The translations under genes and the position numbers were made by a program. Shown in pieces: positions 1 to 64,000 of a stretch of 64,000 bases of DNA (positions are counted from its first letter, which is position 1; every line of letters begins with the position of its first letter). The DNA is from a virus. The stretch lies in the IMG/VR virus record IMGVR_UViG_3300010354_000046, positions 64,001 through 128,000 of that record; one strand, written 5' to 3'. The notes beneath the pieces are model-generated. The model made no database searches, had not been told where the DNA came from, and saw nothing but the letters and a program-made list of their open reading frames with translations.

Positions 1-217
1 GTCGACGGAGCTCGATATTTAAATATTCCAAAATTGCTTCAATTTCCTGAAGCTGACTAAATCTTTGTTCAACAATTCCAGGCATCGAAGCTGCCGCTCG
101 TTCAACATTACCTGTAATGCGACATTCTAACCTTGCATCTTGCAATTCAGTGTTAAAAAAGTCAACAGCATCAGGAATATGCGATATATCTTTTGAAATT
201 TTTGTATACCAGCTCAT
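1..217 (-). CDS. uvsY: UvsY-like recombination mediator protein (partial, runs off the left edge)
   Basis: Not in the ORF track. Manual translation from ATG at 217 (TAATG overlap with the upstream stop) gives MSWYTKISKDISHIPDAVDFFNTELQDARLECRITGNVERAAASMPGIVEQRFSQLQEIEAILEYLNIELRR, open to the edge. Helical protein, two genes downstream of uvsX. Confidence 0.6.
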   Translation of the reverse strand, partial: MSWYTKISKDISHIPDAVDFFNTELQDARLECRITGNVERAAASMPGIVEQRFSQLQEIEAILEYLNIELRR

Positions 218-453
218 TAGAACTCTAATTCTTTATAATCGTCGTCGTCTTCTTCGTCTTCTTCATCTAGGTAATACTCTATAGCCTGGTCAAGTACGCT
301 GTCAACGCCCATAGCACTTTGCATGACACGGTCGCTAACACCATAATCTGCTAAAAGATCTACATAGCGTTCGGCTGCTGCCTCAATTTGTTTCTTTTCG
401 ATGAAATCGCTAAACAGCATCCAAACATCACCAATTTGAGATTCATTCAACAT
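217..453 (-). CDS. Small acidic hypothetical protein
   Basis: ORF track 217..462. ATG at 453 has GAGGAG about 10 nt upstream. Acidic C-terminus DEEDEEDDDDYKELEF. Confidence 0.75.
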   Translation of the reverse strand: MLNESQIGDVWMLFSDFIEKKQIEAAAERYVDLLADYGVSDRVMQSAMGVDSVLDQAIEYYLDEEDEEDDDDYKELEF

Positions 454-1501
454 GTTCTTCATTCTCCTCAGGAACGGTAGTTGTAGGTTTGATATGAAAT
501 TTTTCCATTATCATATCTAATTTATCATCTTTCCATTCTTTTCGGTAGAATTTGAACTCTTCTCCAGTCTCTGGGTCAACCCACTTGAGTCTATTACCTT
601 CTTGCTTGAGCAAACCTTCCTTCTCAAACAAATCGACAACACCACTATAAGGATTCATGCCTGTTTCATAAGGAATCTTAACTTGAACACCTTCAAAAGG
701 TTTAGCATAGCGTGTTTTCATAATTTTACATGCCGCACGAATACCGTTTACTTCTGAAACCTTGTTGCCATCTTCGTCTTCTTTGAGTTTTAGCTTCTTC
801 ATCGCAACTACAATGCTAGATGCATAGATAAAACCTTGTCCGCCTGAAATTTTATCATCGGGATCGAACATATCTTGACTAGCGTATGTGTGATTAGTGG
901 CAACTAGTCCAATGTTTAGTGAACCAAACATGTTTACACAGTTACGAACAAGTGCTGTCAGTGCTTTAGGCTTACGACCCATGTCACCTTTCAAATCGCC
1001 TGCTTCAAACTGATTAACGTCAGTAGGTGTTAGCAACATACCGAGCGAGTCAACTACAAACAAGACCTTTGGTCGTGTTTCTTCAGGCATTTCTTTGTAT
1101 TCTTTGATAAACTCGTTAATAGTTTTAGCAACATCGTCAATCATTGCCATATTAAGTTTGAGTAGCTTGTCTTCGCTAGTATCGACGCCAAGTGCCTTAA
1201 GCCATTCTTCGTCGAGCGCATTTTCGCTATCAATCAAGACAACATAAATGCCCTGTGCTTGTGCATTTTTAACAATATTGCCAGAGCAAATGTAAGACTT
1301 ACCTGCACCAGACTCACCCGCAAATACCGTGACTTTACCTAGAGGAATACCTCTGTGGAAATCACCACTAATAAGATAATTTAAGGCGTAATTGCCTGTG
1401 CTAACCCAGTCTGTAGGATCTGTAAATCCTACGCTAAGTCCGTCAATAGACTTAGTCAAAGTTTTTCTAAATTTCGATAAATCGAAGGCTTTTGTAGCCA
1501 T
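443..1501 (-). CDS. uvsX: RecA-like recombinase (UvsX)
   Basis: Walker A GESGAGKS, IDSENAL, Walker B VVDSLG, SGG(Q)GFIY; SD AGGAG upstream. Confidence 0.95.
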   Translation of the reverse strand: MATKAFDLSKFRKTLTKSIDGLSVGFTDPTDWVSTGNYALNYLISGDFHRGIPLGKVTVFAGESGAGKSYICSGNIVKNAQAQGIYVVLIDSENALDEEWLKALGVDTSEDKLLKLNMAMIDDVAKTINEFIKEYKEMPEETRPKVLFVVDSLGMLLTPTDVNQFEAGDLKGDMGRKPKALTALVRNCVNMFGSLNIGLVATNHTYASQDMFDPDDKISGGQGFIYASSIVVAMKKLKLKEDEDGNKVSEVNGIRAACKIMKTRYAKPFEGVQVKIPYETGMNPYSGVVDLFEKEGLLKQEGNRLKWVDPETGEEFKFYRKEWKDDKLDMIMEKFHIKPTTTVPEENEEHVE

Positions 1502-1524
1502 AGTTATTCTCCTAAAATAGATAA

Positions 1525-1560
1525 CTTGGGCGTACGGTGATCAACCCGCAGAGGCCCAAG
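1525..1560 (-). promoter_or_regulatory. GC-rich intergenic stem-loop between ssb and uvsX
   Basis: CTTGGGC...GCCCAAG outer stem plus inner TGCGG/CCGTA stem; no U-tract. Confidence 0.5.
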
Positions 1561-1567
1561 CCGTGTT

Positions 1568-2542
1568 TTACTTTTGACGATTGCGGATCATTGCCAAGAT
1601 GTCTTGTGCTCGGCTATCGCCACCGCCTGTGCTTGCAGGTGCTTCTGCTTTAGATGCAGGTGCTTCTGCTTTAGGAGTTGCTTTTGGTGCAGGTTCATCT
1701 TCGAAATCATCGGCTGCTGCCTTTGATGTTTTAGCCTGCGGATCACCAGTTGCGGCGCTCATTCCTGCTGGTTTGAAATACTGACCCCAACGATCCATGT
1801 CATATGCTTCACCATCAACAGATGCTTCGAACATTTCTTTCATTACCTTAAGCTCAACATCTGTTGGCTTCTTAGGTAAGAAATCGTTCAAATTAAACAA
1901 ACCATGTTGTTTAATTGCTGTTTGTTCATCATCGCTTAGTGGACGCTCACGACGCGACCATGTTGATGTAGAGTAATCGGCATAACCGCCTTTACTACCC
2001 TTTTTCATACGGAAGTCTAATCCATGTACAAAGTCAGTTGGCAAATCTTCCAATTCTGGATCAACCAGCGCAGAACGAATCAATTGGAAAATCTGTGGTC
2101 CGATAATGAATCGGCGAATTGGGTTTTCAGGGTGTTCTGTTTCCTTTAAACCATCCTCAACAACAAAACCTTGGAAGATGTAACTACGCTTTTTCCAGTA
2201 TTTACGACCCATGTCTTCTAGACTAGGATCCTTAAACCAAGGACGAACCTCGCTCAGAATGGGACAAGTTTCTCCGTACATTTCCATGCAAGGAACATTA
2301 ACTACTACTGGTTTGCTTTCTGATTCACCTTTTACGCCTGCGAACGGCAATTTGATCATTGCTCGTTCAACCCAGAAAAAAGTGTTGTCGGTGTTACCAT
2401 CTGGTAAGAATCGCAGAACGGATTCGCTACCTTCTTTTAGATTCCAGAACGGATAAATTGAATTATCTCCGCCTGTTCTTTCTCCTGAACCTTTTTGTTC
2501 AGATGCCTTAAGTTTTGCTCTAATTTCAGCCAAAGTTGCCAT
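1568..2542 (-). CDS. ssb: gp32-like single-stranded DNA-binding protein
   Basis: Start MATLAEIRAKL at 2542 with SD AAGGAG. Motifs LRFLP, CP, YWKKRSY, GYADYSTS resemble T4 gp32; adjacent to uvsX. Confidence 0.88.
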   Translation of the reverse strand: MATLAEIRAKLKASEQKGSGERTGGDNSIYPFWNLKEGSESVLRFLPDGNTDNTFFWVERAMIKLPFAGVKGESESKPVVVNVPCMEMYGETCPILSEVRPWFKDPSLEDMGRKYWKKRSYIFQGFVVEDGLKETEHPENPIRRFIIGPQIFQLIRSALVDPELEDLPTDFVHGLDFRMKKGSKGGYADYSTSTWSRRERPLSDDEQTAIKQHGLFNLNDFLPKKPTDVELKVMKEMFEASVDGEAYDMDRWGQYFKPAGMSAATGDPQAKTSKAAADDFEDEPAPKATPKAEAPASKAEAPASTGGGDSRAQDILAMIRNRQK

Positions 2543-2602
2543 AATTTTCTCCTTTATTAGCCTTTGTTTTTTATGTGCCTTTATTTGTTGAAACCTATCA
2601 AC

Positions 2603-2635
2603 AAAAAACGCATACATGTTATTGTATGCGTTTTT
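2603..2635 (-). terminator. Intrinsic terminator hairpin overlapping the ssb promoter
   Basis: Minus strand AAAAACGCATACA-ATAACA-TGTATGCGTTTTTT. Confidence 0.7.
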
Positions 2636-2649
2636 ATTTAGTCTTGCAA
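2621..2649 (-). promoter_or_regulatory. sigma70-like promoter for ssb-uvsX-uvsY, with an embedded TAAATA late motif
   Basis: TTGCAA-N17-TACAAT on the minus strand; TAAATA at 2635-2640 lies within the spacer. Confidence 0.6.
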
Positions 2650-2672
2650 GAACTTTTTTGTTCTAAATGTGA

Positions 2673-4004
2673 TTATCTATGATTTACTATGCTCAAAATT
2701 CTTTGTAATTCTGAGTAACCGGTTGATTCGGGCATTACTCCATATTGACCGGTAATATTACCCATAGCATCAACGCTGGAGTCCATAGTGTTGGCAGCGC
2801 CACCGGCTGGTGCAGCTCTACCCGGCAATGTCTTTTGTTGGGCAGCTTGGCCAGCTGGTTTTTTGGTGTCAGCCATCTTTACTGCATATTTTTTGCCCTT
2901 CCACATGAACTCCTTTTCACCTTTAGCTCTAGCATCTGCAAATGCTTTACCAAATGGCATAGCATCTCGGTTAGCTGGTGCAGCTGGTGCAGCTGGTGCA
3001 GCCGGTGCAGCTGGTTGGGCAGCTTGGCCACTTGGTGCGGCTGCGCCAGGGTTATATAAATCTCCTGTTTCGGAATTTTTCTTAACATTTGGATTTATTT
3101 TGCCTGTGTCATCGCTAACATCTAGTCCTGTTGCTTGACCTTGTGCATTTACTGCATTGCCGCTTAGTCCCTGAGCAGCTAGTCCTTTGTCAGCTTCTTT
3201 CTTTTTAGCAGCAGTCCAATCAGCAGTTGCTTGTGCTTGAGTAGCAGGTTCAACAAAATTAGGATCTCCTGCGCTTACTACATTGCCATTTTCATCTTTA
3301 GTAAATCCTGGCATTAAGTTGCCTTCATCGTCAACAGATCCCGGTGGTGTTCCAGCCGGTGTTGCAGGCGCTGCTGCTGGCGCTGGTTCTGTCGCTGGCT
3401 GCGCGGCCTGTCCAGCTGGTAGTCGAGTTTTATTTGCAAAAGCATTTGGAGTACCGGCAGTATTTGCACCTGCTTCAGCATCCATTCTATCGGCAATTCG
3501 ACTAGCTTGTGCTGCGGCATCTGGTGTAGCTGCCGGTGCTGCTGCCGTTGGTGCTTGTGCTGGTGCCGCCGCTGGTGCTTGGGCTTGTGCTGGTGCTTGT
3601 GCAGGTGCCGCTGGCGCTGCCGCTACGGTTGCCTTAAACCCTAAACGTTTAGCAATTTGTTGGCTTTCGGGATCAGTAAAGTAACTTATAGGTACAGAAT
3701 CTTTTCCTAACATTTTCTTTACAAGATACGGGTCTTGCGGATCAACTCCGCCTAACTTTTGCTTTTGATCTGGTGTAAGCCCGGCCGATGAACCTGCAGG
3801 AGTTCCGCTAGTTACTGCGGCTCCGCTGCCACTTTTTACTGTGCCACCTGAACCTGTTTTTACTGCATTTGTAGGAGCGTTCATGGTAACACCATTAACA
3901 GTTTGTGTTTGTACTGGTTGACTTGGATCAGCAGGTAGCGTAACTTTTTCTGCTATTAAATCTTTTTCAGTAACTAAGTTAATATAATCTCTTATAGATT
4001 TCAT
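2673..4004 (-). CDS. Ala/Pro-rich hypothetical protein, probable internal head protein
   Basis: 443 aa, low complexity; N-terminus MKSIRDYINLVTE; FGKAFADARAKGEKEFMWKGKKY module. Confidence 0.75.
   Translation of the reverse strand: MKSIRDYINLVTEKDLIAEKVTLPADPSQPVQTQTVNGVTMNAPTNAVKTGSGGTVKSGSGAAVTSGTPAGSSAGLTPDQKQKLGGVDPQDPYLVKKMLGKDSVPISYFTDPESQQIAKRLGFKATVAAAPAAPAQAPAQAQAPAAAPAQAPTAAAPAATPDAAAQASRIADRMDAEAGANTAGTPNAFANKTRLPAGQAAQPATEPAPAAAPATPAGTPPGSVDDEGNLMPGFTKDENGNVVSAGDPNFVEPATQAQATADWTAAKKKEADKGLAAQGLSGNAVNAQGQATGLDVSDDTGKINPNVKKNSETGDLYNPGAAAPSGQAAQPAAPAAPAAPAAPANRDAMPFGKAFADARAKGEKEFMWKGKKYAVKMADTKKPAGQAAQQKTLPGRAAPAGGAANTMDSSVDAMGNITGQYGVMPESTGYSELQRILSIVNHR
2974..3015. repeat. 9-bp tandem repeat (GCTGGTGCA, about 4.7 copies) encoding (PAA)n
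   Basis: Directly visible in the sequence. Confidence 0.85.
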
Positions 4005-4006
4005 GT

Positions 4007-6523
4007 TTATTTCCCGAAGTTAATTTTTTGCATAATCGCCTTCATCATATCTGCTGGATTCATTTGTCCTCCAGGAAATTGGATGTTTTGATTAGGTACT
4101 TGTCCTTGAGCTTTATTCAAAGCGCCGCCGACTTTTCTTTGTAGAACTTGTTGAATTTGATCAGGATTGCCAAAGTCTAACACATCGTCGTCTGTATCAT
4201 CATCACCAAATTTAGGTAATTTAAATTTCATGTTATTGGCTTGTCCAACTGCATCGTCGTAGCTAGCTGGTTTGCCGTTAACCATTCCAGAACTTGTGTT
4301 TGTTTGTGCAATCTTTGCACCTGGGTCCTTTTGTATGTTACCCATCATCTGTTGCATTTGACCCATCATACTATCAAAGTCAGGCATGCTACCAGTTTCG
4401 TCAACTGCCATCTCTGGTTTTTGGACTCCTGCTAGTCTCAGTACATTTTGCTGTTCGTCTCCGCTAGGATCTTTCATATCAATAAATTTCAATACCTTGA
4501 TTAAATCTTCTTCTGTAGCACCTTCGAACATGCCGTCTTCGAATGCTTTTTTCAATTTAATTTTGATACGCATACCGCCTAATGGAAAATTTCCCTTTTC
4601 TTTGTTGTAGAATCCGCTAACATACTTTAGCATTGCTAGTAAACCTGATTCTTCTGCTTGTTCTTCAAAACCACACTCCATTGGAGTCATGCCACATTCT
4701 TTGATAGCATCGTGTAACGTCATTTCTTTATGACCAAAATCCAGTTTTGTATCTAGCTTTGCTCCAGCTGATTTTGCTTTTTGAATAGCTTTCATTAGAC
4801 CTTGCTTGGCTAAATGTTTAGCACTAGAATGTCCTTGCCCATGTTTACCTGCAAGAGCATTAGGATTTTTCCTTGGAGGATCAGCATCAAATGGAGGATC
4901 TTCATTCTCTGCCACAGGTGCCGGTGTTGCAGGTGCTGCTGGTGCTGCCGCGGCTGCTGGTTCTGCTGGTGCCGCTGGTGCCGCTGGCGCTGCAGGTTCT
5001 GCTGGAGGAGCTTCTGGAGCTGCCGCCATAGGTTCAGCAGGGGCTTCTGGTGCAGGCATAGCACTACCTTCAAAGTCTAACTGTGTCGCAACTTCTGGAT
5101 CTTGTTCTTGCACAAAATCTTGTATCATAGATCTTACATCTAGGTCTGGATCTAAGTCAGCTAGTTGCTCTAAAAATTTAGGATCGTCGATGAAACCTCT
5201 AATTGTATCTACTGCTGTACCAGCAGGAAGCTCTTGACTTAAAACTTGATCATTAAAATCTTGGATTGCATTTTGTTGGACTTTTTCATCTTTACTGAAT
5301 AGTAAATTTTGGCCTTGAGCATTGGCCATATCTTCCCCAACAAGGCTATCCATGAAGTTTTCAAATGTATCTTCAATGTCTTCTTTCTTGTGGCTCTTAT
5401 AGCCTTTATTTTTCATCCAATTAGTTAAAGCATATGGATTATCAATATCTTTATGCTTCTTCATAGCCTTAACTGTGCCTTCCCAGCCTTTTGGAGCTTC
5501 TTCGGCAACGTCTACGTCAGTTTCAAACCACTCATGTGTAATTTCTTTAACCGGTAGTTCGGACTCATCAATAAACTTATAAATGTAAGGAAATACTGAT
5601 TTTAATTCTTCGTTGAATGTTCTTAGAGTCAATCTGTCAACTAAATGATTAACTACTGCTTCGGGGATTTCTTGTTCTTCTTGTTCTTGAAAACTTTCAA
5701 CATATTGTTCATAGAAAGCAGGGCGCTGTAGCTTGTGAATTGTTTCTTTAATTTGATCAATTCTTTCTAAGACGCGGTCAGTGACTACTCCCATTGCTTC
5801 ACTAATTTGTTCCTGGCGTGTTACATACCCTTTAAATTTTCTTAAATGCGCCAATTCCTCACTTAAACTACAGATATGCTTTCCTAGTCCATCGTACGGG
5901 TTGCCACCATGTTTGATATGTTCAGCTAATGCACGAGCGCCGTTGATATGTTTAGATGGATATTTGAATCTTTCACCAACTGCATTTTCAATATAAATGC
6001 ATTCAATATGCATTGTACGTCCAGCTGGAAGATCTAAATTAATTGGTTGACTATGTTTAATAATCAAACGTGCTTCGCCTAGGTCCTGATAGCTCATTCT
6101 ATTGGTACCGTACATCTTGTTTTCCATAATTAAATCTTCCTTGGGTTTAGCTTGAAATTGATAATCTCTCTTGTCTAATTCGCTTTTTCCAATATTCTGT
6201 ACGTCAAAATTTAACAAGCGAACTTTTGCAAATTTTCTAAATGATTTGATAAAATCGTAGGCATGGCCTTTTAAATTATTATCATCGTCGACTAAATCTC
6301 CGCTGATCTGCATAACAATGCCATCTTCTTCGTCTAGTGTGATAGCAACAGTTCCTAACGGTTCTCCGTCTTCTACATATTCGAATTCAAAAAATCTTGC
6401 ATTAGGAATGTCAGCTTTTTTGCTCAAAATGTTGCCTTCTTCGTCGCCGAAGGTAATGTCAGGAAAACGAACTTGTATTTTCCCGTATAAGTCTTTTGCA
6501 ATTTTATCTAAATTAGAGTCCAT
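4007..6523 (-). CDS. Large acidic hypothetical protein, probable prohead core/scaffold-type protein
   Basis: Likely start MDSNLDKIAK at 6523, 4 nt after TAAATA (avoids overlap with terL). Glu-rich, Ala/Pro linker, VLRLAGV motif; located next to the terminase. Confidence 0.7.
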   Translation of the reverse strand: MDSNLDKIAKDLYGKIQVRFPDITFGDEEGNILSKKADIPNARFFEFEYVEDGEPLGTVAITLDEEDGIVMQISGDLVDDDNNLKGHAYDFIKSFRKFAKVRLLNFDVQNIGKSELDKRDYQFQAKPKEDLIMENKMYGTNRMSYQDLGEARLIIKHSQPINLDLPAGRTMHIECIYIENAVGERFKYPSKHINGARALAEHIKHGGNPYDGLGKHICSLSEELAHLRKFKGYVTRQEQISEAMGVVTDRVLERIDQIKETIHKLQRPAFYEQYVESFQEQEEQEIPEAVVNHLVDRLTLRTFNEELKSVFPYIYKFIDESELPVKEITHEWFETDVDVAEEAPKGWEGTVKAMKKHKDIDNPYALTNWMKNKGYKSHKKEDIEDTFENFMDSLVGEDMANAQGQNLLFSKDEKVQQNAIQDFNDQVLSQELPAGTAVDTIRGFIDDPKFLEQLADLDPDLDVRSMIQDFVQEQDPEVATQLDFEGSAMPAPEAPAEPMAAAPEAPPAEPAAPAAPAAPAEPAAAAAPAAPATPAPVAENEDPPFDADPPRKNPNALAGKHGQGHSSAKHLAKQGLMKAIQKAKSAGAKLDTKLDFGHKEMTLHDAIKECGMTPMECGFEEQAEESGLLAMLKYVSGFYNKEKGNFPLGGMRIKIKLKKAFEDGMFEGATEEDLIKVLKFIDMKDPSGDEQQNVLRLAGVQKPEMAVDETGSMPDFDSMMGQMQQMMGNIQKDPGAKIAQTNTSSGMVNGKPASYDDAVGQANNMKFKLPKFGDDDTDDDVLDFGNPDQIQQVLQRKVGGALNKAQGQVPNQNIQFPGGQMNPADMMKAIMQKINFGK

Positions 6524-6527
6524 GTTA

Positions 6528-6533
6528 TATTTA
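6528..6533 (-). promoter_or_regulatory. Late-promoter-like TAAATA motif
   Basis: gATAAATA-taac-ATG. Confidence 0.6.
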
Positions 6534-8126
6534 TCAGAAGCCAGATGAAATGAATATAGGCAACGGAGCTTCGAAATCTTCGTCCGAATGCTCAAGATTT
6601 AGCCTTTCAAAGATAGCAGGTTCCCATTCTGCTAAAACTACAGTCATACGAACTATCAGCAACAATGCCGCTACTAAGTCATCATTTTGGCCTTCTTTTG
6701 CCTTAAATGTGACTCCGTGAGCAATATAAGTTTTAAGTTCGCTTATCAAAATTTTGCTGTTAATAGTCATTTTTTCTTCTTCAATGAAGTACTTTAATCG
6801 ACTACAAGCACTAATTTTATTTCCATGAGTAGTATTAAAACCTTTACGAAATTTACGAACATGCCCTTTTCTTTGTGGTTCGCTTAGGAATAGCCCTGGA
6901 AAAGTTTCTTCTCCTAAATTAGCAATAACTACTAGGGCGCTTTCTCCCAACGTGTTATTTTCCACACTCCAGTATATAGAGTTAGAATATGAAGTACCTA
7001 TTTCGTCTTGTATATATCTAAGCACATCTCGTAATAATTTTACTTGATCTTGGACGATAGTTAAGTTATGTTGCCATTCAGCACATTGCATCATACTAGG
7101 TAATTCAAATACTTGTATGCCGGCATAGTCGCCGCCGGTACCTAAACTAGGATCTAAAGCTATGATATATGTATTACCAGGTGTAGGTTTCTTGTACCAG
7201 CGAACCTGTCCCATCTTAAACTGAGGTTCGCGACCTGTTAATGCTGCTAGTTTGAGACTATTAATTAATGTTTCATCGTAGATTAAGAATTCGCAACCAT
7301 ATTCTCGACGGAAGCGTTCTTCACCAATGCGGCCCATTTCTTCTTCCCGCCACTGATTATCTCTATCTGGATGTTCGTGCCATTCGGCTCTGAATCCGTG
7401 AAATCCGTTACGACCCGTTCCGTCGTCTTTTTCGTTACCGTAACTGTCGTATAAGTCTTGTGATTCTTTCCAAATATTAGCAAATGTATCTTCATCACTA
7501 TTTGGAGTAGATGTAATAATCGCCTTACCACCTGTCGCTAGTGTAGGAGAAATGGAGGTCCAAAATTCTTCGGCAATGTTAGGCTGCACAAACGCAAACT
7601 CATCGCAGTATAGTAACGAAATAGACATACCACGACCTGTTGTGCCTGTTGTTGTTTGACTTACTATACGTGATCCGTTGTCAAATTCAATGCTACCTTT
7701 ATTATAACTTATAACACCAGATCTAATAAAATCGGGGCATAATTCGTATCCATAACGTATACGTTGCATAATTTCCTGAGCACCTGTATATTTGTGCGCG
7801 GCCACTAACACCGTTTGATCTGGATGAAACATTGCATACCATAACAAATAACCCGCAGCACATGTAGTCTTCCCCGATTGGCGCGGCATCATGTTTATAT
7901 TAAAACGATAATCATGATAACTATGCAATAACCTTACTTGATAGTCGTAAGGTTCAAATTTAACTTTACCTTTAGTAGGATGTTGTATATGAAAAAAGTT
8001 TTTAACAAAGTGCATGTACCCTTCTATGGGGTCAGCACACTTTAACAAGTGCTCGACTTGTTGTTCACTGAATGTTTCTTTAGTATGCGCCTTTTTAGTT
8101 AGGACGCCGTCTAGACTTTTTGCCAT
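6534..8126 (-). CDS. terL: Terminase large subunit (gp17-like)
   Basis: YDYQ adenine motif, Walker A PRQSGKTT, Walker B LLYCDEFAF, STPN, nuclease ALDPSLG...DDLV; start MAKSLDG at 8126. Confidence 0.96.
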   Translation of the reverse strand: MAKSLDGVLTKKAHTKETFSEQQVEHLLKCADPIEGYMHFVKNFFHIQHPTKGKVKFEPYDYQVRLLHSYHDYRFNINMMPRQSGKTTCAAGYLLWYAMFHPDQTVLVAAHKYTGAQEIMQRIRYGYELCPDFIRSGVISYNKGSIEFDNGSRIVSQTTTGTTGRGMSISLLYCDEFAFVQPNIAEEFWTSISPTLATGGKAIITSTPNSDEDTFANIWKESQDLYDSYGNEKDDGTGRNGFHGFRAEWHEHPDRDNQWREEEMGRIGEERFRREYGCEFLIYDETLINSLKLAALTGREPQFKMGQVRWYKKPTPGNTYIIALDPSLGTGGDYAGIQVFELPSMMQCAEWQHNLTIVQDQVKLLRDVLRYIQDEIGTSYSNSIYWSVENNTLGESALVVIANLGEETFPGLFLSEPQRKGHVRKFRKGFNTTHGNKISACSRLKYFIEEEKMTINSKILISELKTYIAHGVTFKAKEGQNDDLVAALLLIVRMTVVLAEWEPAIFERLNLEHSDEDFEAPLPIFISSGF

Positions 8127-8131
8127 AACAT

Positions 8132-8137
8132 TATTTA
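8132..8137 (-). promoter_or_regulatory. Late-promoter-like TAAATA motif
   Basis: gTAAATA-atgtt-ATG of terL. Confidence 0.6.
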
Positions 8138-8140
8138 CAT

Positions 8141-8168
8141 AAAAAAAGCCACCATTTAGGTGGCTTTT
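8141..8168 (-). terminator. Intrinsic terminator
   Basis: AAAAGCCACC-TAAAT-GGTGGCTTTTTTT, downstream of the 8202 ORF. Confidence 0.85.
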
Positions 8169-8201
8169 GGTGGGCACTTAATCTACCCGAGCTGCACTGA
8201 T

Positions 8202-8888
8202 TCAGTCGTCCAAGTCGCCGCGATCTTTTGCAGACTTTAACATGTCAATGCGATCTTTGTAACCTTTGATACCTGGTTTAATATCCTTGGCGGCTTTCTT
8301 TTCGCCTGCTGTAGGGTTCTTAATGTGCTTCATCGTTGTCTTTTCTTGATGACTAGCTTCTTTGATTGCTTCATATTGCCCTGCTAGCTTGTCAACTAGT
8401 GATTCCATATGTGCTTTTGGTAAACCTGTCTGACGTGTTCTGTGATCGCCGAGGTTAGCTGATAGATCATTGCTCGGTGGATTTAAGACATCGTCCATTT
8501 CATATGTGTCTGGCTCGACAGGATTAGCAAAAGATTCTGCTGCATCAATGTCTAACATGTCTGCATCGTCGGCCATGCCAATAATAACATCTTTAGCATC
8601 ATCACCTGTGCTGCCAGCAGCGTCTTCAATATTTCTTAAAATATCCATCAAGTCACGAATACCGCCTTTGCCTGACCCATTCATGCTGACATTCATTGTC
8701 ACGCTATCACTTTGCTTTGGTGCATGAGGCATCATATCCATGCCACATTCTTCCATTTCTGCATCTCCGATAAGAAGCTTGTCACCCATAGGCATATCAC
8801 CGCATTCCGATGCAGGCATAGATGGTGGTGCCATCTGGGCACCTTCGTCTAAGTCCCTTAGTTTAGTAATTAATTGTTCTAAATTCAT
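8202..8888 (-). CDS. Acidic hypothetical protein (head module)
   Basis: 228 aa, Asp/Met-rich with a basic C-terminal module; ATGA-coupled to the upstream gene. Confidence 0.75.
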   Translation of the reverse strand: MNLEQLITKLRDLDEGAQMAPPSMPASECGDMPMGDKLLIGDAEMEECGMDMMPHAPKQSDSVTMNVSMNGSGKGGIRDLMDILRNIEDAAGSTGDDAKDVIIGMADDADMLDIDAAESFANPVEPDTYEMDDVLNPPSNDLSANLGDHRTRQTGLPKAHMESLVDKLAGQYEAIKEASHQEKTTMKHIKNPTAGEKKAAKDIKPGIKGYKDRIDMLKSAKDRGDLDD

Positions 8889-9454
8889 TTTTTAGTTCCT
8901 TTTCTAGGGTCAGGATTTTTAACTTTACCTAAAGGACTTGCTGAAGATTCTTTCTTAGGTTCTTTAACTTTATACTCTTCTAGTTCTGCTTTATTTTTAG
9001 TAAGGTCTTTTAGTAGTTTCATTTTTTGTGTTTCACCGACTAACTTTTGACCTTCAGAGCTAGCATCATAATCCTGTGTTAATACAGCTTCTCCAGATTT
9101 TTCCTTATTAGCTGTATTAATTTCAATTTCTCTTTCTTCAAGAGGGTTTCTAACTTTGATCCTACTTTCTGCAACGTTTAAGTTTCCACTTAAACTTGCA
9201 CGTACTTGTTGGCTTGTAGCAGGATACGCTAATTTAACATCAAAGATTGTAACTGGAATATTTTTTTGTTCTGGAAAGTCGGTGTATTGTTCTGCAATTG
9301 GCAAGCTCTTTCCGCCAGAACAACTTTCTACTTTATAAGTTGCAAGAGCTTGTTTAATTTTTGCAGAGCAATCTTTTGGGCAGTCGCCCGCGATTTTAAT
9401 TTTAAACTCGTAAACTTTTTTACCTTCGGTCAAATATTCTTTGAATGATTTCAT
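8885..9454 (-). CDS. Hypothetical head-associated protein with capsid-targeting-like N-terminus
   Basis: Starts MKSFKEYLTE; TAAATA at 9473-9478 and AGGA upstream. Confidence 0.75.
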   Translation of the reverse strand: MKSFKEYLTEGKKVYEFKIKIAGDCPKDCSAKIKQALATYKVESCSGGKSLPIAEQYTDFPEQKNIPVTIFDVKLAYPATSQQVRASLSGNLNVAESRIKVRNPLEEREIEINTANKEKSGEAVLTQDYDASSEGQKLVGETQKMKLLKDLTKNKAELEEYKVKEPKKESSASPLGKVKNPDPRKGTKK

Positions 9455-9475
9455 AGCGTAATCCTAATACTATAT

Positions 9476-9952
9476 TTATTTCATACTCTTTAATTTTTCA
9501 AGTAAGCTATTGCGATCTGTTACAATATATCCGTCACCACTTAGAGTAACACCATTATCTTCGTTAGCTTCTTGATCGAGTTTTTGCTTTTTAAGCTGAA
9601 GTTCTACCATTTTTAATTTTTTATCTAGTTTTGCTGATTTAGCATCAATGGCATTTTTAAGCATACTGGCTGCAACTTCAAACAAACGCCCGCTATAACG
9701 TGCTTCAACATTCATGCCCAAATCCATGATATCGTCGTAGGCATCAGTTGCTTTTCTAGCTAATTCGTCTAGTTCATTATCCGCCATTGAGCCCAGGCCT
9801 TCTACTTGTGGTAATGCGGCTGCAATTTTATCAAATTCAGCAGCATCTCTTAGAAATGATTCCGGCTTTGCTACTGCGGTTTTCTTTTCTTCTTCCTTAA
9901 TAATTTTTTTACTTTCAGGAAGGTTTAAGATTTCTTCAAGTTTCTTAGTCAT
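9476..9952 (-). CDS. terS: Probable terminase small subunit (gp16-like)
   Basis: 158 aa helical coiled coil, RLFEVA motif, C-terminal TDRNSLLEKLK; packaging-gene context. Confidence 0.6.
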   Translation of the reverse strand: MTKKLEEILNLPESKKIIKEEEKKTAVAKPESFLRDAAEFDKIAAALPQVEGLGSMADNELDELARKATDAYDDIMDLGMNVEARYSGRLFEVAASMLKNAIDAKSAKLDKKLKMVELQLKKQKLDQEANEDNGVTLSGDGYIVTDRNSLLEKLKSMK

Positions 9953-9966
9953 ACAATTACTTATGC

Positions 9967-10398
9967 TTACACTTTATCGAATATATCATTTTCATTTAAG
10001 ATTCTGAATCGGATACCCTGTTGCTTGCACCAATTATTTGCCGCTTGCCATTTAGCTTGATTTTTTACAAATTGTGCCTGATTATATTTGTTTTTTCCAA
10101 CACGTTCGAGTATTGTTTGACTGGCGGGTTTAATTTCAATAAGCTCAACGATTAGTCTACCGCGTTTATCTAAATACTGTATAAAAAAATCTGGAACATA
10201 TATGGTTTGTCTTCCTGTTAACGGATCTCTGTAAGGAATTTGTATGGCTTCGCTAGCCCACTTTTGTACATTTTCATTGGTATCGCAAAACCGCATGAAT
10301 GTCCATTCCCAACTACTTCTGTATACAGGAATTTTGTTTCCAACGTATTTTTCTGGGCGAGTCATGGTAAACTTACCCTTAGCAAATTTACCGGCCAT
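9967..10398 (-). CDS. Head completion nuclease (gp4-like, TnsA-type fold)
   Basis: YRSSWE, WASE..IPY, YVPDF, EIKP, AKWQAA motifs. Confidence 0.88.
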   Translation of the reverse strand: MAGKFAKGKFTMTRPEKYVGNKIPVYRSSWEWTFMRFCDTNENVQKWASEAIQIPYRDPLTGRQTIYVPDFFIQYLDKRGRLIVELIEIKPASQTILERVGKNKYNQAQFVKNQAKWQAANNWCKQQGIRFRILNENDIFDKV

Positions 10399-10400
10399 AA

Positions 10401-10763
10401 TTAGACTAGGATATTTCTAGAATCGTAGTTATCAGTAACGGGCGCTACTCGATAACCCAACAAGCTAGTTTTTTCCCTATACGAATTTAAAATTTGTGCT
10501 ACTACTTGGCTTAATTGTATTGCATTTAATTTTTTTAAACTATCAACTAACTCAAATACATTAATATTATCTAGTCTTGCTTGATTTAATAAAACTATGC
10601 TTGTGCTTCTTGCACTATCCAAATCAAATCCATTTTTTAAAAAGAACCCTACTACTGCATCAATTTGATTGCTAGGAAAGGTAATCTCATGATCAAAAAA
10701 TTTGTCAAAGAACTGTTTAACGTCGTCTGGTTGTTCTGATGGTAAGTTGTTTACTGTAGACAT
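10401..10763 (-). CDS. Hypothetical protein (tail/baseplate module)
   Basis: 120 aa ORF tightly packed in the late operon. Confidence 0.7.
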   Translation of the reverse strand: MSTVNNLPSEQPDDVKQFFDKFFDHEITFPSNQIDAVVGFFLKNGFDLDSARSTSIVLLNQARLDNINVFELVDSLKKLNAIQLSQVVAQILNSYREKTSLLGYRVAPVTDNYDSRNILV

Positions 10764-10767
10764 GATT

Positions 10768-11754
10768 TTAAGCTAAATTAACTGGTTTGGCAACTGTAAC
10801 ATTTGTAGTTGAAGATTGCGGAAAAGATACTCCTGCTATACCGCTAACACCTTGTTGAGATGTGTTTACCGTAGAAATGCCAGGTGAGCCAGCGACATTT
10901 TTTCCCTGGGTGTTTTGATAAGTGTTAATGCTCTGATAAGCATTTGCATAAAATGCTTCGGCATTATTTTTTAAATTGTTGCTGTCGTTAAAGCTGGGCG
11001 AGACTGTTGTTGGGGCCACACCTGTTAGTGGGCTAGGAGTTTGGTCATAATGTTCCACTCCAAACCCTACTACACTTTGGGTATCAACGGTGCCAACATT
11101 ATACTCAACAGCTTCGTATGCCAATGTCATTGTTTGGTCATGCGGTGTTGCGCTTTGAGCGTAATCAACTTTATTATGTGACCAACTAGTTATGATAGGA
11201 TTAATAAGTTTGTAACTGACAAACTCGTGTCTTGCCATTTGATAAATTATGATATAGTTAAAAAATGGTCTATCACTTCCGTTATCAAGTCCGTAAGGTG
11301 CTACAATACTATTAAAATTCTTTGTAGCTGTTTTGGCAAATGCACCACCTTTTCCTGCACTCTTACTATCAGCATAATAGTAACTGTAATAGTTTTGCCA
11401 TAACTGATTTATAACACCCATGTTATCGTCGTGGAATACAACATTAATATCTTTATATTTGTGAGTTATTTGTATTCTCTTTTTTCTATTATACTGGTTA
11501 ACTGTTTCAGCAGTAATATCGTACCCTGGAAGATCTATGTTTTTAACCAACATGCCAATTTCGTTTTTATGGCGTTGCACTAAGTTTATATCTTTGCATG
11601 CTGATTCATTGATGTTGAATGCTACGTGAAATAGAAATTTTTGTTTAGGAGCAAGTCTAAACTGATCGTCCGTAAATAGTCGGGCAGCATGTTGAGGATC
11701 CCGTAATAAAATTACCGGATCTGGTTTAAGTGCATTAGTAGGTGTAAAGGCCAT
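10768..11754 (-). CDS. Tail-tube-like protein (gp19/gp48/gp54 family)
   Basis: VKNIDLPG, NQYNRK, FHDDN, NPIITSW tube-fold pattern; directly downstream of the tail tube gene. Confidence 0.65.
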   Translation of the reverse strand: MAFTPTNALKPDPVILLRDPQHAARLFTDDQFRLAPKQKFLFHVAFNINESACKDINLVQRHKNEIGMLVKNIDLPGYDITAETVNQYNRKKRIQITHKYKDINVVFHDDNMGVINQLWQNYYSYYYADSKSAGKGGAFAKTATKNFNSIVAPYGLDNGSDRPFFNYIIIYQMARHEFVSYKLINPIITSWSHNKVDYAQSATPHDQTMTLAYEAVEYNVGTVDTQSVVGFGVEHYDQTPSPLTGVAPTTVSPSFNDSNNLKNNAEAFYANAYQSINTYQNTQGKNVAGSPGISTVNTSQQGVSGIAGVSFPQSSTTNVTVAKPVNLA

Positions 11755-11759
11755 AATAA

Positions 11760-11765
11760 TATTTA
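11760..11765 (-). promoter_or_regulatory. Late-promoter-like TAAATA motif
   Basis: aATAAATA-ttatt-ATG. Confidence 0.6.
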
Positions 11766-11801
11766 TTCAAAGAATAAACTGGGTATATTATAGATATCTA
11801 T

Positions 11802-11824
11802 AAAAAAGCCCGCTTAGAGCGGGC
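11802..11824 (-). terminator. Intrinsic terminator after the tail tube gene
   Basis: GCCCGCT-CTA-AGCGGGC-TTTTTT. Confidence 0.85.
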
Positions 11825-11837
11825 AATTTTAAAAATA

Positions 11838-12464
11838 TTAAGCTCTTGCACCTGCCGATGTAGCAGCAGTACCTTGTAATCTTCCAGTTGGTGCTGCGGC
11901 ACCGCCTAAAGTTTGAATACAGTTATCAGGTTGAATTGTTAAGTCAATTGTCATGATATCTTGTGCGCCATAGCTCAATGCATTATAGTTAGCTTGTTGT
12001 ACATAACATCCGTAGCATTCCCATGTTTCTAGGACTGCTGGAGTATGTGTACCGTTACCGCCGTCAAGCATTTCAATACGCATTAAGAACTTGTAGTCGC
12101 CGCCTGCGGCTGCTGAACTTTGTTCAAAATAGTCGAATTGTTTTTGCATTTGTTCGCCGACTAGCTTGCTTACTGCACCAGTTACATCGTCACGCAATTT
12201 AACTGTGAAAGTATTCCACTTTGGACGACCTGCATAGTTAATTGTTGAATTGTACACCATGATGGTTTGGTTATCTTGTTGTACATTTGGACGGGCAGCT
12301 TCGCTGACCTGTTTTGTTAGTTCTGTTGTAGGGCTACTTACACCAAAGTTCTCAAACATAATTCTAAAACGATATTTGAGCTTAGGCATTAACAAGCCTT
12401 GCGTACTAGAGCTTTGGTCCGATGCTAGTGGAACTGTGAATTTTGATAAACTTGCGATTGCCAT
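11838..12464 (-). CDS. Tail tube protein (gp19-like)
   Basis: PKLKYRFR, YAGRPKW, ETWECYGC; immediately downstream of the sheath gene. Confidence 0.85.
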   Translation of the reverse strand: MAIASLSKFTVPLASDQSSSTQGLLMPKLKYRFRIMFENFGVSSPTTELTKQVSEAARPNVQQDNQTIMVYNSTINYAGRPKWNTFTVKLRDDVTGAVSKLVGEQMQKQFDYFEQSSAAAGGDYKFLMRIEMLDGGNGTHTPAVLETWECYGCYVQQANYNALSYGAQDIMTIDLTIQPDNCIQTLGGAAAPTGRLQGTAATSAGARA

Positions 12465-12481
12465 TTGTTATGCTCCGTTAA

Positions 12482-15451
12482 TTATTTTAGACCTTTAATT
12501 TCACCAGTGTTCTTTAAGCGTAGTGGAATGTAGATAAATTCAACTGCCTTAACTGGTTCAATCGCAATATCTAAGTAGAGTTCGTTGCGATCGATTCTTG
12601 AAGGTGTATTATTGCTTGAATCACAGACTACAATGTAATCATACAATGCTCGTTGACCTACTAGCTCAAGTAATAAACTTTCTGCTGCACCTTTTAGCTC
12701 ATCTCGTGTAATTTTATCGTTAGGTTCAAAAATGTATGGCTTAGCCAATATTGACAACTGACGACGTAGGTACACAACTAAACGTGCTACGTTTATACGA
12801 TCTAAGGCACTTGCATTCTTTGCTCGAGTCTTTTGACCGTAGTTTACTAGACCAACACCCGTTAAGAATGTAATTGGATTAATCTTAGCGTCATACAATG
12901 TATCACGTTGTCCAGTATTAAATGCAACTGATTGGAATTCGCCTTCGCTTGTGATATAGCCAACTGCTGTTGCGTTAGTAATACCACCACGACGTGTTCC
13001 TGCTGGCGCAAACCAAGGATAAGCAACTTGATCGTTTAGCGCAATAGTACGTAACATCATGTGACTTGGAGGAACTGCAATGTTATTTCCAATGTTGTCA
13101 CTTGAGTAACCCCATGGATAGAACATAGCCATGTACTCGTCAAAACTAGTGGCTCCTTTGTCATTATCTTCTAATGCACCTGCGGTGTTATTGCCCCAGT
13201 TACTGATACTTGTTGCATCTGGTGTTAAACGTGCTGGTGTATCCCCAACAATGAATGCTGTTAAACCTCTATCGTAATTTAAGCTAATCATTTCGCCAAT
13301 TAACTCAGGATATCCTGGAGTAGCAATTAAGTTAAAGATACGTGATTCTTCGTCGCGGATTTGTTGGTTACTATTAACAACTGCTTGGAGTTTTTGTACT
13401 ACACACTTGCGTTGTGCAAATCTACCAAATGTTCCTGAACCGTCTTCATTGTTAGCAGCTTCGCTAACCCAACGGTGTGGATAGTATGTAGACATCGATT
13501 CATCGCCTGCTCTTGCATTGTCTGCATCAACATCGATATAGTTCTTAACAAAACGCTTGACGTTAAACCCTGAACGACGTAAGTTCCATAACAACATACC
13601 ACGTGGGTATAGTGCTGGATCTGGTGCATCTGGATCTAAGAAATCGCTGCTTAATAAATCTTTAATGCTACTTGCAGCTTCTTCTGCATTTGCACCTTGT
13701 GCTGTCCAACGTGCATCGCGGAATAAAATTCCTTCGTCGGTTGTTTGGTCGGTTTTGTCAACTAAGACCCACTTACCGCCCATTCTGCGATAAACTAGTG
13801 GGAAGTTTTCTAAATCAGCTGTGCTAATCCATAAATCATTATCAACTAGTGCTGTGCCATCACTTTGTAATGTTGGAGCACTGGCGCTTACTTGTGGACC
13901 GTTAGGATCTGTAGTTGGGAATTTATTTAGATAACCCTCCCAATCGCTTCCATTGTGTACCATGATATCAACCTCATCAATAGTGCTGTTGTACCATAGT
14001 CTGCCGTCTGCTGGAATATCAACTGGTTCATCTGGACCAATTTTAGCCATTGCATCTCCAACAACTAACGGTGTCCATAATGTGGCTAAGAAACGAAGGT
14101 TTGTTGGTGTTACTCCTGGACTGTCAAAACGATTAGTAGCTGCAAAAATATTTTTTGTAAATCCAGTACCTGTCATTCCTGTGAATTCAAAATCACCGCC
14201 TAGTTTATGAGTAATTGTTACATAACCTAACGCATCAACTGTGGCTGTTAGATTCGTAAACCCTGCATTGTTAAATGCAGTAGCAAAAGCATTACCTGTT
14301 GTAACTATGTCTGCTGGAGTAGCATTTCCTGCTGATGTAAAGCTAATAGTTTCTGTATTCCATGAACCATCAACTAAACTTTCTAACACAGTTGCGCCAG
14401 TTGCGCCAGTACCACTAATTGCAGTAACCTGTGTTACTGAAGTGCTGCCTGTGCCATTACGTGCCCAAATTTTGAAACTGCAATGAGCTGTTGAATTAAA
14501 TCGAACGTATGTTGCACCTAGTGCAAGGTTAGAGCCGCCTCCAATAGGATCAAGGCCCGCAAGTGCTTTAGCACCGTCTGCATAGATTGGAGCTGCTTGC
14601 TTAAGCCATGCGCCTGTTGCTAAATTATATCGTTTAACATTATAGTTAGCACCTTTATTTGGCGTTGTTGTCTTGACCCAAACAGAACCGTCTCCGGCTG
14701 TTGCAGTTCCTTTCCAATCAGGAATGTTTGTATGGGAAGCAACAGATAAAATCTTATCAAGACCTGCTTGTGTTGCCCATGTTGTTGTACCTACTTCAAT
14801 CCAAACACCGCCCGTTTTAAACCATAGTGTAACGTCGTTGATTGAAGCATCGGCAGCATTTTCTAAACATACTACTGCGTATTCTCCATTTGCACCAATT
14901 GATGATTTTGGAGTATAATCTTCGCCGCCAAAGTCGGAAACTTTAGTAGGATCGGTAATTACAATGGGTGCTTTATTTGTAAAAGTTTGATTTGTTTCGC
15001 TCCACTCAAAAATACCAAACAGCGTATTTTGTGTATCGAACCAAAATGTTCCATCTGCTGGTGCGCCGCTTGGTGCGTCAACAGTTGCATCTAGTTGACC
15101 AAGGTCAACGTCAGCACGTACTACATAAGCGCGATTGCTAACGCCTAAGAAGCTGTATGCTGCTTGCAATCCGTATTCGTTCTGCTCACCTGCATGAATA
15201 GGATTGTTATTAGCGTCTGTCTTAAAGATAGGTGTTCCAAACGTATCTCCAAGATCTTTTTGACTTGTTAATAGATAAACGGTACCGGCATTAGCTTTTA
15301 ATGTTCCGGGAGCAATACCTGTTCCTGCACTATTTTGTTTACTTTCTTCAGAAGTAACAATAATTAGAGGAACTGTGCCTGGTGCGGCCGGGGTATAAAA
15401 ACTCTCGTCGATTACTGAAACCGATACGCCTGGTGAACTGAGTTGAGCCAT
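12482..15451 (-). CDS. Contractile tail sheath protein (gp18-like)
   Basis: SPGVSV..IDES, FGTP, PWFAPAG.RRG, LY..KINPI, YGQKT, DRINVARL, FEPND, EPVKAVEFI. Confidence 0.96.
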   Translation of the reverse strand: MAQLSSPGVSVSVIDESFYTPAAPGTVPLIIVTSEESKQNSAGTGIAPGTLKANAGTVYLLTSQKDLGDTFGTPIFKTDANNNPIHAGEQNEYGLQAAYSFLGVSNRAYVVRADVDLGQLDATVDAPSGAPADGTFWFDTQNTLFGIFEWSETNQTFTNKAPIVITDPTKVSDFGGEDYTPKSSIGANGEYAVVCLENAADASINDVTLWFKTGGVWIEVGTTTWATQAGLDKILSVASHTNIPDWKGTATAGDGSVWVKTTTPNKGANYNVKRYNLATGAWLKQAAPIYADGAKALAGLDPIGGGSNLALGATYVRFNSTAHCSFKIWARNGTGSTSVTQVTAISGTGATGATVLESLVDGSWNTETISFTSAGNATPADIVTTGNAFATAFNNAGFTNLTATVDALGYVTITHKLGGDFEFTGMTGTGFTKNIFAATNRFDSPGVTPTNLRFLATLWTPLVVGDAMAKIGPDEPVDIPADGRLWYNSTIDEVDIMVHNGSDWEGYLNKFPTTDPNGPQVSASAPTLQSDGTALVDNDLWISTADLENFPLVYRRMGGKWVLVDKTDQTTDEGILFRDARWTAQGANAEEAASSIKDLLSSDFLDPDAPDPALYPRGMLLWNLRRSGFNVKRFVKNYIDVDADNARAGDESMSTYYPHRWVSEAANNEDGSGTFGRFAQRKCVVQKLQAVVNSNQQIRDEESRIFNLIATPGYPELIGEMISLNYDRGLTAFIVGDTPARLTPDATSISNWGNNTAGALEDNDKGATSFDEYMAMFYPWGYSSDNIGNNIAVPPSHMMLRTIALNDQVAYPWFAPAGTRRGGITNATAVGYITSEGEFQSVAFNTGQRDTLYDAKINPITFLTGVGLVNYGQKTRAKNASALDRINVARLVVYLRRQLSILAKPYIFEPNDKITRDELKGAAESLLLELVGQRALYDYIVVCDSSNNTPSRIDRNELYLDIAIEPVKAVEFIYIPLRLKNTGEIKGLK

Positions 15452-15482
15452 ATTAGAATCTCCATGAATACAATTCTTAATG

Positions 15483-15550
15483 TATTTAGTGGATTTTGGT
15501 ATTTTGGCTAGGTTATAAGCCCTGAAAAAGGGATAGAAAAGGTGTAAATA
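15483..15550. promoter_or_regulatory. Divergent TAAATA late-promoter-like motifs (sheath and HNH)
   Basis: TAAATA on minus at 15483-15488 and on plus at 15545-15550. Confidence 0.55.
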
Positions 15551-15555
15551 TTTGT

Positions 15556-15891
15556 ATGAGACCTTTATGCAAGTGCGGGCAAAGGCCTGCGGCAGTGAAT
15601 TATTATAAAAATGGACGGGCTTATTACCGTAGCCAATGTGAATCCTGTCTTAAAGGCGGGTTATTCTCTGGTATCCCTCGTTGGCAGCGAGCAGGATATA
15701 AAATGAAAAACACTTGCGACAAATGCGGGTTTAAAAGTCCACACAAAGAAGTGTTCAATGTATTTCATGTAGACGGCGATTTAAATAATTGCCGTCCAGC
15801 TAATCTTAAGACTGTGTGTGCAAACTGTCAACGAGTCCTGCATAAAGAGGGCGTTCGTTGGCGTCAAGGGGATCTTGTACCAGACCTTTAA
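15556..15891 (+). CDS. Zinc-finger HNH-like endonuclease
   Basis: CxC...CxxC, then CDKCG...FHVDGDLNN...NL..VCANC. Confidence 0.8.
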   Translation: MRPLCKCGQRPAAVNYYKNGRAYYRSQCESCLKGGLFSGIPRWQRAGYKMKNTCDKCGFKSPHKEVFNVFHVDGDLNNCRPANLKTVCANCQRVLHKEGVRWRQGDLVPDL

Positions 15892-16498
15892 CTTGGTCAA
15901 ACAGATTTTCAATACTACCGTTATTGTCCAGTACGGCATCAAAATCCGTGCCAACCCATGCAGTTTCGCTAGCATGAATTTTATACTTGGCCATCCTGTC
16001 TTTAGCTATGGCCCAACCAATATGACGATTTCCTTTATTAACGGCTACTGCGTCTTCGTACCACTCGGGTTCGTCACCGCGAACTACACGTATAACTCTG
16101 CCGCCAGCATTTCTGATACTTTTAATTTCGTTAGGAAAACGGCAGTCGGAGATTACAATATCGTCTTTGCTAGTACGTAGTTTATTTTCAAGGGCAGCAA
16201 TCCAAATATCATCGTGGAAGGCTTTACGGCATACTTCTGTGCCCCAATACTGTAAAATCCAACGAGGAGTAATATCCATACCCAACCGATTACTCCACCA
16301 CTCGTCACGTTGTTCTCGCCATTCACGGGCTTGTTTTGTGCGCCCTTCTAGCATAGTTCTATCCCAGCCAAAAACATGGGCTACAGCGTCTTTTAGGCTG
16401 TTAGCAAAACTTTCTCGTCTAAATCCATGGTAATTAACCAGGTAATCAGCAATGGTATCTTTGCCCGAACCAATGAACCCGCAAACGCCAATAATCAT
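15806..16498 (-). CDS. Deoxynucleoside monophosphate kinase (T4 gp1-like)
   Basis: GFIGSGKDT P-loop, FA..LKD, TPRWILQ.WGTE, SDCRFPNE, HASE. Confidence 0.92.
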   Translation of the reverse strand: MIIGVCGFIGSGKDTIADYLVNYHGFRRESFANSLKDAVAHVFGWDRTMLEGRTKQAREWREQRDEWWSNRLGMDITPRWILQYWGTEVCRKAFHDDIWIAALENKLRTSKDDIVISDCRFPNEIKSIRNAGGRVIRVVRGDEPEWYEDAVAVNKGNRHIGWAIAKDRMAKYKIHASETAWVGTDFDAVLDNNGSIENLFDQVKGLVQDPLDANERPLYAGLVDSLHTQS

Positions 16499-16502
16499 AA
16501 GA

Positions 16503-16550
16503 ACCCCCGTAATTTCTGCTAGTATATAACAAAAAGATTACGGGGGTCAA
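16503..16550 (-). promoter_or_regulatory. sigma70-like promoter with an SD-sequestering inverted repeat
   Basis: TTGACC-N18-TATACT; 11-bp arms ACCCCCGTAAT / ATTACGGGGGT, the second arm covering the ribosome-binding site. Confidence 0.6.
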
Positions 16551-16557
16551 GAATTTT

Positions 16558-17349
16558 TTAGCCAATAATAAATGTGTAAGGAACCCCGCCTGGGACTAAG
16601 TCAAGTATTTCTTTTTCGAGCTTTTCAATTTCTTGATTGCCTGCGGTTTGCAATGCTGTACCATTAAGAGTAATAGGGCTTCCTGGGCCTGCAATACTGC
16701 CAAACTTACTACGGGCTTCGCCTAGCATTAATTTACAAACTGCTAAAGTGTAATCGTACAACCATTGTTTTGCATAAAGATCTTGCAGTAATACAAAATC
16801 AGGCCTATAATTTTGTGTTCGCATTAAAATCTGTTCGCCTTGTGCAAATGGCCTTTGTAAAATAGTTAACATGTGATTAGTAGGATTAAATTTGAATTCA
16901 ATATAGCTACCAAACATTTTACCTACTAGTTTTTGGTAACCTGCAAATAATTCGTATGTTGCAAGCCCGCCCATCATAGTACCGCTTAGTAGATAAGTGT
17001 TAGTGTACGCCAAGTTGAACGGCTCGAACAATGTTCCGCCTGCACCCAAACCACTTCTACTGCCTACTGCCCTTCTAAAAATAGATTGCACATTGATAAT
17101 TTCATTAGGAAGCCTGTATTCATTAACATCTTGTTGCAGTTCTAAAAAGCTATAACTTTCTTCAACTGCATTACTGCTACGTTGTCTAAATTTTGTTAAG
17201 GCGCGATCTAGTGCAATTTCCATGTGTTTAGGATCTAACTCGACGTCAACCATACCATCGCCTAGCATGGTTTTAACGTAATCAAACACTTTGTTACGTT
17301 CAATTAAACTTGTAGATTCGCTAGGATCTTGTGGATAAGTATCTGCCAT
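16558..17349 (-). CDS. Neck protein (gp13-like)
   Basis: LG...VDVEL, WLYDYTLA.CK..LG..RSKF, ITLNG motifs. Confidence 0.85.
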   Translation of the reverse strand: MADTYPQDPSESTSLIERNKVFDYVKTMLGDGMVDVELDPKHMEIALDRALTKFRQRSSNAVEESYSFLELQQDVNEYRLPNEIINVQSIFRRAVGSRSGLGAGGTLFEPFNLAYTNTYLLSGTMMGGLATYELFAGYQKLVGKMFGSYIEFKFNPTNHMLTILQRPFAQGEQILMRTQNYRPDFVLLQDLYAKQWLYDYTLAVCKLMLGEARSKFGSIAGPGSPITLNGTALQTAGNQEIEKLEKEILDLVPGGVPYTFIIG

Positions 17350-17366
17350 TTTTAGTTCTCCTAGTA

Positions 17367-17386
17367 TATTTAGCTGGCGATAAATA
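17367..17386. promoter_or_regulatory. Back-to-back TAAATA late-promoter-like motifs
   Basis: Minus 17367-17372 and plus 17381-17386. Confidence 0.6.
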
Positions 17387-17391
17387 TCATT

Positions 17392-18825
17392 ATGCCACGA
17401 TTATCCTTATATAGACCCGAACGAGGGCAAGACTACAAATTCATAGATCGTCAGATTTCTGAGATGTTTCAGGCTGGCGGCACGGACATTTATTTGCACA
17501 AATATCTGGGTCCTAAAAATCCTACGGAAGGGACTGCTGATCAACCCGTGTATGATGCTGTTAAAGAAACAAACATACAAGATTTGCTATTTTTAGAAAA
17601 TCGTGATAGAAAATACGAGTCTGAGATTTATAAACTTAGGACCATTTATGCAGTTCAACAAACCGACTGGAATCTGAGTCAATTTGGACTATTCATAGAT
17701 AACGACACTATTAATATCAGTGTACATATTAACGATATAGTAACAACAATAGGTCGTAAACCTATGTCAGGAGATGTGTTCGAGTTGCCGCATATGAAAG
17801 ACTTATTTGCATTAAACGATTTAAGTTTTGGTATGCCGCGATACTATGTTATTGAAGATGTTACTTTAGAAAGTGCTGGGTATAGCGTTACGTGGTATCC
17901 TCATTTGTATAGATTAAAATGTAAACGTATTGTTGATGCTCAACAATTTGCTGATATACTTGATAAGCCTGCTACCGATGCAGACGGCAATCCAACAGAA
18001 CAATCTTTACGAGAAATTTTAAGCATACACAACAAAGAGCTTGAAATTAATGATGCTATTGTACAACAGGCCGAAGCTGATGCATCTAAGAGCGGATACG
18101 AGACTAGACAATTTTATACACTAGCTGTTGATCCTACAACAGGTAAACCTGTATTGAACACAGCAGACTCTACTGAAATAAACGCCAGTACAATTAGTAC
18201 CTCTAGCAATGCGTTAAATGTTTCATCAAATAATGCAGTTCCGGTAAGAACGGGCTATACTGGATATCTTGTAGGTGACGGTTTTCCAAGTAATGGTTAT
18301 GATTTTGGGTTTGGTATTCAATTTCCAGAAGCGCCAGTCAAAGACGATTTCTATTTACGAACAGATTTTCTTCCTAATAGATTATTCCGTTTCGATGGAT
18401 CACGTTGGGTCAAAGTTGAAGATGCTGTTCGCATGAACATGACTAATACTGATACCCGAAACACGCTTAAAACTAGTTTCATTAATAATAGTAACTACAT
18501 TTATAACGATGCAGTCCAAGATGGCAGCGATTTTGTTGCATTGGAAAAAGGCGACTATATTATAGATACAAATATTAATTTCACTGTTACTAGTTTGTTT
18601 GTAGAATTTAAATTAAGTGTTGTATCATTTGGATTTAAATTGTCCGAGTACTCTCCTCCTTTAATCACAAATAACTTAGGAAAAATTAGGATTACCTTGC
18701 CAGTTGTTAACGATGAGCAATTAGTTATCCCAGAAACTGGTAGCTGGAGAATTACACTATGTAACAATCGAGAAGCGCAGAGACAATCTTTAAGTAAAGT
18801 TTTAAGACCTAAGGCAGATTTATAA
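17392..18825 (+). CDS. Neck/head-closure protein (gp14-like)
   Basis: DLLFLENRDRKY, LSQFGL, KPMSGD..ELP, Y.L.C pattern; lies between the gp13-like and gp15-like genes. Confidence 0.7.
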   Translation: MPRLSLYRPERGQDYKFIDRQISEMFQAGGTDIYLHKYLGPKNPTEGTADQPVYDAVKETNIQDLLFLENRDRKYESEIYKLRTIYAVQQTDWNLSQFGLFIDNDTINISVHINDIVTTIGRKPMSGDVFELPHMKDLFALNDLSFGMPRYYVIEDVTLESAGYSVTWYPHLYRLKCKRIVDAQQFADILDKPATDADGNPTEQSLREILSIHNKELEINDAIVQQAEADASKSGYETRQFYTLAVDPTTGKPVLNTADSTEINASTISTSSNALNVSSNNAVPVRTGYTGYLVGDGFPSNGYDFGFGIQFPEAPVKDDFYLRTDFLPNRLFRFDGSRWVKVEDAVRMNMTNTDTRNTLKTSFINNSNYIYNDAVQDGSDFVALEKGDYIIDTNINFTVTSLFVEFKLSVVSFGFKLSEYSPPLITNNLGKIRITLPVVNDEQLVIPETGSWRITLCNNREAQRQSLSKVLRPKADL

Positions 18826-20267
18826 TGCAACATTTTTATGACGGACAGATAAGAAGATACCTAACCCAAACAATACGAGTTTTAAGTAACTTTGTAGTAA
18901 AATATGGAGATGGTACTTTAGTTAGAATTCCTGTAGGCTACGGAGATGCTGATCGCCAAGCTGCCAATGTAGTTCGACAAAACACCGGATCATCTCTTAG
19001 TAGTGTTCCAAAAATAAGTGTTTATATATCTGGGTTAGATTTAGACAGTTCACGTTTGGGTGATTCGAGTTATGTTGGGAAAGTTCACATACGAGAACGA
19101 GATATCGATATTGCAACCGACAGATATACTCAAGGCCAGGGACGCAACTACACAGTTGAAAGAATGATGCCTACACCGTTTAAGTTAACCATGAAGGCCG
19201 ATATATGGACTGCCAACACTGATCAAAAATTACAGGTACTTGAACAAATTTTAGTATTATTCAATCCTAGCTTAGAGTTACAAACAACAGACAACTATAT
19301 CGATTGGACTAGTCTTAGCGTCTTAAATCTTTCACAGGTAAATTGGAGTTCAAGGCAAATTCCTGTTGGGACAGATAGTCCTATCGACATTGCTACTCTA
19401 ACTTTTGAAACTCCTATATGGATCAGTCCTCCTGTTAAAGTTAAACATCTTGGGGTTATACACAGTATTATTACTAGCATTTATCAAGACGCAGGTCGTA
19501 GTGATGATGCATACATAGAAGGCTTAGGTCATCCATTAACTTCAGGACAGAGTAATTTTGCAAATCTATTAACCAAAGAAATTGTTACAGTTACAGACTA
19601 TGTTATACAAGTATACAACGGTCAAGCAGTTTTGTTAAAAACAAATGAAGGATATGTTCCGAGAGAACCTGTTCTCGATATCCCTCAACGAAACGGAGTT
19701 CCAATTAATTGGAATGAATTGTTTGACAAATACCCTAAAAAGTATGCACCGGGGTCGACAATGATATTTTTAGTTCAGCCAAACGGGTCTGAAGTTGTTG
19801 GAACTGTACTGATTGATCCAACAAATGAAACAATATTAAAAATTAATTGGGATGCCGATACAAGGCCGCCTGATACCGATTTAGATAGCCCTGGTGACAG
19901 AAGCTCTAATGGCGGCAGAAGTTTAGGAACTTTTGACGCAATTATCGATCCTACAAAAACTTATCCTGGAAGCGGAATGACAAATTTAGAATCAGGAGAC
20001 AGATTTTTAATTATCGAGGATATAGTAGATACAAGTCTTAATGATCCAGTTGCACAAGGTTGGGGCGGGTTCGTTGCAGCAGCAAATGATATTATCGAAT
20101 GGGATGGATCGGCGTGGCAAATAATTTTTGAATCTGCTCAAGAATCTAACACCATGATCTGGCAAACTAATATATACACTGGTATACAATACGTGTGGAA
20201 TGGCGTAATGTGGGCTAAATCATTTGAAGGCGAATACGCACCAGGATCATGGAGAATAGAAATATAA
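18825..20267 (+). CDS. Tail completion / sheath stabiliser (gp15-like)
   Basis: FYDGQIRRY, IPVGYG, P.P.KL, Q.LEQIL..FNP. Confidence 0.8.
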   Translation: MQHFYDGQIRRYLTQTIRVLSNFVVKYGDGTLVRIPVGYGDADRQAANVVRQNTGSSLSSVPKISVYISGLDLDSSRLGDSSYVGKVHIRERDIDIATDRYTQGQGRNYTVERMMPTPFKLTMKADIWTANTDQKLQVLEQILVLFNPSLELQTTDNYIDWTSLSVLNLSQVNWSSRQIPVGTDSPIDIATLTFETPIWISPPVKVKHLGVIHSIITSIYQDAGRSDDAYIEGLGHPLTSGQSNFANLLTKEIVTVTDYVIQVYNGQAVLLKTNEGYVPREPVLDIPQRNGVPINWNELFDKYPKKYAPGSTMIFLVQPNGSEVVGTVLIDPTNETILKINWDADTRPPDTDLDSPGDRSSNGGRSLGTFDAIIDPTKTYPGSGMTNLESGDRFLIIEDIVDTSLNDPVAQGWGGFVAAANDIIEWDGSAWQIIFESAQESNTMIWQTNIYTGIQYVWNGVMWAKSFEGEYAPGSWRIEI

Positions 20268-20698
20268 ATGATAAAATTATCTGTAGTGGTGCTTTGATTT
20301 ATTCAAGATCCACTCAAAGATTTCTTTTATTACAAAAAGCTCAAGGTAAACATTCAGGCACTTGGGGGCTTGTTGGCGGTACAATGCACGAAGATGAAAA
20401 TCCATGGCAAGGTTTACAACGAGAAATTACCGAAGAAATAGGTAGTATGCCTGAAATAACAAAAACAATACCTTTAGAAACATTTGTCAGCAACGATACT
20501 GTGTTTAATTTTCACACTTATTTGTGTGTAGTTGAAAATGAATTTGTTCCCTTGCTAAGTGACGAGCACTCAGGGTGGGCGTGGTCAACTATGGATTCAA
20601 CACCAAAACCATTACATCAAGGTCTACGTAATAGTTTTAGTAATAAAACAGTAAAGACTAAACTACAAACTGTTTTCAATGTTATGGATTTGATTTAA
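20249..20698 (+). CDS. NUDIX hydrolase
   Basis: Nudix box GGTMHEDENPWQGLQREITEEIG; LSDEH. Confidence 0.9.
   Translation: MENRNINDKIICSGALIYSRSTQRFLLLQKAQGKHSGTWGLVGGTMHEDENPWQGLQREITEEIGSMPEITKTIPLETFVSNDTVFNFHTYLCVVENEFVPLLSDEHSGWAWSTMDSTPKPLHQGLRNSFSNKTVKTKLQTVFNVMDLI
20682..20690 (+). repeat. 9-bp direct repeat TTATGGATT, left border of the island
   Basis: Identical copy at 33503-33511. Confidence 0.6.
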
Positions 20699-22163
20699 TA
20701 TAATCGATCCATTGTTTGTGATTCACAGCATTTCTTTTCGTTTGATCTTTAATTAGGTTAATTTTTTCCGAGTAATTTTTTGTTGCGTTATAAAGATGAT
20801 GGTGATCTAAAAATTTCTTTAGCCCTTCTTTATTCTTAATCAGACCGTGACCGTATGCTACACAAGTAAAACTAGTAGATTCAAACATAAATCTATCATT
20901 TGGAATATCTTTACTTGTCAGGACTCCGTAGTTAAATTTTTCTTCCATTTCCAGTATCCATTTGGGTTTATTACCGGTCATGTATCGCCAAAAGTCGCTA
21001 TCTGTGCGGTTGGTGTTATAGAAAAATCTAATATACTTGAAGCTATTTTCATAGATTTCTGACATCGTATTATTATAGTTTCTTTGATCATACGCAAGAT
21101 GTGTTCCTTGAAATAGTCTTGTAAAATTATCAATTTGTATAATTAGATGATGAATACTGGTAGCTTCTAAAGGTTCAACAAATCCGCTAGCAAGACCGAT
21201 AGCAAGACAGTTACCTATCCATTGATTGTTATAGTAGCCGCTTGTAAAATTGATGACTCTATCGCTTTGCAATTCAACATCGTGTGTTTCAACTAACCAT
21301 CGATTAAAATCATTTTTTGCTTCTTCGTCTGTAGTAAATTTACTACTATAAACGTAACCTGTTCCTCGTCTGTTACTTAACGGAACATCAAGAATCCATC
21401 CGTTTTTGCTGGCAGTGGCTGTTGTATACGGAGGTATTTCATTAAAATTTTTAAACAACGGATTGGGTATAGTTTTATTTGTAGGTAACAATTCTGACAT
21501 ATCAATCCAGTCGGCATTGAATTGTTTAATTAAAATACGTTCGTATCCAGAGGCATCAATATAAACATCTCCTCGTATTACTTCTCCTGATTGAAGTTTT
21601 ATATAATCAATAACATTGTCTTTAAGAATTACTTCCGAAACTATTCCGTCAATGGTTTTAATTTTATCTTTAAATTTATTTTCGACATATTTGCTGAAGA
21701 GAGTTGCATCAACATGTAGTGCATGTCGATAGGATAAATCATTTGTACTAGGAATTAAATTATTTTGAAAAAAGAATTGTCCGTAATTATAGCCACCATT
21801 AGCTTGATCTTGCAAGATTTCATAAGCTTCAATGGCGTTGTAATTAAACATCACAGAGTCGATTGCTGCTAAAGATTCGTTGTGAGGAAAGCTGTGATAC
21901 CATTCGGCTCCGGGTTGTGCCCAATCTTTAAATTTAAGCCCTAATTTTATTGTTGCATTACAGTCTCTAATTAAATCTAAAGTAGATATGCCTACAGCTT
22001 TTAAGTATGCATCGAACACCGGAGTTAAACTTTCTCCTACGCCGATTCCTGGTTTTTTATGATCGTAGATTACAGTTATTTCAGCCCGATCGCCCCAGTA
22101 TGATTTAAAATAACTAGAAGCAACTGCTCCGCTTGTTCCTCCACCAATAATGACAATTTTCAT
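20682..22163 (-). CDS. Flavin-dependent tryptophan halogenase-like protein 1
   Basis: GGGTSG, GVGES, ATIKLG (catalytic Lys position), GWILDVP, FVEPLEATS. Confidence 0.88.
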   Translation of the reverse strand: MKIVIIGGGTSGAVASSYFKSYWGDRAEITVIYDHKKPGIGVGESLTPVFDAYLKAVGISTLDLIRDCNATIKLGLKFKDWAQPGAEWYHSFPHNESLAAIDSVMFNYNAIEAYEILQDQANGGYNYGQFFFQNNLIPSTNDLSYRHALHVDATLFSKYVENKFKDKIKTIDGIVSEVILKDNVIDYIKLQSGEVIRGDVYIDASGYERILIKQFNADWIDMSELLPTNKTIPNPLFKNFNEIPPYTTATASKNGWILDVPLSNRRGTGYVYSSKFTTDEEAKNDFNRWLVETHDVELQSDRVINFTSGYYNNQWIGNCLAIGLASGFVEPLEATSIHHLIIQIDNFTRLFQGTHLAYDQRNYNNTMSEIYENSFKYIRFFYNTNRTDSDFWRYMTGNKPKWILEMEEKFNYGVLTSKDIPNDRFMFESTSFTCVAYGHGLIKNKEGLKKFLDHHHLYNATKNYSEKINLIKDQTKRNAVNHKQWIDYIKSNP

Positions 22164-23617
22164 GTATGACTCCTAATTGCCAATAACATTTCTTTATGTG
22201 TTAGCACATCGTCTTGTTCAATTCTATTTGCATTTTCTAAATCTTCTAAAACTTTTAGTACATATTCTTTAGCTTCAACTGGTAGTGTGTCATACTCTTT
22301 TTTAATGCTATTTTGATCAAACAACTGTAGACCGTGAAGAATAAAAATATAGTGTAGTTCTTTAAACAAGACTGATTTCGATATTTTTTCAAAATCATCT
22401 TCAACAGGCATCTTGTATCGCCACACATTCAAATTTTGTTCTAAACTAGGAGGAAGTTTAGTATCGGCAACCTTACGCCAAAATTCTGTGTCTCGACGCG
22501 GACACACAAAATGTAATGTAATAAAATCTCGAATGTTTTCGACTATGTCTCTAAATGACTCGTTGTATTTGTCAATAGCATCTTGATTGTAATTAACTAG
22601 TCTTGTGATTAGCATAAAACATTGCTGTATAGTAGCTCCAATACTGCTTGCTTCGAGCGGTTCAACAAAACTACTACTCAACCCTAACGCACAACAATTT
22701 TTAATCCAAGCATGATCTAATGCGCCTGGTTCAAATTTAATATGTTGTCCTACTGTTATTTCATGACCTAATACTTTTTCAACTTCAATTTTTGCCTGCT
22801 CAGGAGTTAAAAAACTGTCATCAAAAATGTAACCATTGCCCCAACGGCCGTAAGTTGGTGTCCTAAAAAGCCATCCGTAATCCATTGCTTGAGCAAGACT
22901 CCACATATTATAATTTTCTGTATCTGGAGTCTGAAATACGATTGCGCTATTTGTATGAAGATATTCTTTGTGACTTATCCATTTGGCTCCAAGTTTACTA
23001 ATAAGAAACTTTTTAAAACCTGTACAGTCAGCGTAAAAATCGTATTTGTATGTTGCATCTTCACTTTTTAATAAATCTATTCCGTCGTCATTTACTACTA
23101 CTTCTGTTATTTCGTCGTGGTAGATTGTAATTTCTCGATCTAAAGCAATCTTTGTTAGATAGTCATTTAGTTTGAATGTATTGAAATGGTACTGCGCTAC
23201 TGGTGTTCTATTATTATCTAAAAACCACTTTTGCACTTTATTTTCCCAAAAAATTTCTCCAGATAATCTCCGAGAATCCATGCCGTCACTTACAAGTTTA
23301 GCATATATCATAGGATACTTTTTTAACCATACTAGATTGTATCCGTCTTGTATACTATGCATGTAATCGGGTACTCCCCAATTTTTAAAAACAATTCCCA
23401 TCTTCATTGTAGCATCAGTTTCGACTATCATTTCCCCTGTGTTAATGCCTACAAAATCTGCAAATGCACTCCAGTGTTCGGTTGATCCTTCGCCTACTCC
23501 TATAATTCCAATTCGCTTGCTACAAATAATATCGACTTGGTAATTTGGAAACCTTGTTTTAAGTATTAACGCAGAAACAAGTCCGGCTGTTCCGCTTCCA
23601 ACAACTGCAATACGCAT
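22160..23617 (-). CDS. Flavin-dependent tryptophan halogenase-like protein 2
   Basis: GSGTAG, GVGEGS, ATMKMG, GWLFRTP, FVEPLEASS. Confidence 0.88.
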   Translation of the reverse strand: MRIAVVGSGTAGLVSALILKTRFPNYQVDIICSKRIGIIGVGEGSTEHWSAFADFVGINTGEMIVETDATMKMGIVFKNWGVPDYMHSIQDGYNLVWLKKYPMIYAKLVSDGMDSRRLSGEIFWENKVQKWFLDNNRTPVAQYHFNTFKLNDYLTKIALDREITIYHDEITEVVVNDDGIDLLKSEDATYKYDFYADCTGFKKFLISKLGAKWISHKEYLHTNSAIVFQTPDTENYNMWSLAQAMDYGWLFRTPTYGRWGNGYIFDDSFLTPEQAKIEVEKVLGHEITVGQHIKFEPGALDHAWIKNCCALGLSSSFVEPLEASSIGATIQQCFMLITRLVNYNQDAIDKYNESFRDIVENIRDFITLHFVCPRRDTEFWRKVADTKLPPSLEQNLNVWRYKMPVEDDFEKISKSVLFKELHYIFILHGLQLFDQNSIKKEYDTLPVEAKEYVLKVLEDLENANRIEQDDVLTHKEMLLAIRSHT

Positions 23618-24393
23618 TACTTTATACTCCTAAAAGGACATGCATCAGTTTCAAGAGTTTTTATGAATAAATCTCGAGTTTTAGATTGTTTTAAAAATGT
23701 TTTAGCACCAGTCGACACTTGTGTTTTTTTAATCCACTCTTGTTCGCTAATAACTTGTATTTTTAATTCGACTTTTTTATCGGTAAGAGGAATGATGTGG
23801 ACAAGAGGAGTTCCAGCTTTCATAATAAATTCTTGCCTTATATTTGGAATCTCCATAAATGTATGCAAATGTAAACAATGCTGGCTGTTAAAATCAATAA
23901 CACCTCCAGCTGGCGCTAATTTATTAATCCAGAAAGGATCGTTGTTAGTAGTCCAATAGGGTTTTTGTATTAAAAATTTTGTACCAGTGGGTTCTTCTAT
24001 ATGCCATGGAAGCACTATCTTTACATGCTGATATCCATTAAACCCGCTCCATTGTCCGGGCCAGTGACTTTCTAAAGCAAACGGATTATCTGCACTAATA
24101 AAACTATATTTGCCATCAGTATCTATAATAACACTTACGTCAGTCCACAACGGAGCCATGAATCCAGTTTTAAAATAATCAATAACACCCGGGCAACCTT
24201 TAAGCGTTCCTGATGGGATTTTGTGCCTTGCGCCAGTTCCTGGATTTGTTTTTTCTTCGATTGTTTCCAAGGGCAAATCTTTAATCCAACCTGGGTAAAA
24301 TTTCATTGCTGGCATTATGGGTGTTGTTTTAGCAATCATCGAATCGTATGTAAAACAATTCAGTGTTATTTTTGATTTCTTAAAAAAGAACAT
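23617..24393 (-). CDS. Hypothetical protein (possibly DUF6065-like)
   Basis: K.CPG..D, PW, KAGTPL..IIP motifs; TAATG-coupled within the operon. Confidence 0.65.
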   Translation of the reverse strand: MFFFKKSKITLNCFTYDSMIAKTTPIMPAMKFYPGWIKDLPLETIEEKTNPGTGARHKIPSGTLKGCPGVIDYFKTGFMAPLWTDVSVIIDTDGKYSFISADNPFALESHWPGQWSGFNGYQHVKIVLPWHIEEPTGTKFLIQKPYWTTNNDPFWINKLAPAGGVIDFNSQHCLHLHTFMEIPNIRQEFIMKAGTPLVHIIPLTDKKVELKIQVISEQEWIKKTQVSTGAKTFLKQSKTRDLFIKTLETDACPFRSIK

Positions 24394-25043
24394 TATGCAT
24401 CAACTCCTACATTACCGGCAATGCTTATTCTGTAATCGTCGCTAGTATAAAACGGATTAACACTATGCGTCAGAGTTGCTGGAAAAAATAACATTTTTCC
24501 CTCAAACTCCTTGTCTACAGGTATAACCATTCCGCTATGTTGTCCTACTATGTTCGAATAATGAAATGTAAATTTAGAAACACGACGACTCTGGTCATTC
24601 ATATCGGGAAACATTCTGTCTTCGTCTTCTAAATTATAAGGAATTTTAATCCAGATAACAAAGCTAAAAATACCTGTGTGCAAGTGCGGCGGATTAAATT
24701 CATGTTTCTTTTGAAAGTTAACCCATAAATTTTTTAGTTTAAATTTCCTATTATCATTGTAAATGCCAATATCAACTTGAGGAGTGTAGTTCCATTTTTC
24801 ATCGTATAATTTAGTTAACGCAAGAGCTAAAGGCTCAACAGCATTCCAACAATCACTATTGGCAACATATTCGTGGTTTAAGTGACCTAGTAGATTTCTT
24901 TGAAATCCTTGATAAGAATCAAACTTTGATTCAAGCATTTGTTGAACGCTCGAAGTTAATACTTGCATAACATCGTTGGGTACAATTGCATCTATAACCC
25001 CAATGTTTGGTAAATCTCGAAATCTTGTGAGTAAGTTGTTCAT
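24393..25043 (-). CDS. Putative 2OG-Fe(II) oxygenase (TIGR02466-like)
   Basis: WVNFQ..HEFNPPHLH, FPA.L.HSV.P, RISIAGN. Confidence 0.82.
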   Translation of the reverse strand: MNNLLTRFRDLPNIGVIDAIVPNDVMQVLTSSVQQMLESKFDSYQGFQRNLLGHLNHEYVANSDCWNAVEPLALALTKLYDEKWNYTPQVDIGIYNDNRKFKLKNLWVNFQKKHEFNPPHLHTGIFSFVIWIKIPYNLEDEDRMFPDMNDQSRRVSKFTFHYSNIVGQHSGMVIPVDKEFEGKMLFFPATLTHSVNPFYTSDDYRISIAGNVGVDA

Positions 25044-25690
25044 ACTAATCTTAAGTTTCCTGCAACAGATATTCTGTAGTCGTCACTGGTATAAAATGGA
25101 TTTACACTATGATTTAAGTGAGATGGGAATATTGCAATATTTCCTTCAAAATTTTTGTCTATGTTTAATGAATAATTTCTAAGTTGGCCAAGTACGTTGT
25201 TATAATGAAAAGTAAACTTCGATGTTCGTGGGTCGCTGTTACTTACAACAGGAAATACTTTACGCTCGTCGTCTAAATTATAAGGAATGCGAACCCATAT
25301 AACAAAACTTAAAATTCCAGTGTGTGTATGTACAGGATTAAATTCGTATTTTTTTTGAAAATTTACCCATAGATCAGTAAGTCTTAACTGCTTCGGAACT
25401 GTTACATTAAACTGCTCGTCTAGTTCTTGGAAATAATGCCATTTTTCGTCGTACAAATTTGCTAAATGCAAAATAAAAGGCTCGATTTGCGGTATTAAGC
25501 CGTGCATGCCGTATTCGTTGTTCATATGTCCCAGCAGTAAATTTCGATAGTCGAATTCTTTATCAAACCCGCCGTTTAACATTCTATCAATATCTTGATT
25601 TAAGATACTCATTATTTCGTCAGGTACTTGGGCTATTAAAACTCCATATGTTGGAAGCTCCCGAAAATCTATAGAAAGTTGCTTGGTCAT
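25040..25690 (-). CDS. Putative 2OG-Fe(II) oxygenase (TIGR02466-like), tandem paralog
   Basis: WVNFQKKYEFNPVHTH, FPSHLNHSVNP, RISVAGN. Confidence 0.82.
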   Translation of the reverse strand: MTKQLSIDFRELPTYGVLIAQVPDEIMSILNQDIDRMLNGGFDKEFDYRNLLLGHMNNEYGMHGLIPQIEPFILHLANLYDEKWHYFQELDEQFNVTVPKQLRLTDLWVNFQKKYEFNPVHTHTGILSFVIWVRIPYNLDDERKVFPVVSNSDPRTSKFTFHYNNVLGQLRNYSLNIDKNFEGNIAIFPSHLNHSVNPFYTSDDYRISVAGNLRLV

Positions 25691-25775
25691 GTATTATCTC
25701 GTAAGTTTACTATATATCACAATCTCCCGAGTAGGTTTTAGAGTTTAGATAAATTACATAAACAAGGAAACTCAT

Positions 25776-27371
25776 ATGGACAGAAATAAGACGATTAAAA
25801 AAATAGTTATAGTTGGCGGCGGATCGGCTGGGTGGATGACTGCTGCAACATTAAAACATTTTTTTCCGTTAAATGAAGTAGTTGTTATTGAAAGTCCGGA
25901 TATTCCAATTGTGGGTGTCGGGGAAAGTACATTGGGAGGTATACGTTACTGGACCCAAGCCCTCGGTATTGATGAGAAAGATTTCCTGTCTTACACAAAT
26001 GGGTCGTACAAATTAAGTATTAAATTTACTGATTTTTATGATAAAGATGCAGGGTCTTTCCACTACCCGTTTGGAACGCCTGTGCTTACCGATGCGCCCG
26101 AAGGTCTTAACGAGTGGCAAGCAAAAAAAGTAATTTACCCCGACACGCCTGTGGAAGATTATTGCAGAACATTTTATTCGCAGATGCCTTTGATTGAAGG
26201 TAATAAGTATAGTTTGAATGAAGATGGCGATATTGACGGCTACCGAACTGATTCAGACGTAGCTTACCATTTTGATGCTCAGCTATTTGGAAGATGGCTT
26301 CGTGAACGGTACTGCATTCCGAGAGGAGTACAGCGTACAGAGGATACAGTCGTTGACATCAAAACCAACGACGACGGAATTGAAAAATTAATTTTAAAAT
26401 CAGGCCAAGAAGTTACTGCTGATTTATTTGTTGATTGCACAGGTTGGAAAAGTATGCTGCTAGGCGGTGCTCTTAAAGAACCGTTTACTTCTTATGAAGA
26501 CATGTTGCCAAATAATAGAGCATGGGCGGTACAATTGCCCTATGTAGATCCTGAAAAAGAAATTGAACCGTATACTAATTGTACTGCTATTGGACACGGT
26601 TGGTGTTGGAATATTCCGTTGTGGAGTCGTTTAGGCACTGGGTACGTGTACAGCGACAAGTATATTGACCCCGAAGGCGCTAAAGAAGAATTTAAACAGT
26701 ATCTTATGAGTAATAAGATGACTGTTCCTAGAACCAAAGAACAAGTAGATGCGTTACAGTTCCGTGATATCCAAATGAGAATTGGAATCCATGAACGCAC
26801 ATGGGTTAAGAATGTAGTAGCTATTGGGCTTTCTGCGGGGTTTATCGAACCCTTAGAAAGTAACGGATTGTTCAGCGTTCACGAGTTCCTTATGATGCTG
26901 GTAGCAGCTCTTGAAAGATCTCATACTAGCCAGTGGGACAAAGACGGTTATAACACCGCAACTTTATCTTTATTTAGAAATTTAGCAGAATTTGTAGCAT
27001 TACACTATGCCCTAAGCGGCCGCAATGATACAAACTACTGGGAAGCTATTAGCAAAAAAACATTTGATCCTGGAATGGTCAAGCGTATTCCTACTATTAA
27101 CAGAGGATTTGCAGACCTTGTAGATAAAAAGTTTTTTATGTTTGGACACAATTTACCCGGCGGCATTCATTGTATTGCAACAGGGATGAATTATTTTGTT
27201 ATGAATCGTGCAAACATTATACACGCCGAGTGGAAATTTGGGCATAACGCAAAACGTGTGTTGGATGAATTTATATTCAAAAGAAAATTCCTACAAGATA
27301 AATGGCAACGTGCAGCAGATCGATCTCCGACACTCTATCAATTTTTGAAAAATAAAATTTATAATGACTGA
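25776..27371 (+). CDS. Flavin-dependent tryptophan halogenase 3 (canonical motifs)
   Basis: GGGSAG, GVGEST, SYKLSI, GWCWNIP (WxWxIP), FIEPLESNG. Confidence 0.92.
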   Translation: MDRNKTIKKIVIVGGGSAGWMTAATLKHFFPLNEVVVIESPDIPIVGVGESTLGGIRYWTQALGIDEKDFLSYTNGSYKLSIKFTDFYDKDAGSFHYPFGTPVLTDAPEGLNEWQAKKVIYPDTPVEDYCRTFYSQMPLIEGNKYSLNEDGDIDGYRTDSDVAYHFDAQLFGRWLRERYCIPRGVQRTEDTVVDIKTNDDGIEKLILKSGQEVTADLFVDCTGWKSMLLGGALKEPFTSYEDMLPNNRAWAVQLPYVDPEKEIEPYTNCTAIGHGWCWNIPLWSRLGTGYVYSDKYIDPEGAKEEFKQYLMSNKMTVPRTKEQVDALQFRDIQMRIGIHERTWVKNVVAIGLSAGFIEPLESNGLFSVHEFLMMLVAALERSHTSQWDKDGYNTATLSLFRNLAEFVALHYALSGRNDTNYWEAISKKTFDPGMVKRIPTINRGFADLVDKKFFMFGHNLPGGIHCIATGMNYFVMNRANIIHAEWKFGHNAKRVLDEFIFKRKFLQDKWQRAADRSPTLYQFLKNKIYND

Positions 27372-27972
27372 TTTATATCCTTTATTTTCTCAGCCGGTAT
27401 TAACTGTTGATACGGACAAATCAAAGCTGGTAGATCTTGTATCTTATTGTGAAAATGTGCTACAATACAGATCTAACGCTGGAGGTAATTTTACTAGTTT
27501 GAATACAAGTGTATTAGATCTTGCCGAGTTCAGTGATGCAAAAGAACTGATTAACAACGCCATTAAAGTATACACCCAAGAAGTAATGTCCTGGACTGAC
27601 GAAGGTTTAAATTTCTTTGTAACTCAATCTTGGGTTAACAAAAATCCAAGAGGAACATGGCATCACGAACATTATCATTTGAATACAGTTTTAAGCGGTG
27701 TATTATATTTGCAAACTGTTGAGAATGATAGTATATCTTTTGTTAACAACTCGAAACCATTTTTTAAGTTTTACCCAACAGTTTCGAATATTTGGAATAG
27801 CGAAAGATTTAATATTGAAGCTAAAGATAATAGAGTAGTGTTATTTCCAAGTGGAATGTTGCACGGCGTGCCTTCGCATAATTCAAACTATAATAGATTT
27901 AGTTTGGCTTTTAACGTGTTTGTTAAAGGAAAAATTGGTAGCAAGGAAAATTTAACATATGTTGAATATTAA
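27364..27972 (+). CDS. Putative 2OG-Fe(II) oxygenase (TIGR02466-like)
   Basis: LFSQP, SWVN, HYH...SGVLY, FPS.MLHGV, RFSLAFN. Confidence 0.85.
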   Translation: MTDLYPLFSQPVLTVDTDKSKLVDLVSYCENVLQYRSNAGGNFTSLNTSVLDLAEFSDAKELINNAIKVYTQEVMSWTDEGLNFFVTQSWVNKNPRGTWHHEHYHLNTVLSGVLYLQTVENDSISFVNNSKPFFKFYPTVSNIWNSERFNIEAKDNRVVLFPSGMLHGVPSHNSNYNRFSLAFNVFVKGKIGSKENLTYVEY

Positions 27973-27980
27973 GGACTAAG

Positions 27981-28922
27981 ATGAAAAGAAACACAGCATT
28001 TTTAATCAATGGCGGAGCGGGGCGTGTACTGAGTTCCATTCCTGCTTTCGAACTTTACGAAAAAGAAAATCCCGAGGATAATTTTATCATTGTTGTTGAA
28101 GGATTTATGGAGTTATTTAAAGGGCATCCAACTTTATATAAAAGATGTTACGAGTTTAGTCATCGTAATTTATTTGAAGATAAACTACGAGATATGAATT
28201 ATTTTCAGCCTGAGCCTTACCAAGTATGGGAATACTATAATCAAAAAGCTACAATTTCTCAAGCATTTGATATTGCTATTAATAAAAAGGGGCTTCGAGA
28301 AGTACCTAAGCCCACTATTGCTCTTACCACAGAAGAAAATTTAGGGGGCGCTGAAACTCTAAAAAATATTCGCAAAGACTTCAATAATAAAAAAGCCATA
28401 GTTATTCAACCCTTTGGAAGAGGGTCAAATATGAATCATCATGCTCATAATATCGATATGGGCGGTCGATCATTTATGCCCGAACATGCTGCCAAACTGA
28501 TCAAACGCCTACAGAAAAAATATTGTGTTATTGTTATGGACGAAAAACAACACGATTTTAAAGCATTAGGATGTGAAGACGTTGTTGTACAGATGACAGG
28601 AATGACTTTACGTCGATGGATGGGCGTTATTAACTCTGCTAGCTACTTTGTCGGCTGCGATAGTATTGGTCAGCACATTGCGTATGCCTTAGGAAAACCG
28701 GCTACAATTATCATTGGGTCAACATTTAAAGAAAATGTGTCGTACCCTAACGCTAAGAATTTTAATATTATTGACCTAGGTGAAGGCCGTAAAATGTACA
28801 GCCCTATTAGAATGTGTTTTAATGAAATTGCAGATGTTAACAACGATAAACTAATGCACTTAAAAGATTCAGATTATGATAAAATTGTTGCTTCTATCGA
28901 AAACGGAATGAATAAGGTATGA
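27981..28922 (+). CDS. GT9-like glycosyltransferase (heptosyltransferase-like)
   Basis: N-terminal GGAGR, IVIQPFG, FVGCDS..QHIAYALGKP..I.GS. Confidence 0.72.
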   Translation: MKRNTAFLINGGAGRVLSSIPAFELYEKENPEDNFIIVVEGFMELFKGHPTLYKRCYEFSHRNLFEDKLRDMNYFQPEPYQVWEYYNQKATISQAFDIAINKKGLREVPKPTIALTTEENLGGAETLKNIRKDFNNKKAIVIQPFGRGSNMNHHAHNIDMGGRSFMPEHAAKLIKRLQKKYCVIVMDEKQHDFKALGCEDVVVQMTGMTLRRWMGVINSASYFVGCDSIGQHIAYALGKPATIIIGSTFKENVSYPNAKNFNIIDLGEGRKMYSPIRMCFNEIADVNNDKLMHLKDSDYDKIVASIENGMNKV

Positions 28923-29527
28923 CGTCATTTGAAATTATTCCTTTATTTCCTCAAGCGTTATATAGGGCTGTTTTTCGGCCCTTAACTTCCACTGAGATTG
29001 AAATAATTGATAATTTCCCTGTTGAAAAGCAACAGTTGGGTAATCATACTAGTCATGTACCTTACTTTTTAAACGAACCTGGATTAGAAAATTTAAAAAA
29101 AGATTTAGAAGAGCATATCGATACATATGTAAGAGAAATAATGAAAGTTGACTACAATGTGTATATTACCAATTCTTGGAAAAATTTAACCAAGCCCGGT
29201 GAGCAGCATATGATACACAACCATTCAAACAGCATTATTTCTGGATGTTTGTACCTAAGATCGAGTCACATCCAACCTACTATATCTTTTACTAGAGGAA
29301 ATTTTCCTTATCTGCTTGCATTTGAGCCAACAGAATTTACGCCATTTAACGCATTAGAGTGGACCATTCCGGTTGAGGATAACAATATTATTTTATTCCC
29401 GTCAACTATGCATCATTGTGTAAAGACCAATCAAAGTAACAAAGAAAGAATGAGTCTTGCATTTAATACATTTGTTAGAGGTAACATCAGGACTCAATAT
29501 ACAGGAGCAGATTTAATCTTAAAATAA
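28919..29527 (+). CDS. Putative 2OG-Fe(II) oxygenase (TIGR02466-like)
   Basis: PLFP, SW.N, HNHSNSIISGCLY, FPS.MHHCV, RMSLAFN. Confidence 0.85.
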   Translation: MTSFEIIPLFPQALYRAVFRPLTSTEIEIIDNFPVEKQQLGNHTSHVPYFLNEPGLENLKKDLEEHIDTYVREIMKVDYNVYITNSWKNLTKPGEQHMIHNHSNSIISGCLYLRSSHIQPTISFTRGNFPYLLAFEPTEFTPFNALEWTIPVEDNNIILFPSTMHHCVKTNQSNKERMSLAFNTFVRGNIRTQYTGADLILK

Positions 29528-29530
29528 ATT

Positions 29531-31321
29531 ATGAAAAAACCTATTTGGATTGCAGCAATTACTAGAGGGCATAATGCCAGTGTATGTTTACTAAAAGACG
29601 GAGAAATTGTTTTTAGTATTGAAGAAGAGAGATTAAGTCGACACAAATATGACGGCGGTCCTTTTGCTTCGATGATAAAAATTTTAGAATATACGGATAA
29701 ACTTGATTATCTTGTTGTTGCACACACTCAAACATTAGACGACACCGCAGGAAAAATTGACTTCACTGGAGATAACGTTTATACAGGTCTTGCAAGAAAA
29801 CTAGGATTAATCAATCGCAAAGAAAACATTTATAAACATCCACAAGTTATTGATTTAAGTCATATACACCATAAACTTCATGCTGCTTGTGCATTTTATC
29901 GAAGTGGTTTTGAAAATGCAGTTGCAGTTATTGTAGATGGCGCAGGAACATTTTTACCGTTAAGTGTAAACAACGAAGCAGTAATTGGCTGGGAAACAGA
30001 AAGTCTTTACGACTGTTCCTACCCTAGTAATTTTACAACATTATATAAACACATTGGGCTACGAGGACCTAATTCTGGTATGTTAGTTAAGAATTTTGAT
30101 AGTTCAATGTATGACGAGCCTGGTAAAACACACGAAGCGTTTATCACAGACCGTGCAGGTATTACTAAAGTATACGAAGCAGTTACCCAGTACTGTGGAT
30201 GGAGCCCTATTGAAGCCGGTAAAACTATGGGGTTATTTCCATATGGTAACAAAACAGACAAGATACCTAAGTTATTTGACGAATCAAGTGTAAGGCCGGT
30301 ATCGAACAGAAACCTTATTGTTCCTACTTATCCTAACGGTGCTGTGGTTAATCATGGCTTGTTTGAGTATTTAAATGAGCACGAAGCACAAGACATTACA
30401 TATCTTGATAACCGTCGAGACTTAGCTTATGCCTGTCAAACACAAACTCAAGAACAGTCGCTTAAATTAATAAAATATGCTGTTGAAAAAAGCGGGAATA
30501 AAAATGTAGTGTTTAGTGGAGGTTACGGTTTAAATTGTGTTGCCAATTACTATTATCTAAATGAGCTTAGAAAAGACGGTATTAACTTCTACGTTGAACC
30601 TATTAGTAATGATGCTGGAACAGCGATTGGTGCAGCATTAATGTGGTGGCACAAACTTACTAATGATTGTACTATTAGAAAAGGAAAAACACTTTATCTT
30701 GGTCCTAAAAAAACTTATAGTAATGAAGAAATTTATAAGGAAGTTAACAAAGCAAATGTACAGATAAAAGATGCATCTTATGCAGACATTGTCAAGCTGT
30801 TAACAGAAAAAAACATTGTTACACTATTCCAAGGATCTAGTGAAAACGGTCCAAGAGCATTAGGAAATCGTAGTGTACTATTTGACCCTAGGTTTGCAGA
30901 TGGTAAAGACTATGTTAATAATGTAAAACACAGAGAATATTTTAGGCCGTTTGCAGGCAGTATTTTACAAGAATTTGTACACGAATGGTTTGATTTACGT
31001 GGCATGGAGGACACTCCTTTTATGATGTATGCTGTAAATTGCCAACCAGGAGTAGAAGAAAAAATACCAAGTATCATTCATGTCGACGGAACTTGTCGTA
31101 TACAAACAGTAACACAAGAACAAAATTATCATTACTATAATTTGATTAAAGAATTTTATAATCAAACAGGATGTCCAATTATCTTTAATACTAGTTTTAA
31201 CTTAGGTGGTGAACCATTAGTTGAAACATTAGAAGATGCTATATGGACCTTAACAAATTCGGACATTGAATATTTGTTCTTACCTGAGTATAATAAATTA
31301 ATCATTGTTAAAAATAAATGA
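29531..31321 (+). CDS. Carbamoyltransferase (NodU/CmcH/TobZ family)
   Basis: EEERLSR.K, HH.LHA..AF, VDGAG, GK.MGL, GG.GLNCVAN, DAG.AIGA, GPRALGNRS, K.RE.FRPFA, HVDGT.R.QTV, NTSFN. Confidence 0.95.
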   Translation: MKKPIWIAAITRGHNASVCLLKDGEIVFSIEEERLSRHKYDGGPFASMIKILEYTDKLDYLVVAHTQTLDDTAGKIDFTGDNVYTGLARKLGLINRKENIYKHPQVIDLSHIHHKLHAACAFYRSGFENAVAVIVDGAGTFLPLSVNNEAVIGWETESLYDCSYPSNFTTLYKHIGLRGPNSGMLVKNFDSSMYDEPGKTHEAFITDRAGITKVYEAVTQYCGWSPIEAGKTMGLFPYGNKTDKIPKLFDESSVRPVSNRNLIVPTYPNGAVVNHGLFEYLNEHEAQDITYLDNRRDLAYACQTQTQEQSLKLIKYAVEKSGNKNVVFSGGYGLNCVANYYYLNELRKDGINFYVEPISNDAGTAIGAALMWWHKLTNDCTIRKGKTLYLGPKKTYSNEEIYKEVNKANVQIKDASYADIVKLLTEKNIVTLFQGSSENGPRALGNRSVLFDPRFADGKDYVNNVKHREYFRPFAGSILQEFVHEWFDLRGMEDTPFMMYAVNCQPGVEEKIPSIIHVDGTCRIQTVTQEQNYHYYNLIKEFYNQTGCPIIFNTSFNLGGEPLVETLEDAIWTLTNSDIEYLFLPEYNKLIIVKNK

Positions 31322-31833
31322 TACAACATTTTTCAGAATTTGTTGAGCCGTGGCTGCATAACAAAGCTAAAGAACAATTGCTGAGTCCTATGCTGGACTG
31401 GAATTTTCCTACATTTGGTGGTCAAGATACTGATATAAAGTATGCTTGTTTTGGTAGATGTGCTCTAAATTTAAGTAAAAATTATGTAAACTGGAATAGA
31501 GTTGAATCGTTAACTTATGTGTTAGATAACTGGTTAGAGCGTAACAAGAATTGGTTTCAAGTTGATCTTGTCGGTAGATGTATAATGAATTTTTATACTC
31601 CGGGCCAGCAAACAGAGTGGCACACAGATAATACTTATAACATGCCAGGACTTTATAGCCTACTGTATTATGTAAATGATGCTGACGGTGGAACAGAATT
31701 TAAGGATCACAAATATTACCACCAGGAAAACACAGGAATATTGTTCGATTCTTATACATTGCATAGACCAATAGTATCTACGGTGCCCCGAAGAATAAGT
31801 GTAAGTTGGATAATTCAAGGACGAGTATTATGA
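31318..31833 (+). CDS. 2OG-Fe(II) oxygenase (prolyl-hydroxylase-like)
   Basis: WHTD, YYVNDADGGTEF, distal H, RISVS. Confidence 0.8.
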   Translation: MIQHFSEFVEPWLHNKAKEQLLSPMLDWNFPTFGGQDTDIKYACFGRCALNLSKNYVNWNRVESLTYVLDNWLERNKNWFQVDLVGRCIMNFYTPGQQTEWHTDNTYNMPGLYSLLYYVNDADGGTEFKDHKYYHQENTGILFDSYTLHRPIVSTVPRRISVSWIIQGRVL

Positions 31834-33017
31834 AAGTTGCAGTATTGGGCGTGGGCACAGCTGGAATTATGTCGCTGTGTCATGCATTACGATGGTTATG
31901 TCCAAAAGACAGTACTGTAACTTCAATATATGATCCCAAGTTTCCAATTTTAGGAATTGGAGAAACATCTCAACCTGGATTCCAAACTTTATTATTTGAG
32001 TCAACCGGTTTCACTTTTTTAGACGATGCTGATAAATTGGATGCAACCATTAAATTAGGTGGAATGTGGAAGAATTGGAGAGACGATGACTTTAATGCGT
32101 GTCTTACTGCACCATCTTATGCTATACATTTTAATAATTTTAAATTGAAAGAATTTTGTTTTTCGAGGTTTAATAAAAAATACCAAAGTAAATTTTTAGT
32201 ATCCGAAGGTAACATAGACAGTATAACTAATGCAGGAACTTGTGTGCTAGTAGTTGTCGACGGCATAGAATATCAATACGACTATGTTATTGATTGTAGA
32301 GGTTATCCTACAGACCTGAGTGAATACTATGTTGTTGAAACTCCAACTGTAAATAGTGCATTGGTAAACATAATTAATGAACCGGGTACATGGAACGCTA
32401 CTGTTAACCAAGCTACAAAGAACGGCTGGATGTTCGGGCTACCTTTACAAACAAGACAAGGGTGGGGATATCTATATAATGATAAACTTACTACAAAAGA
32501 AGAAGCAATAAAAGATATTGAAGAAATCTTTAATAAAGAGAACATAGAATTAAAAGAATTTAAATTTAACAGTTATCATGCTAATACATTTTTTGACGGT
32601 AGAATTTTAAAAAACGGAAACAGGGCGTTCTTTTTTGAACCAATAGAAGGGCAGGCGGGATTTTTTTACGAAATCGCCTTGCGGTATCTTGTAGATTATG
32701 TGTATGGCCAGTGTTCTGTAGCAGATGTTAACAGACACCTTTTAGATGCAGCAAAAGATTTAGAATTATTCATTAATTTTATATATCACGGCGGCAGTAA
32801 GTTTCAAACAACTTATTGGAGTCATATATCAAAAGTGGCTAGAGAAAAACTAAACAACAACGAAAAATGGAATTATATTGTTTCTACCGTGAATAATTAT
32901 TTAAAATTTGGTGGGCAAGAGCCGCCAACTAACACTATAGGTCGTTGGAGTGTTCACCACTGGAAAATGTGGGATAAAAAGTTAGGCTATAATTATTTTT
33001 ATGATAAAAACATTTAA
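31830..33017 (+). CDS. Short, divergent flavin-dependent halogenase-like protein 4
   Basis: Start MKVAVLGVGTAG at 31830 (ATGA overlap); GIGETS, ATIKLG, GWMFGLP, FFEPIEG. Confidence 0.8.
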   Translation: MKVAVLGVGTAGIMSLCHALRWLCPKDSTVTSIYDPKFPILGIGETSQPGFQTLLFESTGFTFLDDADKLDATIKLGGMWKNWRDDDFNACLTAPSYAIHFNNFKLKEFCFSRFNKKYQSKFLVSEGNIDSITNAGTCVLVVVDGIEYQYDYVIDCRGYPTDLSEYYVVETPTVNSALVNIINEPGTWNATVNQATKNGWMFGLPLQTRQGWGYLYNDKLTTKEEAIKDIEEIFNKENIELKEFKFNSYHANTFFDGRILKNGNRAFFFEPIEGQAGFFYEIALRYLVDYVYGQCSVADVNRHLLDAAKDLELFINFIYHGGSKFQTTYWSHISKVAREKLNNNEKWNYIVSTVNNYLKFGGQEPPTNTIGRWSVHHWKMWDKKLGYNYFYDKNI

Positions 33018-33513
33018 TAAATTTGTACCCGATTGGCTACACCGCCGGGCGCATGAACAGTTACTAAGCCCGTATGTAGATTGGCACTTTCCTGGAAACG
33101 GGGGCTATTACGGTGACATCGATAAAGCATGTTTTGCTAAATTGTTGTTTGATGAAGAGCGAAATTATTCAGATTTTTCAGGAGTTGATTCTTTAGTTTA
33201 TGTGCTAGAATCTTGGTTAGATCAAAATAAAAGTTGGTTTAAATTTGAAAGATTGAACCGTTGTATATTAAATTTTTATACACCGGGTATGACTATCGGA
33301 TGGCATACAGATCACTCTAATTCTAGGTACCATACATTAATTTATTATGTAAATGACAGCGACGGAGGAACTGAGTTCGAGACTGTCAAAGTCCCACATA
33401 GAGAAAATTCCGGTGTTATATTAAAATCAAAGGACTCACATAAAAATATGGAGTCCTCTGTTCCGCGACGCATAAGTGTCGCATGGATTTTAGTCGGCGA
33501 TATTATGGATTAG
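33001..33513 (+). CDS. 2OG-Fe(II) oxygenase (prolyl-hydroxylase-like), paralog of 31318
   Basis: WHTD, YYVNDSDGGTEF, distal H, RISVA. Confidence 0.8.
   Translation: MIKTFNKFVPDWLHRRAHEQLLSPYVDWHFPGNGGYYGDIDKACFAKLLFDEERNYSDFSGVDSLVYVLESWLDQNKSWFKFERLNRCILNFYTPGMTIGWHTDHSNSRYHTLIYYVNDSDGGTEFETVKVPHRENSGVILKSKDSHKNMESSVPRRISVAWILVGDIMD
33503..33511 (+). repeat. 9-bp direct repeat TTATGGATT, right border of the island
   Basis: Identical copy at 20682-20690. Confidence 0.6.
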
Positions 33514-34030
33514 TAGCTTTGCCCCACTTGTCCTCAGGATTCCAAGGTGCTTTGGGCCAAGGTACTCCAAGATGGCTTTTAAGTTTTGTCAAATCAATAT
33601 TATCTGTCATATCTCTTAGAGCCTGTCGATAATCGGCCCATGCTTGCTTATCTTCTGGACTCAGTGGACTATCAGGCATTTGTGTCCAATCACTCGTAAC
33701 AAATTTATGTAATCGTTGTCCGTGTATCCATCGGCGATATTTTTCTCCCGGGCTAATTTCTGTAAATACCCAAGTTTGTTCAATACTACCATCAGGATTT
33801 TTTACAATTTCTCCCGGAGCAACTTCTTCCCATTCTTCTACTATCGGAGGATAGGCGTTTTTAATTTCGACAATACTTTGAGAAGCCAGTAACCCAGGAG
33901 TTAACTCGTTGAAAGTCAACACCCTGGTTTGAGGATCTTCAATAGCAAATAAATGTCTTACATTTTCTTCGATTAAGGGAGGGCCCGATGGCAACCCGTC
34001 TTCGTCAATGTACGTGTAAAGTTTCTGCAT
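33503..34030 (-). CDS. Phage tail fibre assembly chaperone
   Basis: SDWTQMPDSPL...WADYRQALRD...WP motif; directly downstream of the fibre gene. Confidence 0.8.
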   Translation of the reverse strand: MQKLYTYIDEDGLPSGPPLIEENVRHLFAIEDPQTRVLTFNELTPGLLASQSIVEIKNAYPPIVEEWEEVAPGEIVKNPDGSIEQTWVFTEISPGEKYRRWIHGQRLHKFVTSDWTQMPDSPLSPEDKQAWADYRQALRDMTDNIDLTKLKSHLGVPWPKAPWNPEDKWGKATNP

Positions 34031-34061
34031 TCATAACTCCATTATACGTTATATTTAAAAA

Positions 34062-36386
34062 TTAACCCGATGAATTAGGGTAAGTTCTGGTTGCTGGCCA
34101 TACAATTCGAACGGCGCCTTTGCCGCCCCAACCTCCTCCGTGTGATGTGCCACCGCCGCCACCACCGCCACCATAGAAGCCACCGCAATTATAACCATGG
34201 CCGTTACCGTTAGCCCATGGCTCGCCTGCAAGTCCGCATGTTCCGTTAGATCCAAACTGGCCGCCAGTTCCTGTAGAATGCCCGTTAAACGGACTGCCGC
34301 AAGCACCGTTATTACCTTGAGCACAAATGCCAGTGCCACCGCCACCACCAGTTCCATAAGTTGAACTATGATGTGAGCCAGCTGATCCGCCACCGCCGTA
34401 GCATCCAGTGTGGCCAGAGTTACTATACCAGCACTGATTTGGACCGTAGCCACCACCGCCACCACCGCCACCAGCGGTGTTAGGGAATGTAATAGTTCCT
34501 GGCCCGCCTGGCCCGCCATTACAGCCACAACCGGTACAGCAACCGCAATGTCCGCCGCCACCAATAATACCTGGGAAGCATGAATATCCGCCAGCTGATT
34601 GACTCCAGCAGCCGCCGTTACCAACTTGAACGGTATAGCTTGAGCCGCTGCTAACAGAAATACTATTTTGATATGTTAATCCGCCGCCGCCGCCGCCACA
34701 AACAGCCCAGCCGTAATAGCCTCCACCGCCAGCACCAATAACAGCAACGTTAACAGAGTTAACACCAGCTGGAGCGGTCCATGTATATGATTGTGTACCA
34801 CCGTTTTGGTTAGATTGGGCACCTTCATATAAGCTAGCACCTGGTGGAGGAGGGGCAATACTAAATGCTGAAATAACGCAAATACATTGGAAACACATAC
34901 AGAATCCGCAGCCGCAACTTAAACACTGGCAGCATAGCGCACTTTGTCCGCTAACTTGTAAGTAACCTAATGTACCATGGCTTGTTAAGCTAGAAGCTGT
35001 AACGTTAGATGCTAGTGTACCGCCTTGGATACAGCAAGCAACTGTTGTGTTAGCACACACAGAACAGTTAACGTTAAAGTTACTTGGGTTCCAAACATAA
35101 GCATCGCTTGAACTGTTTGCTCCCCATAACCATGTTGGTTGTCCAGACTGTCCGTTCCAGTGGAATGCTTGTGTTGTACTATCGTTATACAAGCGACCTG
35201 CTGTACATGCACATCCACCAATGTTCATACTTGCTGCTAAACCGCTAAAGTTAGTAGCAGTAAATGTTGGAGCAGCTCCGCTGTTGATGTTTTGTGGTAA
35301 GCTAATTGTAATATTACCAGTTGCTGCACTAACGCTAACTTGGTTAGTTGTACCAGCTAAACTTAGTACACCAGTATTTGTTAGTGTAACAGATCCACTT
35401 GGGCCACTAATTGTACCACCACCAGACATACCTGTGCCAGCACTGACTGTTACACTGGTTAACACACGATTGTTATTGTCAGTAACGTTGCTACTAAAGC
35501 TACCAGTTGTTGCACTAATACCAGCACCAAAAGTTCCTGAGCTAGCAACGTTTAAGATGCCGCCTGCACGAATGTTTTCACTTACACCTAACCCACCAGT
35601 AATTACTAACGAACCGGTAGAAGTACTTGAACTACCAATGTTTGCAGTAATATTAGACTGTGCATTAGCTTGAAATGTTGTAAAGTTACCTGCTGCTCTT
35701 GTAGTAGCACCAATACGCATATTATCAATATCGCCCGTGCCGCCAGAACTGATAGTAATTGCAGCACTACCTGTTGTAGTATGACTTTGGTTGTTTGCGC
35801 CAGTGTTAGCAACAATTGCACCAGTAAATGTAGCTGTACTGTTAGCGGCCAATGTTGTAAATGCACCAGTACCACGTGTAGTAGCACCAATGTTCACATT
35901 ATCCATTGTACCAGTACCAGCAGATGTAATTGTAACACTACCGCCTGTTGATGGAGTAATTGTAACGTTTGAACCACTTGGGTTCATTGTGATTGGGCCA
36001 CCGTTTGCAGTAAACCCGCCGTTCATGTTAACAGCACCACTAAATGTAGCACCAGTACGAGTAATATTTCCACCCTCGTTGTTTGTTACCATGTAATTAG
36101 TACCATCAGATACTATTGTAAATGATGAGTTATGGGGAATTGTTTGCGATGTTGCGGATGTAAATCCGTTACCCATAATAACACCAGTTGGCGTTGTAAT
36201 TGTACAGTTGCCTCCTGTGTTATTATAAAATGTTTGTGACCAACCTTGAGAATATGCTGGTGTAACTACTGTTACAGCATATCCCGGTGTTCCGGTCATT
36301 GTTATGATGCTACCATTGATTGCATATGTAAACGTGGTAGCACCGGTAACAGTTAAGTATAACGATACTGTATTATAACGTGCCAT
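34062..36386 (-). CDS. Tail fibre protein with Cys-rich and Gly-rich C-terminus
   Basis: T/G/S-rich fibre repeats (IDN.RIGATT, GSLVITGGLGV), WTAPAGV..V...IGAGGGG...GAVRIVW Gly-rich domain; followed by the chaperone gene. Confidence 0.8.
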   Translation of the reverse strand: MARYNTVSLYLTVTGATTFTYAINGSIITMTGTPGYAVTVVTPAYSQGWSQTFYNNTGGNCTITTPTGVIMGNGFTSATSQTIPHNSSFTIVSDGTNYMVTNNEGGNITRTGATFSGAVNMNGGFTANGGPITMNPSGSNVTITPSTGGSVTITSAGTGTMDNVNIGATTRGTGAFTTLAANSTATFTGAIVANTGANNQSHTTTGSAAITISSGGTGDIDNMRIGATTRAAGNFTTFQANAQSNITANIGSSSTSTGSLVITGGLGVSENIRAGGILNVASSGTFGAGISATTGSFSSNVTDNNNRVLTSVTVSAGTGMSGGGTISGPSGSVTLTNTGVLSLAGTTNQVSVSAATGNITISLPQNINSGAAPTFTATNFSGLAASMNIGGCACTAGRLYNDSTTQAFHWNGQSGQPTWLWGANSSSDAYVWNPSNFNVNCSVCANTTVACCIQGGTLASNVTASSLTSHGTLGYLQVSGQSALCCQCLSCGCGFCMCFQCICVISAFSIAPPPPGASLYEGAQSNQNGGTQSYTWTAPAGVNSVNVAVIGAGGGGYYGWAVCGGGGGGLTYQNSISVSSGSSYTVQVGNGGCWSQSAGGYSCFPGIIGGGGHCGCCTGCGCNGGPGGPGTITFPNTAGGGGGGGGYGPNQCWYSNSGHTGCYGGGGSAGSHHSSTYGTGGGGGTGICAQGNNGACGSPFNGHSTGTGGQFGSNGTCGLAGEPWANGNGHGYNCGGFYGGGGGGGGTSHGGGWGGKGAVRIVWPATRTYPNSSG

Positions 36387-36401
36387 TTTTTATCCTAATC
36401 C

Positions 36402-36722
36402 TTATGATGTTGAAGTTTCAATACCATAAACGGTGCAGCCAACGTTAGCTGCGCTTGAATATACTACAATATTTAGTCCAGCATTTAATACCAAACCTGT
36501 ACGCTCAAATACACCAAGCGGAACAATAACTGTATCATACTCAATGTACTCTTGTGCATTAGGTGTTGCTGTTGTAGAAATTGCTAGTCGTATTGTACAT
36601 GCGGTAGTATTTCTATTTGTTAATGAGACATTCAGTACAGTATAGTACCCTGTTGGTACTGTATAAACTGTAGTTAGCGTAGTTGCTGGAACCGCCGAAA
36701 CGCCTAATCTTCCTGTTGCCAT
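36402..36722 (-). CDS. Small virion structural protein
   Basis: TVYTVP, YIEYD, ERTGLVL; similar in size and pattern to 55310..55660. Confidence 0.7.
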   Translation of the reverse strand: MATGRLGVSAVPATTLTTVYTVPTGYYTVLNVSLTNRNTTACTIRLAISTTATPNAQEYIEYDTVIVPLGVFERTGLVLNAGLNIVVYSSAANVGCTVYGIETSTS

Positions 36723-36739
36723 GTTTTATTTCTCCAATT

Positions 36740-39700
36740 TTATCTTGATAAAAAGAATCCAAGGGCAACGGGAGCTCCGTCAATGCCGCCTGTAAAATTC
36801 ATTTTTGCTGTCACGTTTAATTGTCCGCCACTTGTAGTAGAAATCGTGTTATTAGCAATATACACGACACCTGCCGTTAGTGTATTTACGTTCAATTGGC
36901 TTAAACCGCCACCAATTTGGGCAGTAATGTAACTCTTAATTGCCCTCTGTGTTGGTAAAATATTATCACTATTTGCTGTAAAGTACGGATCTGTACTAAA
37001 CTGTGTAATAGTTGCACTTCCAACACCTAAACTCAAACCACTTAACTGCAAGGATTGTAGTCCCGACAAGTTGAAAGCGTTAGCGTTCAATGTAGCTGTA
37101 CCTGTTGCCTGCTGCACTCCAAACAAGTTACCAACGTTAAAGTTACCGTCTTGGTCAGTACTTGTAAAGAACACACGACCACCGTTAGTTGCCAATGTTT
37201 GCTTGTTAATATCAGCTAAACTTGGATCAACATATGGGTAATTGGTCCTTGCCTGGTTTCCAGTACCGATGTATAAGAAATCATGTCCAGTTAATCGAAC
37301 CTGACTATACTTAATTGTCATAGTCATACGGTTTAAATACCCCGGAGCATTATACACCGTTAAAGCTGGACTAATTTGGAACACCGCAGTATAATTTCCA
37401 GCTCCTGTAGGAGGCATAGAAAGAATATTACTAATTGTAACTAATTTATAGTATTCTCCAGGAATACTTGCAAACGAAACGTTCGAACCAGCTTTTGGAA
37501 TGTCAAACAAGTTAGTAACTGCAATAAAGTTACTTGCTTGATAGAAATCCGCACGACCGTCACCTGTCAATAGTGCAGTTGCAGTAGTGTTCAATGTACC
37601 TCTGTTAGTAAATGTTGGGTTACCAAGAACACCATCGCCCATTCTTGCTCTAATAGGAGCAGCTACAGTATCATTAGGATCAATGATAGTTTGTATTGGA
37701 GCAGCCTTATATGCACCAGACAAACCTGTTGTAGTATTTAAAATAACAGAAGTTGCGCTACCAGGTGTTGCACTTACTTTAAATTGTGTACTGGTAATAG
37801 TTGAACCAATGACATAATAAGTTACATCAGTTGTTAAACCATAACTGTCTAAACCTGTAAATTCAACTGGTTGACTGTCTACAAGATTAGTTGTGTTATC
37901 AGTAGTAATTAAATTTGTAGTTGCAGTTGTGGCTGTGACACTACCGTATGGATATCCAGAACCAGGTTCAATCATTCGAATTTCTTGTATATTTCCAGAT
38001 TGTGCTCTAATTCTTCCTAGTGCTTGGGCGCCAGTTCTCATTGAAGCTGCAATTTGTCCGCTATTAGAAGCTACCGCAACCCAAATAGGCTGGCTATTAG
38101 GATTACCAAATGCAATACCTTGCCATTGACTTGAACTTGGCATAGCCCTTACAGTCCAGTTAATGCCGTCAGGGCTTGTAGCACATATATTTGTTCCTGT
38201 GGCAATTGCAAAGAACAGTCCTTGGCCGTAACTAACCCTAGTCCATGTTTGACTTGAACTTAACACGCTAGTAGCGGTTCCAGTTGCTGTACTAACAGCA
38301 TACCAATTTGCACCAAAATCTAAACTGTAGGCTACGCGGCCTGTCGCTGCAAGAGCAACAAATCGTCCGTTTCCGTAAGCAAGGCTAGTCCATGTAGTAC
38401 TTGCAGGCAATGCTCCTCCAGCAGTCCAACTTGAACCGTTAGTACTATATGCTGTAGCAGTATTTCCTGTACTAATTGCAACAAAAGTTGAGCCGCCATA
38501 TTCGACCGCACTATATGTGCCTGCGCCCAAAGTTGGAATTGTTCTAGAAACCCAGTTAGATATAACACTACCAGTACTTGCTGCGCTAGCTGTGCCGCCT
38601 ACAGCAACGTATATGCCACCACCATATGCAGTATCTGCAAAAGTTGTAGCTGGTAATGTTCCTCCAGTTGTCCAGTTAGCACTAACCGCAGAGCTTCCTA
38701 GTAAGTATGCTGTGCTAGTTGTGCCTGGAATTATTGAAACAAATGCAGCAGTAGTGTCATTAATTGTTACTGTTGGTACACTAGTGTAACCTGAACCACC
38801 ATCTGTAACATTAATTTGATATACTCCGTATGAACTAGTAGTTAGTACAGATATAGCTGTTGCTTGACTTGTAGCGCCGCCACCACTTAGTGTAACAGTT
38901 GGTGGAACTAAATATCCTCGCCCGTAAGTGTTAACTGTTATATAAGTAACTCTATCAGTTACAGCAGTAACAGTTGGTGCTGTTAGATATCCAGATCCGT
39001 AACTGCCTCCATCAGCTGGCTCAACGCTGACACTGACAATTGCTCCATTTAGTACTGTAGCTACACCTACTGCATTAGATCCAGTAGCACTGGTAAACAC
39101 AATAGTCGGTGGGCTAGTGTATCCAAAACCACCATTGACAACAGTAATACTAGCTACTTGATCTGCACCTGCTGCACCGGTTGAGTTAGCTGTTCCTAGA
39201 ACTGCTGTTAAAACTGCACCAGTACCTCCCAAACCACCTACTGTAGCAGTAGCAGTTGCACCTTGGCCGCCGCCGTATACTGGTTGAGTCCATGCGCCGC
39301 TGCTTGGCAGAGTTCCGCCTGCGGTCCATGTAGTACCGTTCGTGCTATACGATGTAGCTGTTCCATTAGCTAAAGCAATAAATCGATCTTTAGCGTAATA
39401 TACAGCACCCCAAGTTGTTGTAGCACTTAAAGTTCTTGCTGTAGCAGTATAACCTGGAGCAGTATAATTAATACGAGGTTCAATAATGTATGTTGTGGTT
39501 AAATCTAAAGGAGTAACCAATGGAGTACCAGGAACAACATGATCCCACCCTGCTTCATACAATGTTACAGATCCAGTTGCTGTTGATAGAGTAGGAGATC
39601 CTCCACCTTGTGATGTTGATACTGTAAACTGAGTTGCACTACTAATTGCGGTGACATAGTAAAGTGTATTAGCAGTTAATCCACCAATAGCACCGTTAAG

Positions 39701-42700
39701 ATAAATTTGTTGATTAACATATAATGTGCCAGTACTTGCAACAGTAATCAAGTTTGTAGTTACTGTTGTATTTGTAATGGTTAACGGAGTAAAGCTATCT
39801 TTATAAACTTTAGCAACTTTAGAACCATTGCTATAATCTAAAATATTAGCGTATTGTCCGACACCAGAACCAGCAGTAATATGAACACGCATGCCAACAT
39901 ATGCAGTACTCAACGCAGTATCAGTTGCACTAATGGTAATTGTTGATAAATCACCGCCCTGTGCAGCATTAATAGCAGTTCCGTAATTCTGTCCGCCGTA
40001 GCCATTGCCGTCATTTTTATCAATTAATCGTGTTTCATAAACAGCATCGTCTCTAAATTCGTCGCCAATTGAAACTACGTTAAATCCGCTGCCGCTAACT
40101 GCTACGTCAACGTTGGAGTAAGACTGACCTGCATTTAAGTATTCAAATCGATAAACTTTATTAATACCGTCTGTAATAACATTCTGCACTAGTGCCTGTG
40201 CAGATCTATTATCTAGATTTGCATATAAAGGAATTTCAGTACTATCGGTTCCTTCAGCAATAACACCGTATACACCATAAGAGCTATTGCCGTTAGTTGC
40301 TCGCATACGTCCGCCAAGTTCTGCCAAGTAACCTGAATAGCTGTAGTAACAGAATACTGAAACTAATTCAGTTAACGACTGAGAACCTGTACACCATACA
40401 CCAATTCCGTCTGAAAGAATTGTTGTATAGTCATTGGCAACAATAGATCTGTTGCCGCCTGCATGTATTGCGCCGTCAATCTTCATACCAGTACAGCCTG
40501 TTCCAAACAGAGACACGTTTTGGCAATAACAGCTTCTTTCTAATACCCAGGCTGCGCTATCGTTTGGTCCAAATCCTGGATCCAAGCTAGTATATGCGCC
40601 AGCAGTTGGTCGTTTAGTTCCGTAATCGTTTTCTTCTGTCAAATCACCGTTTAGTCCGTTAACTGTCATGTTACGAATACCGCAGGCGTTTCTTACATAG
40701 AACATGTCTGATAGTGCAGAACCCTCAACAGCATTTTTGTAAAGTCTTGCAGCACGTAATGATTTATAATTTCCTGTCCATTGTAAATCATATACAAGTG
40801 CTAATACAAATTCTTTCATATCACGCTGGCAAGCAGTTGCATCAAACTTATAACGAACTGTTAGACTTGGACTTGCAACTGTGCTAAGAGTCACAGGAGT
40901 TCCTCCAAGTGTAGTTGCAACAGTAAAGGAAGAATTACTTGGAGTAGTTGCAACATAATATGTTGTTGCAATAGAAATGCCTCCTGCACTAACTCCAGTG
41001 AATATTACTGGATCATTGATAGATAAATTATGAGGAGCAGACATTGTTATAGCAGAAATACTAATACTAGCAATTGCGCCACCGTAATTTTCTGTTACAT
41101 AAGCAGAAGCTTCTGCTGCTAAGAAATCTGCGTTAGCTCGAAGAATTTCTGCACCTTTAATAGTACTTAGAGTATTGTTGTATGTTACAGTACCGTAAGT
41201 TTCAACAACATCACTAATTCCTTGATCAACAATCTTAATAAATGCTGCCATTAATGCACGAGATTGTGCTTTTTGTGTTGGATAATTGACTAGAGATGTG
41301 GAAATCAACGTTCTTAAATATCTAAAAGTAGCTACAGTTGCTCGCTTTTGCTCTCCGATTACTTTTGAAGCTTGTGCTCTGTAATAACTCATAGCTGCTT
41401 TTACTGTTTGGAAATTACTTCCTAACATAAAGTCATAACCGATTGCATCAACAACATACCCTATATCTCTCAAACATGTGCTCGAGTTATAAACAAGTGT
41501 TGGATAATTAGTTGAAATAAAAGAACTAATATTTCCTTTAATTGTTGTAAGAGTGCCGTTTAATATGGTAAACGCATTTACCGCTGTGGCACTTACTTGA
41601 CTAAATGTAGGAACAATAGTTGTTTCTGCGGTAATAGTTAAACCAGTTCCGTTAGACAATGTTGTAATTGGTGTTCCTGCAAAACTAGTAGAAACAGTAA
41701 ATGTAGTAGTCAACGGCGTACTTACAACATAGTATGTTGTACCAGATACTAATCCACTATTAGAAGTTTGAGGAACAATAATATCACCAACTTTAAGTCC
41801 GTGTGCTGAGCCAGTTGTTAATGTTGTGCCACCTGCAATAGTTGTAATTGTAACAGTTGGTACTCCTGTTGTATCGCCTAAATCAATGATATTGGTGATA
41901 ATATCAACAAGTACACCAAGTTGTGTTGCTGCGCCAGCTGATCCGTTTACTTGCAATACATCTTTACGAGTCTGTGCAACTGTTCCTTGATAAGGACTTG
42001 ATGCGTATCCAGTTACTGAAACAGAATCAACTGCAATGGCCTGCACTAACGCTTTTAGATATGCGTATGCTGCAAGTGTTGCGGTTTTTTCGCTCGAATA
42101 AACTTGTAATGTTCCAAAAGAGTAATATGCTTTTCCAGCCATTTTGCTAGCATATGTACCGCCGTATTTTAAATCATAGACTAATGCATCAATGATATAA
42201 CCTACATCTTCTGAACATTTAGCAGAGCTATATTCAAGAGCTGGATATGCAGAACTTAAATAAGCAATAATTTCAGATTTAATAAATTCTTTATTATCGT
42301 TAATTAATGTCTCGGCGCCTGCAAATCCGCTGTTAATATTTGATGGATTTGGCCATACAAAGTCAACAACAGCACCGCCTTTAATATATTTTGTTACATC
42401 TGTTAAAATTTTCTGTGCTTGAACAGTAGCACCAGAAGATGCAATAGCCGATGCTTTGTATTTCATGAAATGGATTGCGCCAAGACATGCATCTTTTTGG
42501 CTTGAAATTACGTATTCGGCAGATGTTGTTGGTCTATAATAGGCCATACCAGCTTTAATTGCGTTAAAGTTGGTACCTAAAAGCATATCGTACCTAATTG
42601 CATCAACTATTAAACCAGCATCTCTGTTTGATAGCGCAGTATCAAAAGAAACTTCTTGATAGAACTTTTTAATCCAAGCAGTTGCATCTGATTGGATTTC

Positions 42701-45700
42701 AGATTTAGCAGCCACTAATGCGTCCGATGCTGTTTGTAAACTAGTGGAAACCCATGTTAAGCAAGGCTCAATGCTGGCAGGAGCAACACCGTTATTGATA
42801 TAGTCGATGACATTCTGAACACGATCCTGCATAAAAGTACCTGCATACGGGCCGCCGAGACCAACTGTACCAGTAGTAACTTGTGTTTCAGTATTTCCTG
42901 GACTAACAGTTACAGCTAATTTATTTGCAATCTGTCCGACAATCACTTTTAGACGTGTTAGGCCAGCTATTTCTGCTGGCTTTGTTGCCAGAGGAATAAC
43001 TAGTAAATTGTTGGAGAAATAAGCACTTCCTGCAATTAAACTTTGTCTGTTTCCACCGTATGTAACATCGTGTCTTACTGCATCTAAAATAAATCCAATA
43101 TCTTCAAGGCAAGATGCTTTTTGTGCGGCGGTAAATCCGTTCCAAATAGTATCATACCCGTTTGTAGGATCTGCTAACCACGCACTAATTTCAGCTTTGA
43201 TAAATGCATAATTTTGTAATACTTGTGCTCTTGAATCACCGTAACTTAAGGTATCACCTGTTGTGTTTCCTGTAGTTGCATAAGCAGTATGAATCAAAGT
43301 TGTATTATAATTTGTTGGGTTTGGCATTACAAGTGTTGGAACTGCTGTCAAACCAGATGCTAAGATATCATAAACTATTTGGGTTGATTTTTCAATTGCA
43401 GTAGCAGCATCGGCGCTGCCATTAGACCCCATAGGCAATGTTGTGATTTGTAACTCATCATTACCAGTTGTAGGTGTTATTGTTGTATTTGAAATAATGT
43501 CTGGTAATAAAGATTTTACTCTGTTAATAGCAGAAATAGTTTTTGATTTATCACTGACCAGTATTGATACTGGCGCAGCAGGCTGCACGACACTAGTCCT
43601 TAATTCGTCACCGACTAGTGCTGTGAATTCAGGGACATATATTGGAAGAATTTCATTATATGTCCCTGTTTTAATCATTATGGTAGTGTTTGGCTTAGTT
43701 GATGTTGGTAATGCAGTAGCGGATCCTTGATTTAGTGCTACGTCAATTAAATCAACTAACCCTGATAATTGTGCCAACGCAGTTGGTTCACTTGTAAATG
43801 CCCCGTCAATAATTTGTTGGGCACGATTTGCAATGCTGATACCGTTAAGTGCCTGGTAGTTGTTTGAAGGAGCAGTATTTGATAAAACGTTTCCTAGTAA
43901 CGTTTTAAGGTACACATGCGATTGAACAAAATTAGGAATTCTATATCTTGTTGTGGTTGTAACAAATGCATTTCCTGCTGCTGTAAAATATGCTCGGCCG
44001 GCAGCAACAGTTTTATTTGTGCCGCCGCGAGTTAAATCATATACAATTGCATCGTATATGATACCAGCATCTCGTTCAGTTTTTGTTCTATCATAATCTA
44101 ATCTACCAGTCATTGTACCAGTAGCTGATCCTGTCAATGCTCTAACAACACCACCATACGTATTACTAATTGTAAAATGTGTATTATCGATAATTGTTTT
44201 TACATAATAAACTGTGCCTAATGTAATACCGCCTAATGCAGTACCGCTAAACACAATCGGCATATTAAGATTTAATCCTGCGGTAGAATCGCAAGTAAAT
44301 TCATAAGTGCCATTATCGTGAGAAGTAATGTTAGTTTGGCATGTATAATACAGATAGTTATCAACTTCTTTCAAAATGAACTGTTTATTTCTTTGCAATA
44401 AATTTTTTGCTTGAGGATTTAGGTAACCTTCTTCAATCTGTTTACATGCATAACGAACTGTTTTCCATGGTTTGTCGATTGTTAAGCCGCTGGCTGGTGC
44501 TGGTTCATCTCTTCCAAGTGGACCAACATAAACTAAATTATTAATTAAACCGTAATTTGCCCAAGCAGGGAAACCGTCTGTACTACGTAAAATTTGTCCG
44601 TCGACGCCAACTGGTAATCTAGTTGGTCCATTGGCACCGTAATAAATCATATCTCCGGTGGTTGTTAGTACATTAACCTCTGAACCAATAGTTAAAATGT
44701 TCCAATAGCTAGCTGTAATATCATTATCTGGCCTATTTCCATTAGCAGCAGTATGCGATACAACACACACATAACTGTTTCCGCCAAATAACACTACATC
44801 ACCTAGTACATATACCGTTCCGCTATTCCATGTTGCGCTACGGCCGCTCCACGTAAATGTGCTTATTAATCCGCCTACTCCAATACCAGTAACGGTAATT
44901 AAAAGATCGTTGGCTGGAGTAATACCACCTAGCGAAGATCCTAATATTTTAATTACATTAGTAGCAGCATAGCCTAAACCTTCTTGTCCTGACACAAGTG
45001 ACACAGAGTAAACTGTTCCCGAGCGTGTAACATCAAATTGTGCTCCTGTGCCAACACCAGAAACATTAGTTCCAGTTAAAGCTGTATAGGTTTGAGGATT
45101 ATTAGTCCAAAAGAAGCCGCTGTTTAATCGGCTCCAGTAAGAAGCATTCGGTGGCTGTTCTCCTGTATTGTCTGCTGATGCAACGTAGGTGTATCCATGT
45201 AGTCTTACTACGTCACCAACTTTATAAGCAGTGGCAATGTCCCATTCGCTACGGAAGTTAAAACCGGTAGTAAAAACATCCCAGTCGCTAGGGTTAGTAG
45301 TTGGTTGTTTATTAGTATTATTTGTTTTAGCAATATAACTGTAACCACCATAAGTGACTGTGTCGCCTATTTGGTATGTTGTTGAGCTGTTCCAGCTATT
45401 TTCAAATTCAAAACCTTCAGTAAATTGTGCCCATTTTGTTCCGTCAAATGATGCAGCAGAAGTATGATGAGTTGTACAAATCCATGTGCCTGCACCGTAT
45501 TTTACAACGTCATTAATTTTATACCTGACGCTTGCACCACTCCAGTTTCCAAGATATATAATACCTTGATTAAATATTTCCCATTTATTTTGATCGGCTT
45601 CTAGTCCGTTTGAGACTGTAGCTGCACTCACGTGAGGAATGGCGCAGATATAGACAAAACCTCCATAAGAAACAAAGTCATTAAGTGCGTATCTTGTTCC

Positions 45701-46315
45701 GGTATTCCATGCACCTCTATAATTAAACGCCTCTGCAAATGCGGTCCATAAATCTTGGGTTGCTTCTAGTCCGCCAAATGTATAAACGTCGCCACCGCTG
45801 ACATACGGAGCAGTAAAAGGAGTGGCAAATGTTACACTAGATGTTGTAGATGCTGTAACTGTATGTTCACCGTTATATGCTGCCGGATCCATTCCAGAAA
45901 CTGTAATTTTTGATCCTGGTGGAAATGGGGTTGGAGTAACTGTAGCAAAAGTTATTGTTGCTTTTCCTGCATTTAACGAAAGACCAGTTGCACTAACTGT
46001 AGTTGGTATTAGCCCAGCAGAAGTATGCGGAGCATCGCAAATATAAACAATACCGCCATACTTAACTTGGTCGCCAGCATCGTACTCTTCGTTTGGTTGC
46101 CAGTCGCCTCTCCAAGTTGTGCCGTCTGCAACCACGTTCCATTTAGTAGGAATGGCTGTAAGATCTGTAGCAAAATGTGCGCTAGCCACGTGATTTACAA
46201 CGCAGATATAGCTCTTACCACCCTTACTGATCACATCGTCGATAGCGTAAGTTTGTCCGGTGGTCCATGCACCTTGCCATACAAATCGAATTCTACCTAA
46301 TTTAAATTCTGCCAT
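36740..46315 (-). CDS. Giant (3191 aa) virion structural protein (fibre/baseplate)
   Basis: N-terminal W.....Y..GD.V.YGG..Y.C carbohydrate-binding-like repeats, helical CxxD repeats, beta-helix-like region, propeller-like repeats (YGNGRFVA), TGHDFL..GTG, VFFTSTDQDGNF; TAAATA at 46339-46344 plus SD. Confidence 0.85.
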   Translation of the reverse strand: MAEFKLGRIRFVWQGAWTTGQTYAIDDVISKGGKSYICVVNHVASAHFATDLTAIPTKWNVVADGTTWRGDWQPNEEYDAGDQVKYGGIVYICDAPHTSAGLIPTTVSATGLSLNAGKATITFATVTPTPFPPGSKITVSGMDPAAYNGEHTVTASTTSSVTFATPFTAPYVSGGDVYTFGGLEATQDLWTAFAEAFNYRGAWNTGTRYALNDFVSYGGFVYICAIPHVSAATVSNGLEADQNKWEIFNQGIIYLGNWSGASVRYKINDVVKYGAGTWICTTHHTSAASFDGTKWAQFTEGFEFENSWNSSTTYQIGDTVTYGGYSYIAKTNNTNKQPTTNPSDWDVFTTGFNFRSEWDIATAYKVGDVVRLHGYTYVASADNTGEQPPNASYWSRLNSGFFWTNNPQTYTALTGTNVSGVGTGAQFDVTRSGTVYSVSLVSGQEGLGYAATNVIKILGSSLGGITPANDLLITVTGIGVGGLISTFTWSGRSATWNSGTVYVLGDVVLFGGNSYVCVVSHTAANGNRPDNDITASYWNILTIGSEVNVLTTTGDMIYYGANGPTRLPVGVDGQILRSTDGFPAWANYGLINNLVYVGPLGRDEPAPASGLTIDKPWKTVRYACKQIEEGYLNPQAKNLLQRNKQFILKEVDNYLYYTCQTNITSHDNGTYEFTCDSTAGLNLNMPIVFSGTALGGITLGTVYYVKTIIDNTHFTISNTYGGVVRALTGSATGTMTGRLDYDRTKTERDAGIIYDAIVYDLTRGGTNKTVAAGRAYFTAAGNAFVTTTTRYRIPNFVQSHVYLKTLLGNVLSNTAPSNNYQALNGISIANRAQQIIDGAFTSEPTALAQLSGLVDLIDVALNQGSATALPTSTKPNTTIMIKTGTYNEILPIYVPEFTALVGDELRTSVVQPAAPVSILVSDKSKTISAINRVKSLLPDIISNTTITPTTGNDELQITTLPMGSNGSADAATAIEKSTQIVYDILASGLTAVPTLVMPNPTNYNTTLIHTAYATTGNTTGDTLSYGDSRAQVLQNYAFIKAEISAWLADPTNGYDTIWNGFTAAQKASCLEDIGFILDAVRHDVTYGGNRQSLIAGSAYFSNNLLVIPLATKPAEIAGLTRLKVIVGQIANKLAVTVSPGNTETQVTTGTVGLGGPYAGTFMQDRVQNVIDYINNGVAPASIEPCLTWVSTSLQTASDALVAAKSEIQSDATAWIKKFYQEVSFDTALSNRDAGLIVDAIRYDMLLGTNFNAIKAGMAYYRPTTSAEYVISSQKDACLGAIHFMKYKASAIASSGATVQAQKILTDVTKYIKGGAVVDFVWPNPSNINSGFAGAETLINDNKEFIKSEIIAYLSSAYPALEYSSAKCSEDVGYIIDALVYDLKYGGTYASKMAGKAYYSFGTLQVYSSEKTATLAAYAYLKALVQAIAVDSVSVTGYASSPYQGTVAQTRKDVLQVNGSAGAATQLGVLVDIITNIIDLGDTTGVPTVTITTIAGGTTLTTGSAHGLKVGDIIVPQTSNSGLVSGTTYYVVSTPLTTTFTVSTSFAGTPITTLSNGTGLTITAETTIVPTFSQVSATAVNAFTILNGTLTTIKGNISSFISTNYPTLVYNSSTCLRDIGYVVDAIGYDFMLGSNFQTVKAAMSYYRAQASKVIGEQKRATVATFRYLRTLISTSLVNYPTQKAQSRALMAAFIKIVDQGISDVVETYGTVTYNNTLSTIKGAEILRANADFLAAEASAYVTENYGGAIASISISAITMSAPHNLSINDPVIFTGVSAGGISIATTYYVATTPSNSSFTVATTLGGTPVTLSTVASPSLTVRYKFDATACQRDMKEFVLALVYDLQWTGNYKSLRAARLYKNAVEGSALSDMFYVRNACGIRNMTVNGLNGDLTEENDYGTKRPTAGAYTSLDPGFGPNDSAAWVLERSCYCQNVSLFGTGCTGMKIDGAIHAGGNRSIVANDYTTILSDGIGVWCTGSQSLTELVSVFCYYSYSGYLAELGGRMRATNGNSSYGVYGVIAEGTDSTEIPLYANLDNRSAQALVQNVITDGINKVYRFEYLNAGQSYSNVDVAVSGSGFNVVSIGDEFRDDAVYETRLIDKNDGNGYGGQNYGTAINAAQGGDLSTITISATDTALSTAYVGMRVHITAGSGVGQYANILDYSNGSKVAKVYKDSFTPLTITNTTVTTNLITVASTGTLYVNQQIYLNGAIGGLTANTLYYVTAISSATQFTVSTSQGGGSPTLSTATGSVTLYEAGWDHVVPGTPLVTPLDLTTTYIIEPRINYTAPGYTATARTLSATTTWGAVYYAKDRFIALANGTATSYSTNGTTWTAGGTLPSSGAWTQPVYGGGQGATATATVGGLGGTGAVLTAVLGTANSTGAAGADQVASITVVNGGFGYTSPPTIVFTSATGSNAVGVATVLNGAIVSVSVEPADGGSYGSGYLTAPTVTAVTDRVTYITVNTYGRGYLVPPTVTLSGGGATSQATAISVLTTSSYGVYQINVTDGGSGYTSVPTVTINDTTAAFVSIIPGTTSTAYLLGSSAVSANWTTGGTLPATTFADTAYGGGIYVAVGGTASAASTGSVISNWVSRTIPTLGAGTYSAVEYGGSTFVAISTGNTATAYSTNGSSWTAGGALPASTTWTSLAYGNGRFVALAATGRVAYSLDFGANWYAVSTATGTATSVLSSSQTWTRVSYGQGLFFAIATGTNICATSPDGINWTVRAMPSSSQWQGIAFGNPNSQPIWVAVASNSGQIAASMRTGAQALGRIRAQSGNIQEIRMIEPGSGYPYGSVTATTATTNLITTDNTTNLVDSQPVEFTGLDSYGLTTDVTYYVIGSTITSTQFKVSATPGSATSVILNTTTGLSGAYKAAPIQTIIDPNDTVAAPIRARMGDGVLGNPTFTNRGTLNTTATALLTGDGRADFYQASNFIAVTNLFDIPKAGSNVSFASIPGEYYKLVTISNILSMPPTGAGNYTAVFQISPALTVYNAPGYLNRMTMTIKYSQVRLTGHDFLYIGTGNQARTNYPYVDPSLADINKQTLATNGGRVFFTSTDQDGNFNVGNLFGVQQATGTATLNANAFNLSGLQSLQLSGLSLGVGSATITQFSTDPYFTANSDNILPTQRAIKSYITAQIGGGLSQLNVNTLTAGVVYIANNTISTTSGGQLNVTAKMNFTGGIDGAPVALGFFLSR

Positions 46316-46365
46316 TTTATTTCATTCCTTTGACATAATATTTATCATAGCTTAAAATATGCTAC

Positions 46366-49300
46366 TTATTGGAAATTTCTTCCGTTAAAACCTTTGCTAG
46401 TACCGTTTCTTACAAAAAATTGTAAGGCAGGTAAGTCTCCATCGACGCCGGCAAATTGACCTTTGATGTTAACTTTGCTTAACATACGAACTTGCCAACC
46501 AGCTTGCCCTTCTGCGATGGTACTTGTTATCTTATCAGGACCTCCTACTACAACTGTACCAGCTGTTAACTGTCCTGTAAATGTATTAGCACCACCCTGG
46601 CTCAAACGGCCTGCTAAGTAAGCCTTGATGGCTCGCTGTGTTGGAAGGATACTATTACTATTGGCAAGGAAAGATGTATCAGTACTAAAAGCTGTAATAA
46701 TAACTTGGTTATTACCTACACTAACGCCGCCAAGTTTCAATTGTGACAAGCCAGTTAATCCAAATTGGCTTGCACTTAAGGTTACAATACCCGTTGCTTG
46801 TTCAACACCAAATAGACCACCAACACTGAAGTTACCGTCTTGGTCAGTTGAGCTATAGAACACACGACCATTATTGCTTTCAACAGTATAGTTAGACTGA
46901 TTTAAGTTTGTATCAATTGGGAACCCTGGATAATTTGATTGGTAAGTGTTACCATAACCAATATTTAAAAAGTCGTGGTTGGTTAAACGTACCTGGCTAT
47001 ACTTCTCTCTAACTGTAAAAGATGTAGTATGCTCCGGTGTGGTGGATGTATCCAGCGCCGGACTAACTGTGAGTTGTACTGTAAGGTTAGGTGCGGTCGA
47101 TCCGTACAATGCTGTAGAACTTGTTACTTTATAAATCTGAGTATTGGCTCCAACAAATTGCAAGTTAGAACCTGGTGTAGGTAATTTACTTACATTTTTA
47201 GCATATAAAGTTGTGCCAATTTGATAGTTATCGGCGTATCCGCCACCAGCAATTGTAATAGCAGTAGAAGTTGTATTATAGTTTGTACCTCTTGATACAA
47301 ATGTCGGGCCGGCTAGCGATCCGCTACCAAGTCGAGCAATCAAAGTTGCATCTGAGCTATTATTCGGATCGGTGTAGGATACTGTTGGAACTCCATTATA
47401 ATTCGATCCTGGCTCCCATAATGTAATAGAACTAATTTCAGAATTATAAACACTTGGGCGTCCTTGTGCTCTACAACCTGCAAAGGTATTTGTTGAAAAT
47501 CCTGTTGAGGAAATAGAAATAAATGTGCCTACATTTGAAGATGTTGGAACCCCGTAAGTCGACACCATTCCAATACCTGTTGTAGTAATAGTCCTTTGTT
47601 TCCAAAGAATCCCGTCTTCGCTGGTATATCCTATAGCACTATTATCATTGAGTGCTAGATAAACTCCTTGCCCGTAACTAACAGTGGTAGCAGTTATAGT
47701 ATACGGAGACGCATACCAAGTTATTCCATCTAAACTATAGGCTGGATTTGTACTTGTACTAGACACAGCTACAAATTTATTGTTACCGTATGTAACTTTT
47801 GACCATGTAGAACTTACTGGTAATGCGTTACTTGTAACGATCCAAGTGATTCCGTTAGTACTAATAGCAACATCTCTAGAATTATTTGCTATAGCAACAA
47901 ATTTTCCTTGACCGTATGTGATGCTAGACCATGCTAGTTGTGTTATTCCAGAACCAAGCGCCCATGTAGCTCCAAAATTTGTTGAGTATGCTGGCTGAGA
48001 TCCGCTACCTGCAACTGCTGTTCCTGCAACTGTAACAGATGAAACGCCACCTGCAAGTACAGTACCTACAGTTAACGTTAAATCATTAGCAGGTGATGCT
48101 CCACCAAGACTAGTTCCTAGTACTCTAATAGTATCACTAACTGCATAACCAGTTCCTGGAGTAGTTATAACCACACGGTATGAAGTTCCAAATCTTCTAA
48201 CAGTAACTTTACAGCCTGATCCGCTACTACTTACATTTGATGTAGCTAAATCGTAATATGCAGCTCCGCTAGATAAGGCAATAAACTTACCATTGCCGTA
48301 TATTAATTGAGTCCAACCGCTTAGACTTGGTAAATTTGATAGCAACCAACTATTTCCGTCGCTGTTTGAATAAATCACCTGAGATCCGCTTCCAGTGCCG
48401 CTAAAACTAATTAATACAACAAAACCATTTCCTGCTGCAACAGATGTCCATTGAGATGTAACAGGTAATGTTATCTGAACATAACTTCCGCCGTTTTGTG
48501 ATCTTACTAAAGAATTTCCATAGTCTGATGTGACATAAAAATATCCGTTTCCAAATGCTATTGCATTGTAAACACTTGTGCTTGCGCCGCCAAGGCTTAC
48601 TACAGAAGCTTGGTTAAACGCTGGCTCGCTAAATGTAAGTCTTGGTTCTATAAAATATGTACTTGTTGAATCAAACAACGGTGTATCAGGTGTTCCTGGG
48701 TTAATGTTATCCCATCCAACTTGTGCCACTTGCATATAGCCGGTGCCGCTAGTTAGTGTCACATTAGTTGCTCCGCCCGAAGTACTTGCAATTGTAAAAT
48801 AATTAGTTGCTCCTGTTGTAATAGTTCTGATATAATATGTTGTAGCGGATGTTACTCCTCCAAATAATGGAGTAGAGAACGTACCAGTCATACTACCAGT
48901 TCCGCCGTCTAATAATAATTTAGTCGATGTAGTTGTGCCAACCATCGACCCAGTTGCTGTTGTTAATGCAACATCTGCGCCAGTAGTTCTACAAATAATA
49001 TTTCCAGTTGCAGTATTAAGGGTCACGGCTGGACCGCTAGGTACAGCACTAACTGTGAACGAAGTACTATTGTTAATAACAGAAATATAGTATACTTGTT
49101 CTGCAACTAATCCGCCAAACGCTGTACCAGTAAACATCACAGGATTATTCAGTACAAATCCTGCTGTAGATGTAACTGTGATTAGATTACTTCCAGTACT
49201 TGTTGCAGTGGCAGTTGTAGTGATTATACTTGTAGAGACAGTAAACTGTGTTGAATTTGGTCTATTGCTGATGTAATACTTTGTTATTTCTGAAATGTTG

Positions 49301-52300
49301 CCAAATCCTGTACCAACAAAATATATTGGATTTAACGGAATTAAAGATGTAGTATCAGGTAATCCAGAAAGTGTAATTAAATTTGTGCCCGTTGTTGTAT
49401 TAGTAATAGATATACTTAAAAGAGAAGCTGAAATTGTAAATGTGTTGCTATTAATAACATCATTAACATAATAATAGGTTCCAACAGTTATCGATGTTCC
49501 AATTGTAGTTCCTGTAAATTGAATTGCAAAGTTTGGAAACATATTAGTTGTTGAAGCTGTTAAGTAACCGGTATTAGCAGGATAATTTAAAGACATAGTA
49601 CCTGTAGCACTTACTAGTGTCCAAATAACTCCGCCAAATGTTGTTGATATTTGTATCTTTGTACCGTCAACAATGTTGGCTACATAATATGTATAACCTG
49701 CCGTAATCTGACCAAATGTTGTGCCGGTAAAACTAATAGGCATATTAACAGCCAACTGAGCTGTACTGGTTACAGTAATTGTATTGCTTAATCCGCCAAT
49801 TGTTTCAGTAGCTGTAATCTGATTTTGACTTATTGCTGTTACAGTTGTGGTGAAGAATTTTGGAATAAATTGAACTGGTTGATTAACATACAAAGAATTA
49901 ACATCTTCTCCTGTACTTAATGTAAATCTGTTTGTCCCCGAGGCTGTTTGATTAATTAATAACGGAGTAAATGATTCTTTAAGAACATATGCATCTTTAG
50001 TCACAGGATTAAAGCTAGAGATGTAGCCATATTGCCCTGCGCCTAGTCCGCTGGTAACTAACAACCTCATACCAATGTATGTATTTGCCGTTGCTACATC
50101 CGATTGTGCTAATGTTAAGTAGCCAACACCGCTATTACCGCCTTGGGCATTATTATTTGCTGTGATAAAGCCGCTACCGCCGTCGGTAATAATAGTTTGA
50201 TATATTGCTTGAGATCTAGTTTCATTTCCAATTAACAATGCACCAGAACCGGCACCTGTAACACGAATATTTGCAAAAGCTGTATATGTGTTAGTTGTAG
50301 CATTTTCTAAATAGTAATTTGTAATGGCCCAGCTACCAACTTCGATCTGTGCTCCGTAAAATATAGTCGAACCAGAAACTCCATTTCGACCTCTAGGATA
50401 TATTCTAAATTGCAAAGTTGTATTAAGTCCAGTTACATCATATATGCCAAAACTAAATCTGTACCAACCATTAACATTAGTCGGAGTTGCTTTTACCAAG
50501 GACGGAATTGCTCCAACAGAATCCACGCTTGTCCCTGTAACTGCTCCTGTAACCCAGTTATAGTTTACAGAACTTGTAACTGTACTTGATCCGCTATAGA
50601 TAGCATAGATATCAAAATTACTTGCAGTACCTGGTTTAGCATATATGCTGAATGTATAATATTGAGTTGTTCCAGAAGGAACAAGACCATTAGATGTAAC
50701 AGTTAGTACAGAACTTGGAGGTTGGATACTAGCAACAGTAATTGTTAAATCGTTAACTCCTGTTATCCCGCCAAATGTATTACCAGTAATTAATATCTGA
50801 TTACCTTGAACATAGCCTGAACCTTGATTATTAACTGTTACAACATATCCTCCCGGTGTGGTAGTAATGTCAAATGTTGCTCCAATGCCAGTACCGTTAA
50901 GGTTTAGTCCAGACACGTTTGTGTAAACTTTGCCGCTGGCAGGTATTGATATATTTTGATAGATATAACTTGTATCAGTAATACTAGTGTTTCCTAAGAT
51001 TGTCCATGCTTCTGCAGATCCAAAAGGAGATAAAGAGTTTTGGAACAAAATTGCATTTCCGTCATTAGTCCAGCTGGCTCCTATAAAGTTATTAGTATAA
51101 GTGAGCATGTTGGTCACAGGAATATTATAGTCACTACCAGAGTTTGTATACTGAACTTTTAAAATTTGTGCGTTTGAGCCAAAAGAACTTACCGCAGCAG
51201 CAGATGCTTGCTGAGATCTGTTATCAACACTTCCTGTGGTCGGTATTTCGTTAGGATCAAATCCTTCTGATAGTACACCGTACTCTCCGTAAGAGCTATT
51301 ACCGTTTGTTGCGCGGCTTCTTCCACCGTTTTCTGATAGATAGCCTGCATAGCAAAAGTAAGCAAAAACAGAAACTGCTTCGACTAATGCTTCGCCGCCA
51401 TACACCCATACGCCAACACCGTCGCTTAAAACTTGTGTAAAGTCGTTACACACAACTGAGTGTTGTCCACCATTATGTATTGTTGAATCAACTTTTAATC
51501 CAACTGCGCCGGCCCCAAAATTTGTACAGTTCTGAATATAAGGAGATTTTCTAATAATCCACGCACTAGTATCGTCGGGGTCGGTGCCCGGATCTAGTGC
51601 TGTACAAGATCCACCTGTTGGTCTTCTAGTCCCGTAAATATTTTCGTCCGACAAGGTACCTAACATTCCACTAAATGTCATATTACGCATAGTTGTTCCG
51701 TTGCGTAATCTAAACATATCGCCTAATGCTCCGCCTCCGTACACATACATAAATCCATTTTCTGTTGTTAGGTTAACTGCAATACCTTGCTGGCTTGTAG
51801 TAGTGACTCCAGGGACAGCACCAGAACCAGTATCGCTAAATGTGATAGTTCCCGAAGGGGTAGAATCAACTGCCGCAGATAATGTTATAGTTGTTTGTGC
51901 AAATTGCGGAGTATTTTCTTCAATGTTGAGAACCTTTTGATTGCTTGTAATTCCTGTTCCAGAAACTTCCATGCCGTAGTGAATAACATTTAGAATAGAA
52001 TCAACTACAATTTGATCAGCTGTAGCGCCTGCCTGTAAATAATTTGAAGTGGCGTTAACTGGTTTTTGTATAGTGACTACAGGGTTATCTGTATAGCCAG
52101 ACCCTGGAGCGGTGATTGTGTAACTTAATACACTACCAGTAGTAGCATCAACGACTGGACTAACTGTTGCAGTATATCCTCCGGCTGTTTCTGGTGCCGA
52201 AACAACTGCACTTAATCCTTGGCTATAACCAGATCCTGCGGTTCCTAGCGCCACGGTTGCTAAAGAGTCTCCGAAGACTCTTACCTTAAACGAAGTTGGT

Positions 52301-54897
52301 GTAATAGACGAGCCAATTACATAGTAGTTTCTTCCAGAGACTAAATTTCCAAAAACAGTATTAATATAAGTTATTCCAGAAGCACTACTTACAGGATTTA
52401 ACGACACGAACTGAACTCGAGTTCCTTCGTGCATATTAGTCGTTGAGCCAACATGAATTGTATTGACTCCGCCACCAATTGTTCTTGTTGCAAGTAAATT
52501 AACACCGTTAGCAGGTCTAACTGTTACTCCGCGGAGTTCATCTCCAACGATAGAAGTGTTTGCTGGAACAATGATTGGAATATTTTCGTCATATGTTCCA
52601 GATTTTACCTGAATTGTTACTGTAACATTGTCGTTAGCTCTAGGTATGCTTGAAACTAATCCCGTAGTAAATGCTGTTACAATAATACTTTGTAAAGATG
52701 CTGTTTTAGAAATAGCAGCACCTTCGGCTGTGTAGCTATTATTAATTACCTGATTAATGATGCTAGCAGGTGTTGTTGTTAGTTCCCATTGAGTAGGTGA
52801 TGTGTCAGGCTGGTTATTATTGTTGCTACTGACCAAGCTCTTATACCAATCTCCGTCATAGAATACCACGTCGTTAACTGCATAGTTTGTAATTGCAGCC
52901 CATGTTTTATTTTCAATTTGATAATTTAATGTAGGTGCAGTATTAGATAAAACGCTCTGAGTTACACTAAACAAGTAATTTATGACTGCTGTAAATTGTG
53001 TAATTCCTGCGGCTACACCAGGTGTTGTAAATTTATTACCTGATATTAAATCAAAATATGTTAGGGTATTTCCAACAGTCTGACTTGTGCCGCCGCGTGA
53101 CAAATCGTAAACTAGTGCATCGATTGTATACCTAGAATCACGCTTTGTTTTAAACTCATTCATTAACGGCTGCGCTGATGAGAATGGAGGAATGTTATTA
53201 GCACGTTGATATTTCATCCACTCATATGCTTCAGTGACAATAAATTCTTTATTTTGGTCTATTAAGTATTTGGCGCTTTGATTGTAGAATCCAGCTCTTA
53301 CTCTGTCACATGCGTATTTGATAGTCCTCCAAGGAATATCCCAAGTAGTTCCTCTATCTGGAGCATCGATTCCGTTAGTGGCAACATAAAACACGTTAGG
53401 GGTAATAAAAATAGACGACCATGTAGGAAATTCGTTAACAGATTTAAGAATATTAGATTCTGGACCAATTGGAATTGCAACACTTGATCCGTTTAAAAAA
53501 CTAACCATTTCGCCATTTTCGTTCAGTGCGTTGTAAATATCATTTTGCAAAAACAAGACCCAGTATTGATTTGTAGTATCGTTATCTGGTCTATTAATTA
53601 CCGAAGAAGTATGATACTGAACACATTTATAGCTGGCGTTTTTCCACATTGCAATATCACCGACGTGATATACGGTGGTTAACGACCATTTAAATTTCCA
53701 TGTAGTTCCAGGAACTACCATTTTCCAATATGTGTAGTTTATGCCAGTAAATGATAAACTTTGACCGTTAATTGGTGAGCCGTCGGGTGATTCATTAATT
53801 GTAACTTGATTAGTTCCAACGGTCCTGACAATTTGTCCTCGACTAAATCCAGTGCCTTTAATAAACATACCTGGAACAATTCCCGAAGCCGATGCAAGAT
53901 TTACCTGTACTCCTGTGCTACCAGATGCCACATAAGTAGTGTTAATGATAACCGCAGTTGGGCGTTGGTTTAAGCTATCGGCAATAGCAACAAATAATTG
54001 ACCGCTTACTCTTACAACGTCTCCAATTTTATATTCTGTTACACTAGACCATTCTTGTTGTAATTCATAACCTTGTGTAAACAACGACCAGCTCACAGGA
54101 TCTGTAGATGGTGTGTTTCCAACGTTGTTAACAATGTTAGAAATGTATGAATATCCCCCATATACTACAATATCGCCGGCTTGATACACCGTGGTTTCGT
54201 CCCAAGTGCCGCCAAACTCTACTCCTGGCATCCACAGATCCCATTTTAACGGATCAAATGGATCTGCTGATAAGTGGCCTTCTGTGCAAATATATAGTTC
54301 TGGTCCTAACTTAGCAACATCACCAAGTTTATATCTAAATGCTAGAGGATTATATTCGCCCCTGTAGGCAATGTTATTGACTAAAATTTCCCAGTTGGCT
54401 AGGTCATATTCTAGTCCAAGAATTGTAGTCGGTGCTGATGTATGTGCTGTGCTGCATCGGTAAACCCGGCCTCCGTAACGAACAATGTCTCCTACCCCGT
54501 AGCCAGTATTTTGAACCCAAGCATGTTGCCATGTTGTAAACACACCGTATACGTCCCAGTAATAAGGGTCAAAGGTAGTAGCAGATGTGTGGCCTTCTTT
54601 ACAAATATATGCATTTCCGCCGTAGATAATAATATTTCCAATAGTGTACGAAATACCTGGCTCCCATGCTCCTCTCCATGTATGGCCGTCTAGCATTAGA
54701 GTCCAGTATGGCTGCGGCGAACCATCTTCACCGGTATTATTGAGGTCGTTATTAAAAACGCTGCCTGCTGTATGTGCAGTTAAACATACATACGAACGAC
54801 CGTTTTCACTAACCACTGCGTCTTTAGCGTAAACTGTTCCTGTTTGCCAGATACCTTTCCAGGTAAAACGCAATCTGTCAATTTTAAATTCTGCCAT
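46366..54897 (-). CDS. Giant (2843 aa) virion structural protein, paralog of 36740..46315
   Basis: MAEFKIDRLRF start, same domain order, YSQVRLTNHDFL, STDQDGNF; TAAATA at 54922-54927 plus SD. Confidence 0.85.
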   Translation of the reverse strand: MAEFKIDRLRFTWKGIWQTGTVYAKDAVVSENGRSYVCLTAHTAGSVFNNDLNNTGEDGSPQPYWTLMLDGHTWRGAWEPGISYTIGNIIIYGGNAYICKEGHTSATTFDPYYWDVYGVFTTWQHAWVQNTGYGVGDIVRYGGRVYRCSTAHTSAPTTILGLEYDLANWEILVNNIAYRGEYNPLAFRYKLGDVAKLGPELYICTEGHLSADPFDPLKWDLWMPGVEFGGTWDETTVYQAGDIVVYGGYSYISNIVNNVGNTPSTDPVSWSLFTQGYELQQEWSSVTEYKIGDVVRVSGQLFVAIADSLNQRPTAVIINTTYVASGSTGVQVNLASASGIVPGMFIKGTGFSRGQIVRTVGTNQVTINESPDGSPINGQSLSFTGINYTYWKMVVPGTTWKFKWSLTTVYHVGDIAMWKNASYKCVQYHTSSVINRPDNDTTNQYWVLFLQNDIYNALNENGEMVSFLNGSSVAIPIGPESNILKSVNEFPTWSSIFITPNVFYVATNGIDAPDRGTTWDIPWRTIKYACDRVRAGFYNQSAKYLIDQNKEFIVTEAYEWMKYQRANNIPPFSSAQPLMNEFKTKRDSRYTIDALVYDLSRGGTSQTVGNTLTYFDLISGNKFTTPGVAAGITQFTAVINYLFSVTQSVLSNTAPTLNYQIENKTWAAITNYAVNDVVFYDGDWYKSLVSSNNNNQPDTSPTQWELTTTPASIINQVINNSYTAEGAAISKTASLQSIIVTAFTTGLVSSIPRANDNVTVTIQVKSGTYDENIPIIVPANTSIVGDELRGVTVRPANGVNLLATRTIGGGVNTIHVGSTTNMHEGTRVQFVSLNPVSSASGITYINTVFGNLVSGRNYYVIGSSITPTSFKVRVFGDSLATVALGTAGSGYSQGLSAVVSAPETAGGYTATVSPVVDATTGSVLSYTITAPGSGYTDNPVVTIQKPVNATSNYLQAGATADQIVVDSILNVIHYGMEVSGTGITSNQKVLNIEENTPQFAQTTITLSAAVDSTPSGTITFSDTGSGAVPGVTTTSQQGIAVNLTTENGFMYVYGGGALGDMFRLRNGTTMRNMTFSGMLGTLSDENIYGTRRPTGGSCTALDPGTDPDDTSAWIIRKSPYIQNCTNFGAGAVGLKVDSTIHNGGQHSVVCNDFTQVLSDGVGVWVYGGEALVEAVSVFAYFCYAGYLSENGGRSRATNGNSSYGEYGVLSEGFDPNEIPTTGSVDNRSQQASAAAVSSFGSNAQILKVQYTNSGSDYNIPVTNMLTYTNNFIGASWTNDGNAILFQNSLSPFGSAEAWTILGNTSITDTSYIYQNISIPASGKVYTNVSGLNLNGTGIGATFDITTTPGGYVVTVNNQGSGYVQGNQILITGNTFGGITGVNDLTITVASIQPPSSVLTVTSNGLVPSGTTQYYTFSIYAKPGTASNFDIYAIYSGSSTVTSSVNYNWVTGAVTGTSVDSVGAIPSLVKATPTNVNGWYRFSFGIYDVTGLNTTLQFRIYPRGRNGVSGSTIFYGAQIEVGSWAITNYYLENATTNTYTAFANIRVTGAGSGALLIGNETRSQAIYQTIITDGGSGFITANNNAQGGNSGVGYLTLAQSDVATANTYIGMRLLVTSGLGAGQYGYISSFNPVTKDAYVLKESFTPLLINQTASGTNRFTLSTGEDVNSLYVNQPVQFIPKFFTTTVTAISQNQITATETIGGLSNTITVTSTAQLAVNMPISFTGTTFGQITAGYTYYVANIVDGTKIQISTTFGGVIWTLVSATGTMSLNYPANTGYLTASTTNMFPNFAIQFTGTTIGTSITVGTYYYVNDVINSNTFTISASLLSISITNTTTGTNLITLSGLPDTTSLIPLNPIYFVGTGFGNISEITKYYISNRPNSTQFTVSTSIITTTATATSTGSNLITVTSTAGFVLNNPVMFTGTAFGGLVAEQVYYISVINNSTSFTVSAVPSGPAVTLNTATGNIICRTTGADVALTTATGSMVGTTTSTKLLLDGGTGSMTGTFSTPLFGGVTSATTYYIRTITTGATNYFTIASTSGGATNVTLTSGTGYMQVAQVGWDNINPGTPDTPLFDSTSTYFIEPRLTFSEPAFNQASVVSLGGASTSVYNAIAFGNGYFYVTSDYGNSLVRSQNGGSYVQITLPVTSQWTSVAAGNGFVVLISFSGTGSGSQVIYSNSDGNSWLLSNLPSLSGWTQLIYGNGKFIALSSGAAYYDLATSNVSSSGSGCKVTVRRFGTSYRVVITTPGTGYAVSDTIRVLGTSLGGASPANDLTLTVGTVLAGGVSSVTVAGTAVAGSGSQPAYSTNFGATWALGSGITQLAWSSITYGQGKFVAIANNSRDVAISTNGITWIVTSNALPVSSTWSKVTYGNNKFVAVSSTSTNPAYSLDGITWYASPYTITATTVSYGQGVYLALNDNSAIGYTSEDGILWKQRTITTTGIGMVSTYGVPTSSNVGTFISISSTGFSTNTFAGCRAQGRPSVYNSEISSITLWEPGSNYNGVPTVSYTDPNNSSDATLIARLGSGSLAGPTFVSRGTNYNTTSTAITIAGGGYADNYQIGTTLYAKNVSKLPTPGSNLQFVGANTQIYKVTSSTALYGSTAPNLTVQLTVSPALDTSTTPEHTTSFTVREKYSQVRLTNHDFLNIGYGNTYQSNYPGFPIDTNLNQSNYTVESNNGRVFYSSTDQDGNFSVGGLFGVEQATGIVTLSASQFGLTGLSQLKLGGVSVGNNQVIITAFSTDTSFLANSNSILPTQRAIKAYLAGRLSQGGANTFTGQLTAGTVVVGGPDKITSTIAEGQAGWQVRMLSKVNIKGQFAGVDGDLPALQFFVRNGTSKGFNGRNFQ

Positions 54898-54924
54898 TTT
54901 ATAAATTCCTCAATAATCTAATAT

Positions 54925-55299
54925 TTAACTAATAATCTGTGTTGGATCGTAGGTATATGCTTGATTAACTCTTACAACAAAGTTACCATTACTGTCTAAA
55001 TAATAAAAAATATTTTTATTATCCCATCGGTACTGATCCCAATATAGGTTGTCATACGGACGGCTGTGATCTTCGGCCAGGCGTCCGTCAAAAAAATCAA
55101 CACCGTATTCAAAATCGGAAAAATCTTCCGTACTAGCGCCGGGAGTATTGATAACAATAGTTCCTGTATCTTTTAACTGATCAATTTTAGCAAAATATAA
55201 TGTACCGTCGTCGGTTCTTCTTAAGGCGTAAAAATAACGAGGATTTCCGCCTCCAAGTAAATCTGATTGGTTAACTTCTCCGCCAACATAATATGTCAT
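54925..55299 (-). CDS. Small hypothetical virion-module protein
   Basis: 124 aa; SD AAGGA; in operon. Confidence 0.7.
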   Translation of the reverse strand: MTYYVGGEVNQSDLLGGGNPRYFYALRRTDDGTLYFAKIDQLKDTGTIVINTPGASTEDFSDFEYGVDFFDGRLAEDHSRPYDNLYWDQYRWDNKNIFYYLDSNGNFVVRVNQAYTYDPTQIIS

Positions 55300-55309
55300 A
55301 ATTTATTCC

Positions 55310-55660
55310 TTAAACAATATCTACGTAACTCATTACCAGGTCGAGAGCATCGGCGGTATTTGATACAACGTACATTTTCATATCCCCGGCTAAGATAAGT
55401 TTTTCGCCACCGTTAATAACCCTTAAACTTTGATTAGGTGGAACAATAACATCTTTTACATAGTACGCTTCTGCAAGAACACTATTTGGGGGTGTAGGAC
55501 TTAGTTGCTCTAAGCGAATAGATGCCAATACAATGCCGCTAGTCAAGTTCGATAAACTTAAACCAATTACTGTACTTCTAGTGTTTGTAGTTACACTAAT
55601 AACTTCGACTTCGGTTGTTCCGATGTTTTGTTCTAATTTATTTTTAAAAAATGATGCCAT
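55310..55660 (-). CDS. Small virion structural protein
   Basis: TVIGLSLSN, VPPNQSL, GEKLIL, S.V.I C-terminus. Confidence 0.7.
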   Translation of the reverse strand: MASFFKNKLEQNIGTTEVEVISVTTNTRSTVIGLSLSNLTSGIVLASIRLEQLSPTPPNSVLAEAYYVKDVIVPPNQSLRVINGGEKLILAGDMKMYVVSNTADALDLVMSYVDIV

Positions 55661-55663
55661 AAT

Positions 55664-58600
55664 TTATCCAAATAATAATGCAGTAACAATTCCAATGTCG
55701 GTAGCTTCTGCTGTTGTTACGCCGCCGCTTTGACCTGCAACACTGGTCCATGTGACTCCGTTGTATACTTCTACTAATTCTAGAACTGTATTAAACCGAA
55801 TCATTCCAAGTTCTGTTATACCCGGCCTATCATTTAACGAATCTCCAGCAGGAATAACAACACCGCCAGTTCCTGCAATTCGAACATAACCTCCAGAAGT
55901 TTGAATAAATTCTGTAACTCCGCCCGAAGTAACATTGGTTATAGTGTTATTTCTAAATCGTAAATTTCCAATCCTGACGCCACCGGCTCCTGTAGTTAAT
56001 AAATTTAAATCTGTTCCGCTAACAGTTGTAGTTATTGTATCTTGTTGTATATCAATGTTGTTGGTTTGTATTCTGTCTGTTTGAAGTTTAGTAGCATCAA
56101 GAGTTGCTTTTACAACATTGTTGATATAAAATCGAATAATATTGTCAGCAGTTCCTGGTGCTAACTCAGGAGTAATTTTTGTTACTCCGGCAACATCAAT
56201 TACGCCGCCCAGCGATTGCCAATAGCTACCTGTCCAGCCTTCGTACCAATTAAAATCAGTATTGTATCGGATCATTCCAGTTGCAGGTGTTCCAGGTCTT
56301 TCGCTAGTATTTCCTACTGGAATTTTAAAACTTTGATTACTATTAATATTAACAATACCAGTACCTTGTGGAGTTAATACAATATCTGAATTAGTAACAG
56401 TACTAGAAATATTATTGTCAGAAACCTGTATTCCTTCAAATATAATATTACCTGTTCCATTAGCTTGAAATTCTAAATCTGTATTGGTAGTGGTAGTGGA
56501 TATTGTGTTATTTTCAATTCTTATTACTGGTAATTGCAAGTAACCTGTTCCAGTAATATTTCCAGTTACACTGGTATTTCCGCTGGTAATAAAACTACCT
56601 GTTTGATTTATATCGCCAGTTTGTGTAACTGTGCCAACAATAGTTGTGTTCTTTAGATAGCTTGTGCCAGTTGTGACCGTAAAATTATTTGTTACAGTTA
56701 AATTTTGATCTATCTGTACATTGTTATTTGGAAAATAAACTTCGCCAGTTCCATTAGCTGTTAGTAATAAGTCCGTGTCAGTTGCAGTTCCTTGAATTGT
56801 ATTGGTACTAATATTAATGCCGTTCAAATTAGCATTATTAACGTACACATCTTTCCATCTTAAATTAGGGCTGGCAGAACCTAAATTATAAAAATTATTA
56901 ATCGATGGAATCATATTGGAACCAATACTAGCAACAAAATTCATTGTATCGCCACTAGAGCTTCCTAATGTTGTATTACCATTTACAAGGGTGTTTCCTG
57001 TAACTGTTAAATTTCCTGTTACAAATGTATTATTTTGTAAATTAATTTCTCCACTATTAGCAACAACATTTACGTCGCCAAAGTTACTTTGAATTGTATT
57101 TCCAGTAATTGTAATATTACCAGTTGTAACTTCTGTTGGGCTCAGTGTTGTAGTATTAGTACCGTCACTAAATGTAATACCAGATAATGTTGTGATGCTT
57201 AAATTTTCTCCTGAAAATAACACATCTCCTGTTTTTTGATTTACATAAAAACTGTCACCAACTCTGAAGTTGCCTTCGTTATCAACGCTGGTGTAATAAA
57301 TTTTAGCGCGATTTAATTTTACAACTTCATTAGCTTCTATACGATCGTTAGGATCGTTAGCTAGTGATTTTCCTGATCCCACGTAGGCAAAATTTTGGCT
57401 AATTAAGTAAGCCAAACATCCGTCACCGTCGCCGTAAGCTCCATATACTCCATAAACACAGGCACTTCCAATGCTACGGAATTCTGCTCCAAAGTCTTGA
57501 TAGTTTGCAAAATTGATCCTAGTCGAAAGACCACCTGCATTTGTTCTTATATCCTGTAATGTTACACCATCATCTAATACTACAGTACTATTATTTGCGC
57601 CGTTAAAATGTAGCAATAGTACTGTTGATGTATCACCAGTTAAGGCAACAGTTGACGGGATAAATGTGGTCGAGTATCGACCTATTCCTTTTGTTATTCT
57701 AACATCGTCAATGTATCCTGCAAATCCGTAAGCACCTGCTGGGTCAGCGCCAATTCGAACTCCCCTTTGAGCATAGTTATTTGTATCAGTATAGTCTAAT
57801 CCTACTTGTCCGCCATTAACAAATGCTCGTGTAACACCACTAGTTCTAGATAATGCTATATGGTTCCATTGATTCTGTTGAACTAGGCCAGCTGCTCCAA
57901 TTCTAAAATTAAAATTGTAATAGAAATAGAGCTGATCAAGATTATTAATTCCTATAATAATTCCGCCACCGTCGCCCGGAGTTGTTGTTCTTAAATCAAA
58001 AAGTGTCCTATAACTACCAGTTGTTGTTGGATATACCCATGCTTCTATTGTAAAATCACCTGTGCCAAATTCAAAATCTGGCTGGCTAGTTGCCGAGATA
58101 TAATCGCCAGTCCCGTCTAAATACAGGCTTGAAACACCAAACTTTTTCTGTGCAGTTAATAATTTAGCATTACCGGCAACTGCAATAGGCTTTCCTAATC
58201 GATCTTCTAGTGTCTCAAATCCAACACATTTTCCAGTTAACGAAATGTAGTTTCCATCGATACTGGAAATTGTGCCCGATGCTAAAATTGTTGTACCATC
58301 TGTATCATAATAAGTAACGGTGTTTCCAACAGCCCATGTGCCTGTTCGATTATCAATTCTTAATATTGTTTTTCCAGAACCAGATTTACCAGTTGTACCG
58401 CTAATTAAGTGGATGCCTTTATCAGCAAAATAGCTAAAACTGTTTAACCATTCAACCCTAGTGCCGTTAGTTGCCTTAATTGCGCTTTGGGCCGGAACAA
58501 TAAATGTCACGCTATGAAATAAACAAGCAACTTCTATACTTGTAGAACTTACTACACTACCGTCTAAATAGGCACCTTGGCCTGCGTCGCCGGAGTCATA

Positions 58601-59710
58601 GCCGTAAGGATCTGTTGGGGAAGTGGTACTGCCTGTTGTAATAACTGTTACGTTTCTAACATATGGGCTTCGGCTGGCGGTAACCATGCCTGGAGCAAAT
58701 TTAAATGCGTATCCAGTGTCGTTTACTGAATTGTATCGAAATCCTGATATACTCAGATCTTCTACTGTAGTTTGTCCGTTAAGTAAAATTGCATCTTTAT
58801 CTATCGTTCCTACCGTTGGTTGAATTTTTACGGATCGGATTCCTGCGCCTCGTAGTGTAACACCTGCAGGAATTGTTAATGGAAATATTTCTGTGTATGT
58901 TCCTGGATAAACAAAAACTTGGTCGCCTGCTGCGGCTTGACTTAGTGCATATTTGATTGTTGCAAACGGAGCATGTTCGTGATTACCGTTATATGTATTG
59001 TTACCGTTTTCAGCAACGTACCAAATACTTCCTTGTGGCAAAGTAAGTTCAATACCGTTACCGATAATATTAGTAGCAGTTAATGTATCTGTTACAACAT
59101 TGTTGGAGTAAACAGTTCTCCAAGATTTTCCGCTTCCAAGCGGGCCTGATCCTAAATCCCATGTGTTATTATCGTCTGGGATAATGTTACTATTAATGTC
59201 TGCATTAAAAACAATATTGTCAGTATTTGCATCTCCCAACTGAATATCGCCGTCTGCTGTAATAGTTCCTGTAGCGTGTAAATCACCGTTAACTAGCATA
59301 TTAGCATTGACATTAACTTCGCCGGTTCCGGTTGTTTCTATTACAAGATCTGTATTAGTGCCTAATGTTTCGATTACATTAGTTGAAAGTTGTAAGTTAC
59401 CTGTTTGTATTTTACCCTGATATACTACAGGATTAGTTCCGCTTGGGGTTAGATTAATTACATTATTTGAGCTAGCAATAGTATTACCGCTAATAGTAAA
59501 ACTAGCAATTGTTGCTTCTTGAGAAACTTCTAAGTTGGTTGTTCTTGCAGTTCCGTTGATCTGCAACTCGTTGGTAGGAGTAGTGGTCTTTACACCAATT
59601 CGGCCATTAATAACATCAATATAGAGTAGGTCGGTCTCAAAGGCAAGGTTAACTCCTTGACGGAGCAGGTTTGCCTTTAAGAGCGGACCCGTAATACGAC
59701 CAAGTGCCAT
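55664..59710 (-). CDS. Tail fibre/virion protein with beta-helix and LamG-like domains
   Basis: GRITGPLL...AFETDLLY start, L.PQGTG repeats, PFATIKYAL, LamG-like DFTIEAWVY...WNHIA...GYIDDVRIT, G.IRFNT...EVYNG C-terminus. Confidence 0.82.
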   Translation of the reverse strand: MALGRITGPLLKANLLRQGVNLAFETDLLYIDVINGRIGVKTTTPTNELQINGTARTTNLEVSQEATIASFTISGNTIASSNNVINLTPSGTNPVVYQGKIQTGNLQLSTNVIETLGTNTDLVIETTGTGEVNVNANMLVNGDLHATGTITADGDIQLGDANTDNIVFNADINSNIIPDDNNTWDLGSGPLGSGKSWRTVYSNNVVTDTLTATNIIGNGIELTLPQGSIWYVAENGNNTYNGNHEHAPFATIKYALSQAAAGDQVFVYPGTYTEIFPLTIPAGVTLRGAGIRSVKIQPTVGTIDKDAILLNGQTTVEDLSISGFRYNSVNDTGYAFKFAPGMVTASRSPYVRNVTVITTGSTTSPTDPYGYDSGDAGQGAYLDGSVVSSTSIEVACLFHSVTFIVPAQSAIKATNGTRVEWLNSFSYFADKGIHLISGTTGKSGSGKTILRIDNRTGTWAVGNTVTYYDTDGTTILASGTISSIDGNYISLTGKCVGFETLEDRLGKPIAVAGNAKLLTAQKKFGVSSLYLDGTGDYISATSQPDFEFGTGDFTIEAWVYPTTTGSYRTLFDLRTTTPGDGGGIIIGINNLDQLYFYYNFNFRIGAAGLVQQNQWNHIALSRTSGVTRAFVNGGQVGLDYTDTNNYAQRGVRIGADPAGAYGFAGYIDDVRITKGIGRYSTTFIPSTVALTGDTSTVLLLHFNGANNSTVVLDDGVTLQDIRTNAGGLSTRINFANYQDFGAEFRSIGSACVYGVYGAYGDGDGCLAYLISQNFAYVGSGKSLANDPNDRIEANEVVKLNRAKIYYTSVDNEGNFRVGDSFYVNQKTGDVLFSGENLSITTLSGITFSDGTNTTTLSPTEVTTGNITITGNTIQSNFGDVNVVANSGEINLQNNTFVTGNLTVTGNTLVNGNTTLGSSSGDTMNFVASIGSNMIPSINNFYNLGSASPNLRWKDVYVNNANLNGINISTNTIQGTATDTDLLLTANGTGEVYFPNNNVQIDQNLTVTNNFTVTTGTSYLKNTTIVGTVTQTGDINQTGSFITSGNTSVTGNITGTGYLQLPVIRIENNTISTTTTNTDLEFQANGTGNIIFEGIQVSDNNISSTVTNSDIVLTPQGTGIVNINSNQSFKIPVGNTSERPGTPATGMIRYNTDFNWYEGWTGSYWQSLGGVIDVAGVTKITPELAPGTADNIIRFYINNVVKATLDATKLQTDRIQTNNIDIQQDTITTTVSGTDLNLLTTGAGGVRIGNLRFRNNTITNVTSGGVTEFIQTSGGYVRIAGTGGVVIPAGDSLNDRPGITELGMIRFNTVLELVEVYNGVTWTSVAGQSGGVTTAEATDIGIVTALLFG

Positions 59711-59814
59711 TCGCTCTCCTTACCCCGTGTTTCACGGTTAACCACCTTACATTGCGGGTTTACCACAGTTTAACCATACAAGAAATGGTCGTTTCTTGTA
59801 ATCACAAGTATTTA
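59711..59814 (-). promoter_or_regulatory. TAAATA motif followed by a structured ~100-nt 5' leader
   Basis: Hairpins TACAAGAAA/TTTCTTGTA and CCGTG-AAA-CACGG; SD AAGGAG. Confidence 0.55.
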
Positions 59815-59827
59815 TCGGAATTTGGTT

Positions 59828-62800
59828 TTAACCTAGGATCACTGCCCAAAGATTCATAATTTCGTCTACCTGCTCTTCTGAGGCAGCGCCGCTGGACCCA
59901 ATTGCTGGAATCCAAGTAGTGTTATTAAAAACTTCTAGATATTCAAGCTCTGTATTATATCTAACTTCTCCAAGTTCAGGAGTTAGGCGCCGACCTGAAC
60001 TATCTCCTGCTGGGAACACCACTGCGTTTACACCGTTAAATTTAACGTACCCTTGTCCTGTTGTTGCTAGTGTTATGGCTCCTGAACTTAAATTATTAAA
60101 ATATACATCATCAATAGTGATATTATTAATGTTAGTGATACCTGTATCCGGTGATAAAAATAAATCTAGTGAATTTAATTTTTGTATGTTGTTGGAAATA
60201 TCAATATTTCCAACGTGCCAGCCAGTTGAATAAAATTTAGTAGCGTCAATGGATGCGTGTACACTTCCAGTTATTCCAAATCGAATAGTATTGTCCGATG
60301 CACCTGGTGTTAGTTCTGCTGTGACAAATGTTGAGTTTACAGCGCCAAATGTAATTGTTGACCCAGTTAATATATTACCGCTAATTGGTTTACTAAGTGT
60401 GACACTTGTACTGGTTTTTGAAGAAATAACTGTTCCTGGTTGTATATTTACTGCGGTCACTGCTTGTCCTACTTGAAGACCGCTGATAAATGTAAAATTT
60501 AATACAACAGGACCAAATGTAACTAGGCCCGTTGCCGAAGTTGCGGCAGGAGTATCCAATGTTATAATACTTCCTACAATGTTTATTATTGTAGAGCCTG
60601 CTACCAGCCCAGGGCCAGAAACTACTTTATAACCAATTGACAACCCAGCGGTACTAATAACTTGTATATCCGCTAGTCCTGCTGTCACAGACAATGTGCC
60701 GACTGCAAGAGTAGTTTTTGTTGTAGTAGTTATAAAACTAGCATTAGATGTATTATAACTGTAAACACTATTAAAACTAACTAGTCCGTTAGGAGCATAC
60801 CCTTCATATCTATTATAGACATTATTAAAACGGATTTCTCCAATATTTTCTATTGTTTTATTAGAATTTGAACCTACTGGAATCTTAACTGCTTTTGTAG
60901 AACTTACTGAAGTATTTCCAGTACCATTGGGTGTTAGTATGATAGATTTTTGTTGGGTTGTAGTAGCTGCTGACCAATTGTTTAAAATTTCGTTGTTTGA
61001 AAATTTAATTTTTTCAACATTAACATTGCCCGTACCATTTGCACTAAAAATTAAATTTTGATCCGTCGCTTGATTAGAAATTATATTGTTATATAGGCGT
61101 ATATTAGGAACTTCAAAATAACTAGTATTCCCTGTTATTGTTATGTTATTATTTGAAAATAATCCTATGATATCGGTGTTGCCTGTTTGATTTATATTCC
61201 CGGTTAATAAAACATTTCCTGAAATATCGACATCTTGTAAACTAGTTATTCCTGAAGATACTGTAAACTGATTGTCAACTGTTAAGTTATTATCTATTTG
61301 TAAATTATTAGATGGAAATTTAATCTTACCAATTCCGTTTGCTAAAAATTCTAAATCAGTATTTGTTGTTTTAGTTGTAATTTCATTAGAAGTTATTTCG
61401 GTGATTCCGTCAATATTAAACAAGTTAGAATACATTGTATTCCATCGTTTTGATAATGAACCTAAGTAATATTGATCATTAATCCCGGGATAAAAATCCT
61501 GGGTAAAATGCGAAACAAAAGAAACAATGTCAAAATTATTAGAACCGAATGTTATATCTCCGTTCAGTATTAAATCCCCGCTTGTTTCTAAACTTTCAGC
61601 AAGATTTAAATTTGTATTAAGATATGTGCTGGCAGCACCCCCATAAGCTAAGAAGTTAACTGGGCCAGTAATGGATCCAATAGTATTATCATATATTCTT
61701 ATATTTCCTGTCTGTACAAATTGTTCATTAATAATAGTTGAGCTAGTAGGACCTTCTAATGTAATATTACCGCCAGAAATAATATTAATACTCTGTGCAT
61801 CAAAAGCTATCCTTCCAGTTTCTTGACTTACATAAAATATACTGCCTACCCGTATGTCGCCGAGTTGATCTGTACTTTCAAAGTACATGTGGCCGCTATT
61901 AAGTTCTATTATTTCATTTGCTTGAATAGTTAACGATGGATCGTTGGTTAAATCTTTGCCGTTGCCAATATATCCAAAATTGTGAGCCATAATATAGCCC
62001 AAACATTCGTCACCATCAGCCACTGCACCGTATAAACCGTACACGTTAGCACTATTAATACTTCTTAATTCGGCACCAAATATTAATCCTTGATTATAAC
62101 GGCCTGCTGTTCCGTTTAACAAATATAGGCCACGGCGGGCAAAATAAGTAAAACTGTTAAGCCATTCACACCTTACACCATTTAAGCAAGTTAATGCATC
62201 TTGTGATGGCGTAATAAATGTTACCGAGTAAAACAACATTGTTGGAATTTGTGTGCTTGTTGGATCAGCAACACTACCGTCTACATATGCTCCTGCTCCA
62301 GCATCTCCAGCATCGTACCCATACGGATCTGATATAGATGTAGTGCTACCGACTGTCCTAACCGTGATGTTATTAATATAAGGACTTCTAAAATTTGTTT
62401 TAAAATTATTAGCAAATCTAAATGCGTAACCTTTGTTGTTTACACTATCAAAAAAGAAATCTGTAACACTAAGATGTTCAATCATAGTGTCACCGTTTAC
62501 TAAAAATGCATCGTTATTATTAGTTGCAAGAGTTGGTTTAATCGTTACTGCACGGATACCAGCGCCTCTTACAGTTACTCCTTGAGGAACAGTTAACGGA
62601 AATTCTTCGTAGTATGTTCCTGGAAATATGACAATTGTATCACCGTTTGTTGCTGTTGTTAGGGCTGCTTTTAATGTTGCAAAAGTTGACTGAGAGTGGT
62701 TACCATAATTATCGTCGTCACCATTAACACTAACATAATATGTATTTCCGGCTGTTAACAGCATATCAATGCCGTCAATTGTTAGACTACTAGTGTTTAT

Positions 62801-63556
62801 TGTAACTGCTTGAACATCATATGTGTATAAATTATTCCATTGTTGTGCAAGAGAACCTAAATCATATTCATTGTCAAGGTCTGGAATAATATGGCTATTA
62901 ATATCTGCTTGGAAATCAACATTATCATTATTATTGTTTCCAAATATAATATTACCGTCCCACGTTACATTTCCTGTAGCATGTAGAGACCCGGTTACAT
63001 TAACACGATTAGTATTGAATTCTACTTTACCTGTTCCGTTAGGACTTAATTCAATATCACTGTCAGCAATTAAATTTTTAATTAATTGGTCAGTTATTTT
63101 AAGGTTGTCTGTAGTTAACGCTGGGGCTCTGGTTATACCTACAGATCCGTATGGTGATGAATTTCCTCCATCTGCTGTTAGTGTAAATGTTAATGTCCCG
63201 GCGCTGCCGCCGTCTGCATCATCTACAAAGGATATAGTGCCGGATACTCCTCCATCAATTATTCCGTCTAAACTCTGACCCGATGGTTGGATATATATTG
63301 GTCCTAAAAGATTTTGAATTTCGTTTGTATGAATATCAAAATCTGGTACTGTAAACCAATTATCGACAATTAAATTAGTTGTTAAGGTTTTGCCGTTGAT
63401 ATCAAGTAAACGGCCAGAAGAGCTGGTTTGAATACCGACTCGTTGATTGTTTACATCTATGTAAAGGAGATCTGTTTCAAAGGCAAGATCTATTCCGTGC
63501 CGAATGAGGTTGTCTGAAAGCAGTGGGCCGCTTATTCTGCCTAATTCAACTCCCAT
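59828..63556 (-). CDS. Tail fibre/virion protein, paralog of 55664..59710
   Basis: GRISGPLL...AFETDLLYID, EWLNSF.YFA, GEVRYNT...EVFN; no LamG-like domain. Confidence 0.82.
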   Translation of the reverse strand: MGVELGRISGPLLSDNLIRHGIDLAFETDLLYIDVNNQRVGIQTSSSGRLLDINGKTLTTNLIVDNWFTVPDFDIHTNEIQNLLGPIYIQPSGQSLDGIIDGGVSGTISFVDDADGGSAGTLTFTLTADGGNSSPYGSVGITRAPALTTDNLKITDQLIKNLIADSDIELSPNGTGKVEFNTNRVNVTGSLHATGNVTWDGNIIFGNNNNDNVDFQADINSHIIPDLDNEYDLGSLAQQWNNLYTYDVQAVTINTSSLTIDGIDMLLTAGNTYYVSVNGDDDNYGNHSQSTFATLKAALTTATNGDTIVIFPGTYYEEFPLTVPQGVTVRGAGIRAVTIKPTLATNNNDAFLVNGDTMIEHLSVTDFFFDSVNNKGYAFRFANNFKTNFRSPYINNITVRTVGSTTSISDPYGYDAGDAGAGAYVDGSVADPTSTQIPTMLFYSVTFITPSQDALTCLNGVRCEWLNSFTYFARRGLYLLNGTAGRYNQGLIFGAELRSINSANVYGLYGAVADGDECLGYIMAHNFGYIGNGKDLTNDPSLTIQANEIIELNSGHMYFESTDQLGDIRVGSIFYVSQETGRIAFDAQSINIISGGNITLEGPTSSTIINEQFVQTGNIRIYDNTIGSITGPVNFLAYGGAASTYLNTNLNLAESLETSGDLILNGDITFGSNNFDIVSFVSHFTQDFYPGINDQYYLGSLSKRWNTMYSNLFNIDGITEITSNEITTKTTNTDLEFLANGIGKIKFPSNNLQIDNNLTVDNQFTVSSGITSLQDVDISGNVLLTGNINQTGNTDIIGLFSNNNITITGNTSYFEVPNIRLYNNIISNQATDQNLIFSANGTGNVNVEKIKFSNNEILNNWSAATTTQQKSIILTPNGTGNTSVSSTKAVKIPVGSNSNKTIENIGEIRFNNVYNRYEGYAPNGLVSFNSVYSYNTSNASFITTTTKTTLAVGTLSVTAGLADIQVISTAGLSIGYKVVSGPGLVAGSTIINIVGSIITLDTPAATSATGLVTFGPVVLNFTFISGLQVGQAVTAVNIQPGTVISSKTSTSVTLSKPISGNILTGSTITFGAVNSTFVTAELTPGASDNTIRFGITGSVHASIDATKFYSTGWHVGNIDISNNIQKLNSLDLFLSPDTGITNINNITIDDVYFNNLSSGAITLATTGQGYVKFNGVNAVVFPAGDSSGRRLTPELGEVRYNTELEYLEVFNNTTWIPAIGSSGAASEEQVDEIMNLWAVILG

Positions 63557-63565
63557 GCTTGCTCC

Positions 63566-64000
63566 TTATTGATCAAAGCCGTGTAATACTGTTATTGGCT
63601 GAGTAATCATTCCCGAGTAGTTTGGATCAGAAGTAAAATTCAAATAGTATCCATCGTTTTTAGCGAAAGTTAACGACGTACCGCTGTTAATAGTACCCGT
63701 GATGGCATTACTTAATGTTACTTGTGTTCCGCTTGTCACGGTTACTGTAGTTCCGACTGGAATATTTGCACTTCCAGTGACTATAGAGCCTTGAGCAATT
63801 GTTGTTGTGCTGGCAAAATCTAGTGTAGTGCCTGTGCTTACCGTTGTAGTTGTTGCTAGGACAGTATTAGGATTTTGTGTTAATACATAATTTGTGTTAT
63901 AAATTTGAAATACATTGCCAATTAACACAATTATATTTTGACCGTTCCATGCAACATTGGTGCCACCTAGTCCTGTTTGAACTTGAGTTGGAGGTGCAGG
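63566..64000 (-). CDS. Virion structural protein (partial, begins beyond the right edge)
   Basis: Frame is open from 64000 (PAPPTQVQTG...QNIIVLIGNVFQ); ends ITVLHGFDQ. Confidence 0.7.
   Translation of the reverse strand, partial: PAPPTQVQTGLGGTNVAWNGQNIIVLIGNVFQIYNTNYVLTQNPNTVLATTTTVSTGTTLDFASTTTIAQGSIVTGSANIPVGTTVTVTSGTQVTLSNAITGTINSGTSLTFAKNDGYYLNFTSDPNYSGMITQPITVLHGFDQ

Follow-up and report, generated by a model that had tools for sequence, protein, structure and literature searches.

The genome of an uncultured, T4-like phage of a freshwater lineage carries an island of 13 closely packed genes in which two cassettes already described from cyanomyoviruses are combined; it is therefore not a new kind of system, and we tentatively propose that it tailors the phage's own fibres. 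The island, located between neck and tail-fibre genes at positions 20682-33513 of the window (the entire 64,000-nucleotide stretch that was analysed), encodes four flavin-dependent halogenases, six 2OG-type oxygenases (three pairs of paralogues), a NodU/TobZ-type O-carbamoyltransferase, a glycosyltransferase of predicted GT9 fold and one protein without Pfam family. That 12 of 13 consecutive genes belong to four enzyme families is far from chance, and the same order was found again in independent contigs.

Layout and borders of the island

The original prediction had placed the 13 genes in two tightly coupled divergent operons, and inspection of ORFs and junctions confirmed this arrangement. 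The minus-strand operon comprises, in this order, the genes for Oxy5b (25040-25690), Oxy5a (24393-25043), a dUTPase-fold protein (23617-24393), Hal2 (22160-23617) and Hal1 (20682-22163), with neighbours overlapping by 1-4 bp. The plus-strand operon encodes Hal3 (25776-27371), Oxy5c (27364-27972), the GT9-like protein (27981-28922), Oxy5d (28919-29527), the carbamoyltransferase (29531-31321), Oxy3a (31318-31833), Hal4 (31806-33017) and Oxy3b (33001-33513), whose neighbouring genes overlap or lie no more than 8 bp apart. The sole true intergenic space is the 85 bp region 25691-25775.

Pfam searches and composition likewise confirmed the predicted flanks. Genes for a gp15-type sheath stabiliser (18825-20267) and a NUDIX protein (20249-20698) lie on one side, and on the other, on the minus strand, genes for a fibre assembly chaperone (33503-34030; Phage_tail_APC, 1e-12) and a Gly/Cys-rich fibre (34062-36386; 20.8% G, 3.9% C; weak Gly_rich_2 match; phrog_4474). 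The 3' end of the Oxy3b gene is convergent with the chaperone gene and overlaps it by 11 bp. The absence of scaffold synthase, precursor peptide and flavin reductase also holds: no NRPS/PKS gene was found, the island offers no space for a precursor-peptide ORF, and a Flavin_Reduct match is absent across the whole 141.6 kb record. Signal peptides and membrane segments were not found in the island enzymes, which places all of them in the cytoplasm, where fibres fold.

Halogenases, oxygenases and a dUTPase-fold cysteine protein

All four halogenases match Trp_halogenase (PF04820; Pfam cut-off 21 bits). Hal3 (531 aa; 356 bits) holds the full motif set of flavin-dependent halogenases (GGGSAG, Lys, WCWNIP, FIEPLES), and its top PDB match is VirX1 (6qgm; 1.2e-94, aligned over residues 7-425). 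VirX1 (PDB 6QGM), an iodinating flavin-dependent halogenase of cyanophage Syn10, is ~39% identical to Hal3 (tblastn, Syn10 gene); its active site is large and open, and no natural substrate of the enzyme is known (PMC8407142). Hal1, Hal2 and Hal4 share only 23-26% identity with Hal3, and all three lack the second Trp of WxWxIP. Hal1 (493 aa; 300 bits) contains GGGTSG, the catalytic Lys and FVEPLEA, and its top PDB matches are Trp 5/6-halogenases (~1e-51). Hal2 (485 aa; 272 bits) has more than 2500 environmental homologues, and its start codon shares 1 bp with the stop codon of the dUTPase-fold gene. The short Hal4 (403 aa; 92 bits in two stretches) retains GxGxxG, Lys and FFEPIE but is missing one internal segment (~60 residues) and the greater part of the C-terminal region. 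Its translation probably starts at ATG 31830 (395 aa) rather than at TTG 31806, as this ATG makes an ATGA overlap with the stop of the preceding gene.

Four oxygenases are of the 2OG-FeII_Oxy_5 family (PF13759; 40-63 bits, Pfam cut-off 27 bits). The TIGR02466-type Oxy5a (39.9 bits; residues HLH...H...RIS) and Oxy5b (40.3 bits), both of 216 aa, are 50% identical. Oxy5c (59 bits; TIGR02466, 60 bits) and Oxy5d (63 bits) have 202 aa each; the PDB matches of the latter, 2rg4 and 3bvc, are uncharacterised proteins. The P4H-type proteins Oxy3a (171 aa; HTD...H...RRIS) and Oxy3b (170 aa), both 2OG-FeII_Oxy_3-type, are 49% identical. The HMM searches suggested originally matched both carbamoyltransferase domains and placed the halogenase and Oxy_5 families above the Pfam cut-offs, together with Oxy3b (PF13640, 29.9 bits), whereas Oxy3a (25.3 bits) stayed slightly under and the Glyco_transf_9 match (19.8 bits) also fell below.

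The gene without Pfam family encodes a DUF6065-related protein of 258 aa (phrog_7084; 1367 cluster representatives among its homologues). Its AF2 model (pLDDT 88.6) indicates a dUTPase-like fold: VIA-align superimposed it on dUTPase 3t60 with Z 9.1 and an rmsd of 3.0 over 125 residues, and the top 22 matches are without exception dUTPases or dCTP deaminases. Residues C67, K125, P129, C252 and P253 are invariant, while no dUTPase sequence motif is conserved in the family and no dUTPase HMM matches even at E 10. The protein is a homologue of Syn9 gp43 (tblastn, 3e-9). In seven named kinds of cultured cyanophage (Syn9/Syn10, S-CREM1, S-RIM44, Sf-FR1, P-TIM40, Sf-FP1/CH3), the dUTPase-fold gene lies directly 3' of the VirX1-type halogenase gene, an adjacency that is a new observation.

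Glycosyltransferase, carbamoyltransferase and sugar-nucleotide genes

The GT9-like protein (313 aa; T4-GC302 orthologue; phrog_8954, 1.6e-122) scores under the cut-offs of Glyco_transf_9 (19.8 vs 22 bits) and of the NCBIfam heptosyltransferase model (24 vs 170). Its AF2 model (pLDDT 87.7) nevertheless supports a GT9 fold, the best Foldseek matches being solely GT9 members (TibC 6.8e-10, WaaC 7.7e-10, WaaF 1.9e-9). TibC is a solved protein O-heptosyltransferase; WaaC and WaaF are LPS heptosyltransferases. The phage protein would share the GT-B fold of TibC/Aah and WaaC/WaaF (CAZy GT9) at a sequence identity of just 9-15%. An N-terminal NGGxGR is invariant throughout the phage family, which is essentially phage and environmental. 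Orthologues in S-CAM1, P-SSM2 and S-SSM7 are 43-49% identical, and each adjoins a carbamoyltransferase gene. The island carbamoyltransferase (596 aa; NodU/CmcH/TobZ family, T4-GC303 orthologue) matches Carbam_trans_N (90 bits) and Carbam_trans_C (193 bits), 7xb6, NovN, GdmN and TobZ in the PDB (1e-57 to 1e-41), and S-SSM7 gp121 at 66% identity.

A sugar-nucleotide cassette ~61 kb from the island (C1:20523-23640), behind a sigma-70-like promoter, encodes an adenylyl/cytidylyltransferase-like protein, a PfkB kinase, a cupin and two SDR epimerases. These genes, unlinked to the island, are orthologues of the heptose-pathway genes that follow the GT9-like/carbamoyltransferase pair in P-SSM2, S-CAM1 and S-SSM7; this linkage to heptose-nucleotide genes in relatives is a point of similarity to the GT9 heptosyltransferases. 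A phosphoheptose isomerase (SIS domain) was not found in the 141.6 kb. The match between this distant cassette and the island is new; sugar-donor genes elsewhere in the genome had been missed in the original prediction. GT9-like gene, carbamoyltransferase gene and sugar cassette are retained together even where unlinked, and gene content argues that they work together and are not neighbours by chance.

Relation to cyanomyovirus cassettes and linkage to fibre genes

VirX1 had been taken as the lone precedent for the island, which proved incorrect: blocks of this kind were already described in marine cyanophages in 2010 (PMC2938197). Syn9 gp40-gp54 comprises two Trp-type halogenases, ten tandem dioxygenases and the cysteine protein of dUTPase fold, and those who described it suggested that it makes a secondary metabolite (Iyer, Abhiman, de Souza, Aravind 2010, PMC2938197). 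The same array is present in Syn10, from which VirX1 comes. Like this array, the island has several distantly related Trp-halogenase homologues, of which one is VirX1-type, as well as 2OG oxygenases of several families in tandem, the dUTPase-fold protein with its conserved Cys, and a position between fibre/fibre-assembly and neck genes with a late-type promoter ahead. In contrast to Syn9, the island has four halogenases instead of two (five in relatives L021 and L022), six oxygenases instead of ten, with no JmjC/MINA member found, and two divergent operons instead of one co-directional run; GT9-like and carbamoyltransferase genes are interleaved, and psbA was not found in the 141.6 kb available from this freshwater lineage.

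The interleaved genes correspond to the T4-GC302/T4-GC303 cassette ('LPS'/heptose genes) of P-SSM2, P-SSM5, S-CAM1, S-CAM3, S-SSM7 and Sf-FS3, in which they are adjacent. This cassette resembles ours in its GT9-like gene, its Nol-like carbamoyltransferase (47-66% identity), its placement within the fibre module and the accompanying adenylyltransferase-like, PfkB kinase, cupin and epimerase genes. It differs in that the sugar-nucleotide genes are adjacent there and in that an oxygenase gene separates GT9-like and carbamoyltransferase genes here.

Three uncultured relatives (L019, L021, L022) retain the island, which is a further new observation, in the same gene order at 56-81% protein identity, similar to that of their neck genes (64-84%); order and translational coupling are thus kept in contigs from different samples. 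Content varies: L019 lacks Hal4, L021 and L022 carry the fifth halogenase, and coverage of Hal4 and Oxy3b is low in run X14. The phage assembles from, and matches at 99-100%, many short-read runs. The anticipated linkage to fibre genes was borne out in L019, where the island adjoins the same chaperone and fibre, and in six cyanophages (Syn9, S-RIM44, Sf-CH11, S-SSM7, P-SSM2, S-CAM1), where homologous cassettes precede gp13 and either immediately follow tail-fibre and fibre-assembly genes or lie among them. Fibre genes bracket the GT9-like/carbamoyltransferase cassette in P-SSM2 and S-CAM1, and in Syn9 and S-RIM44 the halogenase/oxygenase array comes directly 3' of genes for fibres and their assembly.

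Promoter motifs and timing

Alignment of the divergent control region (25691-25775) with the three relatives revealed two 8-mers as its sole conserved blocks: GATATATA (25711-25718, minus strand) and GATAAATT (25748-25755, plus strand), each ending 21 nt before the ATG of its operon. Both are one mismatch from GATAAATA; that both operons stand behind conserved motifs one base off the late-promoter word is a new observation. NATAAATA occurs 21 times in the 141.6 kb, and 17 of the copies are sense-oriented and closely precede a gene start; in its canonical form it also stands 33-36 nt ahead of Syn9 gp40 and of the GT9-like gene in S-CAM1. The early-type ribosome-site tag GGAGCG is absent from the island genes, and sigma-70-like sites are not enriched. 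These features suggest late expression. The late-type motifs at both operons speak against the early-only expression that had been named as evidence against the original prediction, as well as against DNA modification. A limit on this timing is that the island motifs are one-mismatch variants, and that the same 8-mers are mostly inside genes elsewhere in the genome. An RNA library contains exact fragments of Hal3, the GT9-like gene, chaperone and fibre, a weak hint in favour of fibre tailoring.

Possible function of the island

We picture a late-expressed tailoring system with two recognisable modules. In one, the GT9-fold transferase, fed by the distant sugar-nucleotide cassette, would transfer a heptose-type sugar onto a hydroxyl, followed by O-carbamoylation. 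In the other, the four anciently diverged halogenases, the dUTPase-fold cysteine protein and the three oxygenase pairs would halogenate electron-rich aromatic rings and hydroxylate C-H bonds, with reduced flavin supplied by the host. The likeliest acceptor would be the phage's own distal fibre or adhesin proteins, made simultaneously from the neighbouring late operon, in which case the chemistry of the receptor-binding surface would be changed. We infer the sugar and, above all, the acceptor: the original scheme of hydroxylation, glycosylation, carbamoylation and halogenation fits the enzyme families found, whereas its fibre substrate is conjectural. Fibre-gene synteny and probable late expression favour this reading, to which we assign somewhat less than an even chance. 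The large, open VirX1 active site and the reduced C-terminal region of Hal4 may also suit a macromolecular substrate such as a fibre. As presented in PMC12801897, experiments in mycobacteriophages showed that phage-encoded transferases decorate their own capsid and tail proteins (Freeman et al. 2023); this precedent, as described there, concerns other enzyme families and phage groups and involves no halogenation, hydroxylation or carbamoylation, and its extension to the fibres here is by analogy. However, linkage to fibre genes would be equally expected if the enzymes altered the receptor bound by the fibre or if the site were permissive for insertion. Indeed, cyanomyovirus genomes are known to be hyperplastic between their fibre and neck genes (PMC3037559), and co-location may therefore merely reflect insertion tolerance. 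Four further Oxy_5 paralogues, one Oxy_3 protein and a half-size carbamoyltransferase, encoded outside the island among replication/early genes of the 141.6 kb record, also count against fibre tailoring, as does the predicted dUTPase fold, which points towards a nucleotide-like ligand. Characterised NodU/TobZ enzymes and, TibC/Aah excepted, GT9 enzymes act on glycolipids or small molecules. We know of no published cyanophage virion proteome that reports such modifications, although they were apparently never searched for.

Alternatively, the enzymes may successively modify a free amino acid (e.g. tryptophan) or a small host-made peptide, yielding a soluble organohalogen in the infected cell, such as a signal, a siderophore-like compound or a toxin that acts on competitors or grazers. 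The homologous Syn9 array was interpreted in this way when it was published; TonB-type receptors occur among bacterial halogenase/dioxygenase neighbourhoods (PMC2938197), the solved halogenase and carbamoyltransferase relatives all stem from natural-product pathways, and long-diverged paralogues gathered in one operon are typical of these. We nevertheless regard it as fairly unlikely: neither the island nor its relatives or cultured homologues encode an exporter, a precursor peptide, a carrier protein or an enzyme that forms a scaffold, the constant place in the fibre module is left unexplained, and late-type promoters would leave little time for a metabolite to help a lytic phage. Remodelling of the host envelope is another reading, in which the GT9-like protein and carbamoyltransferase add carbamoyl-heptose to the LPS core or another surface glycan for receptor masking, superinfection exclusion or keeping progeny off debris, with halogenases and oxygenases as unrelated passengers. 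7-O-carbamoyl-heptose is present in the LPS core of Pseudomonas aeruginosa, the fold fits WaaC and WaaF as well as TibC, the phage owns a sugar-nucleotide cassette with a sigma-70-like promoter ahead, and receptor-modifying genes would likewise co-vary with fibre type. The genes are usually annotated as 'LPS genes' (PMC12801897, PMC7029224), and the JGI family name is ADP-heptose:LPS heptosyltransferase. Yet the heptosyltransferase scores lie far under the cut-offs, the family is hardly found beyond phages and environmental sequences, late-type promoters are late for export of newly made LPS, and mere passengers are not expected given the conserved interleaving and translational coupling; we consider this unlikely.

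A chemistry of nucleotides or DNA, with the dUTPase-fold protein binding a pyrimidine nucleotide that the linked halogenase and other enzymes modify, and hypermodified or even halogenated bases shielding phage DNA, appears highly improbable. The fold (Z 9.1), its gene's place directly after the VirX1-type halogenase in cultured cyanophages, the adjoining NUDIX gene, the half-size carbamoyltransferase gene between helicase and primase genes and the nucleic-acid modifiers among 2OG oxygenases (PMC2938197) fit such a role. However, the protein has invariant Cys, Lys and Pro residues in place of dUTPase motifs, the oxygenases resemble P4H and TIGR02466 proteins rather than TET/JBP or AlkB, the island has late-type motifs ahead of it and belongs to the late virion region, away from replication genes, and the 99-100% short-read matches and assembly weakly oppose heavy modification. 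There may also be no single pathway, but a hyperplastic site holding independent auxiliary genes that each act on a different host metabolite. Sullivan et al. 2010 counted 2OG oxygenases, prnA and carbamoyltransferase among the genes that occur sporadically in cyanophages and proposed that the oxygenases draw down 2-oxoglutarate or repair DNA (PMC3037559); the variable content of L019, L021, L022 and run X14 and the dispersed oxygenase paralogues agree with this. It is rather improbable, as order and translational coupling persist across the relatives, the same gene combinations reappear in different genera, and the unlinked sugar cassette stays with its two partner genes.

The distribution of a small fibre-module protein (36402-36722) also speaks for the link between the GT9-like cassette and fibres. 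The protein weakly matches three Acidithiobacillus phage records (33%, 1e-5), all without a GT9-like match. Its cyanophage homologues are found only in P-SSM2/5, S-CAM1, S-CAM3 and marine single-cell virus contigs, and these cyanophages are a subset of the GT9-like carriers.

An island of modifying enzymes between neck and fibre genes

The window covers bases 64001-128000 of a linear IMG/VR virus record of 141.6 kb, which is ~38% complete according to CheckV. ORF positions and Pfam matches confirmed the prediction of a 13-gene island of modifying enzymes between neck/NUDIX and fibre genes. The 13 ORFs form two divergent, translationally coupled operons with an intergenic space of 85 bp only. 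On the neck side, the island is flanked by the genes for a gp15-type sheath stabiliser (18825-20267) and, beside it, a NUDIX protein (20249-20698); on the fibre side, a gene for a Phage_tail_APC chaperone (33503-34030) is followed by that of a Gly/Cys-rich fibre of 774 aa (34062-36386). Pfam assigns four proteins to Trp_halogenase, four to 2OG-FeII_Oxy_5, two to the 2OG-FeII_Oxy_3 type and one to a two-domain carbamoyltransferase; of the remaining genes, one has a weak Glyco_transf_9 match and one is without family. A long hydrophobic segment is present in none of the island proteins. As originally noted, neither an NRPS/PKS scaffold synthase nor a precursor-peptide gene was found among the 13 genes or their flanks, and the same holds for a carrier protein. 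A precursor-peptide ORF does not fit into the island either, since the 85 bp are the sole intergenic space. Genes for PsbA, GmhA, dUTPase and flavin reductase were not found in the 141.6 kb, which proves little given that the record is ~38% complete.

The gene order of the island is kept in uncultured relatives from other samples, at 56-81% protein identity, which is similar to the 64-84% of the neck genes. One of them (L019) lacks Hal4 and has the island adjoining the same fibre and chaperone genes, while two others (L021 and L022) carry an extra halogenase gene. The fibre-proximal end is the variable part of the island. A near-identical phage occurs in DNA runs of several freshwater, riverine and aquaculture studies. 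In one aquaculture run (X14), sequencing depth is 0.3-3.7 over Hal4 and Oxy3b (31608-33599) and ~10 elsewhere.

The island unites two known cyanophage cassettes

At the nucleotide level, Megablast with the entire island returned nothing from 50,697 phage records. Relatives were found by protein-level searches only, which pointed to cyanomyoviruses of T4 type (Kyanoviridae). Syn9 and S-RIM44 have, in this order, genes for a tail fibre, for fibre assembly and for two halogenases, of which the second is of VirX1 type, followed by a dUTPase-fold homologue and many oxygenases up to gp13. Like the gp40-gp54-type array of Syn9, the island clusters two or more homologues of Trp halogenases with several unrelated 2OG dioxygenases and a Cys protein of dUTPase fold. 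A JmjC/MINA-clade member is present in Syn9, where gp49 matches JmjC, whereas no island protein does so; this member of such arrays appears to be optional. The Syn9 array has been described by Iyer et al., who proposed organohalogen secondary metabolites as its product (PMC2938197).

The GT9-like and carbamoyltransferase genes of the island correspond to the T4-GC302/303 pair of P-SSM2, S-CAM1, S-CAM3, S-SSM7 and Sf-FS3. In P-SSM2, S-CAM1 and S-SSM7, the pair is followed by genes of the heptose-kinase/adenylyltransferase, phosphoheptose isomerase, cupin and epimerase kinds, and in P-SSM2 and S-CAM1 it has tail-fibre genes on both sides. prnA, carbamoyltransferase and 2OG oxygenase genes have also been listed as sporadic cyanophage genes (Sullivan et al. 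2010, PMC3037559). As both components already occur in cyanomyoviruses, the island is a further member, and a fusion, of two known cassettes. Linkage to fibre genes in relatives, by which the original interpretation was to be checked, recurs in L019, Syn9, S-RIM44, P-SSM2 and S-CAM1. It supports this interpretation in part and is not decisive, and the island is not unprecedented.

Halogenases and 2OG oxygenases

Hal1 to Hal4 match PF04820 with 300, 272, 356 and 92 bits, respectively, all above the Pfam gathering cut-off of 21 bits. All four keep the FAD motif GxGxxG, the catalytic Lys (K79 of PrnA) and the Glu of FxEPxE; when the four are aligned, G14, G16, G19, K79, E358, P359 and E361 (Hal3 numbering) do not vary. 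A complete WxWxIP motif is present in the VirX1-like Hal3 only (WCWNIP). Its counterparts GWILDVP in Hal1, GWLFRTP in Hal2 and GWMFGLP in Hal4 retain the first Trp and the Pro and have lost the second Trp. Hal4 is devoid of most of the C-terminal region. Pairwise identities of 22-30% indicate that the four halogenases are old paralogues rather than recent copies. With four halogenases here and five in L021/L022, versus at most three matched places in the best 30 phage records listed, the island is the richest in halogenases among those compared. A flavin reductase had been reported as not visible in the window and, indeed, no Flavin_Reduct match occurs even in the entire 141.6 kb record. Reduced flavin would therefore have to be supplied by the host.

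The structure of VirX1, the halogenase of Syn10, has already been solved. The enzyme has an open active site, and its natural substrate is not known (PMC8407142).

The oxygenases of the island form three pairs with identities of 50%, 35% and 49%. Oxy5a to Oxy5d score 39.9, 40.3, 59.1 and 63.3 bits with PF13759 (cut-off 27) and Oxy3b scores 29.9 bits with PF13640, also above its cut-off of 27 bits; Oxy3a remains slightly below (25.3 bits) but is 49% identical to Oxy3b. The residues HTD...H...RRIS can be read from the sequences of both Oxy3a and Oxy3b. Among the TIGR02466/Oxy_5 paralogues (24393-25690, 27364-27972 and 28919-29527), Oxy5a, Oxy5b and Oxy5d carry HxH (HLH, HTH or HNH) in place of the usual HxD/E, whereas Oxy5c has HHE; the distal His and RxS are retained. 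The HxH motif may provide a three-histidine metal site. A PDB search with Oxy3b found nothing. Further oxygenase paralogues are located among the early/replication genes of the record.

The carbamoyltransferase, the GT9-like protein and a sugar-nucleotide cassette

The carbamoyltransferase matches both the Kae1-like Carbam_trans_N (89.7 bits) and the YrdC-like Carbam_trans_C domain (193 bits) above cut-off, and searches against the PDB recovered 7xb6, NovN, GdmN and TobZ at E-values of 1e-57 to 1e-41. It reaches 136.5 bits with the NodU equivalog NF041651, whose cut-off is 1000 bits. By sequence, the protein thus classifies as a member of the NodU/CmcH/TobZ family rather than as NodU itself. 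Since all solved relatives are O-carbamoyltransferases, carbamoyl transfer to a hydroxyl is expected. A half-size protein of 317 aa comprising only the Kae1-like Carbam_trans_N domain is encoded outside the window (C1:52355-53308, minus strand; C1 denotes whole-record coordinates), flanked by genes for a DnaB-like helicase and a Toprim primase. S-SSM7 has a half-size 'nol' gene too, which adjoins its full carbamoyltransferase gene.

The GT9-like protein matches phrog_8954 at 1.6e-122 and has 1359 homologues, mostly of environmental and phage origin. It stays below the cut-offs of GT9 sequence profiles (Glyco_transf_9, PF01075, 19.8 versus 22 bits; TIGR02201, 24.4 versus 170 bits). A profile of the GT9-like family had no meaningful match among PDB sequences, and fold search alone succeeded. 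With an AlphaFold model based on 28 sequences (pLDDT 87.7), the top matches were exclusively GT9 enzymes, namely TibC (6.8e-10), WaaC (7.7e-10), 3tov and WaaF (1.9e-9), with TMq values of 0.53-0.69. The next glycosyltransferase/epimerase structures, WaaG and UDP-GlcNAc 2-epimerase, do not score better than 1e-5, and the ranks between them and the GT9 enzymes are taken by two plant NDH-supercomplex chains (8e-7 and 5e-6). TibC is a protein O-heptosyltransferase; WaaC and WaaF are LPS heptosyltransferases. The model assigns a GT9 fold (GT-B) to the protein; the acceptor is not revealed by the fold.

In P-SSM2, S-CAM1 and S-SSM7, the GT9-like gene adjoins hldE-like, gmhA and epimerase genes, a linkage by which ADP-heptose becomes a candidate donor. 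Orthologues of four such heptose-pathway genes are present in this genome, unlinked to the GT9-like gene. A sugar-nucleotide cassette on the minus strand (C1:20523-23640), outside the window and ~61 kb from the GT9-like gene, encodes an epimerase, a PfkB kinase, a CTP_transf-like protein, a cupin and a second epimerase, which are 32-55% identical to their P-SSM2, S-CAM1 and S-SSM7 orthologues. It is preceded by a sigma-70-like site (TTGACT-17-TACACT). A GmhA/SIS-domain isomerase was not found in the 141.6 kb record. The transferase, carbamoyltransferase and sugar genes are retained together without being physically linked, which speaks for a single functional set.

A dUTPase-fold protein is a frequent partner of halogenases

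The island gene without Pfam family (23617-24393) encodes a 258-aa protein with 1367 cluster representatives. Its structural model (pLDDT 88.6) shows a dUTPase/dCTP-deaminase barrel. Foldseek alone gave weak dUTPase matches (TMq ~0.3). The top 22 rows obtained with VIA-align are all dUTPase or dCTP deaminase chains (Z 9.1 to 4.4; best match rmsd 3.0 over 125 residues), whereas unrelated folds reach 2.9 at most. We accepted the dUTPase fold because of this Z score of 9.1 and the clear gap to unrelated folds; it was reached independently of the published analysis (PMC2938197). Invariant in the family are C67, K125, P129, C252 and P253. None of the dUTPase motifs is kept, and PF00692, the dUTPase HMM, has no match in the genome at E-values up to 10. 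Thus, the modelled protein has a dUTPase fold, yet is no ordinary dUTPase. Pfam scans of 36 family members produced one weak DUF6065 match, and in the Atlas, DUF6065 is annotated on 12-44% of members in the nearest clusters; we treat this relation as a lead only.

In seven phage kinds, the gene for the dUTPase-fold protein starts at most ~60 bases from the end of a VirX1-type halogenase gene and often overlaps it; such adjacency was seen in Syn9/Syn10, S-CREM1, S-RIM44, Sf-FR1, P-TIM40 and Sf-FP1/CH3. The gene copy of the window is coupled with Hal2, and at a further locus (L027) two Hal4-like genes and an oxygenase gene precede it. The dUTPase-fold gene is absent from other halogenase carriers, e.g. 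Sf-CH11, and is therefore a frequent, not an obligatory, halogenase partner. A locus search with one distant family member yielded three loci only. In a more distant relative (L024, 3720-11624), the gene lies near those of a B12-binding radical SAM enzyme and an Oxy_5 protein; four Oxy_3 oxygenases and a weakly DUF6071-like protein are encoded beside it as well. Evidently, the halogenase/oxygenase array can recruit radical SAM chemistry too.

Promoter-like motifs suggest late expression of the island

The window contains no more than six copies of the word ATAAATA (17380 on the plus strand; 59815, 46345, 11766, 9479 and 6534 on the minus strand), each just upstream of a virion gene and in sense orientation. 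Across the whole record, 17 of the 21 NATAAATA sites are located just upstream of gene starts, and the 64 kb window has no copy of TATAAATA, with 9.2 expected. This looks like the late-promoter word of this phage, mostly GATAAATA, which would be under strong counter-selection. When the 85-bp divergent spacer is compared in four relatives, no conserved blocks are seen other than AGATAAATTA (plus strand) and TGATATATA (minus strand). Both differ from GATAAATA by one base and end 21 nt before the start codons of their respective operons. Syn9 carries GATAAATA 33 nt before gp40, and S-CAM1 has CATAAATA 36 nt before the GT9-like gene. As late-motif-like blocks precede both operons and have counterparts in Syn9 and S-CAM1, late expression of the island is probable. 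A scan for sigma-70 promoters revealed no enrichment (63 found versus 70 expected).

The 3' ends of the operons overlap the flanking late genes convergently, by 17 bp in case of the NUDIX gene (20682-20698) and by 11 bp in case of the fibre chaperone gene (33503-33513). No clear bidirectional terminator was found between operon ends and flanking late genes, and transcription from both sides may therefore collide. Short fragments that match the genes of Hal3, the GT9-like protein, the chaperone and the fibre exactly occur in one metatranscriptome library, which is weak evidence as DNA carry-over is possible. An RNA run (X20) gave short contigs only, from which strand, transcript starts and expression level are unreadable, and may contain DNA.

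Features of the adjacent fibre genes

The C-terminal half of the 774-aa fibre (34062-35213) contains dense cysteine clusters, e.g. CCQCLSCGCGFCMCFQCIC and HCGCCTGCGC, which alternate with polyglycine tracts, an unusual composition for a fibre tip. Within the same gene, contigs from three DNA runs of different studies skip a segment of 176 bases (35782-35959), classified as 'same length, diverged'. The segment, which belongs to the N-terminal half of the protein, appears to be a cassette that varies between strains. A collagen/prolyl 4-hydroxylase (P4H) model was not supported, since Gly-X-Y repeats are limited to two short runs in the 774-aa fibre and are missing from the giant fibres. Cyanophage homologues of a 106-aa protein (36402-36722) are confined to P-SSM2/5, S-CAM1, S-CAM3 and marine single-cell virus contigs, and these phages are a subset of the GT9-like/carbamoyltransferase carriers. 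Three records of Acidithiobacillus phage AcaML1 match the 106-aa protein weakly (33% identity, 1e-5) and have no GT9-like match.

Candidate acceptors of the modifications

Catalogues of cyanophage halogenases, of the many 2OG oxygenases and of 'LPS' heptose/carbamoyl genes date back to 2005-2010. To our knowledge, the natural substrate is known for none of them. What these abundant phage enzymes naturally do has been at issue for about fifteen years. The island joins all these enzyme kinds in one conserved, probably late unit next to adhesin genes, in a phage lineage that is abundant in freshwater. At the enzyme level, the sequence-based reading of both modules is solid: the GT9-like protein and carbamoyltransferase would accomplish heptose-type sugar transfer and O-carbamoylation of a hydroxyl, whereas the expected targets of the halogenases, with reduced flavin provided by the host, are aromatic rings rich in electrons, and the oxygenases would act on C-H bonds by hydroxylation.

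As acceptor we tentatively favour the phage's own distal fibres. Arguments for this choice are the fibre synteny across several genera, the co-occurrence with a fibre module (the 36402-36722 protein), the probably late timing and the cytoplasmic location of all enzymes. The open active site of VirX1, which is without known natural substrate, and the loss of most of the C-terminal region in Hal4 point in the same direction, and there are precedents in protein heptosylation by the GT9 enzyme TibC and in virion glycosylation of mycobacteriophages. More doubtful is the fuller scenario, in which the receptor-binding fibres are rewritten late, such that the Gly/Cys-rich adhesin and the giant fibres would receive halogenated/hydroxylated side chains and O-carbamoyl-heptose, with the dUTPase-fold Cys protein acting as halogenase accessory. 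If true, halogenated virion proteins would become known for the first time, and so would a natural function of the VirX1 family. With fibres as target, the host range of aquatic phages would be determined at one more, previously unrecognised level, and viral protein modifications would include a new class; otherwise, the island would still be a phage-borne route to organohalogen or carbamoyl-sugar products.

Several observations speak against a fibre acceptor and bear on its rivals. A secondary metabolite, the published reading of the Syn9 array (PMC2938197), is an unlikely product considering that island and flanks provide no scaffold synthase, carrier protein or precursor peptide. Enzymes that modify the receptor would show equal linkage to fibre genes, and decoration of the host envelope with carbamoyl-heptose ranks as less likely than a metabolite. 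The site is a known hyperplastic region; that it merely gathered unrelated auxiliary genes is, in our estimate, the less probable again. Oxygenase paralogues and the half-size carbamoyltransferase gene reside among early/replication genes, and the modelled dUTPase fold hints at a nucleotide-like ligand. Nucleotide or DNA chemistry is nonetheless highly improbable, as the protein retains no dUTPase motif and has no PF00692 match.

RefSeq labels of related cyanophage genes

Several oxygenases of Syn9 and S-RIM44 carry other names in RefSeq, yet score as 2OG oxygenase, JmjC or DUF6445. Proteins of cyanophage islands labelled 'DNA endonuclease V' (denV, T4-GC100) score as 2OG-FeII_Oxy_3/Oxy_5 or DUF6445 and do not score as pyrimidine-dimer glycosylase. 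Likewise, the 'minor coat protein' gp52 of Syn9 scores as oxygenase-type or DUF6445 and not as coat protein; Syn9 gp46, the other of the two proteins of this name that were checked, has no Pfam family. The genes concerned lie in Syn9 (L031, 12198-17122), S-SSM7 (L001, 17364-17918) and S-RIM44 (L030). Judged by these profile scores, both labels are likely propagated mis-annotations. The label 'DNA endonuclease V' is borne by phrog_274 as well.
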